Of a stretch of 64,000 nt of DNA, positions 1 through 64,000 are shown in pieces; the stretch's first letter is position 1; each line of letters opens with the position of its first letter. The notes under the pieces are model-generated. The model had not been told where the DNA came from, searched no databases, and saw only the letters and a program-made list of their open reading frames with translations. Origin of the DNA: an uncultured bacterium (GTDB taxonomy: Bacteria > Chloroflexota > UBA5177 > JANWHV01); contig CAVSOU010000011.1 of NCBI GenBank assembly GCA_963729625.1, forward strand, positions 768,001-832,000, in the 5' to 3' direction. The translations under genes were made by a program, and so were the position numbers.

Positions 1-418
1 GCCTTACTTCACTTGACGCCTGACGTGCGCGGTTCGCGAAGTCCTTGGCCCTGCCGCGAATCCCGGTGCATTGCAGAAATCCACCACATCGCTTGGCAGC
101 GTCCGTGCATGTCCGCGGTGCCGCGCCCACACGACATGGGCACCGATCTCAGGAGAGGTTGAGGGCACTGGGATTCCACCTAGGACGCCTTGGTAAAGAG
201 GATATCCGATACACCCTGGCGTGAGGGGAGCGGGATCGCATGATCCGATGGGTATGCGCGAAGCCGGCCGGGGTGCATGGAGGGTGGCGACGGTTGCCGG
301 CATACGACGCCTTCGCAACGCACGCCCGATCGCATTACACTTGGTCATGACGGACCTTGAGATGAAGTCGTGACGCGACTGCGTATGGCCGGCAGGTTTT
401 CGGAAGGAGAATGGACCG

Positions 419-2845
419 ATGAGCCAACCACGCCTGCATATGGTTGGGAACGCCCATTTGGACCCCGTCTGGCTCTGGCGATGGTCCGAGGGTTGTGCCG
501 AGGCCATCGGCACCTGCTGGGCGGCCGTCGAGTTGCTGGCAGACTACCCGGGCGTGATCTTTACACGTGGAGAAGCCGTCATATACCGGTGGATCGAGGA
601 TCTGGATCCCGAGCTCTTTAGCCGGATTCGCGAGCTGGTGCAGGCCGGACGCTGGGCTGTCGTAGGCGGCTGGTGGCTGCAACCCGACTGTAACTTACCT
701 GGTGGCGAGTCGTTCATTCGACAAGCGCTCTATGGCAAGCGCTACATCGCCGACAGGCTTGGGATCGACGTGACGATTGGCTACAACGTGGACAGCTTCG
801 GTCACGCGGCCACCCTGCCGATGCTTCTGCGTCACACGGGGTTGTCCCACTACGTGTTCATGCGGCCCAAGGAGCACGAACACCCGTTGCCCGCGTCGCT
901 CTTCGACTGGGTAGCGCCCGATGGCTCGGCGGTCACCGCCTTTCGCATACCGGTTAGCTACCACACCGCTGCCGGCACGGCGCCTTCGACACAACGCAAG
1001 ATTGAGCTGATGGAAGAGTGGGCGGAACGCGAGCGACTGCCGTTGATGTGCTTCTACGGGATCGGCAACCACGGCGGCGGCCCCACGCGCCTGGATGTGG
1101 CAGTGATCGCCGAGATGCAGGCCGCAGGGCACAACCTCCTATTCAGCGATCCGCACTGCTATTTCGACGAGGTGGATGCCATGCCGCGCCCTGCCGTGCA
1201 GGAGGAGCTGCAGATACACGCGATAGGCTGCTATTCTGCGGTTTCATCGCTCAAGCGGCTGAATCGACACGCTGAGGCTGCTCTCGGCCGAGCCGAGGCG
1301 TCGTGTACGCTTGCGCGGCTTCACGCTAGTACGCCATATCCTCATGAACAGATTCGCCGGCTATGGGAGACCTTGCTGTTTAACCAATTTCACGACATCC
1401 TGTGCGGCACGAGCGTGCCAAGCGCAACGCTCGACTCAGAGCAACAGCTCGGAGGAGTCATCCAGGATGCCGAGCAACTGACCACGTACGCGCTGAGACA
1501 CCTGGCGGCGACCGTTGCGCCCGCGCCTTATCCGGCAGACTCAACGTTTCTGGTCTTCAACCTGGCCGGCGCGGCTCAGGACATGCCTATCGAATATGAG
1601 CCGTGGACCAGCTGGAAGGAGACTGAAACGTACCGACTGCTCGACGACACGGACGCGGAAGTCGTGTACCAAGATGTGCAGCCTGAGAATTACGCGCATC
1701 CGGGTCTGCACCGCATCCTCTTCGCGCCACGAGTGCCGGCATTCAGTTATCGGCTGTTTCGCTTCGCGGAAGGGGCCACGGAACGCAGGCTTCCGGCGAG
1801 CCTTCGCGTGACGCCAAACTGCCTAGAAAACTCACGCTGGCGCGTAGAGATCGATCCGGCCACAGGTGGCATCGCCTCCATGTACGACAAGCAGGTGGGG
1901 CGAGCGCTGTTTTCCTCTGTCGCGCACCTACCAGTCGTGGTCGACGACCATTCGGACACCTGGGGTCACGATATCGACCATTTTGCCCTAACCGGCGAGG
2001 CTTTTCAGTGCGAACAAGTGGGCACACTGGAAGAGGGCGCGCTGCGCGGCGCCATTCGGGCGCGCAGCCAATGCGCCGCGTCTACCATCACGAGCATATA
2101 TCTCCTGTACGACGACCCCGAGCTCCCCCTGGAGATTCGCGTCACCGTCGACTGGCATCAGCGACACCAGCTGCTGAGGCTGTGCTATCCGTTTGCGCTC
2201 GGCTCGCCTGTGTTCCGCTACGAGGTTCCGTACGGCTCGGTATGCCGCTCAGACGACGGACGCGAATATCCCGGCCAGCGCTGGGTACTCGTGTCCGGCG
2301 ACGGCGAGTACGGCGCGGCGCTTGCCAACGACGCCAAGTACTCCTACGCAGCGGCAAACGGCACTCTCTACGTTACGGCCCTGCGCTCGCCCATCTTCAC
2401 GCACCACGTTCCCTATGCACTCGATCCGGCCGGCGACTACCCATACGTGGATCAAGGCGAGCAGAGCTTCACGCTGAGGCTCCTGGCCGGCAAGCAGATC
2501 GGGGCCTCTGCCGCACACCGGCTGGCCGACGAGCTGCTGAGCTCGCCCGTGGCCACGCCGCACGTTGCGCGCATGGGCATCGGGCCTTTCCGGGCGAGTC
2601 TGCTCGAGATGGGCTCCGGCTCGTCCACGGTCACCTGGCTCAAAATAGCGGAAGACGGATCGGGCGCCATCCTGCGCATTGTCGAGCACGAAGGTTGCGC
2701 GGACACGGTGGTACTGCAGCCGTCCGGCGACCGCTTCACCGTACAGCCCCATGGCGTGCTCACGCTCTGGCGCGACGGCAAAGGGCATTGGCAACAACGT
2801 GATGGCATGGAGGCACAACTCGTAGCGCCGGCGTCAAATCCGTAA
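419..2845 (+). CDS. Alpha-mannosidase, glycoside hydrolase family 38
   Basis: 808-aa ORF with SD AAGGAG. GH38 motifs GNAHLDPVWLW, GGWWLQPDCNLPGGES, VDSFGH, YGIGNHGGGPT, NQFHDILCGTS. Confidence 0.92.
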   Translation: MSQPRLHMVGNAHLDPVWLWRWSEGCAEAIGTCWAAVELLADYPGVIFTRGEAVIYRWIEDLDPELFSRIRELVQAGRWAVVGGWWLQPDCNLPGGESFIRQALYGKRYIADRLGIDVTIGYNVDSFGHAATLPMLLRHTGLSHYVFMRPKEHEHPLPASLFDWVAPDGSAVTAFRIPVSYHTAAGTAPSTQRKIELMEEWAERERLPLMCFYGIGNHGGGPTRLDVAVIAEMQAAGHNLLFSDPHCYFDEVDAMPRPAVQEELQIHAIGCYSAVSSLKRLNRHAEAALGRAEASCTLARLHASTPYPHEQIRRLWETLLFNQFHDILCGTSVPSATLDSEQQLGGVIQDAEQLTTYALRHLAATVAPAPYPADSTFLVFNLAGAAQDMPIEYEPWTSWKETETYRLLDDTDAEVVYQDVQPENYAHPGLHRILFAPRVPAFSYRLFRFAEGATERRLPASLRVTPNCLENSRWRVEIDPATGGIASMYDKQVGRALFSSVAHLPVVVDDHSDTWGHDIDHFALTGEAFQCEQVGTLEEGALRGAIRARSQCAASTITSIYLLYDDPELPLEIRVTVDWHQRHQLLRLCYPFALGSPVFRYEVPYGSVCRSDDGREYPGQRWVLVSGDGEYGAALANDAKYSYAAANGTLYVTALRSPIFTHHVPYALDPAGDYPYVDQGEQSFTLRLLAGKQIGASAAHRLADELLSSPVATPHVARMGIGPFRASLLEMGSGSSTVTWLKIAEDGSGAILRIVEHEGCADTVVLQPSGDRFTVQPHGVLTLWRDGKGHWQQRDGMEAQLVAPASNP

Positions 2846-2903
2846 GAACTCTATTCATCGCTCATGCCAGTAGCAGGGGTTCCATTCGCCGCTGCGCCCG
2901 GGC

Positions 2904-5900
2904 TCAGGCAGAGTCTTCGATAAGCAGCTGCGGTGCCGTAAGGATGCCCGACGGCTTCAACTGGTACTCATAGGCCCATTGGTCACCGCTCGTGCGCCAG
3001 GCGTTGGGACCGAACCAGGTCCAACGGCGGTCAGCGTTGTGGACCGGGCCGAACGCGTTGACCCGGTTGCCGTAGACCGTCACGTCTAGTGTGTGCGAAC
3101 CCGCGGCAAGCAGGCCGAGCTCCAGGCTGTACGGGGCAAACGCGATCTTGCCGGCTTGCTTCCCATCCAACGCGACGGAGAGGAGCGGGGCCTTGAAGTC
3201 CGGGACGTGCAGCACCAGAGCGCGATCCGCGGCCTCGAACGAGCAATGGTAGACGACGTTCCCGGCGTAGAATGGCAGTCCCTGCGACGTCCAGTCGCCG
3301 AAAGCCAGCTCCCGTGGAGGTGCCACGATGCGGGCGTGCCGTCCGTGCTGGACGACCCCGAAGTCTCCGAGCAGATAGCACCACTCGACGTTGCTGCGCC
3401 GGCCAAAGGGCAGGCGCAATGTCAGCGCGTGGCTGCCGGCGCGCAGGGTCGGAAGCGGCACCGTCGTTATCGCTTCGTCCACGAACCACCCGCTGACGTT
3501 GTTGGACACCGTCGCTCCGTCGATCGCGATGGCGATCTCGGCAGCGTTCTCGAGCGCAAGCAGCGGTCGCTCGACATCTATGTCGCATGCGACGGCAAAG
3601 CGTAGGTCGAGCGTGTGCGGAGCGCTCGGAACGTCGGCCTCCGACCACGGCTGAGCAATGGCGTCCATCTTGAGCGGATACCCGAGCTGCGTACGCAGCA
3701 GGTTGTCGACGCGAAGCACCTCCTCCGCAGGTTGCCAGGCGCCATCATCGAAGCGGAATTCGGCCTGATCGAACAACAGCACGTTCGGCTCGGACAGCGA
3801 GATCGGGACCGGATCGGCGATCAACCTATACTGCGACGTGTTGACGCCGGCAGGCGAGGGCTGCAGGCCGGGTATGTCGGCCGCCTGGGAGGGATCGAGA
3901 TAGACGAGCAGGCTGCCCTGGGCATAGAAGTCCCAGACGAACCGGGTCCAGCCATCGTGGATGGTGGCTGGGAGCGGACGGCTGGTGCCAGCCAGAGTGT
4001 CGAAGTGCGTCACCGCCCAGGCGCCGCGCAACGAGACACGGGCTCCCGTGCAGTTCTCGTCCCGGCTCGGATTGCAGACAAACACGGCGCGGCGGTCGCC
4101 GTCGTCTCGAACCTGGTGCAGGAGCAGATCGGCAAGCCGGCCATCGGAGCGTCTTACCTCAACCTCGCGCACCGCTGCCAGCGCCTGCAGCAGCTGCCCC
4201 CGCGTGGCGGCGATGCGGGTACAGCGCTCCGCAAGCGCAGACGCACGGTCGGACGGCATGGCATCGACAAGTGAAGGCACCTCTCCAGCAAAGATCAACG
4301 TGCCGCCGGCGGCGGAAAAACGCTCCAGCCTGTCGAGAGAAGATGAACGAATCGTGCGCAGGCCGGGCACTATCACCCTCTCATACTGCATCTGTCCGAC
4401 CGGAAGCAACGCTTGATCCGCCTTCTCGAGAGGGCACAGGGATGGGAGCAGCGACTCGGCAATGAAATCGAAATCGATCAGCCCGTGCAGCAGCCAGGAG
4501 GTCAGATCCGCGAACGCTTGCTCTCGCTCGTCTCGTTCCACAGCACTCTGGTCGAGTGGGCCAAAGCAGAGCCAATAGGACTCTATGGGATGGATCACGC
4601 CGACGTGAACGCGCGCCACGCCACGCGTCAGCACCGTGTTGAGGCGTGCGAAATGGTCCTCGATCAGCGGGTACTCGCGGTACCACGGCGATTGATAGTG
4701 GATGGAAGCAGGGTAGTCCCTCTTCGCCTCTCCCGCCATAGAAACCCACGAGAGATGCGGCACGCGCACGGTAACGCCGAGCGCAGCCTGCCAATCGCCC
4801 TGCGCCTTGTGTCCCGCGAAGTCAAAATCCCAATTAGTAACGCCGTAGAGCTCGCTAAGCACGCCTGGCCGGCCGTACTGGCGCGCCGCACTCTGCGCCT
4901 GCTTCGCCGTCGTGTATTCATGCCAGTCGCAGAGCATGTCTATACCCGGTATGTGGAATGAACGGTACGAGCGCATCGCCTCGCTCAGCGTGGCGGTCTG
5001 CGACTCGAGAAGCGGCTCCTCCATCATGTGACCGGTCAGGGCGAGGCCATGCTCGCCGCACCAGGTGCCAATGGTGTCCGCGAACGCTTGGGCGAAGCAC
5101 TCGGCCACATGATCGTGGTACTGGTAACGGGCCAACGATGGACGCCCCGCAGGAAGATCCCACACCAGCTCGGGCAGCCGGTCGAGCAGGTCGTACGCGT
5201 GTGTGCTCTGAAAGCTTTCGGCAAATGCCGACGTCCACGGTAGCAGCACGTCGATCGCATCCTCAGCCCGCGGGAGCGAAGTCTTGCGCACGAACTGCGG
5301 CTCGTCGGTGAAGATGGCCGGGACGAGCGTGCCGAAGTCTGCGCCGAGTAGCGCTGCATAGCGCTCGTGCGTGATCTCGACGAAGCGCTCGATGGCAGCC
5401 TTGTCCAGCGTGTCGACATACGTCTGGTTGTTCCACCAGGGAGACGGTGTAGCGGTCTCAAGATAGGCGTACCAGACACGACCGGCGGCGGGCGGCGCCT
5501 GGCCCTCGGTCAGCCGGCGGTAGGCAGCCAGGGCGGCGGCTTCGAGCAGGACGTGATAGCGAGCGACCAGAATCCCATTTTCGGCGTGGTTCGATCGCTC
5601 CAACCCTGCAAACCGCTGGGGGCCGACCAAGCCGCTGTAAGGCTGTGTCGTCAGGCGGAGAAACTTGGCGCGAAACCGTGGGTCCTGGGTGACCAGGCCG
5701 CCTGCGAATCCGGAGGGCCAGCGGTCCTCATCGTATAGCCAGCAGAGCATGCCCTCGGATCTTGCTTTCTCAGCACACGCCTTCACATGGCCCATGAACT
5801 CCTCGCCCAGATAAGGGGTCGCCAGGCCGGTGCGTGCGTGGATGTGGAAGCCGCCAAAACCAGCTTCCTTCAGCCAGTCGATCTGGCGCAGCAGCTGATC

Positions 5901-6062
5901 GCGGTCCAGAAGTGTGTTCCAGGACCAAAAGGGCGTCCCGCGGTACTCGGCCGTGGGGTGACGGAACAGCTCGTCGTCGAGTCGGGGCGTGCCGCTGCGC
6001 GGGTAGAGCGCATGTGGGAGTTGAGTCACGCGCGCGTCTTGCCGGTGGGGTATGATCGCCAT
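2904..6062 (-). CDS. GH106-like (alpha-L-rhamnosidase-like) glycoside hydrolase
   Basis: Motifs RGTPFWSWN, GFGGFHIHARTG, WLYDEDRWPSGFAGG, IFTDEP, LTGH, SELYG, KRDYPAS. ATG 6062 preferred over ORF-track 6110. Confidence 0.8.
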   Translation of the reverse strand: MAIIPHRQDARVTQLPHALYPRSGTPRLDDELFRHPTAEYRGTPFWSWNTLLDRDQLLRQIDWLKEAGFGGFHIHARTGLATPYLGEEFMGHVKACAEKARSEGMLCWLYDEDRWPSGFAGGLVTQDPRFRAKFLRLTTQPYSGLVGPQRFAGLERSNHAENGILVARYHVLLEAAALAAYRRLTEGQAPPAAGRVWYAYLETATPSPWWNNQTYVDTLDKAAIERFVEITHERYAALLGADFGTLVPAIFTDEPQFVRKTSLPRAEDAIDVLLPWTSAFAESFQSTHAYDLLDRLPELVWDLPAGRPSLARYQYHDHVAECFAQAFADTIGTWCGEHGLALTGHMMEEPLLESQTATLSEAMRSYRSFHIPGIDMLCDWHEYTTAKQAQSAARQYGRPGVLSELYGVTNWDFDFAGHKAQGDWQAALGVTVRVPHLSWVSMAGEAKRDYPASIHYQSPWYREYPLIEDHFARLNTVLTRGVARVHVGVIHPIESYWLCFGPLDQSAVERDEREQAFADLTSWLLHGLIDFDFIAESLLPSLCPLEKADQALLPVGQMQYERVIVPGLRTIRSSSLDRLERFSAAGGTLIFAGEVPSLVDAMPSDRASALAERCTRIAATRGQLLQALAAVREVEVRRSDGRLADLLLHQVRDDGDRRAVFVCNPSRDENCTGARVSLRGAWAVTHFDTLAGTSRPLPATIHDGWTRFVWDFYAQGSLLVYLDPSQAADIPGLQPSPAGVNTSQYRLIADPVPISLSEPNVLLFDQAEFRFDDGAWQPAEEVLRVDNLLRTQLGYPLKMDAIAQPWSEADVPSAPHTLDLRFAVACDIDVERPLLALENAAEIAIAIDGATVSNNVSGWFVDEAITTVPLPTLRAGSHALTLRLPFGRRSNVEWCYLLGDFGVVQHGRHARIVAPPRELAFGDWTSQGLPFYAGNVVYHCSFEAADRALVLHVPDFKAPLLSVALDGKQAGKIAFAPYSLELGLLAAGSHTLDVTVYGNRVNAFGPVHNADRRWTWFGPNAWRTSGDQWAYEYQLKPSGILTAPQLLIEDSA

Positions 6063-6165
6063 CTTTTCACCGCACCTCTGCTGCATGCGCAGCTCGCAGA
6101 CCTCGCGCATGCCGATGTCGCGCCAGCCCGCTATGCAGCCGCAGGAAGGCGAGCCATGCCAGATG

Positions 6166-6194
6166 TTGACAGACGCCTGTCACAGGTCTACTAT
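6166..6194 (+). promoter_or_regulatory. Sigma70-type promoter with overlapping inverted repeat
   Basis: TTGACA(6166-6171)-N17-TACTAT(6189-6194). IR TGACAG-acgc-CTGTCA at 6167-6182. Confidence 0.6.
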
Positions 6195-6672
6195 CTGCTA
6201 AGTCTCTATCATACCGGATAGCAGGTGGGAAGCCCGATGAGCCGAGCTGTGCTGTTCGAGCAGCTTCCGCGCGAGCACTCCCGGCACGCACCGGTGTGCA
6301 ACTCAGAATCTCGCCGCCGTTTCCATACTGGCATCGGCGATCGACCGGATCGAGCACCTTGGATGGGGCTGGGCCGAACAGCGCGAGTGGACACTTGGGG
6401 CGTACCTGCACCGGCAATTGCGGGTCTTCCCAGGCACCACGGTGCTGACTCCCGACGACTGGCAGTTGTCGTCGGCCATCACAGCCTTTTCGATCGCGGC
6501 GTCGAAGCCCTGCGCTTGCACACGTTCGGGACGACGTGGCGTTTCGCTGTCCATCCCTTTCCGGACCGTCGGGGAGACCGGCGCGTCGTATGAGCGGCAC
6601 AGGTGCCCGCTGGGCGACTGTCGCGTCCGGCGGTCTCTTCAGCTCGTGATGGAAGGTTGGGAGGGTTGTCTT

Positions 6673-7854
6673 GTGGAAGACTCGCGCACCGTCGTCGATG
6701 CATTGATGCGTGGCGGGAAGCCCGGACGCGTGGGATTGGTGGACGGCCCGTGGCCGGAAACCGTGCTCGCCTGGATCGAGCAGGGCTATCCCATGCGGGA
6801 TCGGAAGATCCATAAAGAGGTGGGCGAGCACTATTGGCGACCAGAGGACGGCAGGTGGGAGGAGGTCGAGCGGAGCGGCGACTACGAAGAGCCACAACCG
6901 ATCTGGGAGCACTTTGACTACGACATGGTCGGCGTGGGCGGTTGGTTCGATTGGCATCCTTTGCGCGACTGCGACGAGCTTGTCGAGGAGCACGGCGACT
7001 GGGAGGTACGGCGCAACGGCTCGGGCGCCTCGCTCAAGTTCTGGAAACACCGGTCAGGCACCCCCGAGCACATCGGCTTCCGCATGACCAGCCGCGACGT
7101 CTGGGAGCGCGATTACCGCCCGCGGCTGCTGGAATGGGATGTCGAACGGTTCGGGAATCTGGACGAGACGCGCAAGGCCCTTGCCGAGGCCAGGGCGGCC
7201 GGCAAGTGGACGCACTACGGGCATCAGTTCATCTGGGAGAATATGCGGCAAAGCCTGGGTGATATCACACTGTATGAGAGCTTGCTGCTCGATCCCGCGT
7301 GGATTCATGATTATTGCCGGGTGTACACCGACATGTACAAGCGCTATTTCGGCTACCTCATCGCGAACGTGGGCAAGCCCGACGGCATCTGGCTGTACGA
7401 AGACCTAGGCTACAAGAACGGACTGTTCGCCTCGCCAAAGGTGCTGGGCGAGCTGATCTTTCCGTATTTTCACGAGCTGGTGGAGTTCTTCCATAGCTTC
7501 GACCTGCCGGTGGTGCTGCACAGCTGCGGAAGCACGGCGCAGGCCTTGCCGCTGATCGTGGACGCCGGCTTTGACGCCCTCAACCCGATGGAACGCAAGG
7601 CGAAGGGTAACGATCCTTTAGCGTTCGCCGCGCAGTATGGCGATGAGCTGGCGTTCATCGGCGGGCTGGATGTCCGCGTCTTCGAGACCAACGACCGGGA
7701 GATTATCAAGCGCGAGGTCACCACGTACATCGAAGGCATGAAGGCGCGCGGTGCCCGCCTGGTGTTCGCGTCAGATCACTCAATCCCGCCTACTGTGACT
7801 TACGCGACGTACAAGTACATTGTCGACACGTACCGGGACCTGATGGCATATTGA
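6673..7854 (+). CDS. Uroporphyrinogen decarboxylase / MtaA-CmuA methyltransferase superfamily protein
   Basis: Motifs YEDLGYKNGLFASP, VVLHSCG, GFDALNPME, FIGGLD, ASDHSIP. GTG 6673 follows a GGAGGG SD. Confidence 0.85.
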   Translation: MEDSRTVVDALMRGGKPGRVGLVDGPWPETVLAWIEQGYPMRDRKIHKEVGEHYWRPEDGRWEEVERSGDYEEPQPIWEHFDYDMVGVGGWFDWHPLRDCDELVEEHGDWEVRRNGSGASLKFWKHRSGTPEHIGFRMTSRDVWERDYRPRLLEWDVERFGNLDETRKALAEARAAGKWTHYGHQFIWENMRQSLGDITLYESLLLDPAWIHDYCRVYTDMYKRYFGYLIANVGKPDGIWLYEDLGYKNGLFASPKVLGELIFPYFHELVEFFHSFDLPVVLHSCGSTAQALPLIVDAGFDALNPMERKAKGNDPLAFAAQYGDELAFIGGLDVRVFETNDREIIKREVTTYIEGMKARGARLVFASDHSIPPTVTYATYKYIVDTYRDLMAY

Positions 7855-7890
7855 GCGGCCCGCGGCAGCTTTCCCGCACTCACCGGTGTG

Positions 7891-8085
7891 CTAGCGCAGG
7901 AACAGCTGTACGACTGGCACGACGACATCCGGCCTGCGAACCGGCAGCTTGAGCAGCGCCGTGTCCCCGCAGGGCTTGCCGGGATCCAGATACGCGATTT
8001 GCTGCGGCCGCGCGCTCGACGTGCTGAAACCGACCTCGCTGCCATCAAGCAGTAGCTGCGCGTATTCGATGCGGCCCGCCAGGCT
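7891..8085 (-). pseudogene. Remnant resembling the C-terminus of a GH29 alpha-L-fucosidase
   Basis: LAGRIEYAQLLLDGSEV...LLKLPVRRPDVVVPVVQLFLR* matches the recalled C-terminal pattern of bacterial GH29 enzymes. No catalytic domain upstream. Confidence 0.55.
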
Positions 8086-8292
8086 GCACTCAGGATGCGT
8101 GGGCGGTAGCAGCTTCAACGCCACGTCACGTCCGAGTAATGGCAGCGGTTTCAGCAGCTTCTCGCGTGAACCAGGAGTTGGCAAGAGCGTTCCACAGCAT
8201 CCCGACGCGCCAACTGCCCATCGGCCCAGCGCAGGTCGGCGCACTCCTGCGCCCGCAGGCCGGCATGCGCACCGAGCAGCACCAGCACGCGA

Positions 8293-8683
8293 TCAGGGCA
8301 GGGGATCACGCGCTGGGTGCATGACCCAGCTCAGACCCATCGCCTGTGCACCCCGGTAGAAACGTCCGTCCACGGTCCAGAGCGTCGTGCCTGCCTGCTC
8401 CGCCAGCGCGGCATACGCCATGTCAAAGAGCGAACCTCGACGGCTGCGATAGCTCAACTCAATGCCCCGCGCGTAGATATCACTGCGATAGTCGCGCACG
8501 CTGCCCATCAGGCAGCTGTTCCCACTGCGGGGTCAGCGATATAGTGCTGGTCCCAGTTTGATGCACGCGGTCGACCAGCGCAATGTCGTAGGCTGCGACC
8601 GCCTGCACCAACTCAATGGCTTCCGTCGGCAAGAGCGTTGGCAACGGTGGATGGGCCAGACACAGCCGGTAGAGCGCGTTGGC
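8293..8683 (-). pseudogene. PIN-domain (VapC-like) toxin pseudogene, 5'-truncated and interrupted
   Basis: ANALY...EAIELV in one frame and SLFDMAYAALAEQAGTTLWTVDGRF in another. Removing 8491-8569 joins the two frames. Confidence 0.65.
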
Positions 8684-9037
8684 CTTCGGGCTTGCGTGGT
8701 AGCTGGTGCTCAAACGGTCGGCAAGTCCATCCGGCCCGCATCTGCGTGGTTCCCGGCCAACACCGCTCGCCAAGCGGCCGGCTGCGACTGCGCGGTCCAA
8801 GGAAACTGCTCCGCAGGCTAGCGATGTGCTATATCCTGCAACCAGGCTGAAGGTTGCCGGACTGGCTACCTCAGATCGGTTCATTTCCGTCGGTTCCGTC
8901 ATGTGCCCCTCTGGCGATACTTGGCGGGCGAGGATATTGTCAGAGGTACTGGGCACGAAGAGCGGTGCCACGCTGGCGGCCCGAAGCACGGCACGATCCG
9001 CGGCAGCGCAGAAGAGAGGAAAACGAGGACTGAAGCC

Positions 9038-10558
9038 ATGAGCGCGACGATGCAGGTCCATCTGGACGTTGACCGCACGGCCGGGACACGCGATCCCGCC
9101 TTCTTCGGCCATTTCCTCGAGCACTTCCACCGCCAGATCTACGGCGGCATCTTCGAGCCGGGCTCGCCGCTTGCCGACGAGCAGGGCTTGCGCACGGACG
9201 TCATCGAGGCGCTCCGGCACATCCAGCCGGCGGTGATCCGCTGGCCCGGTGGCTGCTTCGTCTCCGCGTACCACTGGCGGGACGGCGTGGGACCGGATCG
9301 CCAGCCAACCTTCGACAAGGCCTGGCGAGTCGAAGAGCCGAACACCTTCGGCACCGACGAGTTCATCGCCTTCTGCCGGGCGGTCGGCGCCGAGCCGTAT
9401 CTGTGCACCAACGCCGGCACGGGGACGCCTGAGGAGATGAGCGACTGGGTGGAGTACTGCAACCTCGAGAGCGAGGGCCGCTGGGCCGCGCGGCGCCGTG
9501 CCAACGGGCACGCGGCGCCGCACGCCGTGCGCTACTGGAGCATCGGCAACGAGAACTACGGCTGGTGGGAGATCGGGGCCAAGGACTCCGAGGAGTGGGC
9601 ACGCTACGTTCTCGAAGCGGCCAAGATGATGAAGCGGGTGGACGACACCATTCAGGTATGCGCGGCGGCCACCTCCGACCGGGCCTGGAGCATGCGGCTG
9701 CTCGAGCGGGCCGGCCGCTACCTCGACCTGATCGCGCTGCACGACTACCCGGCCCGTGGCGATACCCCGTACCTGACCTGCATGAGCGCCATACGAGACG
9801 CGGAAGCGAAGGTCGTCGCCATGGAGCAGATGCTGGGCCTCCTGCAGTTGTCTGATCGGGTTCGCATCGCCTTCGACGAGTGGAATCCCCGCGGCTGGCA
9901 TCATCCTGGTCACGCCGATGTGGCGCCGCGAGCGATTGAGGAGTGGCGGCGGAACGACGACAACAGCGTCTACACCATGGCCGACGCGCTCCTCTACGCC
10001 GGCTTCCTGAACACCTGCCTGCGCCACTGCCGCAGCGTGGCCATGACCAACCTCTCGCCGGTCGTGAACACGCGGGGCGCGATCTACGTCCACCCGGAGG
10101 GACTGGTTCTGCGGCCCACCTACCACGTGTGCGACCTGTACGCCAACCACACCTACCCGGAGGTGCTCGACGCCCACGTCGCTTCGCCCGCCTTCGAGGC
10201 GTCGCGGCTGGACGGGACTGCCACGATGGTGGCCTACGGGGACGTGTGCGCGACGATCGACCGCCGGCAGCGGCGGCTGGCCGTCGCCGTGTGCAACACG
10301 CACCCGGAGGAGGAGCTGACCTGCCGTATCTGGGTACCGGGGGTGACGCTAGCTGCGCGGGGCACCGTGCGCACGCTGACCGGACCCACGTTGGAGGCGT
10401 ACAACGATCGCGATCGGCCAACCGACGTGCAGATTGCCATCAGCTCCTTACGCAGCGAGACTGACACCTGCACGCTCCACCTGGATCCGCACTCGGTGAG
10501 CGTCACTACGCTCAGTCTCGATCCAGATTCAGCGCCTGCCAGCTGCCCAGCAGGATAG
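9038..10558 (+). CDS. Alpha-L-arabinofuranosidase, GH51
   Basis: Motifs FGHFLEH, IRWPGGCF, EPNTFGTDEF, WSIGNENYG, IAFDEWN. ATG 9038 follows GAGGA. Confidence 0.93.
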   Translation: MSATMQVHLDVDRTAGTRDPAFFGHFLEHFHRQIYGGIFEPGSPLADEQGLRTDVIEALRHIQPAVIRWPGGCFVSAYHWRDGVGPDRQPTFDKAWRVEEPNTFGTDEFIAFCRAVGAEPYLCTNAGTGTPEEMSDWVEYCNLESEGRWAARRRANGHAAPHAVRYWSIGNENYGWWEIGAKDSEEWARYVLEAAKMMKRVDDTIQVCAAATSDRAWSMRLLERAGRYLDLIALHDYPARGDTPYLTCMSAIRDAEAKVVAMEQMLGLLQLSDRVRIAFDEWNPRGWHHPGHADVAPRAIEEWRRNDDNSVYTMADALLYAGFLNTCLRHCRSVAMTNLSPVVNTRGAIYVHPEGLVLRPTYHVCDLYANHTYPEVLDAHVASPAFEASRLDGTATMVAYGDVCATIDRRQRRLAVAVCNTHPEEELTCRIWVPGVTLAARGTVRTLTGPTLEAYNDRDRPTDVQIAISSLRSETDTCTLHLDPHSVSVTTLSLDPDSAPASCPAG

Positions 10559-10958
10559 TGTGGACAGCCACGGACATCGAGTTCACCAGCCGACCTCGCA
10601 TTCAGCCACTCACTGATTGTCCGTTCCTTGCATGGCGAGCGTGCCGTGGGCGCGCTTATCCAGCCCAACCAGATGCAATACCAGCAACCCAGAGCGCTTC
10701 CCCTGCCATATCTGTGCACAGAAACGAGTCCACCAAGTGACCGCCGAGATCACGTCATGCTGTTGCCGGCCGGTCCGTCACGTTTGTGGCGTCCTGACGC
10801 TGGTGTTCGGTGGCGCCGATGGGAAGACGTACGAGTGGGCAGCGCTGTTCCTCGGGGCGGCGGCGCTGGCATGCGCGGCCGGCTACTGGGAGCTGACCAT
10901 TGCCCGCTCAGCATGTCCCAGAACCAGAGCTTGCGCTGTAACTCGACAGGAGATTGAA

Positions 10959-11132
10959 ATGCCAAAGCAGATACCAATTGTACTGTACGTTGTGGTGATG
11001 ATTGCCGTCGTCGTGAGTGTCGATATATTGTTCTTGAGGCAGCACTTCTGGGCACGGCTGCTCGTGAACATCGGCATTGTCGGGGTGTTTGGAGCCTTCT
11101 ATTTGAGATTCCTGAAGAACTCGGGGGCGTGA
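10959..11132 (+). CDS. Small 57-aa two-TM membrane protein
   Basis: SD AGGAGA, then MPKQIPIVLYVVVMIAVVVSVDILFLRQHFWARLLVNIGIVGVFGAFYLRFLKNSGA. Two hydrophobic helices. Confidence 0.7.
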   Translation: MPKQIPIVLYVVVMIAVVVSVDILFLRQHFWARLLVNIGIVGVFGAFYLRFLKNSGA

Positions 11133-11251
11133 TAACGATTCTTCACGTACCTGGCCATGTGCCGTGTTTCACGCGTTGCCATGGGCAGTTCCTAATTGCA
11201 CTGCTACACAGGCGTGGGTGGCACCACATGTAAACTTCGACACATAATCCA

Positions 11252-11289
11252 TGCAAGTACTTGCACGCATCTCCCACCTGCGCTAGGAT
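11252..11289 (+). promoter_or_regulatory. Promoter and palindromic operator upstream of TetR-MMPL
   Basis: Perfect palindrome TGCAAGTACTTGCA (11252-11265) overlaps TTGCAC-N17-TAGGAT (11261-11289). Confidence 0.55.
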
Positions 11290-11346
11290 TATGCCTGGCT
11301 CAGCAGTTCGCTGGCCGCCACGCACCAGCTCAGCGACGTGAGAACA

Positions 11347-11937
11347 ATGCCCGCCAACAAGACAACTAAGGATAGGCTTCTGCACGCGTTTCTCGACCTC
11401 GTTGTCGAGCATGGCTATGAAGGTTCGACCACACGCGCAGTGGCCGATGCCGCCGGGGTCAACGAGGTCACGCTCTTCCGTCACTTCGGTGACAAGGCGT
11501 CCCTGGCACGGGCGGCCTTCAAGGTGATCTCGCCCGATGCCGCATTGATCAGCTACGATCCCAAAGTCGATGCATCCGATCCAGCCAGGGCGGCAGCCGA
11601 CCTGGCTGCCTGCCTGCTCTTCTTGCGCGACCGCCTGCGCGAGTATCCCTTGATGGTCAATCCGGTGCTGCGTGAGCTGGCGCACCGGATAGGCCGCGGC
11701 TACGACAGGGAAGCCGTCCCAGGACCCGCGTTTGCCATCATTCAGCGGGCGCTGACGAAAGCGAAGCCCGTATTGCGCCCGGAAGTCGATATTACCGCCG
11801 CGACCCTGAGTCTTCTCGGTCTCACGGTGATCTACCTCATGGAGGAGCGATATTCGCAGAGTGTGGACATCGCCAGGGGCGATGCGCTGTTCGCCGCTGC
11901 CCTTCGACCATTGATTTGCTGGAATCCCGGCGTCTGA
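11347..11937 (+). CDS. TetR/AcrR family transcriptional regulator
   Basis: N-terminal HTH GYEGSTTRAVADAAGVNEVTLFRHFGDK. Confidence 0.92.
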   Translation: MPANKTTKDRLLHAFLDLVVEHGYEGSTTRAVADAAGVNEVTLFRHFGDKASLARAAFKVISPDAALISYDPKVDASDPARAAADLAACLLFLRDRLREYPLMVNPVLRELAHRIGRGYDREAVPGPAFAIIQRALTKAKPVLRPEVDITAATLSLLGLTVIYLMEERYSQSVDIARGDALFAAALRPLICWNPGV

Positions 11938-11962
11938 TTCGCTGGATTCCTCAGGAGGTGAT

Positions 11963-14278
11963 ATGGAGCCCTTTTTCACGGCACTGGCTCGCTTCTGCGT
12001 CCGCTTCAAGTACCCGATAGCAGTTCTCTGGATCGTGATCACGTTCGCGAGCGTCTCCTTGTTTCCCGGACTCGCGAGCGTGACCAAGGACCAAAACAGC
12101 AGCTTCTTGCCTTCGAGCGCGCCCTCTATGCAGGCGGCTCAGCTTGCCTCGCCCTGGCAGAACGTCGACTACATTTCCGGGGATATCGTCGCCGCCCGCT
12201 CCGTCGGACCCCTGACCAGGACAGACCAGACTGCCATCGACCGCCTTACGGTAATCCTGAAGACGGTGCCGCACGTCAAATCCGTGCAGGACCAGGGAGT
12301 CTCGGCCGATGGGAAGGCACGTGAGATAGCCATTCAGGCGGACGTCAACTTCAGCGGTACCGGTACGGACAAGACGCTCGTGGACACGATCCGCCACGAC
12401 TTCACCACGGTGGGCGCGCCGCCCGGCCTGCAGATGCACCTAGCCGGCGAACTGGGCATCATCGTCGACCAAGCGCAGGCGCAGTCGAGCTCGCAGGACA
12501 CGACGAGGTACCTGTCATATCTGTTCATCATCGTGCTGCTGCTCATCGCCTTCCGCGCCCTGCTGGCCCCGCTCGTCACGCTCCTGCCGGCCGCGCTCGT
12601 GCTGGCGCTCTCCGGCCCGGTGATCGCTGCCTCTACCCACCTGGGCGTGCAAGTGGGCAGCATCACGCAGGTCATCCTGATCGTGCTCATACTCGGCGCC
12701 GGTACCGACTACGGGCTCTTCCTGGTGTTTCGGGTGCGCGAGGAGCTGCGTCGCGGCCGCACGACCAGCGACGCGGTCATACACGCGCTGACCAACGTAG
12801 GCGAGACGATCAGCTTCTCCGCCTTCACCGTGATCGCCGCTATGCTCAGCCTGCTGCTCTCACAGTTCGGCTTCTATCAGGGGATGGGGCCGGCGCTGGC
12901 CATCGGCATCGGCCTGACGCTCCTTGCCGGCCTGACCTTCTTGCCGGCTGTCCTGGCCATTTTCGGTCGCGCGGTCTTCTGGCCCTCGAGCTCGAAGGCG
13001 ATATCAGGCGACAAGATCGGTCTCTGGGGCTCCGTGGCCGTGCGGGCGGTGCGCCGGCCGGTGATCACCCTCGCGGCATTGATCACAGCCTTCGTGCTGC
13101 TCGCGTGCGGCCTGGTCAACTCCCCAACCACAGGTTTTGGCGACACGGTAACCGGCCCCTCCGGCAGCGACTCCGCTGCCGGCCAGGCTCTGATCGCCGC
13201 GCACTACCCACAGACCGGCAACAGCATCTACCAGACGCTTATTCTGTTCCATTTCGATACGCCGATCTGGGGCCACCTGAACACGCTCGACGCCGTTCAG
13301 GCCGCGCTGGAGCGCAACCAGGCCTTCGCCACGCACAGCCTGAGCGGTCCGCTCAGCCCCTACGGAGCCAGGTTGACGGATAGCAAGCTGGCATCATTGC
13401 ACCGGCAACTTGGCACGGCGCAGAAGCTGCCGCCGGTGCAACCCGCCGGACTCAACAACGTCTCGCCGTTCGACTACCGGGCCTATCGCGCTACCTTCCT
13501 GTACATCAGCGCCGACGGCAGAACGGTCCAGTGGATAGGCTTGCTCAAGTACAACAACACCGGCAGCAGCCACGATCTGAACCAGGTGCCGGTGGTTCGG
13601 GACAGTGTGAGCGGGCTCGGGCGGCAGGTCGGAGCTACGCAGACAGGTATCTTCAGCCAGATGTCGTTCTCCTATGACGTCAGCTCGCTTTCCAACGAGG
13701 ATCTCCACCACATCATTCCTTTCGTGGCGGTGGTCATCGCCATACTGCTCTCAGTCGTCCTGCGCAGCCTGCTGGCCCCGCTCTACCTGGTGGTCAGCGT
13801 CGTGCTGTCGTATCTGGCGGCGCTCGGCTTGTCCGCCTATGTCTTCGTGCATCTCGGTCCCGATTCCGGACTCAACTTCGTGCTGCCGTTCCTGATGTTC
13901 ATCTTCCTCACGGCGTTGGGGTCGGACTACAACATTCTGGTTATGACGCGCATCCGCGAGGAGGCAAGGAAGCGGCCGCTTCGCCAGGCGGTCTGGTACG
14001 CGGTCGGCGTCAGCGGCGGCACGATCACCACGGCCGGCGCCATCCTCGCCGGAACGTTTGCCGTGTTTGCCTTTGCCGCCGGCAACCAGAGCGGCGCCGA
14101 CATGCTTCATCAGATCGGCTACGGCATCGCGGCCGGCGTGCTGATGGACACGTTCCTGATCAGGACGCTGCTCGTGCCGGCGTTCGCGAGCCTGCTCGGC
14201 CGCTGGAACTGGTGGCCATCGGCGCTCTACCACCATCAGGTGGACGACGAGCCCGAGCAGGCGGAAGGAGTCGCCTAG
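11963..14278 (+). CDS. MMPL (RND superfamily) transporter
   Basis: Two TM bundles with GAGTDYGLF...RVREE and ALGSDYNILVMTRIREE. SD AGGAGG. Confidence 0.93.
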   Translation: MEPFFTALARFCVRFKYPIAVLWIVITFASVSLFPGLASVTKDQNSSFLPSSAPSMQAAQLASPWQNVDYISGDIVAARSVGPLTRTDQTAIDRLTVILKTVPHVKSVQDQGVSADGKAREIAIQADVNFSGTGTDKTLVDTIRHDFTTVGAPPGLQMHLAGELGIIVDQAQAQSSSQDTTRYLSYLFIIVLLLIAFRALLAPLVTLLPAALVLALSGPVIAASTHLGVQVGSITQVILIVLILGAGTDYGLFLVFRVREELRRGRTTSDAVIHALTNVGETISFSAFTVIAAMLSLLLSQFGFYQGMGPALAIGIGLTLLAGLTFLPAVLAIFGRAVFWPSSSKAISGDKIGLWGSVAVRAVRRPVITLAALITAFVLLACGLVNSPTTGFGDTVTGPSGSDSAAGQALIAAHYPQTGNSIYQTLILFHFDTPIWGHLNTLDAVQAALERNQAFATHSLSGPLSPYGARLTDSKLASLHRQLGTAQKLPPVQPAGLNNVSPFDYRAYRATFLYISADGRTVQWIGLLKYNNTGSSHDLNQVPVVRDSVSGLGRQVGATQTGIFSQMSFSYDVSSLSNEDLHHIIPFVAVVIAILLSVVLRSLLAPLYLVVSVVLSYLAALGLSAYVFVHLGPDSGLNFVLPFLMFIFLTALGSDYNILVMTRIREEARKRPLRQAVWYAVGVSGGTITTAGAILAGTFAVFAFAAGNQSGADMLHQIGYGIAAGVLMDTFLIRTLLVPAFASLLGRWNWWPSALYHHQVDDEPEQAEGVA

Positions 14279-14282
14279 CGAG

Positions 14283-16904
14283 CTACGCGTCGAGTGCCGC
14301 GGGTTCCGCCTGCTCGCGTCGATGCAAGAATACGAGGCGTCCGGCCTCGACATCTACCAGCACGGTCTCTCCGCCGGCGAATTCGCCGCGAAGAACGGCC
14401 GAGGCCAGCGGATCGAGGACGCGACGCTGCAGCGCCCGCTTGAGCGGACGAGCGCCGTATATTGGATCGTAGCCTTCGTCGGCAATCAGATCCTTTGCCG
14501 CGGCTGTCAACTCCAGGCTCAGATGCCGCTCGGCCAGACGCGGCCGCAGCGTTCTGAGCTGAATCTCCACGATCTCGCCGATCTGGTCGCGCGTGAGGCT
14601 GCTAAATGTGACGACGTCGTCCACACGGTTCAGGAACTCGGGTCGGAAGTGCACACGCAGCGCGTCGTTGACGCGCCGCCGCATCTCCTCTTGGTCGAAC
14701 GTGCCAAGCTCCGCGATGTACTGGCTCCCGATATTGCTCGTCATCACGATAATGGTGTTCGTGAAATCGACCGTTCTGCCCTGACCGTCCGTGAGGCGGC
14801 CATCATCCAGCACCTGAAGGAGGACGTTGAAGACATCGGCATGCGCCTTCTCGATTTCGTCGAGAAGCAGCACACAGTAGGGCCGGCGTCGCACGGCCTC
14901 GGTAAGCTGGCCGCCTTCATCGTAACCGACGTAGCCGGGCGGGGCGCCGACGAGTCGCGACACGCTGTGCCGCTCCATGTACTCACTCATATCGATGCGG
15001 ATCATCGCGCGTTCATCGTCGAAGAGGAACTCGGCAAGCGCGCGCGCCAACTCCGTCTTGCCCACGCCAGTTGGTCCAAGGAAGATGAAGGAGCCCAGCG
15101 GCCGGTTGGGATCCTGCAGGCCGGCTCGGGCACGGCGAATGGCATTGGAGACCACGGCAATCGCCTCGTCCTGGCCCACGACGCGAAGGTGCAACTTCTC
15201 CTCCATGCCCAGGAGTTTCTGCAGCTCTGCCTCCAGGAGGCGCGTGACTGGAATGCCGGTCCAGCGGCTGACTACCGTGGCGATGTCTTCCTCGTCGACC
15301 ACTTCTTTCAGCAGGCGCTGGCCATCTCCTTCCGCGTCCACCGTGGCCTGCTTCTCGCGCAGCTCTCGCTCGAGCGCGGGAAGCACGCCATAGCGCAACT
15401 CCGCAGCCCGGTTGAGATCGTATGCGCGTTCGGCTTGCTCCATCTGCAGCTTGTTGGCCTCAATCTTCTCGCGCAGATCGCGAACTGCGGTGAGAGCGGC
15501 CTTCTCCTGCTGCCACTTCGCCTTCAGAGTGCTGCCCTCTTCGCGCAACTGCGCGAGCTCTACCTCGAGGCGCTGCAAGCGGTCGCGCGATCCGCTATCA
15601 ACTTCCTTTTGCAAGGCCTGGCGCTCGATTTCTAGCTGCATGCGCCGCCGCTCGATCTCGTCGAGCTCGATGGGCATGGAATCGATCTCCATGCGCAAGC
15701 TTGCCGCGGCTTCGTCAATCAAGTCGATGGCCTTATCGGGCAGGAATCGATCGGCAATGTAGCGGTTGGAAAGCACGGCGGCGGCCACCAGCGCCGCGTC
15801 CTTGATCTGCACGCCGTGGTGCACCTCGTACCTCTCACGGAGACCGCGCAGAATGCTGATCGTGTCCTCCACGGTTGGTTCAGTCACCAGTACCTGCTGG
15901 AAGCGCCGTTCAAGCGCGGCGTCCTGTTCGATGTTCTTCCGGTATTCGTCGAGCGTGGTCGCCCCGATGCAGTGCAGCTCGCCTCTGGCAAGCATCGGCT
16001 TGAGCAAATTGCTGGCGTCCATGGAGCCTTCCGCTTTGCCCGCGCCGACGACGGTGTGGATCTCGTCGATAAACAGGATGATGCCACCCGCGGCCTTCTG
16101 CACCTCCTGCAGCACGGCTTTGAGGCGTTCCTCGAATTCGCCCCGATACTTAGCGCCCGCGATCAGGGCGCCCATGTCCAGGGCGACGAGGCGACGATCC
16201 TTGAGGCTCTCCGGCACGTCGCCGCGGACGATTCGGGTCGCGAGTCCCTCGGCAATAGCTGTTTTGCCCACGCCGGGCTCGCCGATCAACACGGGGTTGT
16301 TCTTCGTACGCCTGGAGAGGATCTGCATGACGCGCCGGATCTCGTCGTCACGCCCGATCACCGGATCGAGCTTGCCCTCACGGGCCAGGGCCGTGAGGTC
16401 GCGCCCGTAACGATCGAGCGCCTGGTACGTTTCCTCCGCGCTGGCCGAGGCCGCGCGCTTGCCGCCACGAATGCTTTCGGCGGCTGCACGGATACGGCCG
16501 GCATCCCCGCCCGCCTGGCGCAGCAGGTCGCCGGCACGATCGCCCCGGGCCGCGCCGGCCAACGCCAGAAGCAGATGCTCCACGGCAATGTATTGGTCGC
16601 CCATCGCCCCGGCCTCGCGGTGTGCCCGCGGAAGGAGCGACCTGAAGCCGGGCGAGTAGCCAATCTGGGCGTCACCGCCGACGCGCGGCAGCCTGCCGAT
16701 TTCTTGATCGGTGCGCTTGAGCAGTCCGGCGGGATCGACGTTGGCCAGGCGGAGGATGGAGGCTGCTGGACCATCCGGCTGCGCCAGCAGCGCGCTCAGC
16801 AGGTGCAGCGTCTCTATCTCCGGATTGCCGCTCGCCGTGGCCCGATTCTGAGCGGTCAGGATCGCTTCCTGGGTCTTCTCGGTCAGTTGGTACTCATTCA
16901 TCAT
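14283..16904 (-). CDS. clpB: ATP-dependent chaperone/disaggregase ClpB
   Basis: Clp_N repeats, Walker A motifs GEPGVGKT and GPTGVGKT, long coiled-coil middle domain, pore loops KYRG and GYVG. Confidence 0.97.
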
Positions 16905-16946
16905 TCGACATCCGTACGGCGTGTATTGTATGCCGACAACTAAGCT

Positions 16947-16971
16947 TACTTGATAATCTATCTATCAAGTA
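16947..16971. promoter_or_regulatory. HAIR-like inverted repeat upstream of clpB
   Basis: Perfect TACTTGATA-N7-TATCAAGTA. Same geometry as the HspR HAIR CTTGAGT-N7-ACTCAAG. Confidence 0.65.
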
Positions 16972-17009
16972 TTCTACACCCTGGCGGGGCGCGGATCAAG
17001 GGGCGGTAT

Positions 17010-18272
17010 TCAGCCGGCGGCGGCCTGGCGATACCTTCCGATGACGGCGGCACCGAGAGTGGCGAACTCCCTGATCCGTTCCTCACCGCTGGCATAGGCC
17101 GCGTTTGGCTGTCCGTCGTCGCCCACGAAGCCTGTCTGCCCGTGCGCGGCCAGGAACTGATGGGCGGCCACCACGCAGGCGCCTTCCCAGAATATGTCCT
17201 TGAGATAATCGGGGATCGGCGTCCCGCCGGCACAGGTCGGCTCCATCGGTACCATGTCCAGCGTGTTGTGCTCTGTTCCTGCCAGCACGATCATTCCGGC
17301 CGCCCGCAGTGCCGCGGTATAGCGTTCCACTACCTCCGGCGTGTTCCGATTCGGCACCAGCTCCGTGCAGAAGATCTGCCGTGCTTGCACCGATTCGATC
17401 AGCCGGCCCACCGAACACTCGAATTCGGACATCGGTTCCATGCCGTCGGCTACGATCGTATAGCAGGGGATGCCGCCCAGTGCGAGCACCAGGTCGTATA
17501 CGTGCTGGAAGCCCACGTAGGTCTCCTGCACGAAGCCGGGCTTGCCGGCCTTGATCAGCTGTGCCCGCAGCTCGTGCTGGATGGCATTGGCATCGTCGGG
17601 CCGGGCGCTGGACGCGGCGCCAAGCACACTGGTAAGCGCGTCAGCTCGCCTGTCCACCGGCACGCGGGCGAATAGTGCTTGCTGGAAGGCCTGGGCCACG
17701 TGTCGTTCCTGCAGATACACAGGGCTGTCCGCCGACAGACCATGCCGGAGCCTGACCATGTTCTTGACCGACTCCTCGCCGATGTCGACCGCGATGCCTC
17801 CCCGCCTGAATACGGTGCTGACCATGTCAATCATGGTCGTCATGCGGGCTGCGTCGTTCCCGCGAATCACGTCGATGCGCTGCCGCGCCGCGACACTCAT
17901 CGGCTCGAATGCCGACAAGCCCTTCGCGCACAGGTACATCTTCCCTGGGTTGCCCGGATCGTTGAGTCGCACGCCGGCCTCGCGCAGATCGTCAATCATG
18001 CAAATCACTTCCAAGCCGAACAGTGGGAAGATGCCTCTATTCCTGGCCAACCGTGCGAACGGCGTGTAGACGCTCCAGTCGTAGTAGTTGCTGGCGCCGA
18101 GCACCCCTATGTCCTGCGCAGCCGATCGGTCGACAAGCTCGGCAATTGTAGCGAAGGCCGAGAAGTTTGGCGGCAGGTGAACGTGCGAGTTCACCTTCAG
18201 GCGGGGCCAGGCCCCGGAGCCCCGCGCCGCCCGCAAGTCGGCCTCGGGACCCAGTTCTCTCAGCGCGTTCAT
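17010..18272 (-). CDS. PHP-domain-like metal-dependent hydrolase, function unknown
   Basis: N-terminal NSHVH, LFGLEV, and C-terminal AGTEHN resemble PHP motifs. ATG 18272 follows GGAG. Confidence 0.6.
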   Translation of the reverse strand: MNALRELGPEADLRAARGSGAWPRLKVNSHVHLPPNFSAFATIAELVDRSAAQDIGVLGASNYYDWSVYTPFARLARNRGIFPLFGLEVICMIDDLREAGVRLNDPGNPGKMYLCAKGLSAFEPMSVAARQRIDVIRGNDAARMTTMIDMVSTVFRRGGIAVDIGEESVKNMVRLRHGLSADSPVYLQERHVAQAFQQALFARVPVDRRADALTSVLGAASSARPDDANAIQHELRAQLIKAGKPGFVQETYVGFQHVYDLVLALGGIPCYTIVADGMEPMSEFECSVGRLIESVQARQIFCTELVPNRNTPEVVERYTAALRAAGMIVLAGTEHNTLDMVPMEPTCAGGTPIPDYLKDIFWEGACVVAAHQFLAAHGQTGFVGDDGQPNAAYASGEERIREFATLGAAVIGRYRQAAAG

Positions 18273-18799
18273 CTTGGCTGCTCCGTTCCTGCAAGTGACG
18301 TCCGTTTCGCGGCCCAATGCTCATAGGCAGGGAATCGAGCGGATGCGCGCATCTTTCCCCTGGCCTTGGCGTCATCGTGCCTGGAGGGGGGGGGTGCCTC
18401 CAGCATGACAGGATCGCATGATGGCACGTGCAGCACCGTGATGTTTCAACCGGTCGACAATCCTATCGTAACGTTCTCACGCCACGATCGATGCGACGTG
18501 GCTGTGAGCAGGCGGTGGGCCGATCCCGCTGACGCTGCCGATGGAGCCTGCCAACCGGCTACGGAGTGCAAATATCGAGGGAACCTCCGCTTGAAAGCGG
18601 ATGGCAGGGCTCTCGCCGGATGAGTCAGGCCGCGATGGTAGCCGCCCGCGCCCGGATCTATCCGGTCGTCGCTTCCATCTAGATGTATCCAGAGGCTTCC
18701 TGGCACTCTGTGCAGACTTCGTGAAGCCGGCTGAGCCAGGGTGTGAGTACAGACACCGGGTGCTATACTAGGTGTTGGACCAACACGATGCGAAGGTCC

Positions 18800-18890
18800 G
18801 CCGCTAGGGGTGCGCGCAGGCGCTGAGAGGTGGCTATAAGCCATCAACCCTCTGAACCTGATCCGGCTAGTACCGGCGAAGGGAAGCCGC
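18800..18890 (+). promoter_or_regulatory. TPP riboswitch (thi-box)
   Basis: AGGGGTGC...GCTGAGAG...ACCCTCTGAACCTGATCCGGCTAGTACCGGCGAAGGGA is the canonical TPP consensus. Extended -10 TGCTATACT at 18761-18769. Confidence 0.95.
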
Positions 18891-18910
18891 AACGGCGCTC
18901 AAGGAGGATG

Positions 18911-18952
18911 GGCCGCCGGCTCCCAGCAACGGGAACCGGCGGCCTTCGTGTT
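18911..18952 (+). terminator. Expression-platform hairpin downstream of TPP aptamer
   Basis: GGCCGCCGGCTCCC / GGGAACCGGCGGCC stem followed by TTCGTGTT (weak U tract). Confidence 0.55.
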
Positions 18953-18993
18953 GCAGCAGACTCATCTGCTGCCGCCGAAAGGAGCGCCGGTCA

Positions 18994-19794
18994 ATGGCCA
19001 CGCCGTATGTCCGTGTCGAACACGTCAGCCACGCCTTCGCGCGAAGCCGGGATCCGGCCGTCGAGGCGCTGCGGGATATCTCATTCTCCGTCGAACCAGG
19101 CGAGTTCGTCAGCCTCGTAGGGCCGAGCGGCTGCGGCAAAAGCACACTCTTGCGCCTGCTGGCCGGACTTCTGCGCCCTACCGGCGGTGCTGTCGCCGTT
19201 GAGGGTGCGCCGCCCGGAGGCCTCCTCGGCGCCGCCGGTTACATGCCGCAACGCGACCTGCTTATGCCCTGGCGCTCGGTCATCGACAACGCAACCGTCG
19301 CCCTGGAGTTCGCCGGTGTTCCGCGTCGCGCGGCGCGCGAACGCGCCCGCGCGCTGCTGCCCACCTTCGGCCTCGAGGGATTCGAGCGGATGCGCCCGTC
19401 CGCTCTCTCCGGTGGCATGCGCCAACGCGTGTCGCTTCTCCGTACTGTCCTGGCCGGCCACCGTTTGCTGCTGCTCGACGAGCCCTTCGGCGCCCTCGAC
19501 GCTATCACCCGGGCCGATCTGCACGAATGGCTGGCCGGTGTTTTGGCCCAGATCGAAGCAACGGTGATTTTGGTAACACATGACCTGGAGGAGGCGGCAT
19601 ACCTCTCCGATCGCGTGTACGTGATGACCGATCGCCCGGGACGGATAGCCGCCACCGTGGCCGTGCCGATCCGCCGTCCCCGCGCCTACGAAACAACCGC
19701 CGGCAGCGAGTATGTCGACATAAAGCGGGAGCTGCTCGTGGCACTGCGCGCGTCGCGCCGGCCGCACGCCCCGGCGACTGGAGGCACCCCATGA
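18994..19794 (+). CDS. ABC ATP-binding protein (NitT/TauT class, ThiZ-like)
   Basis: GPSGCGKST, LSGGMRQR, LLLDEPF. First gene after TPP riboswitch. Confidence 0.92.
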   Translation: MATPYVRVEHVSHAFARSRDPAVEALRDISFSVEPGEFVSLVGPSGCGKSTLLRLLAGLLRPTGGAVAVEGAPPGGLLGAAGYMPQRDLLMPWRSVIDNATVALEFAGVPRRAARERARALLPTFGLEGFERMRPSALSGGMRQRVSLLRTVLAGHRLLLLDEPFGALDAITRADLHEWLAGVLAQIEATVILVTHDLEEAAYLSDRVYVMTDRPGRIAATVAVPIRRPRAYETTAGSEYVDIKRELLVALRASRRPHAPATGGTP

Positions 19795-20654
19795 GGCAGC
19801 AGGCCCGATCCCAGCCGCTGGTGGCGCCGCGGCTCAGCCGGGATTCCGCTGCCGCGCCATCGCCGAGGCCTCGCGGCGCATGGATCCGGCAGCACGGGGC
19901 CGGGTGGTTGCTTTCCGCACTGATCGTCGCCGGGTTGCTGCTCTGCTGGCAAGCGGCAATCTGGCTCGGGCATCTTGAAGAGTACATCTTGCCCACACCG
20001 TTGCAGGTAGTGCAGGCATTCGGCGAGAGCGATACGCGCAACTTGATCCTCGACAACCTTGGCCCAACGTTGACCGAGGCCGTGGCAGGCTTCGTGTTGT
20101 GCCTGGTGATCGGCGCGCTGCTCGCCGTCGCCATGTTCGCCTCGCGCGTCGTTCGCGACGGGCTCTACCCACTCCTGATTGCCTCGCAGGCAATTCCCAC
20201 CATCGCGATCGGAGCCATCCTGCTCGTTGCCCTCGGCTACGGCCCACAGCCAAAGATTGCGGTGGTCGTGCTGTACTCATTCTTCGCGGTGAGTGTCAAC
20301 GTCTACGACAGTCTGCAGTCACTCGACCCCGAGCTTCCGGCGCTGCTCCGCACGTTGGGCGCCTCGCCCTGGCAAGTGCTGTGGACCGCGCGCGTCCCGG
20401 CCGCCTTGCCAGGCTTCTTCACCGGCGCCAAGCTGGCCGCCACCTACAGCGTCTCGGGCGCGATCTACGGTGAGTGGGTGGGCGCCACCGGCGGTTTGGG
20501 ATACGCCCTGCAGATGGCAGCCAATCAGAATCATTCGCCCACGGTGCTGGCCATCGTCGTTGTGATGGCCATGCTCGGCATACTGGCATTCTCTCTTGTC
20601 GCCGTCCTCGAGCGACTGTTTGTTCCCTGGTGTCACGGAGGTTTGGATCGATGA
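19791..20654 (+). CDS. ABC permease (ThiX-like)
   Basis: Six TM segments, EAA-like LRTLGAS loop, GEWVGA. ATGA overlap with upstream gene. Confidence 0.9.
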   Translation: MRQQARSQPLVAPRLSRDSAAAPSPRPRGAWIRQHGAGWLLSALIVAGLLLCWQAAIWLGHLEEYILPTPLQVVQAFGESDTRNLILDNLGPTLTEAVAGFVLCLVIGALLAVAMFASRVVRDGLYPLLIASQAIPTIAIGAILLVALGYGPQPKIAVVVLYSFFAVSVNVYDSLQSLDPELPALLRTLGASPWQVLWTARVPAALPGFFTGAKLAATYSVSGAIYGEWVGATGGLGYALQMAANQNHSPTVLAIVVVMAMLGILAFSLVAVLERLFVPWCHGGLDR

Positions 20655-21691
20655 ACCAGAGAGTTAGCTTGAATCCAGCACGTCAGTGCAGTAAGAAGAG
20701 CGCGGCCGCGCTCCGCGTCCTGAGCATCGTTGCCCTGTGTGTCGCGGTGCTCGGTGCGGCCTCCGCCCCCGCCAGGGCCGCCACCGGCCGGCACAACGTG
20801 ACCGTGTGGCTCGACTGGTACCCCAATACGGACCACGCCGGCATCTACGTGGCCCTGGCCAGGGGCTACTACGCAGCGGCTGGGATGAACGTCAAGGCGC
20901 AGGTGCCGTCGGGCGCCGCGGACGCCGTCAAGCTCGTGGCGCACGGCACCGGTGATATTGCCATATCCTACGAGCCGACGGTCTTGCTCTCGCGCCAGGA
21001 GGGCATTCCGGTGCTCGCGGTTGCCGCAATCGTGCAGAAGCCCCTCAACGCGGTGCTGGCTTTGAAGAGCACCGGCATCACCCGCCCGAGGCAGCTGGAA
21101 GGGCGCACGGTCGGCATGGCGGGCGATCCGAGCGACTACACCGACCTCGCGGTCCTGCTCAAGAATGACGGTGGCAACGCGAGTAAGGTGCATCAGGTCA
21201 ACGTCGGCTACAATCTCTTGCCGGCGCTCCTTAGCCACCGCGTCGACGCCGTGATCGGCGTCTACTGGACCTGGGAGGCACTGCAAGCGGAGGCTGCCGG
21301 CAAGCCCGTGAACGTCATGCGGCTCGATCGATTCGGCGTGCCGACCTATGATGAGCTGGTCTTCATCACCGGTCGGAATCAGCTTTCCAGCGAGCCTGGC
21401 GTCCTGCGTGCATTCCTGAAGGCCACGTTCGAAGGATACGCCTATGCGGCGGCTCACCCGGCAGAAGCAACGAGCATCCTGCTCAAGGTGCCGGGCGTGC
21501 TCTCCACCAGCCGTGGGCTTATCCAGCAAAGCCTCACGCTCCTGTCGCCGCTCTTCAGAGACGGGACGGGACGGTATGGCACCATGGACATGCACACGTG
21601 GCAGACCTATGCTGACTGGATGACTGCCAACAAGCTCATGCCGGGCCACCTAAACGTTGCCGAGTCCTTGACGAACGCGCTCCTGCCATAA
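20651..21691 (+). CDS. NMT1/THI5-like thiamine-precursor substrate-binding protein (ThiY-like)
   Basis: Signal peptide, LDWYPNTDHAGIYVA motif, ISYEP. ATG 20651 overlaps permease stop. Confidence 0.9.
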   Translation: MNQRVSLNPARQCSKKSAAALRVLSIVALCVAVLGAASAPARAATGRHNVTVWLDWYPNTDHAGIYVALARGYYAAAGMNVKAQVPSGAADAVKLVAHGTGDIAISYEPTVLLSRQEGIPVLAVAAIVQKPLNAVLALKSTGITRPRQLEGRTVGMAGDPSDYTDLAVLLKNDGGNASKVHQVNVGYNLLPALLSHRVDAVIGVYWTWEALQAEAAGKPVNVMRLDRFGVPTYDELVFITGRNQLSSEPGVLRAFLKATFEGYAYAAAHPAEATSILLKVPGVLSTSRGLIQQSLTLLSPLFRDGTGRYGTMDMHTWQTYADWMTANKLMPGHLNVAESLTNALLP

Positions 21692-21712
21692 GGCAAGAAC
21701 AGGTCTGACTCC

Positions 21713-21761
21713 CGGTGGTCTTCACGCCGTCTTCCTACTGAAGGCGGCGCGAAGACCACCG
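21713..21761. terminator. Hairpin between convergent genes (probable bidirectional terminator)
   Basis: Long stem CGGTGGTCTTCACGCCGTCTTC / GAAGGCGGCGCGAAGACCACCG. Confidence 0.65.
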
Positions 21762-22265
21762 CTAGGCCGGCGCGGACTCGTATGCCTGCAGACTATCTGC
21801 TGGGATCGGGCACGGTCCCTGAGAAGCGACCATCTTTAGGAGAAGACCGCTGAACTGTTTCTGTTCGGCGGTGGACAGGGCATCGACCATCGGCTGCGCT
21901 GCGCGCGCCACCTTTGCCTCGAACTGATCCATCAGGGACTGCCCAACCGGCGTCAGCGTGAGCTGTTTCTGGCGCCGGTCGGCGGGGTTCTCCTGGCGCT
22001 CCATGTAGCCGTCGCGCACGAGTCGATCGACCACCCTGCTGGCCGCGGACTGCGTGATGGAGATACTCATCGCCACGTCGGCCACGCTCAGTGGAGCGCG
22101 CCGCAACATGCGCAGCACGATCAGCTCCGGAAAGGTGAGATCGGCGTGCACCATCTCCTCGAAAGTGGGCCGAATGCTGCCCCACGTTACGATGTTGATC
22201 CAGAGCTCCAGCAGTTGATCGAGCCGTAGCTCCTCCAGCTGCGGATGTCCATATTCGGCGATCAT
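21762..22265 (-). CDS. MarR family regulator
   Basis: ITQSAASRVVDRLVRDGYMERQENPADRRQKQLTLT. SD GAGGAGG upstream of ATG 22265. Confidence 0.9.
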   Translation of the reverse strand: MIAEYGHPQLEELRLDQLLELWINIVTWGSIRPTFEEMVHADLTFPELIVLRMLRRAPLSVADVAMSISITQSAASRVVDRLVRDGYMERQENPADRRQKQLTLTPVGQSLMDQFEAKVARAAQPMVDALSTAEQKQFSGLLLKMVASQGPCPIPADSLQAYESAPA

Positions 22266-22308
22266 CGCAATACATACCTCCTCAGCCCGCGGGCGGCCCA
22301 GCCCAATC

Positions 22309-23853
22309 CTACGCAACCTGCTGCACCGCCGGCCGCGCAGCTTGGGCGGCATGATTGCGCCGCAGGACGACGCCCATCACGGTCGCCACGACCGCCATCA
22401 CCACCGCCACCTTGAACGTATCCGAGAAAGACGCAGCCGCGGCTCTATAGGAAGCGTATTGCAGCTGATGGTTCATAGCGGCTCTCGCGCTCGCCGAAAG
22501 ATGCTTGAGATTGTGGTACTGCGCCATCACCGACGCCTGGGCGTTGGCGATGTCTGTATTTCTGCGCGACACCAGAATCGTCGCCAGGCAGGCCACGGTT
22601 ATCGAATTGACAACCTGCGACAGGGCGTTGGTGAGCGACGTCACCCGGCTCACCAGACTGCGCGGCGCGGCATTGATCAGGTGCGTGTTCAGCGGCATCA
22701 TGATCAGGCCCATGCCCACTCCGTAGAGGGCCAGAGGCAGGATCAGGCCGGGTCCGGTGGTGGAGAGGTTGACTCCGGTGAGAATGAACGCGCCGACGGC
22801 GAGGATCGCGCCGCCGCTCAACACGAGTGGGCGCGCCCCCAGCCTATCGAATAGCGCACCGCCGATGGGCATCGCCAGGCCCGCCCCGATTGCTTGCGGC
22901 AGGAGGCTGAGGCCGGTGTCGAATGCGCCGTACCCGCGCACTCCCTGCAAGAAGAGCGGCACCAGGAGGAGGGCCCCGAACATGGCAAACTGCGCGATCC
23001 ATTGCACGGGGATGCCCAGGCTGAAGTCAAGTGACTTGAAGACGCGCAGCTCAAGCAGAGGAGACTCGACCCGCAGCTCAACCACGATGAATAGCGCCAG
23101 CGCGACAACACCCACCACGATACCGCCAATCGTGTTGCCTGAAGTCCAGCTCGTGCTTCCCTCGCTGATGCCATAACACAGGGCGGCAAACGCCAGCGGC
23201 GCCAGGATAAAGCCCGGAATGTCGAGCGCGGCCACGGCCTGCCGGTCGATCTTGGGCAGGCTACGGATGCCGAAGACCACGCCGATGATGCCGATGGGAA
23301 GATTGAGCAGGAAGATCCAGCGCCACGTGTGGTACTGCACAAGCCATCCCGCCAGCACGGGGCCGATGGCGGGAGCGAAAAGAATCGGCACGCCCATCAT
23401 GCCCATCAGAATGCCGACCTTGTCGGGCGGGCTAAGGCGATAGGTGTACGCCATGGCAATCGGGATGACGCAGCCGCCTCCAAGACCCTGCAGGACGCGG
23501 AAAGCGATCAGCGTGTTGGCAGTCGGAGCGGTCGCACAGAGAACCGAGCCAACGGTGAATAGGGCCACGGAAATCAGGAAGATGGACTTGGCGCCAAAGC
23601 GGTCTGACAACCAACCGGCAAGCGGAATGACCGCGGCCTGTGCCAGCGCGTAGCCGGTGACGGTCCACTGAATGGTCGTGAGCGGCGTCTTGAAATCGAC
23701 GACGAGCTTCTGCAGCGCGACGTTCACCGCCGTACCGTCGAGCACGACCATAAAGATGCCGACGATTATCGTGATCAGTGGCACGAGCACCGAGCTGATT
23801 GCGAACGGAGTCTCTTGGGCCTCGGAGTACTCCCCACTAACTGCGACTGCCAC
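22309..23853 (-). CDS. DHA2 (EmrB/QacA) MFS efflux pump
   Basis: FMVVLDGTAVNVA, GWLSDRFG, RVLQGLGGG, APAIGPVLAGWL, WRWIFLLNLPIG, about 14 TM. Start uncertain (GTG 23853; ORF open to 23961). Confidence 0.92.
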   Translation of the reverse strand: MAVAVSGEYSEAQETPFAISSVLVPLITIIVGIFMVVLDGTAVNVALQKLVVDFKTPLTTIQWTVTGYALAQAAVIPLAGWLSDRFGAKSIFLISVALFTVGSVLCATAPTANTLIAFRVLQGLGGGCVIPIAMAYTYRLSPPDKVGILMGMMGVPILFAPAIGPVLAGWLVQYHTWRWIFLLNLPIGIIGVVFGIRSLPKIDRQAVAALDIPGFILAPLAFAALCYGISEGSTSWTSGNTIGGIVVGVVALALFIVVELRVESPLLELRVFKSLDFSLGIPVQWIAQFAMFGALLLVPLFLQGVRGYGAFDTGLSLLPQAIGAGLAMPIGGALFDRLGARPLVLSGGAILAVGAFILTGVNLSTTGPGLILPLALYGVGMGLIMMPLNTHLINAAPRSLVSRVTSLTNALSQVVNSITVACLATILVSRRNTDIANAQASVMAQYHNLKHLSASARAAMNHQLQYASYRAAAASFSDTFKVAVVMAVVATVMGVVLRRNHAAQAARPAVQQVA

Positions 23854-24045
23854 AGTGGATAACCCTTCTGCTTCGCGGACACGGTTTGTATACAAATCGC
23901 GGGGTACGCGCCCACGCGAGGACACGGCGTCCTGAGCCGGCGTGCCCGAACGGGCGATCACCGGCGATCAGCGCCTTGAGAAATTATATGCATATCGACA
24001 TATTCTGCGCAAACGCATGTAAAGCACTAGACATGTGTCCGCTTG

Positions 24046-24375
24046 ATGAAGAATCTGGATGGAAAGGTCGCCCTGGTTACCGGCGGCGGACGCGGCATCG
24101 GGCGGGCAACAGCCCCGGAGCAGGCACGATGTGGTGCCGATGTGGCCGTCGTGGTTCGGAACTCCGGTGAGATTTCCACGGTTGCCGCCGCCGTGGAGGA
24201 GCTTGGACGTCGGGCGCATGCCCAAGTCGCCGACCTTTCCGGTAGCACAGCCGCGGCGGCGGCGGTGCCGGCGGTGGCGCGGGCATTGGAGCCGATCGGC
24301 ATTCTGGTCAACAACGCGGGGTTGTCGGGCCATTCGGGCTGACCTGGGAACTCGACCCGACCGAGTGGGAAAAGG
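24046..24375 (+). pseudogene. Truncated, frameshifted SDR oxidoreductase
   Basis: VALVTGGGRGIG...ADLS...ILVNNAG then stop at 24342. GPFGLTWELDPTEWE continues in another frame. No YxxxK. Confidence 0.8.
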
Positions 24376-24399
24376 AAATGGGCGCAGAGCGAGATCGCC

Positions 24400-24590
24400 C
24401 ATGATGGGTACGACGTGCGGCCGCTGAAGCTGGACGTCAATCCACGGGCTGCAACGCGCTTGGCTCAGCGACCAAGCTAACCAGCAGGGCATCGCCGAAC
24501 GTGTACACTTGCACGAAGCGCTTGCGGCCGTCGATCAACGTACCCCCATCGAAGCCGCGGTCGCCACAGGCTTCGGACCTTTTGATGGCT
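24400..24590 (-). mobile_element. IS5-family transposase remnant
   Basis: IKRSEACGDRGFDGGTLIDGRKRFVQVYTFG resembles the IS5 motif VKT..GG.RGYDGGK..KGRKRH..VDT.G. Degenerate WID/SSFSG follows. Confidence 0.6.
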
Positions 24591-24613
24591 AGCTCACTTG
24601 TCGAGCAACGATC

Positions 24614-25222
24614 GTGCAATTCATCAGCGGGTTGATCCTTGGGCTCACGATGATCCTGCCGATCGGCCCTCAGAACATGTTCGTCCTCAACAGCAGCATC
24701 TTGTACGGCGCTCGCTATGGTCTGGTGGCCGCGCTGATCGCCGGGACGTGCGATAGTGCCCTCATCCTCGCCGGTGCAGCGGGACTGTCCACCTTGACCG
24801 GCAGTATCCATTGGTTGCACCTGGCTCTCGTATATGCTGGTGTCGTCTTCCTCCTCTATTTGGGCATCACATCTCTCAGGATGGACGTGCCCGATGGCGC
24901 GGTGCCGGCCTCAGGCGGCATAGCTGCACCGGTGCCACGGAAACATGTCGTGAGTGGGGTCGGTGTATCGTGGGGCAATCCGCACGCCGTCATCGACACG
25001 GTGGTCATCCTCGGGGCGGCTATCGCGGCGCAACAAACCGCCGGGCGCTGGCTCTTTACTGCGGGCGCCGTGGCGGCTTCCTGGTTGTTCTTCGGTTGCC
25101 TGGTACTGGCAGGTCTGACCCTAAGACGCGCGCTTCCGCCCGGCGCTCATCGATGGATCCGGCGAGTTTCAGGTGTCATCATGGTACTCTTCGCTGTCCT
25201 CCTCGTGCGCAACTCCCTCTGA
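24614..25222 (+). CDS. LysE/ArgO family amino acid exporter
   Basis: ILPIGPQNMFVL, WGNPHAVIDT, about six TM segments. Confidence 0.9.
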   Translation: MQFISGLILGLTMILPIGPQNMFVLNSSILYGARYGLVAALIAGTCDSALILAGAAGLSTLTGSIHWLHLALVYAGVVFLLYLGITSLRMDVPDGAVPASGGIAAPVPRKHVVSGVGVSWGNPHAVIDTVVILGAAIAAQQTAGRWLFTAGAVAASWLFFGCLVLAGLTLRRALPPGAHRWIRRVSGVIMVLFAVLLVRNSL

Positions 25223-25475
25223 CGGGTAGCATTCAGAGGGCCGGGCGCCACCTCCAACACTGTACACTTGCCACCGGGAGCGGCGAGCGGGCCCAAGTAG
25301 CCCACTCGTTCTGTCTGTACAACTAGTGGGGCCTCGCCCCAGCCCGCCGAGGCATGTGTCTGGAGTCGGCAGCCCCTGGTTGCTGGCACAGACGAGGTAG
25401 CATAGAGCCACTCGTAAATATGAACCGTCAAGCGGTTAGGTGCCGTAAGGCAACGTGCTCCACAGCCAGGGGCCA

Positions 25476-25612
25476 GTGATAAAGACACCCAATCAGTCGG
25501 AGCTATCCTGCGGGACCATGTGACATTGGTGGTGGAAAGTCTCGACCGTGTGTACCTGAACGTCCATGTGTCTCAACTGCAATACGAGGGACGAGTCCTC
25601 CCCACCCGCTAA
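25476..25612 (+). pseudogene. N-terminal remnant of an uncharacterised, probably mobile, protein family
   Basis: GTG-IKTP, then after a 1-nt shift QSVGAILRDHVTLVVESLDRVYLNVHVSQLQYEG*, resembling the recalled ...LxxHVTLEVECIDRMYLNVYVPxLQ family. Confidence 0.5.
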
Positions 25613-25984
25613 CATCCGACACACCCAACAGGCAACCAACCGCCACGCCGCACAACCGCAGCCGTTCGGCAGCCGAGTCCGAACGAGCACTCCGGACCGC
25701 CCGGGCAGTGGCATAGAGCAGCGCGGATCCCGCCCAGTTTATTTCCGCGCGTGATGCCCGATCATCGTACTTTTTCTGCGCTTGGACCGAGCATCATTCT
25801 ACGCTGAGCGCGACAGAAGAGCCGGGACCGTGCTCATTCTATTCCACGGGAGAAGTGGTGATCACATCACGCCTCCGCCTGCCAACGATGGTGGTGGGAC
25901 GGGCACCGGCACCGCGTAGGTATGGCTGGTCGTCCCCGACGGCGCCGGCGAGAACGTGAACGGCGTGATGCCAGTGGGCGGCGA

Positions 25985-26075
25985 ACCGTTACTGACCTGG
26001 ATGGTGAAATCGAAGGACCCGGCAGCGGTGGGACTGCCGCTGAGCACGCCGGCCACCGGATCGCGCAACAGCCCT
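25985..26075 (-). pseudogene. Putative-Ig (He_PIG-like) domain fragment
   Basis: GLLRDPVAGVLSGSPTAAGSFDFTIQVSNG matches the GL.LD..TG.ISGTPT..G.Y.FTV pattern. Confidence 0.5.
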
Positions 26076-26141
26076 CGGTAGGAGCGAAGAGTTATCACCT
26101 CTAGCCCACTTCGATGGCGCGGTGCCGGCGACGCTGGCTGC

Positions 26142-26987
26142 TCAGTTGGTGGTGCGGCGGCGGTAGAGCATGGAGGCCAGGGGCACGCTGACCACGAGGA
26201 TACCGATGGGCCAGGCGATCGCGGTCCAAACTGGGTGCTGCATGGACCAAGCCGAGCTCATTGCCGAGGGGTTCGGATTGCCCCAAAGATCCCGGCAGGC
26301 GCTGGTCACAGCGCTGACCGGATTCCAGTCGGCGATCGTGCGCAGCCAGCCCGGCATGCCTCGGGTCGGAACCATCGCGTTGGAGATGAACGAGAGCGGA
26401 AAGAGGACCAGGAAGCCAAAGCTCTGGGCTGTTTCCGCGCCCTTGGCCCAGAGGCCAACGCAAGCGGCGAGCCAGGAGAGAGCGTACGCGAAGAGCAGGG
26501 CGACCGCGACGCCGGCGACGAGATGCGCGGCGCCAGTCTCCGGGCGCCAGCCGACGAGAAGCCCGCTGCAGGCGACGATCAGCGTGCAGAGGGAGGCTGT
26601 CAGGATATCGGTGAGCGAGCGGCCGACGAGCACAGCTGCCGGCCACATGGGCATGGTGCGGAAGCGGTCGACGATTCCGGTGCTGAGGTCGACGGTCAGG
26701 CCAACCGCGGTACCCATGCTCGACGTCGTGAGGTTGAGGAGCAGCAGGCCCGCGATGGCAAAGCTCGCGTACGTACCGCCGGGCACGGAGATGCCGGAAC
26801 CGAAGACGTAGACGAACAGCAGGGTGAAGAGCACCGGCTGGATGGTCACGTCGGAGAGCTGCATCGGTTCCCGAGAAATGTGGATCAGGTTGCGCTTCGT
26901 GACGACGAAAACGTCATGCAGCGCCCCGGCCACGCGTGCCGGTACGGACGGTTGTTCGGCCAGGACTATCGGGTGTGCGTGGTTCAT
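26142..26987 (-). CDS. ABC-2 type permease (DrrB-like)
   Basis: IQPVLFTLLFVYVFG, GIVDRFRTMP, FISNAMVP, WNPVS. Confidence 0.9.
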   Translation of the reverse strand: MNHAHPIVLAEQPSVPARVAGALHDVFVVTKRNLIHISREPMQLSDVTIQPVLFTLLFVYVFGSGISVPGGTYASFAIAGLLLLNLTTSSMGTAVGLTVDLSTGIVDRFRTMPMWPAAVLVGRSLTDILTASLCTLIVACSGLLVGWRPETGAAHLVAGVAVALLFAYALSWLAACVGLWAKGAETAQSFGFLVLFPLSFISNAMVPTRGMPGWLRTIADWNPVSAVTSACRDLWGNPNPSAMSSAWSMQHPVWTAIAWPIGILVVSVPLASMLYRRRTTN

Positions 26988-27967
26988 CAGGCTACTTCCT
27001 CGGCCGCCAGCTTCTCGGCCTCTTCATCATCTGCCGGCGCCACGCCGGTCAGCCTCAGGAACACGTCGTCGAGCGAAGGCTGGTGGACTGCCACATCCTC
27101 CAGGTCGATACCGACTTCGTCGAGCACCCGTACCACGCGCGCCACGAGGCCCACCGCGTTGCGCACCGGCGCCCCCAGGTGCCGCCCGTCCTCATCGGCC
27201 CGGAAAGGGCCGTCGACGAGCGGGCGCAGCGCGTCCAGCGCAGCGGAATTGGGGGAGCTCAGCGTCACCTCGAGCCGTGCCCCGCCGGTCACACGCTTCA
27301 GCTCCGTCGACGTGCCCTCGGCAACGACGCGGCCATGATCGATGACGACAATGCGGTCGGCAAGCTGGTCCGCCTCGTCCAGGTATTGCGTCGTCAGGAG
27401 CACGGTGACTCCATCCTTGACGAGATCGCGGATCACCGACCAGACCCGGAAGCGGCTCGTGGGGTCGAGTCCGGTCGTCGGCTCGTCCAGGAACAGTACC
27501 GGGGGGCGGGTCATCAGGCTCGCCGCGAGGTCGAGGCGACGCCGCATGCCGCCCGAATACCCCTTCAGAACCCGGCCGGCGGCATCGGTCAGCTCGAAGG
27601 TGCCCAGCAACTCCTCGGCTCGCGCCCGCGCGTCCCGTCCCCGCATCCGGCTCAGCTCGCCGACCATGCGCAGGTTCTCCCGCCCGGTCAGCCTCTCGTC
27701 GAGCGTAGCGGCTTGCGCCGTGACGCCGATGTTGCGACGCACCGCCGCGGGATCGCGGACCACGTCGAACCCGGCGACGCGGGCGTGCCCGCTGTCCGGT
27801 AGCGTGAGCGTGGTCAGGATGCGCACGGCCGTCGTCTTGCCCGCCCCATTCGGGCCGAGCACACCAAGGACGGAGCCGGTGCGCACCGCCAGATCGACGC
27901 CAGCCAGGGCCTGTGTCGATCCGAACCGTTTCGTCAGGCCCTCGGCCTCCAGCATGTTCTCTCTCAT
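26987..27967 (-). CDS. DrrA-like ABC ATP-binding protein
   Basis: GPNGAGKTT, YSGGMRRRLDLA, FLDEPTTGLDP, TTQYLDEAD, PSLDDVF. Confidence 0.93.
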   Translation of the reverse strand: MRENMLEAEGLTKRFGSTQALAGVDLAVRTGSVLGVLGPNGAGKTTAVRILTTLTLPDSGHARVAGFDVVRDPAAVRRNIGVTAQAATLDERLTGRENLRMVGELSRMRGRDARARAEELLGTFELTDAAGRVLKGYSGGMRRRLDLAASLMTRPPVLFLDEPTTGLDPTSRFRVWSVIRDLVKDGVTVLLTTQYLDEADQLADRIVVIDHGRVVAEGTSTELKRVTGGARLEVTLSSPNSAALDALRPLVDGPFRADEDGRHLGAPVRNAVGLVARVVRVLDEVGIDLEDVAVHQPSLDDVFLRLTGVAPADDEEAEKLAAEEVA

Positions 27968-28006
27968 CGGTACCTCTTCTTCGTCGACGACCGCCAGGCT
28001 ATTCGT

Positions 28007-28076
28007 AGATTACCGTCCGGTAAGTAAGTGACACTGTCAAGCATACGTTGCCTACTTACCTGCTGTCAAGTAAAAT
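28007..28076. promoter_or_regulatory. Two TetR-type operators and tetR promoter
   Basis: TTACCG-tc-CGGTAA (28010-28023) and TACTTACC..GTCAAGTA (28053-28072). TTGCCT-N17-TAAAAT (28048-28076). Confidence 0.6.
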
Positions 28077-28083
28077 AGAATAC

Positions 28084-28743
28084 ATGGCACGTCAAGCAGC
28101 TCACTCCATCGGGGCTGGAAGTCAGGTGGCATCACAGCCCGCCTCGCCCGCCGAAGCCGGGAGCACGCAGTCGACTCGCGAGCGGATCCTCGATATTGCC
28201 CTCGACCTCTTTGTACGCAAGGGCTACGCGGAGACCTCGCTGCGCGAGATCGCCGCGGAGCTGGGCTTCTCAAAAGCAGCGCTCTACTACCATTTCGAGA
28301 GCAAGCAGGACATCCTCCTTGCCCTGCACATGCGGCTGCATAGCCTCGCGGATGGCGTGCTGCCGCTGCTCGATGTGGATGCCATCGCCGGCGACACCTG
28401 GGAGCGACTGATCGACCGGCTGATCGGGTTTGCCCTGCGGAACCGGCGGCTGATCGAGCTGCATCTGCGCAACCGGGAAGCGACCGCGGACCTGCACCGC
28501 GACGTCGCGCTGCAGAACCACGGCGAGCTACACCACCGCGACGATGATCTGGAAAACCGCTTCCAGACCCTGCTCAGGGACCCTGCAGTGCCGACCGAGC
28601 GGCGCGTCCGCATGATGGCTTCCATGGGTGCGGTCGCGGGAACGCTGCTCGGGGCCAGCGCTTTCGCGGACGTGCCGGACGCCGAGCTCGAGTCCGCGCT
28701 CCGCAGCGTGGTGCACGACGTGCTCGGAGGCCGCGGCGGCTAG
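28084..28743 (+). CDS. TetR/AcrR family regulator, divergent from drrAB-like genes
   Basis: TRERILDIALDLF..KGYAETSLREIAAELGFSKAALYYHF. Confidence 0.92.
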   Translation: MARQAAHSIGAGSQVASQPASPAEAGSTQSTRERILDIALDLFVRKGYAETSLREIAAELGFSKAALYYHFESKQDILLALHMRLHSLADGVLPLLDVDAIAGDTWERLIDRLIGFALRNRRLIELHLRNREATADLHRDVALQNHGELHHRDDDLENRFQTLLRDPAVPTERRVRMMASMGAVAGTLLGASAFADVPDAELESALRSVVHDVLGGRGG

Positions 28744-29087
28744 AGTGGAAGCGTCAAATCTCAGAACAACAACTTGATCGTCGCTGCGTCCAAAGACAGA
28801 CCGATCTTCAGGCGACGGTCGTCGTGTGGTCGCTGTGCTACCATCGTTCGTGCCTTTGGTAGTACGTTTCCTGCTCCCAGTCAGACTGTATGATGCACGC
28901 CGAAGAGGTGTCGAGGTGCTTGCCAGGCGCCGCACGAGTCAGCTGCTGGGTCAGACCATGATCCAGCGGTGCGTCCCCGAACCTCCGGCAACGGCAAGCT
29001 GTGCAACGTCACCCTGAGGCGGCCTGTGGGCAGCGCCAGGCGCCGCCCAAGGAAGGCTCATTCTTTCAAGGGGACAGGTGTGAGATG

Positions 29088-30104
29088 TTATGCGGGATCT
29101 TCGCTGTGGCCATCCGGGTGGCGCGCAAAGCGGCCGGCAGCAGGCGGATGCACGGGATCATCAGTTGCCCACGGCCACCCGCCGAAACCCGAGCGCCGAT
29201 AATCGGTAAACGCCTGCTCGATACCGGCCCGGTCGTTCATGACAAAAGGCCCGTACTGGACGATCGGTTCCCCGATCGGTCTCCCCTGTAGCACGAGCGC
29301 CTCGGCACCTCGACCCCCTGCCGCTAGAGCGAGAGGCTCATTCGACTGCAGCACCACACCCAGCGGTGCCTGCACGACTCGCTCCCCGATGCGGAGAGAT
29401 CCTGCGAACACGTACATGGTCCGTATCGTGTCCGATTGGACTGCAGGCGGTAGCGTCCACCGCGCGGAAGGCTGCAAGACCATCTGCCAGATAGCGAGAT
29501 CCGCCTGCGGACGCGAGGCCCAGGAATCCGGTGGGGCCGCCAACGGCTGCAATCCCTCCAGCGCTCCCGCGACCACGGTCACCTCGGTCACTTGCCCGCT
29601 GTCGTCCGTGGTGACCAGGCGAGGTATCGCCTTGCTCCAAAGCATCGTGAAGTACGGCTCCACCATTTTGTCGGCGGCCGGCAAGTTCAGCCAGATCTGG
29701 AACAGCTCCAACGGGTTGGCGCCGGCGCGGTCGAGCAGCGGGAACATCTCGCTGTGCACGATGCCTCGGCCTGCCGTGAGCCATTGTGCATCACCGCTCC
29801 CGAACCGTGCCGTAGCACCGAGGGAATCGGAGTGATCGATGAACCCTTGGCGCACGAAGGTCACGGTCTCAAAGCCCCGATGGGGATGTTGCGGGAACCC
29901 CGGGATAGTGCTGCCATGGTACATGCTCCAGCCTTCGGCGCCGGAGAAGTCCATCCCGATGTCGCGCGCCGCCAGAGAGGCCGCCGGCCCCATGTGCTCG
30001 TTGGCGGCTGGGTACCGGTCGCGGTGGTGGACGCAGAACAAGAACGGGTCCAACGTTACCCACGGAACTCCAAGTGACAGTGTCTGGCGTACCGGATCGT
30101 TCAT
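29088..30104 (-). CDS. Pirin family protein
   Basis: DPFLFCVHH, GFPQHPHRGFETVT, AGRGIVHSE, FQIWLNLP, GPFVMN. SD AAGGAG. Confidence 0.93.
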   Translation of the reverse strand: MNDPVRQTLSLGVPWVTLDPFLFCVHHRDRYPAANEHMGPAASLAARDIGMDFSGAEGWSMYHGSTIPGFPQHPHRGFETVTFVRQGFIDHSDSLGATARFGSGDAQWLTAGRGIVHSEMFPLLDRAGANPLELFQIWLNLPAADKMVEPYFTMLWSKAIPRLVTTDDSGQVTEVTVVAGALEGLQPLAAPPDSWASRPQADLAIWQMVLQPSARWTLPPAVQSDTIRTMYVFAGSLRIGERVVQAPLGVVLQSNEPLALAAGGRGAEALVLQGRPIGEPIVQYGPFVMNDRAGIEQAFTDYRRSGFGGWPWATDDPVHPPAAGRFARHPDGHSEDPA

Positions 30105-30428
30105 GTGCAGCTCCTTCAGTTCAGGGTCACCGCGCCCCGGCTCAATAGCGGACAGATTGGCCTGCATCAGCGATCAGCGCAAACGTGCCAGCGCTTGCGA
30201 GAAGCGCTCCAGGCTGTACTCAGTGTAGTCGTCATGCAGCAGCTCTGATAGCCTCGAGTGCGGTAAGGACATTGTCTCAGAGTCGCTCGTGTCCGTCACG
30301 CCGCGTTGCGCGATCGTGTCCGCGATGCGGGAGCCGCATCATCTCAGGGACGACTGCGGTACACTGGGGCTACCAGCGGAGGCCGCCGCTGCAGACCCAC
30401 ACTGCCCAGCGTCAGGAGCCGCCACCAC

Positions 30429-31442
30429 ATGACCGACGACGATCTGCTGCCCGGCGCGCGCACCGCTGTCGTGCAATGCCTGGCCGTCACGCACGTGGAC
30501 CGCGTCTACATCATCGCCGACGACGCGACCCTGCCTATTGGTGAGGCGCTGCGCGCAGCAGCGGGCGAGCAGGGCGCCACTTGCCGGCTCACACGCCTCG
30601 AGGACCTGGGGCCGCGTCCACTGCTCCATCTCCCGGAAGCCCTGGTCGCGGACATGCGCGCTTTCGCGCCGACTGCCAGCTTCTTCGCTGCCCAGGGCCA
30701 GCCGGGCGAAATCGGTTTCCGCATTCCGCTCGGCCAATTCCTCCGCAGCCAATTGCAGGTGCGCCACGGCCACATGATTGGCATCACCCCGCAGCTGATG
30801 CGCACCGGCATGCGTGTCGACTATGAGCATGTCGCGGACCTGACTCTGCGTGTCAACGCGCTGGTGGAGCGCTGCCACACGATACGGGTGCAGAACGACG
30901 ATGGCACGAACGTCACCGCCACCTTCGATCCGGACCGGCTGCGCTGGGTGCCCTGCCCCGGCCTCTACCACCACCCGGGCGATTGGGGGAATCTCCCTGA
31001 GGGGGAGACCTTTACCTCGCCTGCCAGCCTGGAGGGCACGCTTACCGCGCGGCTGGTCGGCGACTACTTCAGCGACAAGTACGGGATGCTCGACATCCCG
31101 CTGGTGTTCCATGTGGAGCAGAGCCAGGTAGTCTCGGTGAACCATCCGGACCAGACCCTGGCCGGCGAGGTCTGGGACTATCTGCGCGCCTCGCCCAATG
31201 GGCGGCGCGCCGGCGAGTTCGCCATTGGCACCAATGACCTGCTGACGGAACTGACCGGCAATCTCCTGCAGGACGAGAAGTTCCCCGGCCTGCACGTGGC
31301 ATTCGGCAATCCGTACCCGGACCTCACGGGCGCCAACTGGTCCAGCGAGACCCATGTGGATGTGATCCCCCTGCGGACCAGCATCTGGGTGGATGGCCGC
31401 CGGATCATGGACCTGGGCCGCTTCACGCTGCCACCTGCCTGA
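30429..31442 (+). CDS. Thermophilic metalloprotease (M29) / aminopeptidase T-like
   Basis: GNLPEGETF, GEFAIGTN, LQDEK..GLHVAFG, HVD motifs. Confidence 0.85.
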   Translation: MTDDDLLPGARTAVVQCLAVTHVDRVYIIADDATLPIGEALRAAAGEQGATCRLTRLEDLGPRPLLHLPEALVADMRAFAPTASFFAAQGQPGEIGFRIPLGQFLRSQLQVRHGHMIGITPQLMRTGMRVDYEHVADLTLRVNALVERCHTIRVQNDDGTNVTATFDPDRLRWVPCPGLYHHPGDWGNLPEGETFTSPASLEGTLTARLVGDYFSDKYGMLDIPLVFHVEQSQVVSVNHPDQTLAGEVWDYLRASPNGRRAGEFAIGTNDLLTELTGNLLQDEKFPGLHVAFGNPYPDLTGANWSSETHVDVIPLRTSIWVDGRRIMDLGRFTLPPA

Positions 31443-31697
31443 ACCACTGACGATGACCCTTGGGACGGCAGATCGCGGCTACGCTGCCCCGTCTGCCGCT
31501 CTGCGAGAGTGGGCGCCAGGGCCGCGGGTGACCCGCTCGGCGTCCATGGCACGTACCGGCAGCGCGCACCGCTGGGTTCGGAGCTGACGGCAGGATCAAG
31601 CCAAGATCCTCACGGCGCTGGCAAAGCCGGTGTTCAGCGAGGACTGAAGCGTGATATGCAGCAGCCCGACCTGTTAACTCAAGGTGCAGCTTTTTAG

Positions 31698-31726
31698 TTG
31701 ACTAGTCAATAGATGCGCAGTAAGAT
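31698..31726 (+). promoter_or_regulatory. marR promoter with palindromic operator
   Basis: TTGACT-N17-TAAGAT. Palindrome TTGACTAGTCAA (31698-31709) covers the -35. Confidence 0.65.
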
Positions 31727-31732
31727 ATTTGC

Positions 31733-32215
31733 GTGAAAGAGACACGACTGATCGACGACGAGCGTATCACCACCTTCGGTCGTCTGCTCGAGACTCACGC
31801 CCTCCTCGCCCGGCGGCTCGACGACGATCTGCAAAAGGCCGTGGGCATGCCGCTGCTGTGGTACGGAGTCCTCTTGCTCATCGGCCGGAGCCCGAATGGA
31901 CCGTTACCAATGCGCGAATTGCTCAGTGCCACCGCCTTCACGACCGGCGGGGTCACCAGGCTGGTTGATCGCATGGAACAGGCCGGGTATGTACGACGGC
32001 GGCCCTGCCCGTACGACCGACGTGTCACCTACGTCGAGATGACCGATAGAGGGCACGAGGCGCTGGAGCGCGCAACGCCGGTGCATCTCCAGGGCATCCA
32101 GGCGCAGATGCTGGACCCGCTGCAGCCGGGCGAGGTCGCGCAACTCGAGGCCATCCTTGACAAGATTCGGGCCGCCCAAGGGGGTCAGAGCGCTCCTGGC
32201 GCTGGCAGCGGGTGA
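31733..32215 (+). CDS. MarR family regulator
   Basis: TTGGVTRLVDRMEQAGYVRRRPCPYDRR. Confidence 0.9.
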   Translation: MKETRLIDDERITTFGRLLETHALLARRLDDDLQKAVGMPLLWYGVLLLIGRSPNGPLPMRELLSATAFTTGGVTRLVDRMEQAGYVRRRPCPYDRRVTYVEMTDRGHEALERATPVHLQGIQAQMLDPLQPGEVAQLEAILDKIRAAQGGQSAPGAGSG

Positions 32216-32264
32216 GCGCTTCACGGATGCGGCACGGGCAGCAGGTCGTCGCAGTGGCGCTGTG
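32184..32264 (+). mobile_element. IS630-like transposase HTH fragment
   Basis: VRALLALAAGERFTDAARAAGRRSGAV resembles the recalled RAKALLAVADG.SY..AARAAGRRSGDAV. Confidence 0.45.
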
Positions 32265-32406
32265 GGGACTATGCCCGAGCAGCCCGCTTCGACCGTCATC
32301 GCTGTACTGGACACCCTGCAGTGGTTGTACTTGGCCCTGCACTTGAATGAGGTTTCCTAAAGGGACAGGTGAGATGGGCGGCCGCGGGGGTTCTGTCGTC
32401 TAGCAG

Positions 32407-33279
32407 CTACTGCTGTGTCCGTCCCTGTATGAAGTTGAACCCGGCTGGGCCATACACGCGTACCACGCCGGCATCGCCGGCAAGCACCCCCGCCTGGACG
32501 CGAGACGTGCCGCCGGGGTTGCCGAGTCCGAGGTACCCACCCTGAGCATGTTGCGCAACCTCCGCTACGACCGTACCGCCGGCGCCGAGCATCTGCAGCG
32601 TCGCGCCGTCGCTGCCTTTCGCGCTGAGCACCGCTCTGGGTTTGCCACTCACACTCACCTGCACATCGCCACCTGTGGCGTCCCCGGTGGCTTGCACCAG
32701 CGTGGCGCCTTTCGCGTCGCGAACTGAGAAGTACCCGCTGGTCTGGTCCGCAATCAGATTGGCCAGCAGCGTGGAATTGCTGAAGAGTCGCAGCCCGAAG
32801 TTACTGCCGATCATGCCCACCTTCGCCGACCAACCCTGTGGCCCGTTGACCAGCAGCTCGCCACCTGTCCCTGCGCTATCGTCGATCTGCATCACCAGAC
32901 CGCCGGTCTTGTTGACCACACGCAGCGGGGCGGTGATCGTCAGCGGCCCTGCAGCCGTGTTCGCAGTGGACGCGACGCTTCCCAGCGACCCAACGACCTT
33001 CCCTCCGCGGTAGTACAGGACCCCGTTCTTGTCAACCTGCATGAGCAGTGACCCATCAGCACCCACGACCCGGAATGGAGCAGTGACGGTGAGTGCGGTG
33101 GCGCTCGGCCGGGCGGATGCAGAACCAAGGGTGAGGGCAAGAGCCAGAGCAGCAAACGTCGCGCTCACCAGGGTTCGTGAGCCAAGCACCCGCCGCCGCC
33201 CCGCACGCAGTCGTTCGAGTTCCGTTTCTACCAGAGCCAGACGCTGCTCAAGTGATATGGTTTGCGGCTCGCCATTCAT
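32407..33279 (-). CDS. Hypothetical exported/anchored protein with ~22-aa Gly-rich beta repeats
   Basis: N-terminal coiled coil, hydrophobic signal/TM, duplicated T.TAP.RVV..G.L.MQ.D, then repeats. SD AAGGA. Confidence 0.75.
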   Translation of the reverse strand: MNGEPQTISLEQRLALVETELERLRAGRRRVLGSRTLVSATFAALALALTLGSASARPSATALTVTAPFRVVGADGSLLMQVDKNGVLYYRGGKVVGSLGSVASTANTAAGPLTITAPLRVVNKTGGLVMQIDDSAGTGGELLVNGPQGWSAKVGMIGSNFGLRLFSNSTLLANLIADQTSGYFSVRDAKGATLVQATGDATGGDVQVSVSGKPRAVLSAKGSDGATLQMLGAGGTVVAEVAQHAQGGYLGLGNPGGTSRVQAGVLAGDAGVVRVYGPAGFNFIQGRTQQ

Positions 33280-33423
33280 TGCATGGTCCTTTTCTGCGGC
33301 ACATTGCTGTTTTAGTTGCGATGTTCGTTGGTTATGGATACCTGACGCCGTTCTTACGTGCAATATTCTCGCGCGCGGTGAGGGCCCGGACTACCTTCTT
33401 GGCCACTCGAGGCCACACATATT

Positions 33424-34410
33424 CTAGAAATCCACCATGGTCCCCGACCCACTCACCCGCGCGCACTGCAGGAGATACTGGGCCGCGGCTACGTCCTCGA
33501 CCGCAAGGCCCAGCGAGCGGAAAAGCGTGACCTCGCCTGGAGACGTACGCCCTTGCGCCCGACCAAGGAGCACCTCGCCGATCTCCGCCCTGATGAGATT
33601 GGTGCCGAGCCCACCTTCCTCGAGCGCGCGCTGATAGTCAGCAGCCTCGCGCTCCACCGACTCGCGTCTATCGACGAACACCGCTGCCGCCGCCCAGGTC
33701 GCCGTGTCGACCTCCCTGTTGGGCGGCCTGCTTGCTCCGACGGCGTTCACGTGGGCGCCTGGCGCGAGCCATGCGCACGAGAGAACCGGCTCACGCGCCG
33801 TCGTGGCCGTGACCACAATGTCGGCGCCTCGTACCGCTGCTTCCGCGCTGTCCACGGCCTGCAGCGCGCACTGCACCTGCGGGCTCATCCGCGCCACGAA
33901 CCGCTGCGCACCCTCCAACGTTCGACTGGCCACGCGGGCACGCGCGATCGGGCGCACGCACAGCATCGCCTCAAGGTGCCACCGGGCCTGAACGCCCGCC
34001 CCGATAAGTGCCAGCTCACAGGCGTCCTCGCGTGCCAGCAGCCGTGTTGCCACGGCGGAGACGGCGGCCGTGCGGATAGCCGTGATTGCCGCCGCGTTCA
34101 TCATCGCCCGCAGTTCTCCGGTCACACCATCCATCAGCACGACGGACCCTTGATGCCCGTCCAGTCCGCGGCTAGGGTTGTCCGGGATGACACACAGGAT
34201 CTTCATCCCGTAGACGGCGTCAGCGCCCGCGCGGTACGCCGGCATCCAGGCCATCGCTCCGGTGGCGCCGGGAGGGGCATAGATGGAGCGCAGCGGTTGG
34301 CTCAGCTCTCCCCGCGCCAGGGCCCCGAGTGTCTCGGTCATTACGTCGATGCACCGCTCCATGGAGAGAAGTTGCTCCACTTCCGCATGAGTCAGCACCA
34401 GAAAGGCCAT
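33424..34410 (-). CDS. Ornithine cyclodeaminase / mu-crystallin family protein
   Basis: ITAIRTAAVS, IGAGVQA, GAHVNAVGA, LFRSLGLAVED. Confidence 0.92.
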   Translation of the reverse strand: MAFLVLTHAEVEQLLSMERCIDVMTETLGALARGELSQPLRSIYAPPGATGAMAWMPAYRAGADAVYGMKILCVIPDNPSRGLDGHQGSVVLMDGVTGELRAMMNAAAITAIRTAAVSAVATRLLAREDACELALIGAGVQARWHLEAMLCVRPIARARVASRTLEGAQRFVARMSPQVQCALQAVDSAEAAVRGADIVVTATTAREPVLSCAWLAPGAHVNAVGASRPPNREVDTATWAAAAVFVDRRESVEREAADYQRALEEGGLGTNLIRAEIGEVLLGRAQGRTSPGEVTLFRSLGLAVEDVAAAQYLLQCARVSGSGTMVDF

Positions 34411-34460
34411 GGCACTATTCCCCCTTCGCCGTAACCGCGCTGCTAACCCGGCAGGGCCGC

Positions 34461-35597
34461 TCACCAATTCGTGAAGGCGCCATCCTGACGCTGCAGGTGC
34501 GGCAGCTCTCGCATCTCATACGCATAGTGGCGCGCTGCTGCACGATCGAACTCAACCCCAAGCCCGGGTTGCGTTGGGGCAAGCAGGTAACCCTGCTCGA
34601 AGCGAGGGACGACGGGAAAGACGTCGGGCAGTGCGGAGCCGGTGGGCTGCGGTAGCTCGAGCACTCCTACGTTCGGCGCCGCCAGGCACAGGTGCAAGCA
34701 GGCCGCAGTGCTGACCGGACCGTTGGGGTTGTGCGGCGCCAGATTGATATAGTGCGTCTCGCACCAGCCCGCGATCTTCTTGGACTCGGTGATGCCGGCG
34801 CCAAGCGTCGGGTCCAGCCGGGCATAGTCAATCAGGTCCTCTTCGATCAGCTGACGATACTCCCACTTGCTGGCAAACTGCTCGCCGGCAGCAAGAGGTA
34901 CGCCGGTACGCGCCCGCAGCGTGCGATAGGCATTGGTGTCCTCCGCCCGCAACGGATCCTCGACGAAGTACGGTCGGTAGGCCTCAAGTTCTCGGCATAG
35001 CGTCGTCGCATCGGCCGGGTCGAGCCGTGTATGCACGTCCAGACAGATCTCCACCTCGTCGCCCAGGACCCTGCGCACAGCCTCGCACTGGCGCGTCGCC
35101 GTCCGGAGAGCTTGCCGCGGCTCGAGAATATTCTCAGTGGTCGGCAGCCCCCAGCGTACGAACTTGTACCCTTGCGCAAGGGTTCGCTGGCAATCCTCGA
35201 CCAACGACTCGACGCTGCCGTCTTCGCCCGCGTTGTGAGGATAGCAGACCACTTTCTCGCGCACGAGGCCGCCGAGCAGTTGGTAAACCGGTACGCCATG
35301 CACCTTGCCCGCGATATCCCAGAGCGCAGTATCGATCGCCGACAGCGCGGAGGCACCCACTCGGTCGGCGGGGAAGAAGCCACTCCGGAACATGAGCTGC
35401 CACAAATGCTCGATACGCGTGGGATCCTGGCCGATCAACAGCGGCCGGAGGTGACTGAGGAAGCCCATTACCGCCTCCTCGCGTGAAGTCAGGTTGGATT
35501 CGCCGATGCCCCAGATGCCCTCGTCGGTTTCGACCGTCACGAACAGCCAGGTGCGGGTCGTACACACAGGGTAGGTCTCGATTCCGGTGATCTTCAT
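34461..35597 (-). CDS. Mandelate racemase/galactonate dehydratase-like enolase-superfamily enzyme
   Basis: MKITGIET, IDTALWDIAGK, LDVHTR, FVEDP, AAGEQ, APHNP, PGLGVE. Confidence 0.9.
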   Translation of the reverse strand: MKITGIETYPVCTTRTWLFVTVETDEGIWGIGESNLTSREEAVMGFLSHLRPLLIGQDPTRIEHLWQLMFRSGFFPADRVGASALSAIDTALWDIAGKVHGVPVYQLLGGLVREKVVCYPHNAGEDGSVESLVEDCQRTLAQGYKFVRWGLPTTENILEPRQALRTATRQCEAVRRVLGDEVEICLDVHTRLDPADATTLCRELEAYRPYFVEDPLRAEDTNAYRTLRARTGVPLAAGEQFASKWEYRQLIEEDLIDYARLDPTLGAGITESKKIAGWCETHYINLAPHNPNGPVSTAACLHLCLAAPNVGVLELPQPTGSALPDVFPVVPRFEQGYLLAPTQPGLGVEFDRAAARHYAYEMRELPHLQRQDGAFTNW

Positions 35598-35975
35598 CTG
35601 AACATCCCCTCAGTCAGCAAGTCCGCGTTAGCCGCGACATGGGTCGCGCGCCCGCCATCGCCCCGTCATGCAGCGACTGCCGCGTGACGATTCCCGCGGC
35701 CTTACCATGGACGTTGGTGCCGGCGCAGGCAGCGTCCAGAGTGCAGCCGCGGGCCTTCATGGGCAGGATACATCGATCATGGCACGGCCATGCATCCACC
35801 CTGGCATCAGCTCAGAGCGAGCCGCTCCATTGGCGCCGGCAGCCATCAGTTTCGGTGGTCGAACAGCGAGACCAGAGCCGGCGCCAGCAGAATTCAGGTC
35901 ACGTGCCAGATCAGCTCCTGCACGACGGCGACTGATGCTCCGGAGCGATCCAGGTACCGCGCGGGGACCGAGTCG

Positions 35976-36434
35976 TTACTGCCCCAGGACTGCACGAATC
36001 GTCTGAAGATGCTCCCTTGGATGGCCAATCAGGATATGCTCGATCAGACTCCCCGCTGTGCCAAAAGTGGCGGCAGCCCCGAGCTGGTCATCGCGCAGCC
36101 CGTGGACGACGCCAGCGGCGGCGAGGCCATTTGCGTGTAGGAGAGCCAGCGTCTCCGCCTTGGTGCACTGGGCGTGCTCGGCCGCGTGCTGGGCGTTAGC
36201 CTGGTCGACCATCTCCATCGTCAGGGGCGGTGGCTGTCCTGCCACGGCAGCCTTGATGAGCTCGGCAATCTCGCTGTGACCCACGGCCACGTGATGCGCC
36301 ACCACGCCCACCGAGCACTTTTCGCTGGGGCAATGAGTAACCCACTCGGCAGCGGAGAACCCTTCTACTGCCGCGATAAACTCGTCGTTCGCTTGCTCGA
36401 ACTGGGTAGCTAACGACTCGGTCGTTGCTTCCAT
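35976..36434 (-). CDS. DinB/maleylpyruvate-isomerase-N-like four-helix protein
   Basis: CSVGVVAHHVA and GHPREHLQTI His pattern. SD AAGGAGG. Confidence 0.75.
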   Translation of the reverse strand: MEATTESLATQFEQANDEFIAAVEGFSAAEWVTHCPSEKCSVGVVAHHVAVGHSEIAELIKAAVAGQPPPLTMEMVDQANAQHAAEHAQCTKAETLALLHANGLAAAGVVHGLRDDQLGAAATFGTAGSLIEHILIGHPREHLQTIRAVLGQ

Positions 36435-36844
36435 ATCCACCTCCTTCGCGCCTACTCGTTCGCGCATCTCGCCACGCCGCTGCGCCACATAATCTACCTC
36501 GGTGGAAAGGCCGTCCCAGAAGTGCCAATCTTTGCCCGCGCCCGCCCCTTCCTCCGATCCAAGACGAAGAACCGTATTGCGAGCGCCCACCAACCAGGTG
36601 TCGAGCCCGTGGCCAAACGGCAGCCGGTGACGCAACGCTTGAGCGATCTCACTCGGTGTGCCTGTCCGGCGCAGCGAGGGCCGCGGCAGGGTGCGGCGCC
36701 GTCGCGTCCAGACTCAACAGTAGCACGTCGCTGGCCAACTTGATAGACGTAGAGTCCGCCGAAACAAGGCCGTACTGCTTAGCGAAGCCCCCGATCTCGA
36801 TGGCCACCGGCCCGGTTGCGGAGCCCTGCACGGGCCCCCTTGAC

Positions 36845-37081
36845 TTACACGCCGACCTGCGCCGCACAACGGCCGCACAAGAGTGTAGGGAACGTGAAGT
36901 GCAGAGGGCCCCCGCATAGGGGACAGGGATCCTCCACCAGGAGATCCTGTTGGTCGGGTTGCAGCTGGTTGACGTGCTGCGCATACAGCCTGGCATAGAT
37001 CGCCACCAGCGCGTGCTCGCGCGCCTCACGATCCGCGGAGCGACCGTCCGGATCGCTCCGGTTTCCCGCGTCTGGCGCCAT
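36845..37081 (-). CDS. Small protein with C-terminal Zn ribbon
   Basis: 78 aa, CPLCGG-x9-CGRC. SD GAGGAGG. Confidence 0.6.
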   Translation of the reverse strand: MAPDAGNRSDPDGRSADREAREHALVAIYARLYAQHVNQLQPDQQDLLVEDPCPLCGGPLHFTFPTLLCGRCAAQVGV

Positions 37082-37341
37082 GCCTTGCACCCTCCTCATG
37101 CTGGATTAACGATTCTTCCCCACTCCATAATCGAGTCGCCATCTTGGACGCGTAGCATCAATACAGGGTCGCAGGGAAGGCTCACGCGTCGAATTGATTG
37201 TTTTCGGGGAGTCGCTTCTCCTTTGGTTGCTCGCTGGCCCCGAGTGCTCGCTAACGGTGTAGCCGTTATTGCCCGCTCGATGCAGGGCCCTGGCATTGCA
37301 CGTGGCGGGCATGTCCACAGCGCCGCCTCCGGCCAACCGAG

Positions 37342-37722
37342 CTATAGCTCCAGCGGCGCCAGGCGGCTCACGATCTGTGCCGCATTGCCGGCGGGGTCCG
37401 CGAAGAAGATCATGGTATCGCCGAATGCATTCGTCGTCGGCTCTTGCACCGGCACCCCGCTCGTCCTGAGGGCCGCGAGCGTGGCCTCCAGGTTCGCCGC
37501 GTCCACCACGAACGCCAGGTGGTGTGGCAGCGTCAGCGGCGGCTGCGCGCGCGCCATGATCTCCAGGCGTCCTCCCTGGCCATCGCCGATGAAGGCAAGG
37601 TCGCCGGGATTCTCCTTGATGCGGTGCCATCCAAACAGCTGTTCGTAGAAGCGAACCGTCTCTTCGAAGCGGTCTGGCGCCGCGCCGATGCCCACGTGCT
37701 CAAGCCTGCCAGTGCTGCTCAT
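37342..37722 (-). CDS. VOC/glyoxalase family protein
   Basis: LEHVGI, FYEQLFGW, HHLAFVV, FFADPAGN. Confidence 0.9.
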   Translation of the reverse strand: MSSTGRLEHVGIGAAPDRFEETVRFYEQLFGWHRIKENPGDLAFIGDGQGGRLEIMARAQPPLTLPHHLAFVVDAANLEATLAALRTSGVPVQEPTTNAFGDTMIFFADPAGNAAQIVSRLAPLEL

Positions 37723-38096
37723 CCTCAGTCCTACCTCTCTGCGGCCAATCGGCCGATCAGCCCCTGCCACGCCACGATGAATCAGGATTTCCGATGCTCC
37801 TGGATCACCTCATCTGTGAGTGTGCCAGGTTTCGCGTGGCCCTGGTAAACCTCACGCCGCCGGAGTTGACCTGGCACTCGCCGGCGCCGGCTCAGCCGAG
37901 ATGGCCTGCTCGATCGTCCTGCACCTTGGCGTGGTGACAAGGCAGGATCCGAATGCCGCACGTTCATCGCCGACACCGGACCAGCAGACCCGAGCTTCGC
38001 GTGGCAGGAAGGTTTGCGGGATCCGAAACGCTCAGGTATATGTTCTGCGTACTGTCCGCGGTTTCAGGCGGGGACACGCGCCATTTGGAGGTAGCT

Positions 38097-39014
38097 GTGT
38101 TAGTCAACGGGATCGTCGCCTCGTCGGTTACGCCGTTCAGCCCGACCGGTGAACTGAATCTGGACCTCTTGCCGGCGCACATCAATTGGCTCATCGGGGA
38201 AGGCGTGAGCGGCCTATCGCCACTCGGCAGTGCCGGTGAGTTCGTCGCCCTGGAGGTCACCGACCGCAAGCGCCTTCTGGAGGGCGTGCTGGCAGCCAAC
38301 GATGGGCGTGTCCATGTAATGGCCGGCACGCATCATTACGCGACGCATCTCGCCGTCGAGTTGTCTCGACATGCCCAAACGGCAGGAGCACACTCCCTGC
38401 TTGTAGTCCCTCCCTATTACATGGCCCCGTCGGTCCCACAGGCGATGGACCACTATCGCAGGCTCGCGGATGCCGTGTCCATACCCGTAGTCCTCTACCA
38501 CAATGCGAGCGGCACGCGGGTCGACCTGCGCACCGAGCATCTCGTACAACTCTTCGATGAGGGCGCGATCGCTGGCGTCAAGATGTCCAACAGTGATCCC
38601 GATCGCATCAGTAGCCTGCTCCAGGCCACCGGCGGCCGGCTCGTCGTCTATGCCGGCATCGACACGGTGGCCTTTGAAGGGCTGTGCCACGGGGCGCACG
38701 GCTGGATCTCCGGCATCCCCAGCATCGTCCCGCGTGCCGCGCGGGAGCTCTATGAAACTGTTGCAGTCCGCGGCGATCTCGCCTCGGCACGCCGGCAGTG
38801 GCGGGCGCTCGCTCCCCTTATGCGCTTGGTGTTTGCCGGCCACATCCATGGGACCGGTCTGGAACCGCACTGGCTGAGCATCATGAAGGCGGCCCTTAAC
38901 ATGATTGGTCCGCCGGTCGGCAATCCGCTCCCACCGGTTCAACCACTGGACGAGGCGACAGCGCGGGTGCTGGCGGCGTTGTTGCGCGATCTTGGCTACG
39001 CCGTTCGCGCCTGA
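38097..39014 (+). CDS. Dihydrodipicolinate synthase (DapA) family aldolase/deaminase
   Basis: TPF, LGSAGE, VPPYY, VLYHN, Schiff-base GVKMS. GTG follows GGAGG. Confidence 0.9.
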   Translation: MLVNGIVASSVTPFSPTGELNLDLLPAHINWLIGEGVSGLSPLGSAGEFVALEVTDRKRLLEGVLAANDGRVHVMAGTHHYATHLAVELSRHAQTAGAHSLLVVPPYYMAPSVPQAMDHYRRLADAVSIPVVLYHNASGTRVDLRTEHLVQLFDEGAIAGVKMSNSDPDRISSLLQATGGRLVVYAGIDTVAFEGLCHGAHGWISGIPSIVPRAARELYETVAVRGDLASARRQWRALAPLMRLVFAGHIHGTGLEPHWLSIMKAALNMIGPPVGNPLPPVQPLDEATARVLAALLRDLGYAVRA

Positions 39015-39083
39015 GCACGAACGGCGTTTCGCAGAAGCAGTGGTTACCGACTCCACCCAGCGCCGGAAAGGGACCGTACACTG

Positions 39084-40172
39084 ATGGATGGCAGCAGCAG
39101 CGGCGCGGACCATGCTGTAACCGTGCCCGCGCGGGACCTCGCGCATTTCGCCGCTCAGCTGCTCACGGCAGCCGGTGTGACTCGCGATGATGCGGAGATG
39201 ACCGGCGGTATCCTGGCCGACGCCAATACACGGGGTGTCGACACGCACGGCGTCGCCCTGCTTACCCTCTACCTCGGGCAGCTCCGGCGTGGAGCGGTCA
39301 ACCGGTGCCCTCACAGGACATTCACGCCGCGGCGAGCGGCGACTGCAATCCTCAATGCCGATCACGGCATGGGTCATGCCGCCACGGCAGAGGCGATGGA
39401 GCATGCGGTGCGCATGGCCAAAGTTGCCGGCGTGGCGACAGTCCTGGTGGAGAACTCGAATCACTTCGGCGCCGCGGCCTATTACGCGATGCTAGCCGCG
39501 CGCCATGACTGCATAGGCATGGTATGGTCGCCCGCGGAGCCCAGCGTCGTGCCATTCGGAGGGCGCGAGAGGTTCTTCGGTACCAATCCTATTGCTATCG
39601 CGGCTCCACCAGGCACGCAGTACCCGGGGTTTACCCTCGACATGGCGACCAGCGTTGTGGCAGGCGGCAAGATCGCGCAGGCCGCCAAGAACCACCGGAC
39701 CATCCCGCCAGGCTGGGCAATCGACCAGCATGGATCGCCCGTAACGCGACCGTCGGACGAAGACGCCATACTGGGAACGTACTCCTTGCTTCCGATGAGC
39801 GGCGCCAAGGGCTATGGTCTGGCCATGATGATCGATTGGACATCATCTCTCCTGGCGGGCACGCACTGGGGCCCGACCGTTCCGCGTTGGAGCGATGGTG
39901 CGGAGGACCCGGCGTCGATTGCCCACTATGTTCAGGCGCTCGACGTCGAGGCGTTCGTCCCGCTTGATCAGTATCGGCGTCGTGTCGACGAGTTTTGCGC
40001 GGCGCTCAAGAATGTGCCTCCCGCCGACGGGCACCGCGAAGTCCTGCTGCCGGGCGAGCCGGAGTTGCTCACGGCCCGCGAGCGCGCGAGGACGGGGTGT
40101 CCGCTGACGGCCCACGTGGCCGCAGTGCTCGCACAATTGAGCGCCGAATATGGGGTACCGCTGCCCTTTTGA
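39084..40172 (+). CDS. Ldh_2 family oxidoreductase (AllD/ComC/DpkA-like)
   Basis: GVDTHG, SNHFGAA, GTNPIA, LDMATS, KGYGLA, LPGE. Confidence 0.92.
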   Translation: MDGSSSGADHAVTVPARDLAHFAAQLLTAAGVTRDDAEMTGGILADANTRGVDTHGVALLTLYLGQLRRGAVNRCPHRTFTPRRAATAILNADHGMGHAATAEAMEHAVRMAKVAGVATVLVENSNHFGAAAYYAMLAARHDCIGMVWSPAEPSVVPFGGRERFFGTNPIAIAAPPGTQYPGFTLDMATSVVAGGKIAQAAKNHRTIPPGWAIDQHGSPVTRPSDEDAILGTYSLLPMSGAKGYGLAMMIDWTSSLLAGTHWGPTVPRWSDGAEDPASIAHYVQALDVEAFVPLDQYRRRVDEFCAALKNVPPADGHREVLLPGEPELLTARERARTGCPLTAHVAAVLAQLSAEYGVPLPF

Positions 40173-40220
40173 CGCCGGCACTAGGTCGTGCTAGCCGCGA
40201 CGAAGGCCCCGCCTGCCTCC

Positions 40221-41351
40221 TCAAAGGCCAAATTGCGGCACCTCAACGGCTGCTCCGCCGGCCAGAGCGGACTCATGCGCGCAGATTCCCGCGGCAGTCC
40301 AGTTGGCGGAGGTCACTGAGTCGACTGCAGGTCGACGTGACTCGACGATGCTGCGCACGAATTCGTGTACCAGGTGGGGATGCGATCCACCGTGCCCGCC
40401 GCCCTGAATGAATGAGAGGTGAGGCTCGGCGGCATTGTAAACGCCGCACTGCGTGAACCGCGCGATCTCGGATGGCAACAGGTCACCGCGGTCAGGAACG
40501 GCGATGCGCTCGACCTGTATTGGCCGGCCTCGCCCCGGCTGCAGGGCATCCATCGTGAAGAGGACCGGCTGCTCCTCCTCGATCTGCTGCCACTCAAATG
40601 AGCGCTTTTCGCCGTAAACGGAGAAGCACTCGGTGTAGGCGCGCGCGGTATGAAACAGCGTCCGGGTTACTTCCAGTGCCGCATTCGTACCCTCGAGCGC
40701 GAAGATCGCGGTTTCTGCCGGAAACGTATTGCCATACGGGCGATGAAGCTCCTCCCGCATCTCACCCGAGCCAAAGCAGTGCACGCGCCTGGCCCGCGCG
40801 CGGGCGAGGCAAAGCAGCGGCGAGATGGCATGCGTGGCATAGTGCATAGGTGGCAGCCCCATCCAGTAGCTTGGCCAGTTCTCCATGTCCTGGAAGTGAG
40901 CGCCGCGCAACAACTGTACGTTGCCGATTTCACCGCGGGTCATCAGGTCGTGCGCGAAGAGGAACTCGCGCGTGTAGACGGCCGTTTCCATCATCATGTA
41001 GTTCCGGTTGGCTTGTCGCTGCGCCGCCACGATGCGGTGCAGATCGGCAATGGACGTCGCCATGGGTACGGTGCAAGCACAGTGCATCCCTGCTTCCAGC
41101 ACGGCGATGGACTGCTCCGCATGGATCGGTATCGGCGTGACCAGGTGTATGGCGTCGAGGTCCTGATCGAGCATCTGGCCCAAGTCCTGGTATCGGCGTT
41201 CCAGCCGGTAGTGGTCGCCTAACGCGGCCAGAATACCGGCGTTGGGGTCGCAGATAGCCACGCTCTCTACGTCCGGGTGGGCCAGGTAAATCGGCACGAA
41301 CTCGGCGCCGAAACCCAACCCCACGACTCCAACACGAAGCTTCCTCGGCAT
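40221..41351 (-). CDS. Gfo/Idh/MocA family oxidoreductase
   Basis: VGVVGLGFG, HCACTVPM, PPMHYATH, GHGGSH. SD AAGGGG. Confidence 0.9.
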   Translation of the reverse strand: MPRKLRVGVVGLGFGAEFVPIYLAHPDVESVAICDPNAGILAALGDHYRLERRYQDLGQMLDQDLDAIHLVTPIPIHAEQSIAVLEAGMHCACTVPMATSIADLHRIVAAQRQANRNYMMMETAVYTREFLFAHDLMTRGEIGNVQLLRGAHFQDMENWPSYWMGLPPMHYATHAISPLLCLARARARRVHCFGSGEMREELHRPYGNTFPAETAIFALEGTNAALEVTRTLFHTARAYTECFSVYGEKRSFEWQQIEEEQPVLFTMDALQPGRGRPIQVERIAVPDRGDLLPSEIARFTQCGVYNAAEPHLSFIQGGGHGGSHPHLVHEFVRSIVESRRPAVDSVTSANWTAAGICAHESALAGGAAVEVPQFGL

Positions 41352-41792
41352 GTGGACCCCCTTCGTAGCCATGCGGCGCGCTGCCTGCGCCGGCAGTGGA
41401 AGCGCACCCCTGTGTGCGGCACGCCGTAAAGCACATGGCGGCCTTTTCTGACCGGAGCGACACGCGCTACGACTCCAGTTGAGTCTATACGAAACGCGCG
41501 CGCCTTTCTTGCCCAGACACCCGTTCGCGTTGACTGGTCCCTGGATGAAGCGATCTGGCGTAACGCCGGACTCGCGTTCCGCGCCTATGTGCGGCAGCGA
41601 AAAACGGAGATCGCCCGGGTACACGTGCGTCGTATTCTGGCTGATTTCGGCAGAGGGGCGCGCGCCGCGCAACGTCAGGCCACATTGCTCGCCTGGGACG
41701 AAGGCATCTACTGCGCCTATTTCCCCGGTCTGATCACAGTCACCTCATGCCGTGCCCCATGACGAGCCAAATAGAGATACAGCTCTTCCGTA

Positions 41793-42536
41793 CTACGGCT
41801 TCGCCGCCTGTATCGGTTGACTCACCGTATACCAGGAGCCAGTTGTAGGGTCGCGAGTCAGGCCGGGCGTTTCGGGGAAGTACGCGCCCTGCAAACTCGA
41901 TCGCGGTATCCACTTATTGCTGATAGTGTCGAACACAACATTGACAGAACCTGGCCCGGTGGCCATTTCATTGCCCGGAGAAGAGCTGTACAGCACCAAT
42001 GACCCGTCATTGTATTGCTGAAATTGAGCTGGCGTCAGCTGCGGTTCCATGGCGCCCAGCGTGCCGGCCGATTGGCTCGCGGTGCTGCTTGTGCCGCTCG
42101 CAACGAGCGGCAGCGACGAGGCAAGCGTCAGCTCGATTCCCTGGCTGGAAGCTGACTGCGTTGCCCCGGTCGTCGAGGGTGTTGTGCTCTGGCCCGTGTC
42201 GCATTCGATCGCCTGGGCAAGCGACTGCACGAGATCCTGGCCGTTGAAATGCTGCGCGGCATTGAAGCCGCTAGGCGGACCGTAGGTGTTGCCGTCAAAG
42301 GGAATGCCGCCTGCTCCGGTGCTGGCCGTGACATCCTGCGCGCTGCCAGAGATTAGCGCCTGCTCAAGGCTCTGCAGCGCGTCGGTAGAGATCTCCGCCG
42401 AATCGGTTGACTGCGAGTTGCCGGATTGACTGGGCCGCGCGCTTCCGGCTACCTGCGTGATTACCTGCTGCTGCAACTGTTGTACACGTGCCGAGACATC
42501 TGGGTAATTCAATCCGCCTATTCCTGAGGTACCCAC
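41793..42536 (-). CDS. Hypothetical Ser/Thr/Gln-rich protein
   Basis: 247-aa ORF with SD AAGGGAG. Low complexity, DSAEIS motif, internal QSL.QA repeat. Confidence 0.65.
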   Translation of the reverse strand: MGTSGIGGLNYPDVSARVQQLQQQVITQVAGSARPSQSGNSQSTDSAEISTDALQSLEQALISGSAQDVTASTGAGGIPFDGNTYGPPSGFNAAQHFNGQDLVQSLAQAIECDTGQSTTPSTTGATQSASSQGIELTLASSLPLVASGTSSTASQSAGTLGAMEPQLTPAQFQQYNDGSLVLYSSSPGNEMATGPGSVNVVFDTISNKWIPRSSLQGAYFPETPGLTRDPTTGSWYTVSQPIQAAKP

Positions 42537-42961
42537 TGGCGCTGACTCCCTTCGCTCGCGGCTACCCGGTTGCGGACACAGGATATGCCATACTGGGGAG
42601 CCACCTAGCTACAGTATCGCCACGTCCTGGCAATTATCGGTAACGACGGTCAGGGTCAATCGCGTCGCAGGGCTCGCCGCGGGCGCAGGGTTGATCGCAG
42701 GCGCGACGACCACGCTACAGGTTGATCCGGGCCAGGACAGCGCCGCGCGGAGTACATTAGGGAAGCAAGGCCGGTTGTGACTCTCATGGCAGGCAGCGTC
42801 GCCGTTTCTCGCCGAACGAAAGGATGATCCGGCGCGCGGCCAGTGCCCGCCGGTGTGGCCCGCAGAATAGCGTCGTGAAGGGCCTTGAGACCGTAGGCTA
42901 GTGAAGAAGCATAGACGGCACGCTCGTAGTGCGAGAGTCCCCTGTCCGAAAGAGAGCATCA

Positions 42962-43729
42962 ATGGCCATTGACCTGATCATCGAAGCCCGCGACCTCAAG
43001 AAGACCTACGTCACTGGCGCACTGAAGGTGCAGGCGTTGCGTGGCATCGATTTCGCCGTCCAGCGTGGCGAAATGGTGGCCATCATGGGGCCGAGCGGCT
43101 GCGGCAAGACAACCCTGCTCAACTGCCTCTCCGGTCTCGACGATTTCGACGAAGGCGAGGTCCGCATAGCAGGCAGTTTACTCAAGGACATGAGCGATAA
43201 CCAGAAGACCGATTATCGTGCCAGGAAGATGGGCTTCGTCTTCCAGGTCTACAACCTGCTCCCTGTCTTGAGCGCGGTGGAAAACGTGGAGCTGCCGCTT
43301 CTTGTGAGCGGCGTCCATCCCAGGGCGGCCCGGCAGCGGGCGCTGGCCGCGCTTGCCACCGTCGACCTGGAGAAGTGGGCCGGTCACCGCCCAGCCGAGC
43401 TCTCCGGCGGGCAACGCCAGCGCGTCACCGTCGCGCGCTCGCTTGTAAACGAGCCGGCAATTGTCTGGGCCGACGAGCCGACCGGCGCGCTCGATTCAGA
43501 GGCCTCCGGTGGCATCATGGACCTGATGTGCCACCTCAATAAAGCGAACGGCCAGACTTTCGTGGTGGTGACACATGCCCTGGAAGTCGGCGAGCGCGCA
43601 GACCGCATCGTCAGAATGCGCGACGGGCACATCGAGGATGCAGGCATGGGCCAGGGTGCGCATGGAATGACAGCCCTGCTGGACGATCATCGCGCTACCA
43701 CGCAGTCGCGAAGGGACGATGAGCGATGA
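42962..43729 (+). CDS. ABC ATP-binding protein (LolD/MacB-like)
   Basis: [35 protein letters not shown]. Confidence 0.93.
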
Positions 43730-46700
43730 ATTCGCTGTTCGGCCTCTCAATGGACACGATCATGGCCTGGTTGCTGGCCATCTTTCTCCTGATCACGTGC
43801 GTGCTGGTCGCGCTCGCGGTATTCAACCGCTTGTTCTTTACACTGGGGCTGCGGAACATCCCACGGCGGCGCGCGCAGACTGTCCTGATCATCGTCGGCC
43901 TGATGCTCAGCACAGTGATCGTCACCAGCGCGTTCAGCACCGGCGATACGGTCAGCTACACCATTCGGTCGGCGACAATCACGAATCTCGGCAATATCGA
44001 TGAGTCTGTCAGCGCGTCCGGCGCCCAGCTCGGTCGCCTCGGCGCGGGTGGTGGCCTGGTTGCCGCCATCTACCTGCCTGTGTCCGTGCAGCAGCGCATT
44101 CGTGCCGCGCTGGCAGGAAATGCCAGTGTTGATGGCGTCACAGGTGTGGTGGCGCGCAACATCCCGCTCCAGGACCTGACCTCGGGGCAGACCAAGAATC
44201 AGAATGTGCTGGCAGGTATTCCGAGCAACTATCCGGCGGCCTTTGGCCCATTGACCACTGTCGGCGGCACGCCGGTTACGCTGAGCCAGCTCGGCCCCGA
44301 CGAGGTGTACATCAACCAGCAGGCGGCCGATAATCTGAGCGCCCGGCCGGGCGACACGCTGCAGACCTTTGCCGGCAGTGGTGCCGTGCGTGTGACCGTC
44401 CGCTCAATACTCAGGAGCGAATATCTGGCGTCGGGCGGCCTGATGTCGAACGGTGAATCCGCCGACCCCACGGTGATGCTGCCACTGAACCGCCTCCAGT
44501 TGCTGCTCGGCCTGCCCGGGGCCGTGACCATGATGCTGATCTCGAACCGTGGCAACGATACCGGTGGGTATTCGCTCAGCGATGGCGTGACCGATCAGCT
44601 GCGAGCGCTGCTGGCCAACGACAGCGAGGTAGCCAAAGTGAAGTCGCTCCTGGCCGGAGCCGGAGGCAAGGCTGCGCTTGCCGCCTTGATTCACGACCAA
44701 TCCGGCAGTAGCAAGACCAAGCTCGAGCAGCTTCAGGCTCGGGTGGCCGCTCCAGGAATAAGCGACACGCTCCGCAGCCTGTTGAGCGACACGGCGGTCT
44801 CCGAACCCCTGATGTCGATGAAGGCGCCGGCGCGGATCAGCGCGCCGCTCAACGATGCGCTTGCCTCGATCAGCAACTATCACGTCGAGCCGCTCAAGAA
44901 GAATGGCCTTGACGCGGCGGATCTCTTTGGCAGCGTCTTCACCACCTTTTTCGTAGCCTTCAGCCTGTTTTCAATTGCCGCCGGCGTCATGCTGATCTTT
45001 CTCATCTTCACCATGCTCGCGGCGGAGCGTCGTCCGGAAATGGGCATGGCGCGGGCCGTGGGCACCAAGCGCCGGCACCTCATTCAGATGTTCCTTTTTG
45101 AGGGCTACGTCTATGATCTTGGCGCTGCCCTGGTTGGCCTGATCCTTGGCATCGGCGTGGGGCTCGGCATGGTCCGCATCATGGCGGCGTTGCTGGGCAG
45201 CGTTTCGAGCGATTTCACGCTCGTCGGCCACGTTGAGCCGCGCAGCCTGATCGTGTCCTTCTGCTTGGGCGCGCTGGTGACCTTTCTCACCGTGGCGTTT
45301 TCGTCGTACCGGGTCAGCCGTCTCAACGTCGTGGCCGCCATCCGCGACCTACCGGAAAGCTTTGGCGTCAAGACTGACGTCGGCCACGCGTGGCAGCAGA
45401 CAACACGGGAATTCGGCCTGATCTTCGCACGCAAGGAGCGTCTCCGGCTCATCCTGTGGGTGGTGGGCATCGTCGCGCTCGTCCTGCCACATCTGCGTGT
45501 CCTCGGCATCGTGTATCTCGTGCTGCGCCTGGCGTGGTACCTCAGGCACCTGTTCGGGGCATTCGTCAGTCGTGGATGGCTCTTCCTTCTGTTAGGTGTC
45601 CCCCTGGTTCCGGTCGGGATCAAGACCGGCCAGGAGATATTCTTCGGACTCGGCGGATCCTTTGTCGTCATCGGCGTTGCCATGCTGGTTCGCTGGATCT
45701 TGCACTTCCAGCACGTGGACGACGCGGTGCGGAATCGCATCGGCTATTCGCTGGCCGGTATCGGCCTGGTTGTTTACTGGCTGCTGCCGTTTGACTTCTG
45801 GAACCAGTTTGGCGTGCCTTCGCTCAACGCCGGCCCTGAGATGTTCTTTGTCGCCGGCATTCTACTGGTAATCGGCGCTGTGTGGACGGTCATGTACAAC
45901 GTCGACGTGATCCTGGGCGGTCTCCTTGCCGTGTTCGGCCGGTTCGGGCATTTGGCGCCCGTGATCAAGATGGCCGTCAGCTACCCGATGCAACACAAGT
46001 TCCGCACCGGCTTGACACTGGCCATGTTCAGCCTGGTGATCTTCACGCTCATGTTCATGTCGGCAATTGTGGGCAGCACCAGCAGCAGCCTGAGCAGTGA
46101 TCGCGACACCGGGGGCTACCAGATCTTTGGCGCCGCGAATCCGAACAATCCAATTCAGGGCGGCGTGCAGCACGGCATCAGCGCCAATCCTGCTTTGAAG
46201 GACATCACAGCGGCGGGAAGCATCGCCAAGGTCGATGTCGGACTGCGCCAGCCGGGAAAGCAGAACCAGAGCTGGCACCCCTACATTGCGAACATCCTGG
46301 ACGACGCGTACCTGGCGAGCACGAACTTTACCCTGCACTCCCGTGCCGATGGCTACGGCAGCGACGCTCAAGTCTGGCATACGCTGCGCACCAAGCCCGG
46401 GTATGCCGTGGTAGATGGCGGGCTTGTGCTGGACCAGCCAGGTGGCCAGAGTGACGGCTTCGCCATCGATGGCGCCTATTACGAGCACACGTCGTTCTCC
46501 CCGGTGACTATTCAGATGCGAAACACTACGACCGGCGCGATGCTCGCGCTCACGGTCATCGGTGTGCTCGATCAGCGCGCGGGAAACCTGCCCGCGTTGT
46601 CCGCCGGCGTGTACACGGGCGAAAACACCCTGACGGCCGGCGGCCAGCCGGCCGCGGAGCCGAACTTCTTCGTGTTTCGCGTTGGCGCCGGCGGCGATGT

Positions 46701-47202
46701 GCATGCCATCGCGCTGGCGCTGGGCAAAACCTTCTTGCAGAATGGGCTGGACGTCAAAGAATCGCAGAAACAGTTTGACAGTAATCAGGCAGTCTCGATC
46801 GGGCTGTTCGACCTGCTCGAGGGCTTCATGGGGCTGGGCTTGATCGTCGGAATTGCAGCCCTGGGCGTCGTCGCGACCAGGGCCGTGGTCGAGCGCCGCC
46901 AGGAAATCGGCATGATGCGGGCTATCGGGTTCCGGCGCGCAATGATTCGGACCACGTTCCTGCTGGAATCGAGCTTCGTGGCCATTCTTGGCACGCTGCT
47001 CGGCATCGGTTTGGGCCTGCGTGTGGCCCAGAATCTGATCGACGAGATCGCGAAGACCAATAGCAGTATTGCCTTCACGGTCCCCTGGCTGCAGATCGTG
47101 GCGATCGTGGCGATCGCGTATGTCGCCTCGCTCATCACGACCTACCTGCCGGCGTGGCAGGCCTCGCGCGTCTACCCGGCGGAAGCATTGCGCTACGAGT
47201 AA
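43726..47202 (+). CDS. Large duplicated FtsX/MacB-type ABC permease
   Basis: 1158 aa. Two ERR.E.GM.RA.G motifs and two large extracytoplasmic domains. ATGA overlap. Confidence 0.9.
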
Positions 47203-47590
47203 GCGGCCCGCAGCGCTTTTCTGAACGTTCCAGCCCGACTGCAAGTGGAACGTGTACAGGTTCGTGCCGGGTGGTCCGCCATTCATGATCGCCAGCGCGA
47301 TAGTGTGGCGGATCTGTGCCATCAGCGTGTCGCTCGTCTTGTACAGGAACTGGCCATTCACGGGAATGCAGCCAGACCACCAGCCAGGCTACTTCGCGGT
47401 AGCAGCCCCACCAGCAGTGGTTGGCCCGATGCTGTCAGACGTGCCCGCCCGAAAATCCGGGTGCGACGGAACCGCTTGTCAAGTGAGGTACGATGATCTC
47501 AGCTGAGTACCGCTGGAACCATGCTCGTGATGCTCAGGCAGACGCTCAGTGAGCAGAACCACTTTGGGGCGCTGGACGAGGCAGCTTGCT

Positions 47591-48637
47591 ATGAGACCGT
47601 TCGCCGTGTTCGCGATTCTCGGCGCGCTGCTACTCAGCGGCTGCGGATCGTCGAATACCTCAAAGCCGGGGGCCGGAAGCGGTACCAACGTGTCGACCCT
47701 GGCAAGCGTGCCGTCCTGGCCCCTGCCTGGACTGTCGCCAAGCGTGACGGTCACGCGGCAGGACTTCGCAGCCGGGTTCGCGGGAGCGCTGCTCACGCAG
47801 ATCGAGCGGCAGGGGCGCTTCACGCGCAGCGCCGACCCAGCCCGGCCTCAAAGACTTGACCGGGGGGCGTTGCTGTCCGTGCAAGGTCTGTCGCCATCGG
47901 CCCACGTTCCCTTTTCCTCCAATGTGTTCCTTGGTCCCCTGGAATATGAGCCATCTGCCGTGTCTGGCTTGTCGCTGTCGTCCAAGCTCAATGCCGAGTT
48001 CGTGAAGCACTATTGCCTGCCCGCCAGGGGATCGGGCCGCTGCGCGAAGGTCGGTCGCGCCACGGGCATCATCGCCCTGCTCACGCCGGAATCGATTCGC
48101 AGCCAGGCACGCGGTTTCACCCGCGCGAGCGACACGGACTACGGTCACGCGTACGGAGGGGCAGTACTCATTCGGCCACCTGGATATCAGACCGGGAAGG
48201 GAACGACGCAAGCGGGGCATCAGCTGGGATACGAGCTTGGCGGTCCCGTGAAGGACGCAAGGAATTTCGTGACCCAGTTCGACCTGGCCAATGCTCCAGC
48301 CCAGAGCAGCCTCGAGAACGCGGTAAAGGATGAGCTGACGCCGTTCAGCACAAGCTCGGGTAAGTCCAGCGGCGTCACCGTGTTCCTTCGCGTGACGCCG
48401 ATGTATCGGGAATCGTGCGTCGTTCCATACGAAGTGCACTACGAAGCCGTTGGCTCCGATGGCTGGCAATTGCCACAAACGGCAGTGGGGTTGGCGGCAA
48501 AATGGCTCAGGTTCGAGCGCACAAATGACGGTATCACCGTCGCGATCATCCGCAACGCAGTACAGTCTGGGCACACATGGCTGGTGCCCGGCCAGGATCC
48601 GAAGGCGACCTGCGTTCCCAGCGGTTACTCGGGGTGA
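47591..48637 (+). CDS. Lipoprotein with DNA/RNA non-specific (beta-beta-alpha-Me, Endonuclea_NS_2-like) nuclease domain
   Basis: Lipobox LLLSG-C (Cys codon 47642). GRATG, AGHQLGYELGG, RNFVTQ....N...SLEN.V, RVTPMY. Alternative start GTG 47549. Confidence 0.75.
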   Translation: MRPFAVFAILGALLLSGCGSSNTSKPGAGSGTNVSTLASVPSWPLPGLSPSVTVTRQDFAAGFAGALLTQIERQGRFTRSADPARPQRLDRGALLSVQGLSPSAHVPFSSNVFLGPLEYEPSAVSGLSLSSKLNAEFVKHYCLPARGSGRCAKVGRATGIIALLTPESIRSQARGFTRASDTDYGHAYGGAVLIRPPGYQTGKGTTQAGHQLGYELGGPVKDARNFVTQFDLANAPAQSSLENAVKDELTPFSTSSGKSSGVTVFLRVTPMYRESCVVPYEVHYEAVGSDGWQLPQTAVGLAAKWLRFERTNDGITVAIIRNAVQSGHTWLVPGQDPKATCVPSGYSG

Positions 48638-48639
48638 TC

Positions 48640-49254
48640 ATGGCGCTCATGGATCTGCGGCAACGTCTTCAGCCGCCAGCTCGGCCAATGGACGCGGGTT
48701 CGCCGTCGGACTGGGCCGCCGCCGAGTCTGCGCTTGGAATCAGCTACCCGCGCGATTTTCAGGAGTTCATCGGCACGTACGGGAGCGGCGCCATCGACGG
48801 CATCATCAGCGTGATCAATCCGATGAGCGTCAGCTGGCGTGGTGCACCGGCGTTCGACACCTTGCCTCACGCGTTGGACGCCTTGCTTGCCGCGTTCAGC
48901 CCCTGTGGCAGCGCGCCCGAAGCGTGGCTATACGGGCTCGCGTCCACGCTGGCTGTCTGCAGCGGCTGGGAATCTCTCACGCTCGCCGGACGGAGCACGC
49001 CGATGCCGGTCCGGCTCTGGCCCGAGCTTCCGGGGCTGTACCCGTGGGGCCGTGGCGATGCCGGCCAGGCCCTGCTCTGGTGGACGGAAGGGATGCCTGA
49101 GCAGTGGCCCGTGGTCCTTGCCGATCCGTCGGAAGGGCTGCGCACGTACGGCATGGACATGACGAGCCTGCTGGCGGGGTGGCTTTCCGGATCCGTCGTG
49201 CTGGAGTATCTGCCGCGAGTCCACCGGCCGCGCTTCAGCCAGGAGGAGGCCTGA
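48640..49254 (+). CDS. SMI1/KNR4 (SUKH) family immunity-like protein
   Basis: DWAAAESALGISYPRDFQEFIGTYGSG, GLYPWG...G..LLW...PEQWPVV. Starts 2 nt after nuclease stop. No signal peptide. Confidence 0.8.
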   Translation: MALMDLRQRLQPPARPMDAGSPSDWAAAESALGISYPRDFQEFIGTYGSGAIDGIISVINPMSVSWRGAPAFDTLPHALDALLAAFSPCGSAPEAWLYGLASTLAVCSGWESLTLAGRSTPMPVRLWPELPGLYPWGRGDAGQALLWWTEGMPEQWPVVLADPSEGLRTYGMDMTSLLAGWLSGSVVLEYLPRVHRPRFSQEEA

Positions 49255-49328
49255 CGCCACGTTCCGATGGATACATACGGCACCGCGAAGGCCAGCCAGG
49301 ACGTGAAGCGCAATCTCGCACGGTGCAT

Positions 49329-49910
49329 CTACTTATTCCCCTCACGGACCGGGTTGGTGAGGCCGTGCCGAATGAGGCCGGTCAAACCGAGCTTCACGGA
49401 TTCGACGTCGGCGACTCCCTCGGAAATGGCCCAGTACGCCATGCCGTCGAGCAAAGTCGCCAGCATCGGCACATCGTACGGTCCATGGTCTGGGCGAAGA
49501 TATGGCTCTACAAGGGCCGCGATGCGCTGACTGAGCAGGTGGCGGCGCCGGCGCTGGAATTCCGGCGCCCCGCCGCTGTGCAGCACGGCGAGAAAGCCCG
49601 GCTCGTCGATCAGGATGTCAAACGCGGCGGAGATTACCGAGTGATCCCCTTCCGGAATGGCGACCGTGCGTGCCGCGACAACGACCGGCTCCAGGCGCGC
49701 CCACAACCGCTCCAGACCGTTGTCGAATAGGGCTTCCAGAATCGCCGACGTGGTGGCGAAGTACGTGTAGATCGTCGGCCGAGACGTCCCCAGCCGGGCC
49801 GCGATGTCGCCCATGGTAACCTGCTCGAAGCCTCGCTCGATAAACAACTGCTGCGCTGCCACAAGGATCTGCTGTCGCCTGTCACTCGCGCGCAAAACAC
49901 CGTCCTCCAT
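49329..49910 (-). CDS. TetR/AcrR family regulator
   Basis: RRQQILVAAQQLF.ERGFEQVTMGDIAARLGTSRPTIYTYF. Confidence 0.92.
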   Translation of the reverse strand: MEDGVLRASDRRQQILVAAQQLFIERGFEQVTMGDIAARLGTSRPTIYTYFATTSAILEALFDNGLERLWARLEPVVVAARTVAIPEGDHSVISAAFDILIDEPGFLAVLHSGGAPEFQRRRRHLLSQRIAALVEPYLRPDHGPYDVPMLATLLDGMAYWAISEGVADVESVKLGLTGLIRHGLTNPVREGNK

Positions 49911-49996
49911 CGGGCTTCTGGGGCCGTCTGAACACCTTCGGCCACTGCCAAAGCGCATCGGTACGCCACGGCGTCGTGGACAGATCGTAATCTCCT

Positions 49997-50048
49997 CATT
50001 GACAGATTGTCAATGTTTCGTATACTCAATTACTGACACAATGTCAGT
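49997..50048. promoter_or_regulatory. Tandem TetR operators and MMPL promoter
   Basis: CATTGACA-gat-TGTCAATG (49997-50015) and ACTGACA-caa-TGTCAGT (50032-50048). TTGACA-N16-TATACT (49999-50026). Confidence 0.7.
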
Positions 50049-50075
50049 TCATAACCGCTTCGAAGGAGCGCCACG

Positions 50076-52598
50076 ATGATTCGACTCGTTGGAGGTGCCG
50101 CGTACCGAGCGCGTTGGCTGGTGCTGGTCCTCTGGCTGGCGGCCGTCGCTGCCGTGTCGCTCGTTCTACCCGATCTCGGCTCCGTGGTGACGCACCACGC
50201 GGTGCCAAACCTGCCGAGTTCGTCGACGGTCATCCAGGCGGAAGACCTGCTCGCGCATGTCGATCCTGCCCACCGGGCACGCAGCACGGCAGTGCTCGTG
50301 CTGCAGAGCGAGCACAAGCTGACTCAGCAGCAGCACGCCTACTTCTCGCAGGCAGTGGCGCGCATCGGCACGCATGCGGCGGCGTACAATCTCTCGAGTA
50401 TCGTCGATGCCGGCACAGCCGGTGCGGCGCTCGCATCGCAGTTCGTCAGCAAAGATGGACGCACCGTGTTAGCCATGGCTGGTTTCCCAACCGATGGCAT
50501 GAGTGACGCCACCATGAACGGCGTGGTGGCGCTGCGCGCCGCGCTGGCGAATCCACCGTCCGGCGCCCAGACATACGTCACCGGTGACGCCGCGATCAGG
50601 AGGGACACGGTCACCACGAGCCAGGACGGCGTGCAGAAGACCGCGGGCGTGACGATTGTCCTCGTCCTGGCCATTCTTCTTATCGTCTACCGCGCGCCGC
50701 TCGCCGCGCTCGTGCCACTTGTTGCTATTGGACTGAGCTTTCTAACAGCATCTCGCATCGTTGCCTCGCTTGGCGATCGAGGCCTGCCGGTCTCGTCCTT
50801 CACGCAGACGTTCCTCATCGCCGTCCTGTTCGGTGCGGGCACCGACTACTGCCTGCTCATCCTGTCACGTTTCCGCGAAGAGTTGTACCTGGCGCACGGC
50901 GACCGGCACGCCGCGCTCGATCGCACGCTCGCGGGTGTCGGCAAGACGGTTATCTTCAGCGGGCTTACCGTGCTCATTTCGTTCACAACCCTTTTCTTCG
51001 CGGGTTTCGGCATCTACCGGAGCGCCGCCGGGGTCTCTATCGGACTCGCCGTTACCCTTCTTGCATGCTTCACGTTGGTACCTGCCATGCTCGGCGTGCT
51101 CGGCCCGTACCTGTTCTGGCCGCGGCACCCCAAGCCCGGCGCCGAACACCCCGACTCACGCATCTGGGGCTGGACCGCGCGTGTTGCGATCGCGCGGCCC
51201 TGGATCACCGTGGCGGCCACCGTGGTGATCCTGGCGCCGATCGCGCTGCTGTTCCGAGGCCAACGCACGTTCGACCCGCTCGCGGAGTTCAGCAGCTCGC
51301 TGCCGTCGATCCAGGGTCTTCACGCGGTGTCCTCGGGGTTCGGTACCGGACGCGCACTCCCCATGGCAATCGTCCTGCAGACAGGGTCGAGCATGCGCAC
51401 GCCCGAAGGTCTCACGACGATCGACCGCATATCACAGACATTGGCCGCCCAAACCACGGTGCAGGAGGTGGACAGCGCGACGCAGCCGGCCGGAAGCACC
51501 CTGTCCGCCTTCCAGCTCAGCACGCGCGACGCAGAGGTGGCCCAGGCTCTGAGCACGCTGCATGCCGGCGCGGCGAGCCTCGGTTCAGGCTTGAGCGCGT
51601 CGGCGAGCCGCGTGCAGCAGATTCAGCGGTCAGTTGCCGCTCTCGGCGGCGGCGCGCAAGCAGCGCACGCTCTGGGCGATCTGAACGTCGCGCTCCAGAA
51701 ACAGACACTCGGCGCCACACGCCTGGCGACGGGCACAGTCCAGCTTCAGAGCGTACTCGCGGCGAGCTCGGGCGCGGCGATGCAGGGTGATCCGGGCTTC
51801 TATGTGCCCGAATCCGTCATCGCGCGGAGTGCACCACTGCGCGGTGCGCTCGACGCCTACGTCTCGTCGGACGGGCACATCGCCAAGTTCACGGTGATCC
51901 TCAAGGGAAATCCTTACGCGGAAACCGCGGTTGAGGCCGTGCCGCGGCTCGTCCAGGCCGCGCAGGTGGCGCTCTCCGCCAGTCCGATCAATGCTGGCAC
52001 TGTACGTCCGGCCCAGACGACGCCGGAGCAGTGGGATCTCAACAACGTATCTCAGGATGACTTCCTGCGCACGGCCTTGCTTGTCGTGGCCACCGTGCTT
52101 GTGCTGCTGATCGTGCTGCTCCGCTCGATCGTGGCGCCGCTCTACGTCATCTTCTCGCTGGTAGGAGCCTACTTCGTCACCATGACGTCGGTTGAGTGGA
52201 TCTACGTCGACCTGGCGGGCAAGCCGGGCCTGAGCTGGGCGGTACCCTTCTTCATCTTCTTCCTGCTTATCGCGCTTGGCGTCGACTACAGCATCTTCCT
52301 GATGTCCCGCTTTGACGAGGAGTACGTGCGCCGGCCGTCGGCAGGTGCTGCAATGCAGGCAGCCTTGCGCGCGATGGGCGTCGTGATCTTCTCCGCCGCA
52401 TCGATCATGGCGGGCACGTTTGGCTCGCTCACCGCCTCCGGCATTACCACACTGCTGGAGATCGGCACGGGCATCATCATTGGCCTGCTGCTCTACGCCG
52501 TGGTCATGCTCGGGTTCTTCGTCCCGGCCTGTGCCGCGATCGTCGCGCGCGGCCACCACTGGCCGCTCAAACATGCGGCCGAGGGCGCAGGCGCCTGA
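50076..52598 (+). CDS. MMPL family transporter with helical heptad insert
   Basis: GAGTDYCLLILSRFREE and ALGVDYSIFLMSRFDE. L..G heptad segment in second loop. SD AAGGAG. Confidence 0.93.
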   Translation: MIRLVGGAAYRARWLVLVLWLAAVAAVSLVLPDLGSVVTHHAVPNLPSSSTVIQAEDLLAHVDPAHRARSTAVLVLQSEHKLTQQQHAYFSQAVARIGTHAAAYNLSSIVDAGTAGAALASQFVSKDGRTVLAMAGFPTDGMSDATMNGVVALRAALANPPSGAQTYVTGDAAIRRDTVTTSQDGVQKTAGVTIVLVLAILLIVYRAPLAALVPLVAIGLSFLTASRIVASLGDRGLPVSSFTQTFLIAVLFGAGTDYCLLILSRFREELYLAHGDRHAALDRTLAGVGKTVIFSGLTVLISFTTLFFAGFGIYRSAAGVSIGLAVTLLACFTLVPAMLGVLGPYLFWPRHPKPGAEHPDSRIWGWTARVAIARPWITVAATVVILAPIALLFRGQRTFDPLAEFSSSLPSIQGLHAVSSGFGTGRALPMAIVLQTGSSMRTPEGLTTIDRISQTLAAQTTVQEVDSATQPAGSTLSAFQLSTRDAEVAQALSTLHAGAASLGSGLSASASRVQQIQRSVAALGGGAQAAHALGDLNVALQKQTLGATRLATGTVQLQSVLAASSGAAMQGDPGFYVPESVIARSAPLRGALDAYVSSDGHIAKFTVILKGNPYAETAVEAVPRLVQAAQVALSASPINAGTVRPAQTTPEQWDLNNVSQDDFLRTALLVVATVLVLLIVLLRSIVAPLYVIFSLVGAYFVTMTSVEWIYVDLAGKPGLSWAVPFFIFFLLIALGVDYSIFLMSRFDEEYVRRPSAGAAMQAALRAMGVVIFSAASIMAGTFGSLTASGITTLLEIGTGIIIGLLLYAVVMLGFFVPACAAIVARGHHWPLKHAAEGAGA

Positions 52599-52860
52599 GA
52601 CGCGTTCGCTCCGTCTGGACCCGCTTCCGCCCGCCAGCGCTTCCCAGCGGTGCACGGACGCAGTATTGCTCATCAGTGGGATCACGTGCACCTGGTTCTG
52701 CACCAACGGTCGCCGCTGCTGCCGCAAGCCGAACGTCTGTCGCGTGGCTCGCGCTGCGCTATCGATCGCCTGCATACTGAGGCTACGGCCAATCCAGGCT
52801 GATGCGGGGCCTGGTGACCGGCCACACCGACATGCAGTGTGGCGATCGAGGAGGAGAAAC

Positions 52861-53952
52861 GTGAATATTGCCGAGCTCGACACGCCCAGCCTGATCGTCG
52901 ATCTCGATCGGCTGGAAGCGAACCTTCAGCGCATGGCGGAAATCAGCCGGGCAACTGGCGTCTCAATCCGACCTCACGCGAAGACACACAAGATTCCCGA
53001 GATCGGCAGGCTGCAGATCGCCGCGGGCAGCTCCGGGCTTACCGTGGCCAAGCTCGGCGAGGCGGAGGTGTTCGCCGAGCATGGCCTTGACGACCTGTTC
53101 ATCGCCTACCCGCTTTGGGGCGAGCAGAAGTGGGAGCGTCTGTGCCGTCTGGCCGCCAGAATACAGGTACGCGTGGCGGCTGATTCCTGCGAGGTGGTCG
53201 ACGGCATCTCGCGCGCCGCGACCCGCCACGGACTGCGTATTCGCGTGCGGCTCGAGATGGAGAGCGGCATGGAGCGGTGCGGCCTGCAGTCGCCCGAGCA
53301 GGCGATCGCGCTAGCCCGACAGATGGAGGATCTTCCGGGCGTCGAGCTCGTCGGACTCATGGAGTATGCGGGCCACAGCCTGCAGCAGCCCACCGTAGAG
53401 GGCATCAGGGCCGCCGGTGTGGCGGAGGCCGAACACCTGGTCGGCGTTGCGAAGGCGCTGCGGCGCGAGGGGTTTGCAGTGCCCGAGCTGAGCGTCGCCG
53501 GCACGCCATCCGGTCCCGCGGCCGCGCGCGTCCCGGGCATCACGGAGATTCGCCCTGGCACCTACCTCTTTTCCGACCGGACGCAGGTGGCGACCGGGTG
53601 GAGCAGCCTGGACGAATGCGCGTTGACTGTGCTGGCCACCGTGGTGAGCCGCCCCACATCGACGCGGGCGGTCGTCGACGGCGGATCCAAGACCTTCAGC
53701 AACGACGCCGCGGTGCGGTCGCCGGGCTTCGGGGCCGTACTTGGACACGAGGACTATGCGCTTGTCAGGCTGAGCGAAGAGCACGGGGTGATCACTGTTC
53801 CCGACGGCAGCCGTCTGCCCATCGGTACCCGGCTGCGCATCGTGCCGAACCACGTCTGCGCCTGCATCAATCTGCACGATAGCGTCGCGGCCGTGCGGGG
53901 CGAAGAGGTAGTAGCGATATGGCAGGTGGCCGCGCGGGGGAAGGTGCAGTAG
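52861..53952 (+). CDS. D-threonine aldolase / D-serine dehydratase (DSD1)-like PLP enzyme
   Basis: LDTP, RPHAKTHK, EIRPGTYLF.D, DGGSK, SEEHG, PNHVC. GTG follows GAGGAG. Confidence 0.9.
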   Translation: MNIAELDTPSLIVDLDRLEANLQRMAEISRATGVSIRPHAKTHKIPEIGRLQIAAGSSGLTVAKLGEAEVFAEHGLDDLFIAYPLWGEQKWERLCRLAARIQVRVAADSCEVVDGISRAATRHGLRIRVRLEMESGMERCGLQSPEQAIALARQMEDLPGVELVGLMEYAGHSLQQPTVEGIRAAGVAEAEHLVGVAKALRREGFAVPELSVAGTPSGPAAARVPGITEIRPGTYLFSDRTQVATGWSSLDECALTVLATVVSRPTSTRAVVDGGSKTFSNDAAVRSPGFGAVLGHEDYALVRLSEEHGVITVPDGSRLPIGTRLRIVPNHVCACINLHDSVAAVRGEEVVAIWQVAARGKVQ

Positions 53953-54129
53953 CGACAGTGTTGTCAGGGCCTGGGCGTCCGTCTACGCGTACATCCCCGG
54001 GGATGCCTGAGTGCAATGGGCAATCGTATACGCCGGGTCCGCGGCTTAACACGCGCACAGTGCATAACAAAGCTATCGACGATAACCGGCCCCGTCGAGA
54101 CGGCGCGCCAGGTATGCCTGCTTACGCCA

Positions 54130-55353
54130 TCAGATGGCGCCGGCTGGCTGAATGCCGCTCTCAGACGTCGCCGGCGCATCGTTTTCCTCCGCCTTTACGG
54201 TCAGCAGGGCGACCAGTGCCGCAGCCACCGAAAGTAGCAGGACGAAGAAGATGCTGCGATAGCCCCAGAGTGCCACCATGCCCGCCGCCAGGAAGCTGGA
54301 GAAGAATGCGGAGATCGATTCGGCTGCCGACTTCAACCCGGCGAAGACGCCCGTGCGCTGCGAGGGGATGAGTGTCGTCAGCAGCGGCCACGACAGCGCA
54401 TTGTAGGCGCCATTCCCGATGCCGGCTACCACCAGCAGAGGGAGGACCTGGAGCGCTGTCTGGACCGGAAGCGCCAGCGCCGAAGCCACGGCGATCAGGA
54501 AAAGGCCGCCCACCAGCACCGGCTTCATCCCCACCTTCTCGGCCAGCTTGGCAGAGGGCACGACGAATAGTCCCGTAAGCAGCACCAACACCAGGGCAAG
54601 CTTGAGCGCATCTCCGTCGGAGACGTGAAGCACCTTCGTCGCGTATCGAGTGAGGTTCACAAGAATGGTGTTGACGCCGATGTTGTACAGCGCCAGGGCA
54701 AGCAGATAGCGTGCGGCGGCGTGATGAGTGCGCAGCGACTGTACGTACGCCGCGAATGGGGTGCGCGGCTCGAGCTGAACCTGTTGCCTGTCCTCCGAAA
54801 CTCCCACAACCGTGAGGGCAAACATGCCCAGAATCACGATCGCCACTATGGGATAAATCGGTGTGGGGATGTGCTTCTGATCGGCAAGCGCCAGGAGCAG
54901 GCCGGCCTGGCTGACGAGCGTGACCACGTTGGAGATCGCATTGAGCAGCGGCCGTTGCCTCACCGGCGCTATGTCCGCCTGCAGGGCATTGTAGGGATCG
55001 GACGCGATGTTGTAGAGGAGTGAAAAGAGAAATACGCACAGGGCAGTAAATCCAAGGTTTGGCGCCATCGGAGTGAGCACGATAAAGACGGCGCTGAGCG
55101 GAATAGCCACTGCCATGAACGGCCGGCGGCGACCAAGGCGCGTCCAGATGCGATCGCTCCAGGCGCCGATCGTGGGCTGCACGACCGTGCCCTCAATCGA
55201 GCGCGTGTTGCTCAGCAGATTGACGATCAGGCCCGGTGCTCCCTTCAGCAGGAGCGGTAACACGAAGTTGTTGAACGCGTTGAACACACCTGAGCCAATA
55301 GAGGCCGCGCTGTAGAAGGCCATCGTGCGACGGGAGACCGGCCGAGGGTTCAT
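54130..55353 (-). CDS. MFS transporter (sugar/GPH-like)
   Basis: VQPTIGAWSDRIWTRLGRRRPF, PYNALQAD, about 12 TM. SD GAGG. Confidence 0.9.
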   Translation of the reverse strand: MNPRPVSRRTMAFYSAASIGSGVFNAFNNFVLPLLLKGAPGLIVNLLSNTRSIEGTVVQPTIGAWSDRIWTRLGRRRPFMAVAIPLSAVFIVLTPMAPNLGFTALCVFLFSLLYNIASDPYNALQADIAPVRQRPLLNAISNVVTLVSQAGLLLALADQKHIPTPIYPIVAIVILGMFALTVVGVSEDRQQVQLEPRTPFAAYVQSLRTHHAAARYLLALALYNIGVNTILVNLTRYATKVLHVSDGDALKLALVLVLLTGLFVVPSAKLAEKVGMKPVLVGGLFLIAVASALALPVQTALQVLPLLVVAGIGNGAYNALSWPLLTTLIPSQRTGVFAGLKSAAESISAFFSSFLAAGMVALWGYRSIFFVLLLSVAAALVALLTVKAEENDAPATSESGIQPAGAI

Positions 55354-55684
55354 TCTGACCACCTCTCCGAGACAGGACGCTGCACTCTTCGTATCGAGCG
55401 CCACGCGACCTGACCGCAGCATATGCGTGCCACCGCTCTCGTTCCCAGGGCACGCACTCTATGACGCTCTCATCAGCTCCTGATCAACCCCAGTGAGAGT
55501 TTGGTAGAGCTTCTGCACTCCACGTGATAGCTGTCGCCGCCCTAGAATGCACTCACTGTATCTCACGGAAGCGCGCACAGTCTCCCCGCTACCGGCGAGT
55601 CCGAATGGTGTGGAGTGACTGCACGCAGCGATTCGGTTTTCAGGCGCGCACATGCGCGCTATTCTTGACGGGAGGTAGCAGCAT

Positions 55685-58411
55685 ATGGCAATGAAGGCGG
55701 CGAGCCCTACCGGCACTACCATGCGATCCGACGATACGGGCTCTGGGCCTCTCGCCCAGGACCTGTTCCTGGCAATCGCCGACCGCTGCCGCCGGCTGCC
55801 GGACGCTCCCGTGGTCGGAGGCCAGGAAGGTCTCCGCTGGAAGACACTGGCCGGCAGCCAATTCCTCGATCGCGTGGAAGCGCTGGCCCGCGATCTGCAC
55901 GCTCGCGGCGTCACCGCGGGCAGCCGCGTCGTGCTCTGGGTGCCGAACGGGTGGCGTACCCCGGCACTCTTCGCCGCCATCTGGCGCCTCGGCGCCATCG
56001 CGGTGCCTTTCGACCGCGAGATGAACGTTGAGGCAGCTCGTGCCATCCTCGATCGCGTGCGTCCGGCACTGGTGATCACCGGGTATAACCAGCCGCCGTC
56101 GTGGACCTCTGAATCGACCGCTGAAGAATGGTGGGAGCCGGGTCGCGCGGCGGGAATCGCTGCCCAGCCAGAGCCCGATGGGGACCGTGTAGCCGTGATC
56201 TACTTCACGTCCGGCACGACCGGGGCGCCCAAGGGCTGTACCCTCACGCATCGCAACCTGCTCTCTCAAGCTGCGATCATGCCGCGGTTGGTACCGCTGA
56301 AGCCCGGCGATGTTCTTGGCAGCATTTTGCCGCTCTCGCACATCTACGAGCTTAGCTGCGGCATGATCTACCCTATCGTGCAGGGCGCCCACGTTGCGTA
56401 TATCCCATCCCGCAAGGGGCCGGATATCGTGCGGGTGCTGAAGGAGCAGCGTGTCACCCACATGGTGGTGGTCCCGCAGGTACTCAGCCTCATGGGCGGC
56501 GCTGCCGAAGAGCGGCTGCGGAAGCTGCTGGGCGATACACGCTACCAGCGCGTCCTGCGACTGGCGGATCGCCTGCCCATGCAGTGGCGCCGTCTGCTCT
56601 TCTGGCCGATTCTGCATCGTCTCGGCGGCCGTCTGCGGCTTATCGCCAGCGGCGGTGCCGCGCTGAACCCCGAGGTACAGCGGCTTTGGGAGCGCATGGG
56701 TATCCGCACCGTGCAAGGGTACGGCGCGAGCGAATGCTCGCCGATGATCGCCTGCGGCCATGTGGACGGCAGTACGCCCTATGGGACCGTAGGCACGCCC
56801 GTTCCAGGGGTGGAAGCACGCATAGACGAGAGCGGCCAGTTGCTTATCCGTGGCCCTAACGTCATGCAGGGCTACTGGGAGGACCCGGAGCGCACGGCCC
56901 AGGTCATGACCGCCGACGGCTTCTACGCGACAGGCGACATCGTGGAGCGCGATACCCACGGGAACATCACGATCATGGGCCGTGCCCAGGAGCTGCTCGT
57001 GCTTCCTTCTGGGATGAATGTGTGGCCCGACGATGTAGAAGATCAGCTGCGGAAGCTCGACATGGTCAAGGATGCCGTCGTACTTCTGGTTCCCGGTGCT
57101 TCGGGCGGCGCGACATTGCACGCCTATCTGCTGCCTGCCGGCGCGCGCGACCCACAGGTCATCCCCGGAATTGTCGCCACCGCCAACGGGCATCTCGCGG
57201 TGCATCAGCGCGTGGCGACTGCCTCATGGTGGCCGGAAGACGACTTTCCGCGCACGTCTACGCTCAAGATCAAGCGACGTCTGATCCCGATTCCGGACCG
57301 TCTGCAAGCGCACGCGCAATCGACGCAACAGGTCGATGTAACCCAGGCAGGCGACGATCCGGTCGCCGCGGCTCTGCGCGCGGTGACCACCGGCGCGGCC
57401 ACACGGGACGAACAGTCGCTGGCTGAGCTGGGGCTGGACAGCCTTGGTCTGGTCGGCCTGCTTGTCGAGATCGAGAGCCGGACAGGTCTCACCATCCCCG
57501 AAGGGACGCTCGAGACGTCCATGACGCTCGCCGCGCTGCGTCTCGCCGTTTCGGCGGTCGCGACCGGAACGGAGTGGCCCGGGATCGGCGACACACCCAC
57601 CGAAGACCGCGTGAAGCGTGCCGAGGAAGCGCACACGTGGTTGCCTCCGCTCTGGCTGTACACCAAGGCGCGCGCGCTTCGCCGGCTGCGGACGCCAATT
57701 GACATGCTGCATCGGCGCGCGGTGCCAGAAGTCATCGTTCTCGGCACGGAGCACCTCGAGATACTGCGTCGCGGCGCCATCGTGGCCGGCACTCACCGTA
57801 GCTTCGCGGACGTGCCGACGATGCAGCGCGCGGTGGCTGAGGCTGCATCGCGTGACATCGCCGACCGGCTCACTGTTGCCGCCTCGTCGGTCATTGTCGG
57901 GCGGGCGGGATGGCTTGGCCGTCTCACTACCGTTGGCTTCGGCCTGTTTCCGTTGCGCCAGTATGGCGGCCAGGAAGAGAGCCTGCGCCGCCTCGCTCAG
58001 ATCGCCGACGCGGGCAACTCGATCCTGCTGTTCCCCCAGGGTCACCACACTGACCCGGAAGACGAGCGACAGGCGCTGCCGGCCGCTGATTTCAAGCCGG
58101 GCATCGGCCACCTGGCCGCCGATCTGGACCTGCCGGTTTTACCGTTCGGCATGGCGGGTACCGAACGTGTCGTGGCGCCTCGTACGCCTGAGAGCTTCAC
58201 CGGAGTGGTCATTGCCGGCATTCCGGTGCGCTATCACCGCCAGCCGGTGGCCGTGGCCTTTGGAGCACCAATGCAGCCTGAGGTGAGCGAGAGCGCCGCG
58301 GCATTCGTCCGGCGGCTGCAAACCGCCTGTTACGCCCTGGCCCGACAGGCTGAAGCCGCGCTGGCCGATCGCTCCTCCTCGGGCGCCCGAACAGGGTTGC
58401 GCAAGGAGTAG
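55685..58411 (+). CDS. AMP-dependent acyl ligase - acyl carrier protein - PlsC-type acyltransferase fusion
   Basis: YFTSGTTGAPKG, QGYGASE, TGD. Carrier motif LGLDSL. Acyltransferase HRSFAD (HX4D), FPQG, FKPGIG. Confidence 0.88.
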   Translation: MAMKAASPTGTTMRSDDTGSGPLAQDLFLAIADRCRRLPDAPVVGGQEGLRWKTLAGSQFLDRVEALARDLHARGVTAGSRVVLWVPNGWRTPALFAAIWRLGAIAVPFDREMNVEAARAILDRVRPALVITGYNQPPSWTSESTAEEWWEPGRAAGIAAQPEPDGDRVAVIYFTSGTTGAPKGCTLTHRNLLSQAAIMPRLVPLKPGDVLGSILPLSHIYELSCGMIYPIVQGAHVAYIPSRKGPDIVRVLKEQRVTHMVVVPQVLSLMGGAAEERLRKLLGDTRYQRVLRLADRLPMQWRRLLFWPILHRLGGRLRLIASGGAALNPEVQRLWERMGIRTVQGYGASECSPMIACGHVDGSTPYGTVGTPVPGVEARIDESGQLLIRGPNVMQGYWEDPERTAQVMTADGFYATGDIVERDTHGNITIMGRAQELLVLPSGMNVWPDDVEDQLRKLDMVKDAVVLLVPGASGGATLHAYLLPAGARDPQVIPGIVATANGHLAVHQRVATASWWPEDDFPRTSTLKIKRRLIPIPDRLQAHAQSTQQVDVTQAGDDPVAAALRAVTTGAATRDEQSLAELGLDSLGLVGLLVEIESRTGLTIPEGTLETSMTLAALRLAVSAVATGTEWPGIGDTPTEDRVKRAEEAHTWLPPLWLYTKARALRRLRTPIDMLHRRAVPEVIVLGTEHLEILRRGAIVAGTHRSFADVPTMQRAVAEAASRDIADRLTVAASSVIVGRAGWLGRLTTVGFGLFPLRQYGGQEESLRRLAQIADAGNSILLFPQGHHTDPEDERQALPAADFKPGIGHLAADLDLPVLPFGMAGTERVVAPRTPESFTGVVIAGIPVRYHRQPVAVAFGAPMQPEVSESAAAFVRRLQTACYALARQAEAALADRSSSGARTGLRKE

Positions 58412-58470
58412 CCGCGAAGCGGGCTGCGTGGAGCGTCGCAGTGTCGCCCCGCCGGCCCCGGGTGTGTTTC

Positions 58471-58499
58471 TTTACACCGGCGCCGCCGCGTGCTAGGCT
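58471..58499 (+). promoter_or_regulatory. Sigma70-type promoter
   Basis: TTTACA-N17-TAGGCT with TGn extension. Confidence 0.5.
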
Positions 58500-58500
58500 A

Positions 58501-58694
58501 GGCAGCGTCGAATGAGCAGTGCTCATGCCGTGGATGCGTGGATCTGCAGCCCTAGAAAGGTCGGACGCCTGAGAGACTGAGAGCGACCAGGGAGCCGCCC
58601 CCTCCTCCTGACGCCTGCCCTTGTGTGGTCACCCCGGCCTGCAGGGAGCAACTGGTGAACCCGGCCACGACCGCATTGTCGTGTGCCGGTTTTT
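58501..58694 (+). ncRNA. Candidate structured leader/sRNA with T-box-like features
   Basis: Long-range helix 58501-58509/58610-58619, AGAAAG and ACTGAGAG boxes, UGGUCACC-bulged antiterminator, intrinsic terminator. Confidence 0.4.
58661..58694 (+). terminator. Intrinsic terminator
   Basis: CCGGC-CACGAC-cgcatt-GTCGTG-T-GCCGG-TTTTT. Confidence 0.7.
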
Positions 58695-59099
58695 CGTCCC
58701 CGGCGCGGAAGGAGCCTCTCGAAGCAGGTGAGCCTCGTCTTCGGCCTGGCTATCGCATTTACCCCTTCCGCGCCATCAGGGAGAGCCGCGGCGCTGAGAT
58801 CCAGCCAAATGGCGACAGGAGTGCTGCGCCAAGCGGGCCTCAGAGATAGGCGCGTCGGCAGGAACTGCCACGACCAGGGTGAACGCCCGGCACACGATGT
58901 GATCGGTCCTTTTCATTGACCCCGAGGCGGGTGAACAGACGCCTGCGCGGGCGCCGGTGACAGTTTTTGCGAGCAAATGGTCTACAGATGAGAGTGCTGA
59001 GGGGCGTAGGGTTTGGTCCATAGGGTCTGAGGTGATGACGCTGGCGCCGCGCATGTGGTGCATGCGTTCGGTCAGATGCTCCGGAAAGGAGACGCAGAC

Positions 59100-59753
59100 G
59101 TGGACGCGAACTTGGGAGTAGTGCTCTGGCTGGGAGCACTCGCGGCACTGGGATACGGGTTGCTATCGATGGGTCAACGAATTCGCCATATCCTCGCGCG
59201 TACGTTGACCTGGCTCATTCTGCTGCTCGCAGTCGGTCTGGCCTTTGCCTTTATCGGATACTTCGGATCGCTTGCCATCTTTATTGCCGGCGTCCTGCTG
59301 GCATCGTTTGCGGTACTGCTGGCCATCATCAGCGTGCTCATCGCAGGCGTCATCGGCCTGGTCACCGCCTTTGGCACGCGCTCTCCCAGTACGGCACACG
59401 ACCACGAGGCAGGGCGGGCCTATCCTGTGCCGGCTGCATATGGACCAGCCACCCCAAGCTTCGATGCGTTGAACGAGAAACCCGAAACGCAGCGACCTGG
59501 CATCGGCGAGCCGCACGGGCTTGGGCTTCTTGCCGGGCCGTCCGGCTCGATTGGAATGCCGTGCGATGGCTGGCTGGGCGGGTGGGTAGCAGTTGCTGCC
59601 ACCATGACACCGGCGACCGCGGACATAGCCGGCTCGACTCACTCGCCGGCCAATCCTGTGGAGGACGGCTCCGATGCAGGTGAGCTGCCGAGCGTAGCAG
59701 CACCGACGGAAGGAGTCGAGCCCATGCCGCAGACTCGCACGCTGACGCTATGA
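59100..59753 (+). CDS. Hypothetical membrane protein
   Basis: Three or four N-terminal hydrophobic helices and a Pro/Ala-rich tail. GTG follows AAGGAG. Confidence 0.6.
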   Translation: MDANLGVVLWLGALAALGYGLLSMGQRIRHILARTLTWLILLLAVGLAFAFIGYFGSLAIFIAGVLLASFAVLLAIISVLIAGVIGLVTAFGTRSPSTAHDHEAGRAYPVPAAYGPATPSFDALNEKPETQRPGIGEPHGLGLLAGPSGSIGMPCDGWLGGWVAVAATMTPATADIAGSTHSPANPVEDGSDAGELPSVAAPTEGVEPMPQTRTLTL

Positions 59754-59881
59754 ACCGTCGATCCATCAGTGCCAAGCAGTCAAGGTCCCGAGCCCGTTCG
59801 ACCTATCGCGCACGGTGAGAAAGCGTGCATGCCGGCGCTGTCCCGGAGCTCGGGCAGACGCGGCTGAAAGGGGGAAGTGCG

Positions 59882-62800
59882 ATGCAATGCCCACGGTGCA
59901 CGTACGAGAGCCAGGTCGCGAACGTGCAATGTCCTGGCTGCCATTGTACGTTTGTCAGGGCCGAGCTGGAGGAGCTTGACCACCTGAAATACACGCTGGA
60001 CCGGCTGATGCGCTGGTACGATAAAGGCTTGCTCCCACCCAGAACCGCCGACCGTCTCGCACAGCTGACACATGCCGACACGCGCGCATTGCTGGCGCGC
60101 ATCGGCGAGCGACAAGCGCCGGTGTATCCGGCATCCAGCCAGGGAGCCGCACCGGCGGAGGCGCCGGCGAGAGTGCACGCCGAAGCAGCGGCCGTCGCGG
60201 CGAAGGCCGCAAGCCAACCCGTGCAGGCGGCCGCTGCCCCGTCTGTCGGCGTGCCGGCTGCCCGACCCGCGCCGGAAGCCCCGCGAGCCGCAGCAGCAGC
60301 CCTTGGCCAGGCCTCGACGCGCGCCGGGGTGATGGCCCAAGGGCCGGCCATGCAGGGAGCCGCGGTATCGAGCCCTCACGGTTCTGCTTCTCCACGACCG
60401 CTATCTCCGGCGATGGCCGTGCCGACTCCGCCGTCGAAGCCAACTCGCAGGCCGTCGCCCTCGTTCAGCTGGAAGCAGGTGGGTACGTACCTGCTCTCCG
60501 AGCGCACGCTCAATGCCCTGCTCGGACTGGGCGCCTTCCTCATCCTGGCGGCGGCGGTGGTAATCTCAACGGTGAACCCCACCGGGCTCGGGCCGGTGCT
60601 TCACCTGGCGGCGATGGTCGGCACGACTGCAGTCTTCTATCTGGCCGGAGCGCTCGTGCAGAAGCGCCTGCGCCTGGCGCGCACGGGTGCCACGCTGCTG
60701 GCAGTCGGGGCTGTCTTCATCCCGCTCGACGCGTGCACCTTTGGCAGTGACCTGCTGAAGTGGGAGCCGAGCGCCATCTGGGTTCTGGCGTCGCTTGTCT
60801 GCCTCCTCATCTACCTGCCCTCGCATCTCTCGCTCTACGATCGCGCGTCGGCAATCCTCACCGCTGCTGCCGGCGGCAGTCTCGTCCTGTCGCTGGCGCG
60901 CCCGCTGGGCGTGGACCCGATTTGGGGCGGCTGTGGACTGGTTGTCCTTGCCGGCGTCTATCTGATCGTCGCGGACCGGCTTCGCCACAGCCAGACGAAC
61001 CTGCATTGGGCACTATCCTGGGCGGCACAGCTGGCCACGCCTTCGGCGATGGCAGGCTTGCTTGCGCTGCGCTTCAGTCGGCAGCTCCTGGGCACCTTCC
61101 CGCCGGATTCCTTCCTGCAGACACTTGGCGCTCTACCCGGCGCTTCCATGGACTATGCGGTGGGTGTGACCTGGTGGCTGGGCGCGGCCTTCTATGTCCT
61201 GGCCACGCAGCTTGTGCCACGGCGCGCCAGTTCGCTTGCCGCGGCCTGGATCGTCCCCTGTGCCTTCCTCTTCACGCTCACCAAGGCGCCCTTCGACCGG
61301 GAGTGGTACGGCGTCGCCCTGGCAGCGCTGGCCGTGCTCTACATGCTGTTCGGGCGCCAGGTCCAGCGTGCGCTCAAGGGCGTGGCGCGTCCAACCCTGA
61401 TACAGTTGCTTGGCCAGCCCGTCTATCAGGTCGGCCTGACGCTGGCCGTGGTAGCGGGAATGTGGCCCGCGGCGATCTCGGTAGCCCGGCTCACTTCCAG
61501 CAGCGAGGCGATCGCTCTCTGGATACTGGTCGGTCTCTTCGCCTGGTCGGCGTTCACGTTCAAACACATCCTGTTTCGCTACGCCGCCGCATACCTGATC
61601 CTGGCGGCACTGGCGTGCATTCCGCCCGAACACCTGTTGTCGATTCCCGATCGGCCTGGCCTCGGGCTTGCGGCGCTGGCAGCCGGCTACCTGCTGTTTG
61701 GCTGGCTCACGGGCGGGCAGGCGATCAGAGGCGACGGGCCGTCCGCCCGGAGGGCGGTCGCTCGCGATCCGGTTTTCCAGGTAGCGGCATGGTGCACGGC
61801 CGCGGCCGCCTTGTGGCCGGCCCTCACCTCCCAGGCGACGTTCGTCACGGCCGAGGAGATCACTGCGCTCATCGCCGTTGCTCTGGTGTACGGCGCCGCG
61901 GCATTCCTGCTGGAACAGCGTGCCTGGGCCTACATCTCCGTTTCTCTCGTGCCGATTGCCTGGGGACTGTTTATGGCATTCCGGGCATACGACGACGGCC
62001 CGACGCTGCTTGGCTGGGCGCTGCTGGCGGTTGCGTTGTGGGTTGCCGCCGAGGTGGCTGCGCGACGCACGTCGGAAGGCAGGCGGCCGCTGATTGAGAC
62101 GGTGGTCGGTCTCGGCAGCTGGCGCTCTCGCTTCGCCTCACCGCTCTTCGCCGCCGGCTATGCAGTGAGCGTGATGGCCGTATTGGTTGGCTTGGCGCAA
62201 GCCTCGGATGCTTCCGCCATGCCTGGGCAGAGCGTCGCCGGTCTCCTGGTCGTGTGCGCGCTGTACGTCATCTCGTCGGCGAGCCGGCGGAGCAGCGTGT
62301 TCCTCTACCCGGCTACCTGGCTGTTTCTGTTGCCGCTCACCGCCGTGGTGTCGCACGCGTACGCGCGCTCGGGCATGGCCTATACCGCCGCGCAGGACGC
62401 ACGGGTGATGGCGGTGCTTGGGCTTGCCTATCTGGCACTGGCCTTCATCGTGGATCGTGCCGGCGGGCACTATGCGAAGCCGGTCTACCTGGCGGCGTAT
62501 GCCCTGGTGGTTCTGGGTGTCGCGACGGCGATTCCCGACCGGCCGATGATCGTGCAGACACTGGGCGCTGGGCTGGTCGCGCTCGCCTGGTCGGCCTGGC
62601 TCGTGCATAGCGGCCGGCACCCGTCCTACGCGTGGACGGTGGAACAGCTGGTGGCGAGTGTATCGGCCACGGTGTGGGATGCAGCCGAGATGCTGTTCCA
62701 GTATTTGGCCGTCTGGCTGTTGCCGGTCTGGGTGATCCTGCTGCAGAGCCTCCGATCGCCCCTTCCTGCGACGGCCGACTACGGCGTGACCCTGGCTCTC

Positions 62801-64000
62801 CTGGCGCTTGTCTACGCCCCCGTGGGACTGCTCTTCCGGCGAATCGACGTGGCCTATCGGCTGCCATGGCTGATCGGCGCCTACGCGCTGTCGGCAATGG
62901 GTCCGTTGGTGGCGTTGCCGGATCCCACACTGCGCATCGCCGCGCTGACGATGTCCATCGCGCTCTACGTGGCCAGCGCCCTGCAGTCGCGCCGGCATGA
63001 ATGGCTCTGGCTCACGGCGGCGCTGGGGCCCGTGCTTCTGCTGGAATGGGTCATTCGTGCCGGCGACGTGGCTCGCGACTACGGCATCGCTCTGGTAGTG
63101 ATGAGCCTCGGCTACGGCGTGATCGGCCTGGTCATTCAGCGCCGTGGCCTGCGCGGTCTGTGGATGCCCTTGCGCGAGACCCCCGACCGGTTCGCCCTTC
63201 CCTTCCTGGCGATCGGGCAGGCGCTCTGCATTGCAGGCCTGGCCCTCGTGCTGGCGGTGCAAAGCTCGAGTGCGGCGCTCGGGCTAACACTGCAGAGTCC
63301 CATGCTGGTATTGATCGGCTTCACGCTCGGAGCCGTGCAGTATGCCTGTGCCGCGGCCATCTCTCGACGCAGCATCTTCAGCTCACCGCTGGCGCTCACG
63401 CTGGTCGTGGCCTACCTGAGCGCGATGATCAGCAGCGGACTGCCGGCTGTTGACTTTGGCCCCGCACTGTTGCCAGGTCTCTGCGCTTTCCTGCTCATCG
63501 CGGAGACCTTACGTCGCACAGCTGATACCGCGGACGTCGTGGCGGAGCGCCGGCGCAAGGCCGTCACCGGCAGCTGGGCGCTGCCGTTCGAGACGTTCGT
63601 GCACATTGGCGCCGTGTCCGCCTTCATCCTGAGCGCGCAAGACACCAATCAGACGCTTGCCTGGTGGGGCGTCGCTGCGCTCTACGTTATGCTCGCCGCC
63701 ATCCGGCAGCAGCCCGGCTGGCTCTATGCTGCTATCGGTTCCGCTCTTGCTGCATTCGTGGGAACGGGAGTTCTCCTGGCGCCCGATCTCACAATGCCGG
63801 AGCGGCTGCTCATCCTTGTGCCTCCGGTCTACGCTCTCGCCGGAGTCGCCCATGCAATCCGTAGCCGGCCGGCTGCTGAGTCCAGATCTGCGCCGCCGTA
63901 TTTCCGCTGGAGCGGCGCTGCGCCCGGTCCCTGGGCCGAACCCCTCCTGACCTGGGGCTCTGTCACCGCGATCGTGTCCGTCGCGCTCAGCGGCGGTGAT
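59882..64000 (+). CDS. Very large polytopic membrane protein with N-terminal Zn ribbon (DUF2157-like region); runs off window end
   Basis: MQCPRC..QCPGC, Pro/Ala linker, LLGLGAFLILAAAVV..., FIPLD, then many TM helices. The frame is coding-like at both ends, and its absence from the ORF track implies no stop before 64000. Confidence 0.85.
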   Translation, partial: MQCPRCTYESQVANVQCPGCHCTFVRAELEELDHLKYTLDRLMRWYDKGLLPPRTADRLAQLTHADTRALLARIGERQAPVYPASSQGAAPAEAPARVHAEAAAVAAKAASQPVQAAAAPSVGVPAARPAPEAPRAAAAALGQASTRAGVMAQGPAMQGAAVSSPHGSASPRPLSPAMAVPTPPSKPTRRPSPSFSWKQVGTYLLSERTLNALLGLGAFLILAAAVVISTVNPTGLGPVLHLAAMVGTTAVFYLAGALVQKRLRLARTGATLLAVGAVFIPLDACTFGSDLLKWEPSAIWVLASLVCLLIYLPSHLSLYDRASAILTAAAGGSLVLSLARPLGVDPIWGGCGLVVLAGVYLIVADRLRHSQTNLHWALSWAAQLATPSAMAGLLALRFSRQLLGTFPPDSFLQTLGALPGASMDYAVGVTWWLGAAFYVLATQLVPRRASSLAAAWIVPCAFLFTLTKAPFDREWYGVALAALAVLYMLFGRQVQRALKGVARPTLIQLLGQPVYQVGLTLAVVAGMWPAAISVARLTSSSEAIALWILVGLFAWSAFTFKHILFRYAAAYLILAALACIPPEHLLSIPDRPGLGLAALAAGYLLFGWLTGGQAIRGDGPSARRAVARDPVFQVAAWCTAAAALWPALTSQATFVTAEEITALIAVALVYGAAAFLLEQRAWAYISVSLVPIAWGLFMAFRAYDDGPTLLGWALLAVALWVAAEVAARRTSEGRRPLIETVVGLGSWRSRFASPLFAAGYAVSVMAVLVGLAQASDASAMPGQSVAGLLVVCALYVISSASRRSSVFLYPATWLFLLPLTAVVSHAYARSGMAYTAAQDARVMAVLGLAYLALAFIVDRAGGHYAKPVYLAAYALVVLGVATAIPDRPMIVQTLGAGLVALAWSAWLVHSGRHPSYAWTVEQLVASVSATVWDAAEMLFQYLAVWLLPVWVILLQSLRSPLPATADYGVTLALLALVYAPVGLLFRRIDVAYRLPWLIGAYALSAMGPLVALPDPTLRIAALTMSIALYVASALQSRRHEWLWLTAALGPVLLLEWVIRAGDVARDYGIALVVMSLGYGVIGLVIQRRGLRGLWMPLRETPDRFALPFLAIGQALCIAGLALVLAVQSSSAALGLTLQSPMLVLIGFTLGAVQYACAAAISRRSIFSSPLALTLVVAYLSAMISSGLPAVDFGPALLPGLCAFLLIAETLRRTADTADVVAERRRKAVTGSWALPFETFVHIGAVSAFILSAQDTNQTLAWWGVAALYVMLAAIRQQPGWLYAAIGSALAAFVGTGVLLAPDLTMPERLLILVPPVYALAGVAHAIRSRPAAESRSAPPYFRWSGAAPGPWAEPLLTWGSVTAIVSVALSGGD

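Follow-up and report, generated by a model that had tools for sequence, protein, structure and literature searches.

A predicted lipoprotein nuclease of the Endonuclea_NS_2 family and its adjacent SUKH gene: a toxin-plus-antidote pair in a stripped-down, putatively membrane-tied form

SUKH proteins are known mainly as the immunity proteins of delivered toxins (PMC3113570). Comparative genomics has already delineated Sec-exported nucleases of the NucA family (Endonuclea_NS_2) that are encoded together with SUKH genes (Zhang, Iyer and Aravind 2011, PMC3113570; Zhang et al. 2012, PMC3482391), and no delivery test is known to us for the forms that carry a plain signal peptide. Anabaena NucA/NuiA and barnase/barstar are exported nucleases with cytoplasmic inhibitors (PMC13522737). 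In myxobacteria, the SitA lipoprotein toxins are delivered by outer-membrane exchange via TraA/TraB (PMC5562445, PMC8546572).

The pair described here was found in a window of 64,000 nucleotides (the whole stretch of DNA that was analysed), and the coordinates of its features are collected in Table 1. It is a known toxin-plus-antidote kind in an unusual, stripped-down and putatively membrane-tied form. Like the exported nucleases of Zhang and colleagues, the nuclease (P0001) belongs to the same superfamily, has a conventional signal peptide and an immediately downstream SUKH gene (P0002), and consists of a domain that also serves as a tip of RHS and T7SS toxins. Unlike them, it carries a lipobox, has no repeats, pre-toxin domain or processing protease between tether and nuclease, shows no tip polymorphism on its leader among the 150 matches listed, and is found in Chloroflexota-type metagenome genomes. 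The original prediction had called the locus a candidate new module. That wording was too strong, as SUKH genes with NucA-family nucleases on plain signal peptides had already been described (PMC3113570).

Table 1. Positions of the nuclease gene, the SUKH-type gene and neighbouring genes in the window.
Feature	Position	Strand	Basis or remark
ABC ATPase, upstream	42929-43729	+	Pfam
FtsX-type permease, 1158 aa, upstream	43726-47202	+	Pfam
Putative Shine-Dalgarno-like sequence, GGACGAGG	47574..47581	+	9 nt before ATG 47591; read from the sequence
Nuclease gene, predicted lipoprotein (P0001)	47591..48637	+	348 aa + stop; ATG 47591, stop TGA 48635-48637
Signal peptide and lipobox L-S-G-C18, residues 1-18	47591..47644	+	Sequence pattern
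Ser/Gly/Thr/Pro-rich tether, residues 19-40	47645..47710	+	Composition; pLDDT 44-64; variable in alignment
Single DNA/RNA non-specific nuclease fold, residues 41-348, from the W-x-L-P-G motif	47711..48634	+	VIA-align, Foldseek
Cys142 and Cys151 codons (48014-48016, 48041-48043)	48014..48043	+	Kept in giants P0038-P0041
His210 codon (predicted general base, in QAGH, a (D)RGH-type motif)	48218..48220	+	72/72 invariant; aligns with the Spd1 RGH His
Asn234 codon, predicted metal ligand	48290..48292	+	Family-invariant; Spd1 position is Asn in 2xgr, Ala in 2xh3
Cys276 (48416-48418) and Cys341 (48611-48613) codons	48416..48613	+	Kept in P0038-P0041; C276 missing in P0042, P0043
Junction: GGGG run, stop TGA 48635-48637, 2-nt gap to ATG 48640	48631..48639	+	
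SUKH-type inhibitor/immunity gene (P0002)	48640..49254	+	204 aa + stop; no signal peptide
TetR regulator, convergent, downstream	49329-49958	-	Pfam
MMPL transporter, downstream	50076-52598	+	Pfam

Both genes lie at the positions given in the original prediction. For the nuclease gene, the ATG was preferred over an upstream GTG at 47549 because the homologues begin at the same Met in the alignment. Residues 1-18 of P0001 read MRPFAVFAILGALLLSGC, with a positively charged n-region, a hydrophobic core and then the lipobox (LLLSG-C18), and a linker of about 22 residues leads from there to the nuclease fold. Both the lipobox and the Ser/Gly tether had been predicted, and both were recovered. No twin-arginine motif for Tat export was seen in P0001, even when it was read from the upstream GTG. 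Fifteen homologues were collected (54-74% identity). Eight of the 12 that have an N-terminus carry L-x-G-C, and the remaining four have a hydrophobic anchor without the Cys. The genome encodes LspA and two copies of Lgt. Together, the sequence pattern, its conservation in 8 of 12 homologues and the presence of Lgt and LspA point to P0001 being a lipoprotein.

The AF2 model of P0001 reached a pLDDT of 89 and a pTM of 0.86. When it was compared with known structures by VIA-align, residues 40..339 matched Sda1 (Z 14.0, rmsd 3.2, 176 aligned), with further matches to Spd1 (Z 13.1), NucA (12.2), EndA (11.8), EsaD (10.9), Anabaena NucA (9.8; 1zm8), the NucA/NuiA complex 2o3b (9.6) and Serratia nuclease (9.6). 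Foldseek matched the model to Spd1 (5.8e-7), as did the P0001 sequence profile (E 3.2e-5), in which H210 and N234 fall on the Spd1 catalytic positions. A separate region of about 110 residues and unknown nature had been proposed ahead of the nuclease. This region, which might have been a delivery part, instead makes up the first half of the nuclease domain, since residues 40-339 align as one domain.

All 16 family members matched PF13930 (Endonuclea_NS_2) at E <= 0.01, the best at 4.7e-12, while P0001 itself scored 26.1 bits, 0.9 under the curated cut-off of 27. The suggested assignment to this Pfam entry therefore held for the family and fell slightly short for P0001 alone. TQAGH210, R224-N225-F226-V227-x-Q229, N234 and E242 are invariant across the 16-sequence family, and H210, G218, N225, E242 and Y272 remain so across 72 aligned sequences, distant relatives among them. 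The His codon that had been singled out for mutation (48218) is that of His210. Besides the lipobox Cys, P0001 has exactly four Cys residues (C142, C151, C276 and C341), each at least 90% conserved. Motifs and Cys residues thus agree with the C-terminal His-Me-type nuclease with QAGH and four further Cys that had been read from the sequence. By profile, motif and modelled fold, P0001 belongs to the Endonuclea_NS_2 / His-Me beta-beta-alpha-metal nucleases, and its catalysis is predicted. Cys142 and Cys151 probably form a first disulfide and Cys276 and Cys341 a second one, which would hold down the C-terminal tail. Four conserved Cys fit an enzyme working outside the cytoplasm.

Streptococcal EndA, NucA, Spd1 and Sda1, which are surface or secreted nucleases, gave the best structure and sequence matches and share the catalytic His and Asn with P0001; the N-terminus of EndA likewise anchors it in the membrane. 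They differ in carrying DRGH or NRGH where P0001 has QAGH, and relative to them P0001 has about 125 extra residues in insertions as well as the four conserved Cys. We know of no dedicated inhibitor gene for any of these four nucleases.

The second gene had been described beforehand as an SMI1/KNR4 protein without signal peptide. A SUKH-type gene indeed starts 2 nt past the nuclease stop, with Pfam matches that stay under the cut-offs, and its product has no hydrophobic stretch at the N-terminus. P0002 matched SUKH_5 at E 4.1e-5 (23.8 bits, cut-off 27), SMI1_KNR4 at E 0.004 (18.2 bits, cut-off 25.4) and SUKH_6 at E 0.013, all these matches being confined to its first ~55 residues. Thirteen homologues were found (49-72% identity). 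Among the 14 family members, SMI1_KNR4 was matched by 11, SUKH_6 by 10 and SUKH_5 by 9, in every case under the cut-off. In an atlas comparison, 24 of the 30 nearest clusters were SMI1/KNR4-type (score 0.95). Foldseek returned no match at E <= 0.001 for the AF2 model of P0002, which has a pLDDT of 60; Knr4 (8aj2, TM 0.31) ranked 4th and 2icg 36th. From these profiles, each below gathering strength but recurring across the family, we take P0002 to be a divergent SUKH (SMI1/KNR4) protein, with a predicted cytoplasmic location. The tight junction between the two genes suggests translational coupling. A weak match at C11:323137, considered as a second SUKH gene, lies within an unrelated 961-aa ORF and was rejected; the genome holds no second copy of either gene.

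When nuclease and SUKH protein were modelled together, as had been proposed, binding was predicted with a score of 0.90, compared with 0.00 for the best of three controls. A score of 0.90 is reached by 116 of 157 solved complexes and by 2 of 215 mismatched pairs, counts that are only roughly valid here, where custom alignments were used. At least 91% of the contacts agreed between runs, and the partner had a pLDDT of at least 88. The score is unlikely to reflect a memorised structure, because no SUKH-like chain was found in the PDB by sequence (no chain matched the P0002 SUKH profile at E <= 1). On the nuclease side the predicted interface takes in residues 201-210, 230-236, 239 and 242, and on the SUKH side the invariant G-D-x-G and D-P-x-E motifs. 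In the model the SUKH protein sits directly over the active site. Conservation at this interface was close to that of the rest of the chains (0.70 vs 0.66 for the nuclease, 0.60 vs 0.62 for SUKH) and did not discriminate between a toxin and a surface enzyme.

The cassette from W-x-LPG to the C-terminus was also found at the end of giant signal-peptide proteins (E 2.6e-61 to 4.6e-25), with its boundary likewise at W-x-L-P-G. The body of one giant, P0038, occurs with alternative tips in seven relatives, namely four PF13930, two PF14040 and one unassigned. Distant relatives of the nuclease end RHS, PT-HINT/T7SS-signal and WXG100-RHS toxins. Within the same genus, one genome encodes an RHS-type protein that ends in a related, frameshifted tip, and a SUKH-like ORF comes next. 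By descent, the nuclease is a polymorphic-toxin tip and the SUKH gene its immunity gene. The original prediction is supported in that the nuclease family commonly serves as such a tip. Outside the family, the closest relatives sit at the ends of giant exported proteins whose tips can be swapped; together with the more distant toxin relatives and the frameshifted RHS-type tip, this weighs against a surface enzyme.

Such relatives bring in one explanation of the pair, an interbacterial toxin. A lipid-anchored or shed nuclease would enter the cytoplasm of neighbours and degrade their nucleic acids, the SUKH protein would confer immunity on producer and kin, and entry would be by contact, vesicles, nanotubes or other uptake. 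We regard this reading as less likely than not, though it is the strongest rival to a surface enzyme. A SUKH gene linked to a NucA-family nuclease is the classic signature of such toxins, including forms with a plain signal peptide (PMC3113570; PMC3482391), and toxicity has been proven for the PF13930 tips of Dickeya RhsA, S. aureus EsaD and B. subtilis YeeF (PMC9990079). The cassette on giants with alternative tips, the RHS-type relative within the genus and the RHS giants in the organism's own genome point the same way; with RHS giants of its own, the organism therefore engages in such conflicts.

The architecture of P0001 argues otherwise. Among the features that define polymorphic toxins (Zhang et al. 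2012), the C-terminal toxin domain and the immunity gene directly downstream are present. The N-terminal trafficking or filament part is absent, its place being taken by only a signal peptide, a lipobox and the 22-residue linker, and tip polymorphism, present in the giants, was not seen for the P0001 leader among the 150 matches listed. It had been suggested that the same N-terminal region might be found on other toxin tips; among these 150 matches the N-terminal-only ones were two fragments of 140 and 75 aa, and no same-leader sibling with a different tip appeared. The mature protein would be the nuclease fold alone, lacking any region for receptor binding or translocation, and the anchor in the producer's membrane is conserved. 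The four conserved Cys, probably in disulfides, would be awkward for a protein that has to unfold to cross a membrane. All tips that could be identified on the giants are DNases, and no further tips, orphan tips or immunity arrays follow the pair, the convergent TetR gene coming next. In EsaD/EsaG, YeeF/YezG and RhsA/RhsI, a nuclease of the same family (PMC9990079) likewise adjoins an immunity gene, but those nucleases carry LXG/WXG or RHS parts and need a T7SS or T6SS, and P0001 has none of these parts. No WXG100 gene was found in the genome. EsaG belongs to an immunity family other than SUKH.

No secretion-system genes lie within ~10 kb of the pair, and Pfam shows no delivery domain in the neighbourhood, as had been noted from the sequence. 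The proposal of contact-dependent delivery found nothing in its favour: P0001 lacks a carrier, a receptor and a translocation part, and the family as a whole retains its membrane anchor. Nor did any observation bear on transfer by vesicles. The genome, which is 87% complete, yielded no Omp85, so the organism is probably monoderm, in agreement with the original prediction. SitA resembles the present pair in joining a lipobox toxin to a cytoplasmic immunity protein (PMC5562445, PMC8546572). It differs in travelling in a diderm outer membrane, which is probably lacking here, and in that SitA toxins vary behind a conserved N-terminal part; no such variation was seen for P0001. Outer-membrane exchange of the myxobacterial type requires an outer membrane, which counts against a toxin delivered in that manner. 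To our knowledge, this exchange is the only route known for a lipoprotein toxin.

The distribution of the pair is sporadic. Of the class's 21 genomes and the 401 sampled across the phylum, only G000 gave a full-length match, and the pair is present in one of five genomes of the genus. Such a pattern is more what one expects of a conflict gene than of a housekeeping enzyme, and so favours a toxin. No clean insertion site was seen in the genus; the other four genomes have both flanks, but in none of them do the two lie side by side. Neither protein matched the defence-system and phage libraries, and plasmids gave three weak partial matches only. Scans of genome, metagenome and viral-contig collections for relative loci returned a single locus, L005, in which tblastn placed the 3' end of a nuclease gene, a 181-nt spacer and then a SUKH gene. 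The SUKH gene of L005 was considered as an orphan immunity gene, and this was rejected as tblastn puts the last 14 codons of a nuclease homologue at the start of the contig. Three further nuclease/SUKH pairs have longest contigs of equal size (6616, 2749 and 15438), and co-occurrence in most relatives is read solely from such equal sizes. Contig size does not decide the case of nucleases P0008 (12,221 nt), P0013 (60,090) and P0014 (14,262), or of SUKH proteins P0023 (24,769), P0027 (5,957) and P0020 (4,090), for which no size-matched partner contig was present.

A gap of 388 nt separates the FtsX-type permease gene from the nuclease gene. The ABC ATPase and FtsX neighbours have no shown link to the pair, which does not stand next to homologous ABC ATPase/FtsX-type transporters elsewhere in the genus. 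A scan of 47150-49450 found no promoter or terminator, and the only repeats at the locus are short pairs at chance level. Sporadic occurrence, and the lack of phosphate, nucleotide-salvage or competence genes adjoining the pair, are observations that tell against a surface enzyme.

A special case of a surface nuclease would be the DNA-entry nuclease of natural transformation, cutting incoming dsDNA at the membrane and paired with an inhibitor. EndA of S. pneumoniae, a DNA-entry nuclease that is membrane-attached and surface-exposed (PMC3025545), is among the best fold matches; B. subtilis NucA has a protein inhibitor, Nin (PMC3025545); and the two-gene layout with an N-terminal anchor is the same. 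No competence genes were found in ~24 kb around the pair, however, only one of the five genus genomes has it, and its partner is of the SUKH type and unrelated to Nin. We therefore consider this role improbable.

The pair could also be an inactive relic, a toxin-tip cassette stranded behind a chance signal sequence. Its single copy and sporadic occurrence, and Pfam scores slightly under the cut-offs, are what would be expected of one. Yet both reading frames are intact, the catalytic residues are all invariant, 15 nuclease and 13 SUKH homologues (49-74% identity) retain full length, the nuclease model is confident and the anchor is conserved, which makes decay very hard to credit.

We consider the pair to be best explained as a surface-tethered nuclease with a cytoplasmic SUKH safety inhibitor, and put the chance of this at about even. 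It consists of a nuclease with an export signal and, next to it, an inhibitor gene without one. Cutting at the cell surface was preferred because P0001 lacks a carrier, receptor-binding or translocation part and because anchoring to the producer's membrane is kept in the family. The nuclease would be made with a Sec-type signal peptide and lipobox and processed by Lgt and LspA, so that the mature enzyme would hang by its lipid, on the short linker, from the outer face of the cytoplasmic membrane. There, with His210 as the general base, Asn234 as a metal ligand and two disulfides probably bracing the fold, it would cut extracytoplasmic nucleic acid at the surface of the cell that makes it. Its targets may be free or matrix DNA or RNA, or incoming DNA. 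The SUKH protein would stay in the cytoplasm and restrain any enzyme that folds there before it is exported, a safety catch like NuiA and Nin. It had been argued that cytoplasmic immunity would be superfluous for a nutritional nuclease at the surface; NucA/NuiA, NucA/Nin and barnase/barstar contradict this (PMC13522737, PMC3025545).

Those three systems are like the present pair in that an exported non-specific nuclease is matched with a small cytoplasmic blocker, here predicted to lie on the active site. They are unlike it in two respects: the inhibitor here is of the SUKH type and would work alike without being homologous, and the nuclease here is putatively lipid-tethered, whereas theirs are released. 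NuiA, Nin and barstar have folds unrelated to SUKH, which, with the main known role of SUKH proteins in immunity, speaks against a surface enzyme. A bolder proposal is that the nuclease is a toxin passing between monoderm cells by membrane contact, vesicles or nanotubes, a Gram-positive-type counterpart of SitA with SUKH kin immunity, or else an outer-face nuclease that destroys incoming DNA such as that of phage; we judge this unlikely.

The giants of Chloroflexota type, with their swappable DNase tips, have not been described as a group and merit attention. The pair itself is small, well modelled and easily tested under either reading. If it attacks neighbours, it would represent a new delivery route in single-membrane bacteria, one that needs only Sec and lipidation. 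If, as we favour, the enzyme works at the surface and SUKH is its safety inhibitor, a toxin tip and its SUKH gene may be re-used as an ordinary exo-enzyme with a brake. This would blur the line between 'toxin-immunity' and 'enzyme-inhibitor' annotations, for which a SUKH neighbour is at present often the sole basis.

The two genes of the pair, encoding the nuclease lipoprotein P0001 and its SUKH-type partner P0002, each occur as a single copy in the window's own genome (G000). The start Met of P0001 is shared by its homologues in the alignment. P0002 begins 2 nt past the TGA of P0001 and is preceded by a GGGG run; on account of this spacing and this run, the two genes are probably translationally coupled. 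Simple scans of the locus found no promoter-like or terminator-like site. That the pair is an inactive relic we consider very improbable.

Coordinates of the gene pair, its neighbours and the RHS-type locus (L017) of G004, another genome of the same genus
Feature	Position	Strand	Basis
P0001 gene, intact, 348 aa	window 47591-48637	+	sequence
P0002 gene, intact, 204 aa	window 48640-49254	+	sequence
Shine-Dalgarno-like GGACGAGG	9 nt upstream of P0001 ATG	+	sequence
ABC ATPase and 1158-aa FtsX-type permease	window 42929-47202, directly upstream of pair, 388-nt gap	+	Pfam
TetR gene (convergent), MMPL transporter	downstream of pair		Pfam
L017, RHS-type locus, fragmented, near dnaA	G004:C12:1-12000, about 4255-8845		
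L017, RHS repeats and beta-propeller	4255-5535		
L017, RHS-core C-terminus	5764-7794; then frameshift-displaced PF13930 tip, 273-aa ORF with SUKH-like N-terminus		

The N-terminus of P0001, MRPFAVFAILGALLLSGC, is a textbook lipoprotein signal with Cys18, followed up to residue 40 by a segment rich in Ser, Gly, Thr and Pro. Reading of the sequence bore out the motifs listed in the original prediction: QAGH with His210 at codon 48218, R224-N225-F226-V227-x-Q229, N234 and E242 downstream, and exactly four further cysteines (142, 151, 276, 341). The latter plausibly form two disulfides, one between adjacent strands (142/151) and one that would pin the tail (276/341). The match of P0001 to PF13930 (Endonuclea_NS_2; E 1.1e-5, 26.1 bits) lies slightly below the 27-bit cut-off, and all 16 family members match this domain (best 4.7e-12). 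When the family profile was run against the PDB, it found the S. pyogenes nuclease Spd1 (E 3.2e-5), with H210 aligned on the RGH histidine and N234 on the position at which 2xh3 has Ala in place of Asn.

The AlphaFold2 model of P0001, made from a 72-row alignment, had a pLDDT of 89.0 and a pTM of 0.86, with disorder limited to residues 1-24. Foldseek ranked Spd1 first (5.8e-7), followed by Sda1, EndA, S. agalactiae NucA, EsaD and EndoG. The VIA-align matches each cover roughly residues 40 to 320-339 of the model. Therefore, the stretch originally described as an unknown region of ~110 aa is the N-terminal half of a single nuclease fold, with family-specific insertions; a delivery or escort domain there was rejected, the fold matches running through from residue ~40.

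Structural matches of the P0001 model in VIA-align
Structure	Z	rmsd	Aligned
Sda1	14.0	3.2	176
Spd1	13.1	3.2	166
NucA	12.2	3.2	162
EndA	11.8	3.1	155
EsaD	10.9	3.0	150
Anabaena NucA	9.8	3.7	165
Serratia nuclease	9.6	3.4	159

P0002 has no hydrophobic N-terminus. Its Pfam matches (SUKH_5 4.1e-5, SMI1_KNR4 0.004, SUKH_6 0.013) are all below cut-off and confined to the first ~55 residues; among the 14 members of its family, each of the three is matched by 9 to 11. In a protein-language-model atlas, 24 of the 30 clusters nearest to P0002 were SMI1/KNR4 (score 0.95). The AlphaFold2 model of P0002 was weak (pLDDT 60) and gave no significant Foldseek match, Knr4 appearing at rank 4 with a TM of 0.31. 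Hence, the assignment of P0002 as a divergent SUKH protein has good, if not complete, support.

When P0001 and P0002 were modelled together, the complex passed the check, with scores of 0.77, 0.90 and 0.90 (median 0.90) against 0.00 for the best of three controls. By rough counts, with our own alignments used, 116 of 157 solved complexes and 2 of 215 mismatched pairs attain the 0.90 mark. The runs shared at least 91% of contacts, with a partner pLDDT of at least 88. The predicted interface comprises residues 201-210, 230-236, 239 and 242 of P0001, and the invariant G-D-x-G (138-142), D-P-x-E (163-165) and residues 187-193 of P0002. Since it includes His210 and Asn234, the model places P0002 over the active site. 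These predictions support binding of the two proteins, with P0002 as a putative cap. The result is unlikely to reproduce a structure already known to the predictor, because no PDB chain resembling P0002 by sequence was found.

The close family is small: the nuclease has 15 clusters of homologues (54-74% identity) and the SUKH protein 13 (49-72%). Almost all are of metagenomic origin, and both named sources are Chloroflexota MAGs according to NCBI. A full-length copy is carried by G000 alone, among the 21 species genomes of the class as well as in a sample of 401 genomes of the phylum; a weak partial match came from one other member of the genus. The four other genomes of the genus have homologues of both flanks of the pair; these are never next to each other or beside the pair there, and no clean insertion site was seen. 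As its flanks occur in the genus without it, the pair is accessory. FtsX/MacB-type transporters include lipoprotein-handling systems, and a link of the upstream transporter, whose permease is unusually long, to P0001 is conceivable; it is unsupported, homologous transporters being present in the genus without the pair. Elsewhere in the window (55685-58411), a 908-aa protein in which AMP-binding enzyme, phosphopantetheine-attachment site and acyltransferase domain are combined, adjoined by an MFS transporter, resembles an enzyme that acylates lipids or metabolites and is unrelated to the pair.

The window and L005, the only relative locus compared, show the nuclease and SUKH genes directly linked; in L005, a 181-nt spacer separates the final 14 nuclease codons from the SUKH gene that follows. 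Three further pairs have indirect evidence of linkage, their contigs being of equal length. The spacer (L005:47-227) contains a perfect 15-bp inverted repeat (108-122 / 129-143, 6-nt loop), which may represent either a small palindromic element that has inserted there or a hairpin with a regulatory role. The window has no copy of it, and two matches with 3 mismatches equal the chance expectation. A nuclease subgroup (P0010, P0013, P0014) has an additional, very basic C-terminal tail of ~60 residues; as contigs of matching length yielded no P0002-type SUKH, its members may use a different partner.

Among the 12 homologues having an N-terminus, L-x-G-C is kept in eight and a hydrophobic anchor without Cys in four; the family thus conserves anchoring, not anchor chemistry. 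By a crude rule of our own, the other 148 representative profile matches include one more small lipobox-like form (P0138, 202 aa), so the lipobox-tether-nuclease architecture is rare in the nearest relatives, not unique.

An exhaustive profile search with the P0001 family gave 255 proteins at E <= 0.001. Outside the family, the best matches were to the C-terminal ends of large proteins (906 to 2340 aa): P0038-P0041 (E 2.6e-61 to 2.5e-46) cover almost all of mature P0001 and also have its four Cys, and P0042 (6.0e-28) and P0043 (4.6e-25) come next. In most of these six giants, the nuclease cassette starts at the same W-x-L-P-G motif as in P0001. They carry fn3, lectin/laminin-G and Kelch domains, and by a crude hydrophobicity rule of our own the giants P0038-P0040, P0150 and P0173 have signal-peptide-like N-termini. 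The body of P0038 (residues 1150-1650) was found in seven further proteins, with tips of PF13930 in four, PF14040 in two (2813-2880 of 2908 and 1457-1538 of 1566) and a region without family in one. PF14040 is a DNase family unrelated to PF13930, and all identifiable tips on the giants are DNases. Judged from their sequences, the P0038-body proteins show tip swapping, a hallmark of polymorphic toxins. It may be noted that the wider group (P0038-P0043, P0173, P0186-P0191; metagenome proteins of about 900-2900 aa) has varied heads (Kelch, RCC1, SBBP/DUF7948, lectin/laminin-G), a common fn3-containing body and swappable C-terminal tips.

More distant relatives lie at the ends of RHS proteins in five of 20 long matches scanned, two of them starting with WXG100_2; another of the 20 ends a PT-HINT/T7SS-signal protein. 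In G004, the PF13930 tip (E 2e-12) of an RHS-type protein is split by a frameshift and followed by a 273-aa ORF with a P0002-like N-terminus (BLASTP 4e-6); a pseudogene or a misassembly could account for this locus. G000 itself has two or more RHS-repeat giants whose open frames are some 2930 aa long (C8:~560900-563500, C17:~87200-89100), and a third RHS region (C11:878688-879930) about 47 kb past the window end. Judged from its relatives, the pair is by descent a toxin tip with its immunity gene. The literature agrees: in a table of PMC9990079, Dickeya RhsA, S. aureus EsaD and B. subtilis YeeF all have PF13930 as their toxin domain, and passages of PMC3113570 and Table 1 of PMC3482391 report SUKH genes adjoining NucA-family nucleases and propose that nuclease toxins with plain signal peptides exit via Sec.

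The proposal of a new module goes too far. A Sec-exported NucA/Endonuclea_NS_2 nuclease with a SUKH partner is already in print. What would be new here is a nuclease that stands alone, consisting of no more than lipobox, tether and enzyme, in an organism that is probably monoderm; this form was not found in the portions of the SUKH and lipoprotein nuclease toxin literature covered by a narrow search of main texts. In a similarly narrow survey of parts of the interbacterial-toxin literature, the lipoprotein toxins were myxobacterial SitA and lipidated CdiA only.

Whether P0001 is a delivered interbacterial toxin is doubtful, though a real possibility. Speaking for it are the fact that the partner is a SUKH protein, the origin of the pair from swappable tips, its sporadic distribution and the RHS giants of G000. 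However, mature P0001 is the enzyme alone, the family conserves anchoring to the membrane of the producing cell, and P0001 probably has disulfides; among the 150 matches listed, the same leader was not seen with another tip. Beside the pair there is no array of tips or immunity genes, the convergent TetR gene coming directly after, and no secretion genes were found among the neighbouring genes examined. No WXG100 gene was found in G000, and SitA-like exchange would have to proceed without an outer membrane, no Omp85 being found in this genome (87% complete).

The original prediction had argued that a nutritional surface nuclease would not need cytoplasmic immunity. As a general rule this is wrong: passages of PMC13522737 describe Anabaena NucA with its cytoplasmic inhibitor NuiA and barnase with barstar, and passages of PMC3025545 pair the B. 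subtilis membrane nuclease NucA with Nin. The NucA/NuiA structure 2o3b is among the fold matches of P0001. Among the best fold matches of P0001 is EndA, a nuclease attached to the membrane at the cell surface according to the same passages of PMC3025545. We put at about even the chance that P0001 is a surface-acting nuclease with P0002 as its cytoplasmic safety catch; the special case of a DNA-entry nuclease for transformation is improbable. The molecular core is common to the surface-acting and the delivered reading, namely an exported, tethered nuclease with a cytoplasmic inhibitor; it is the target that differs.
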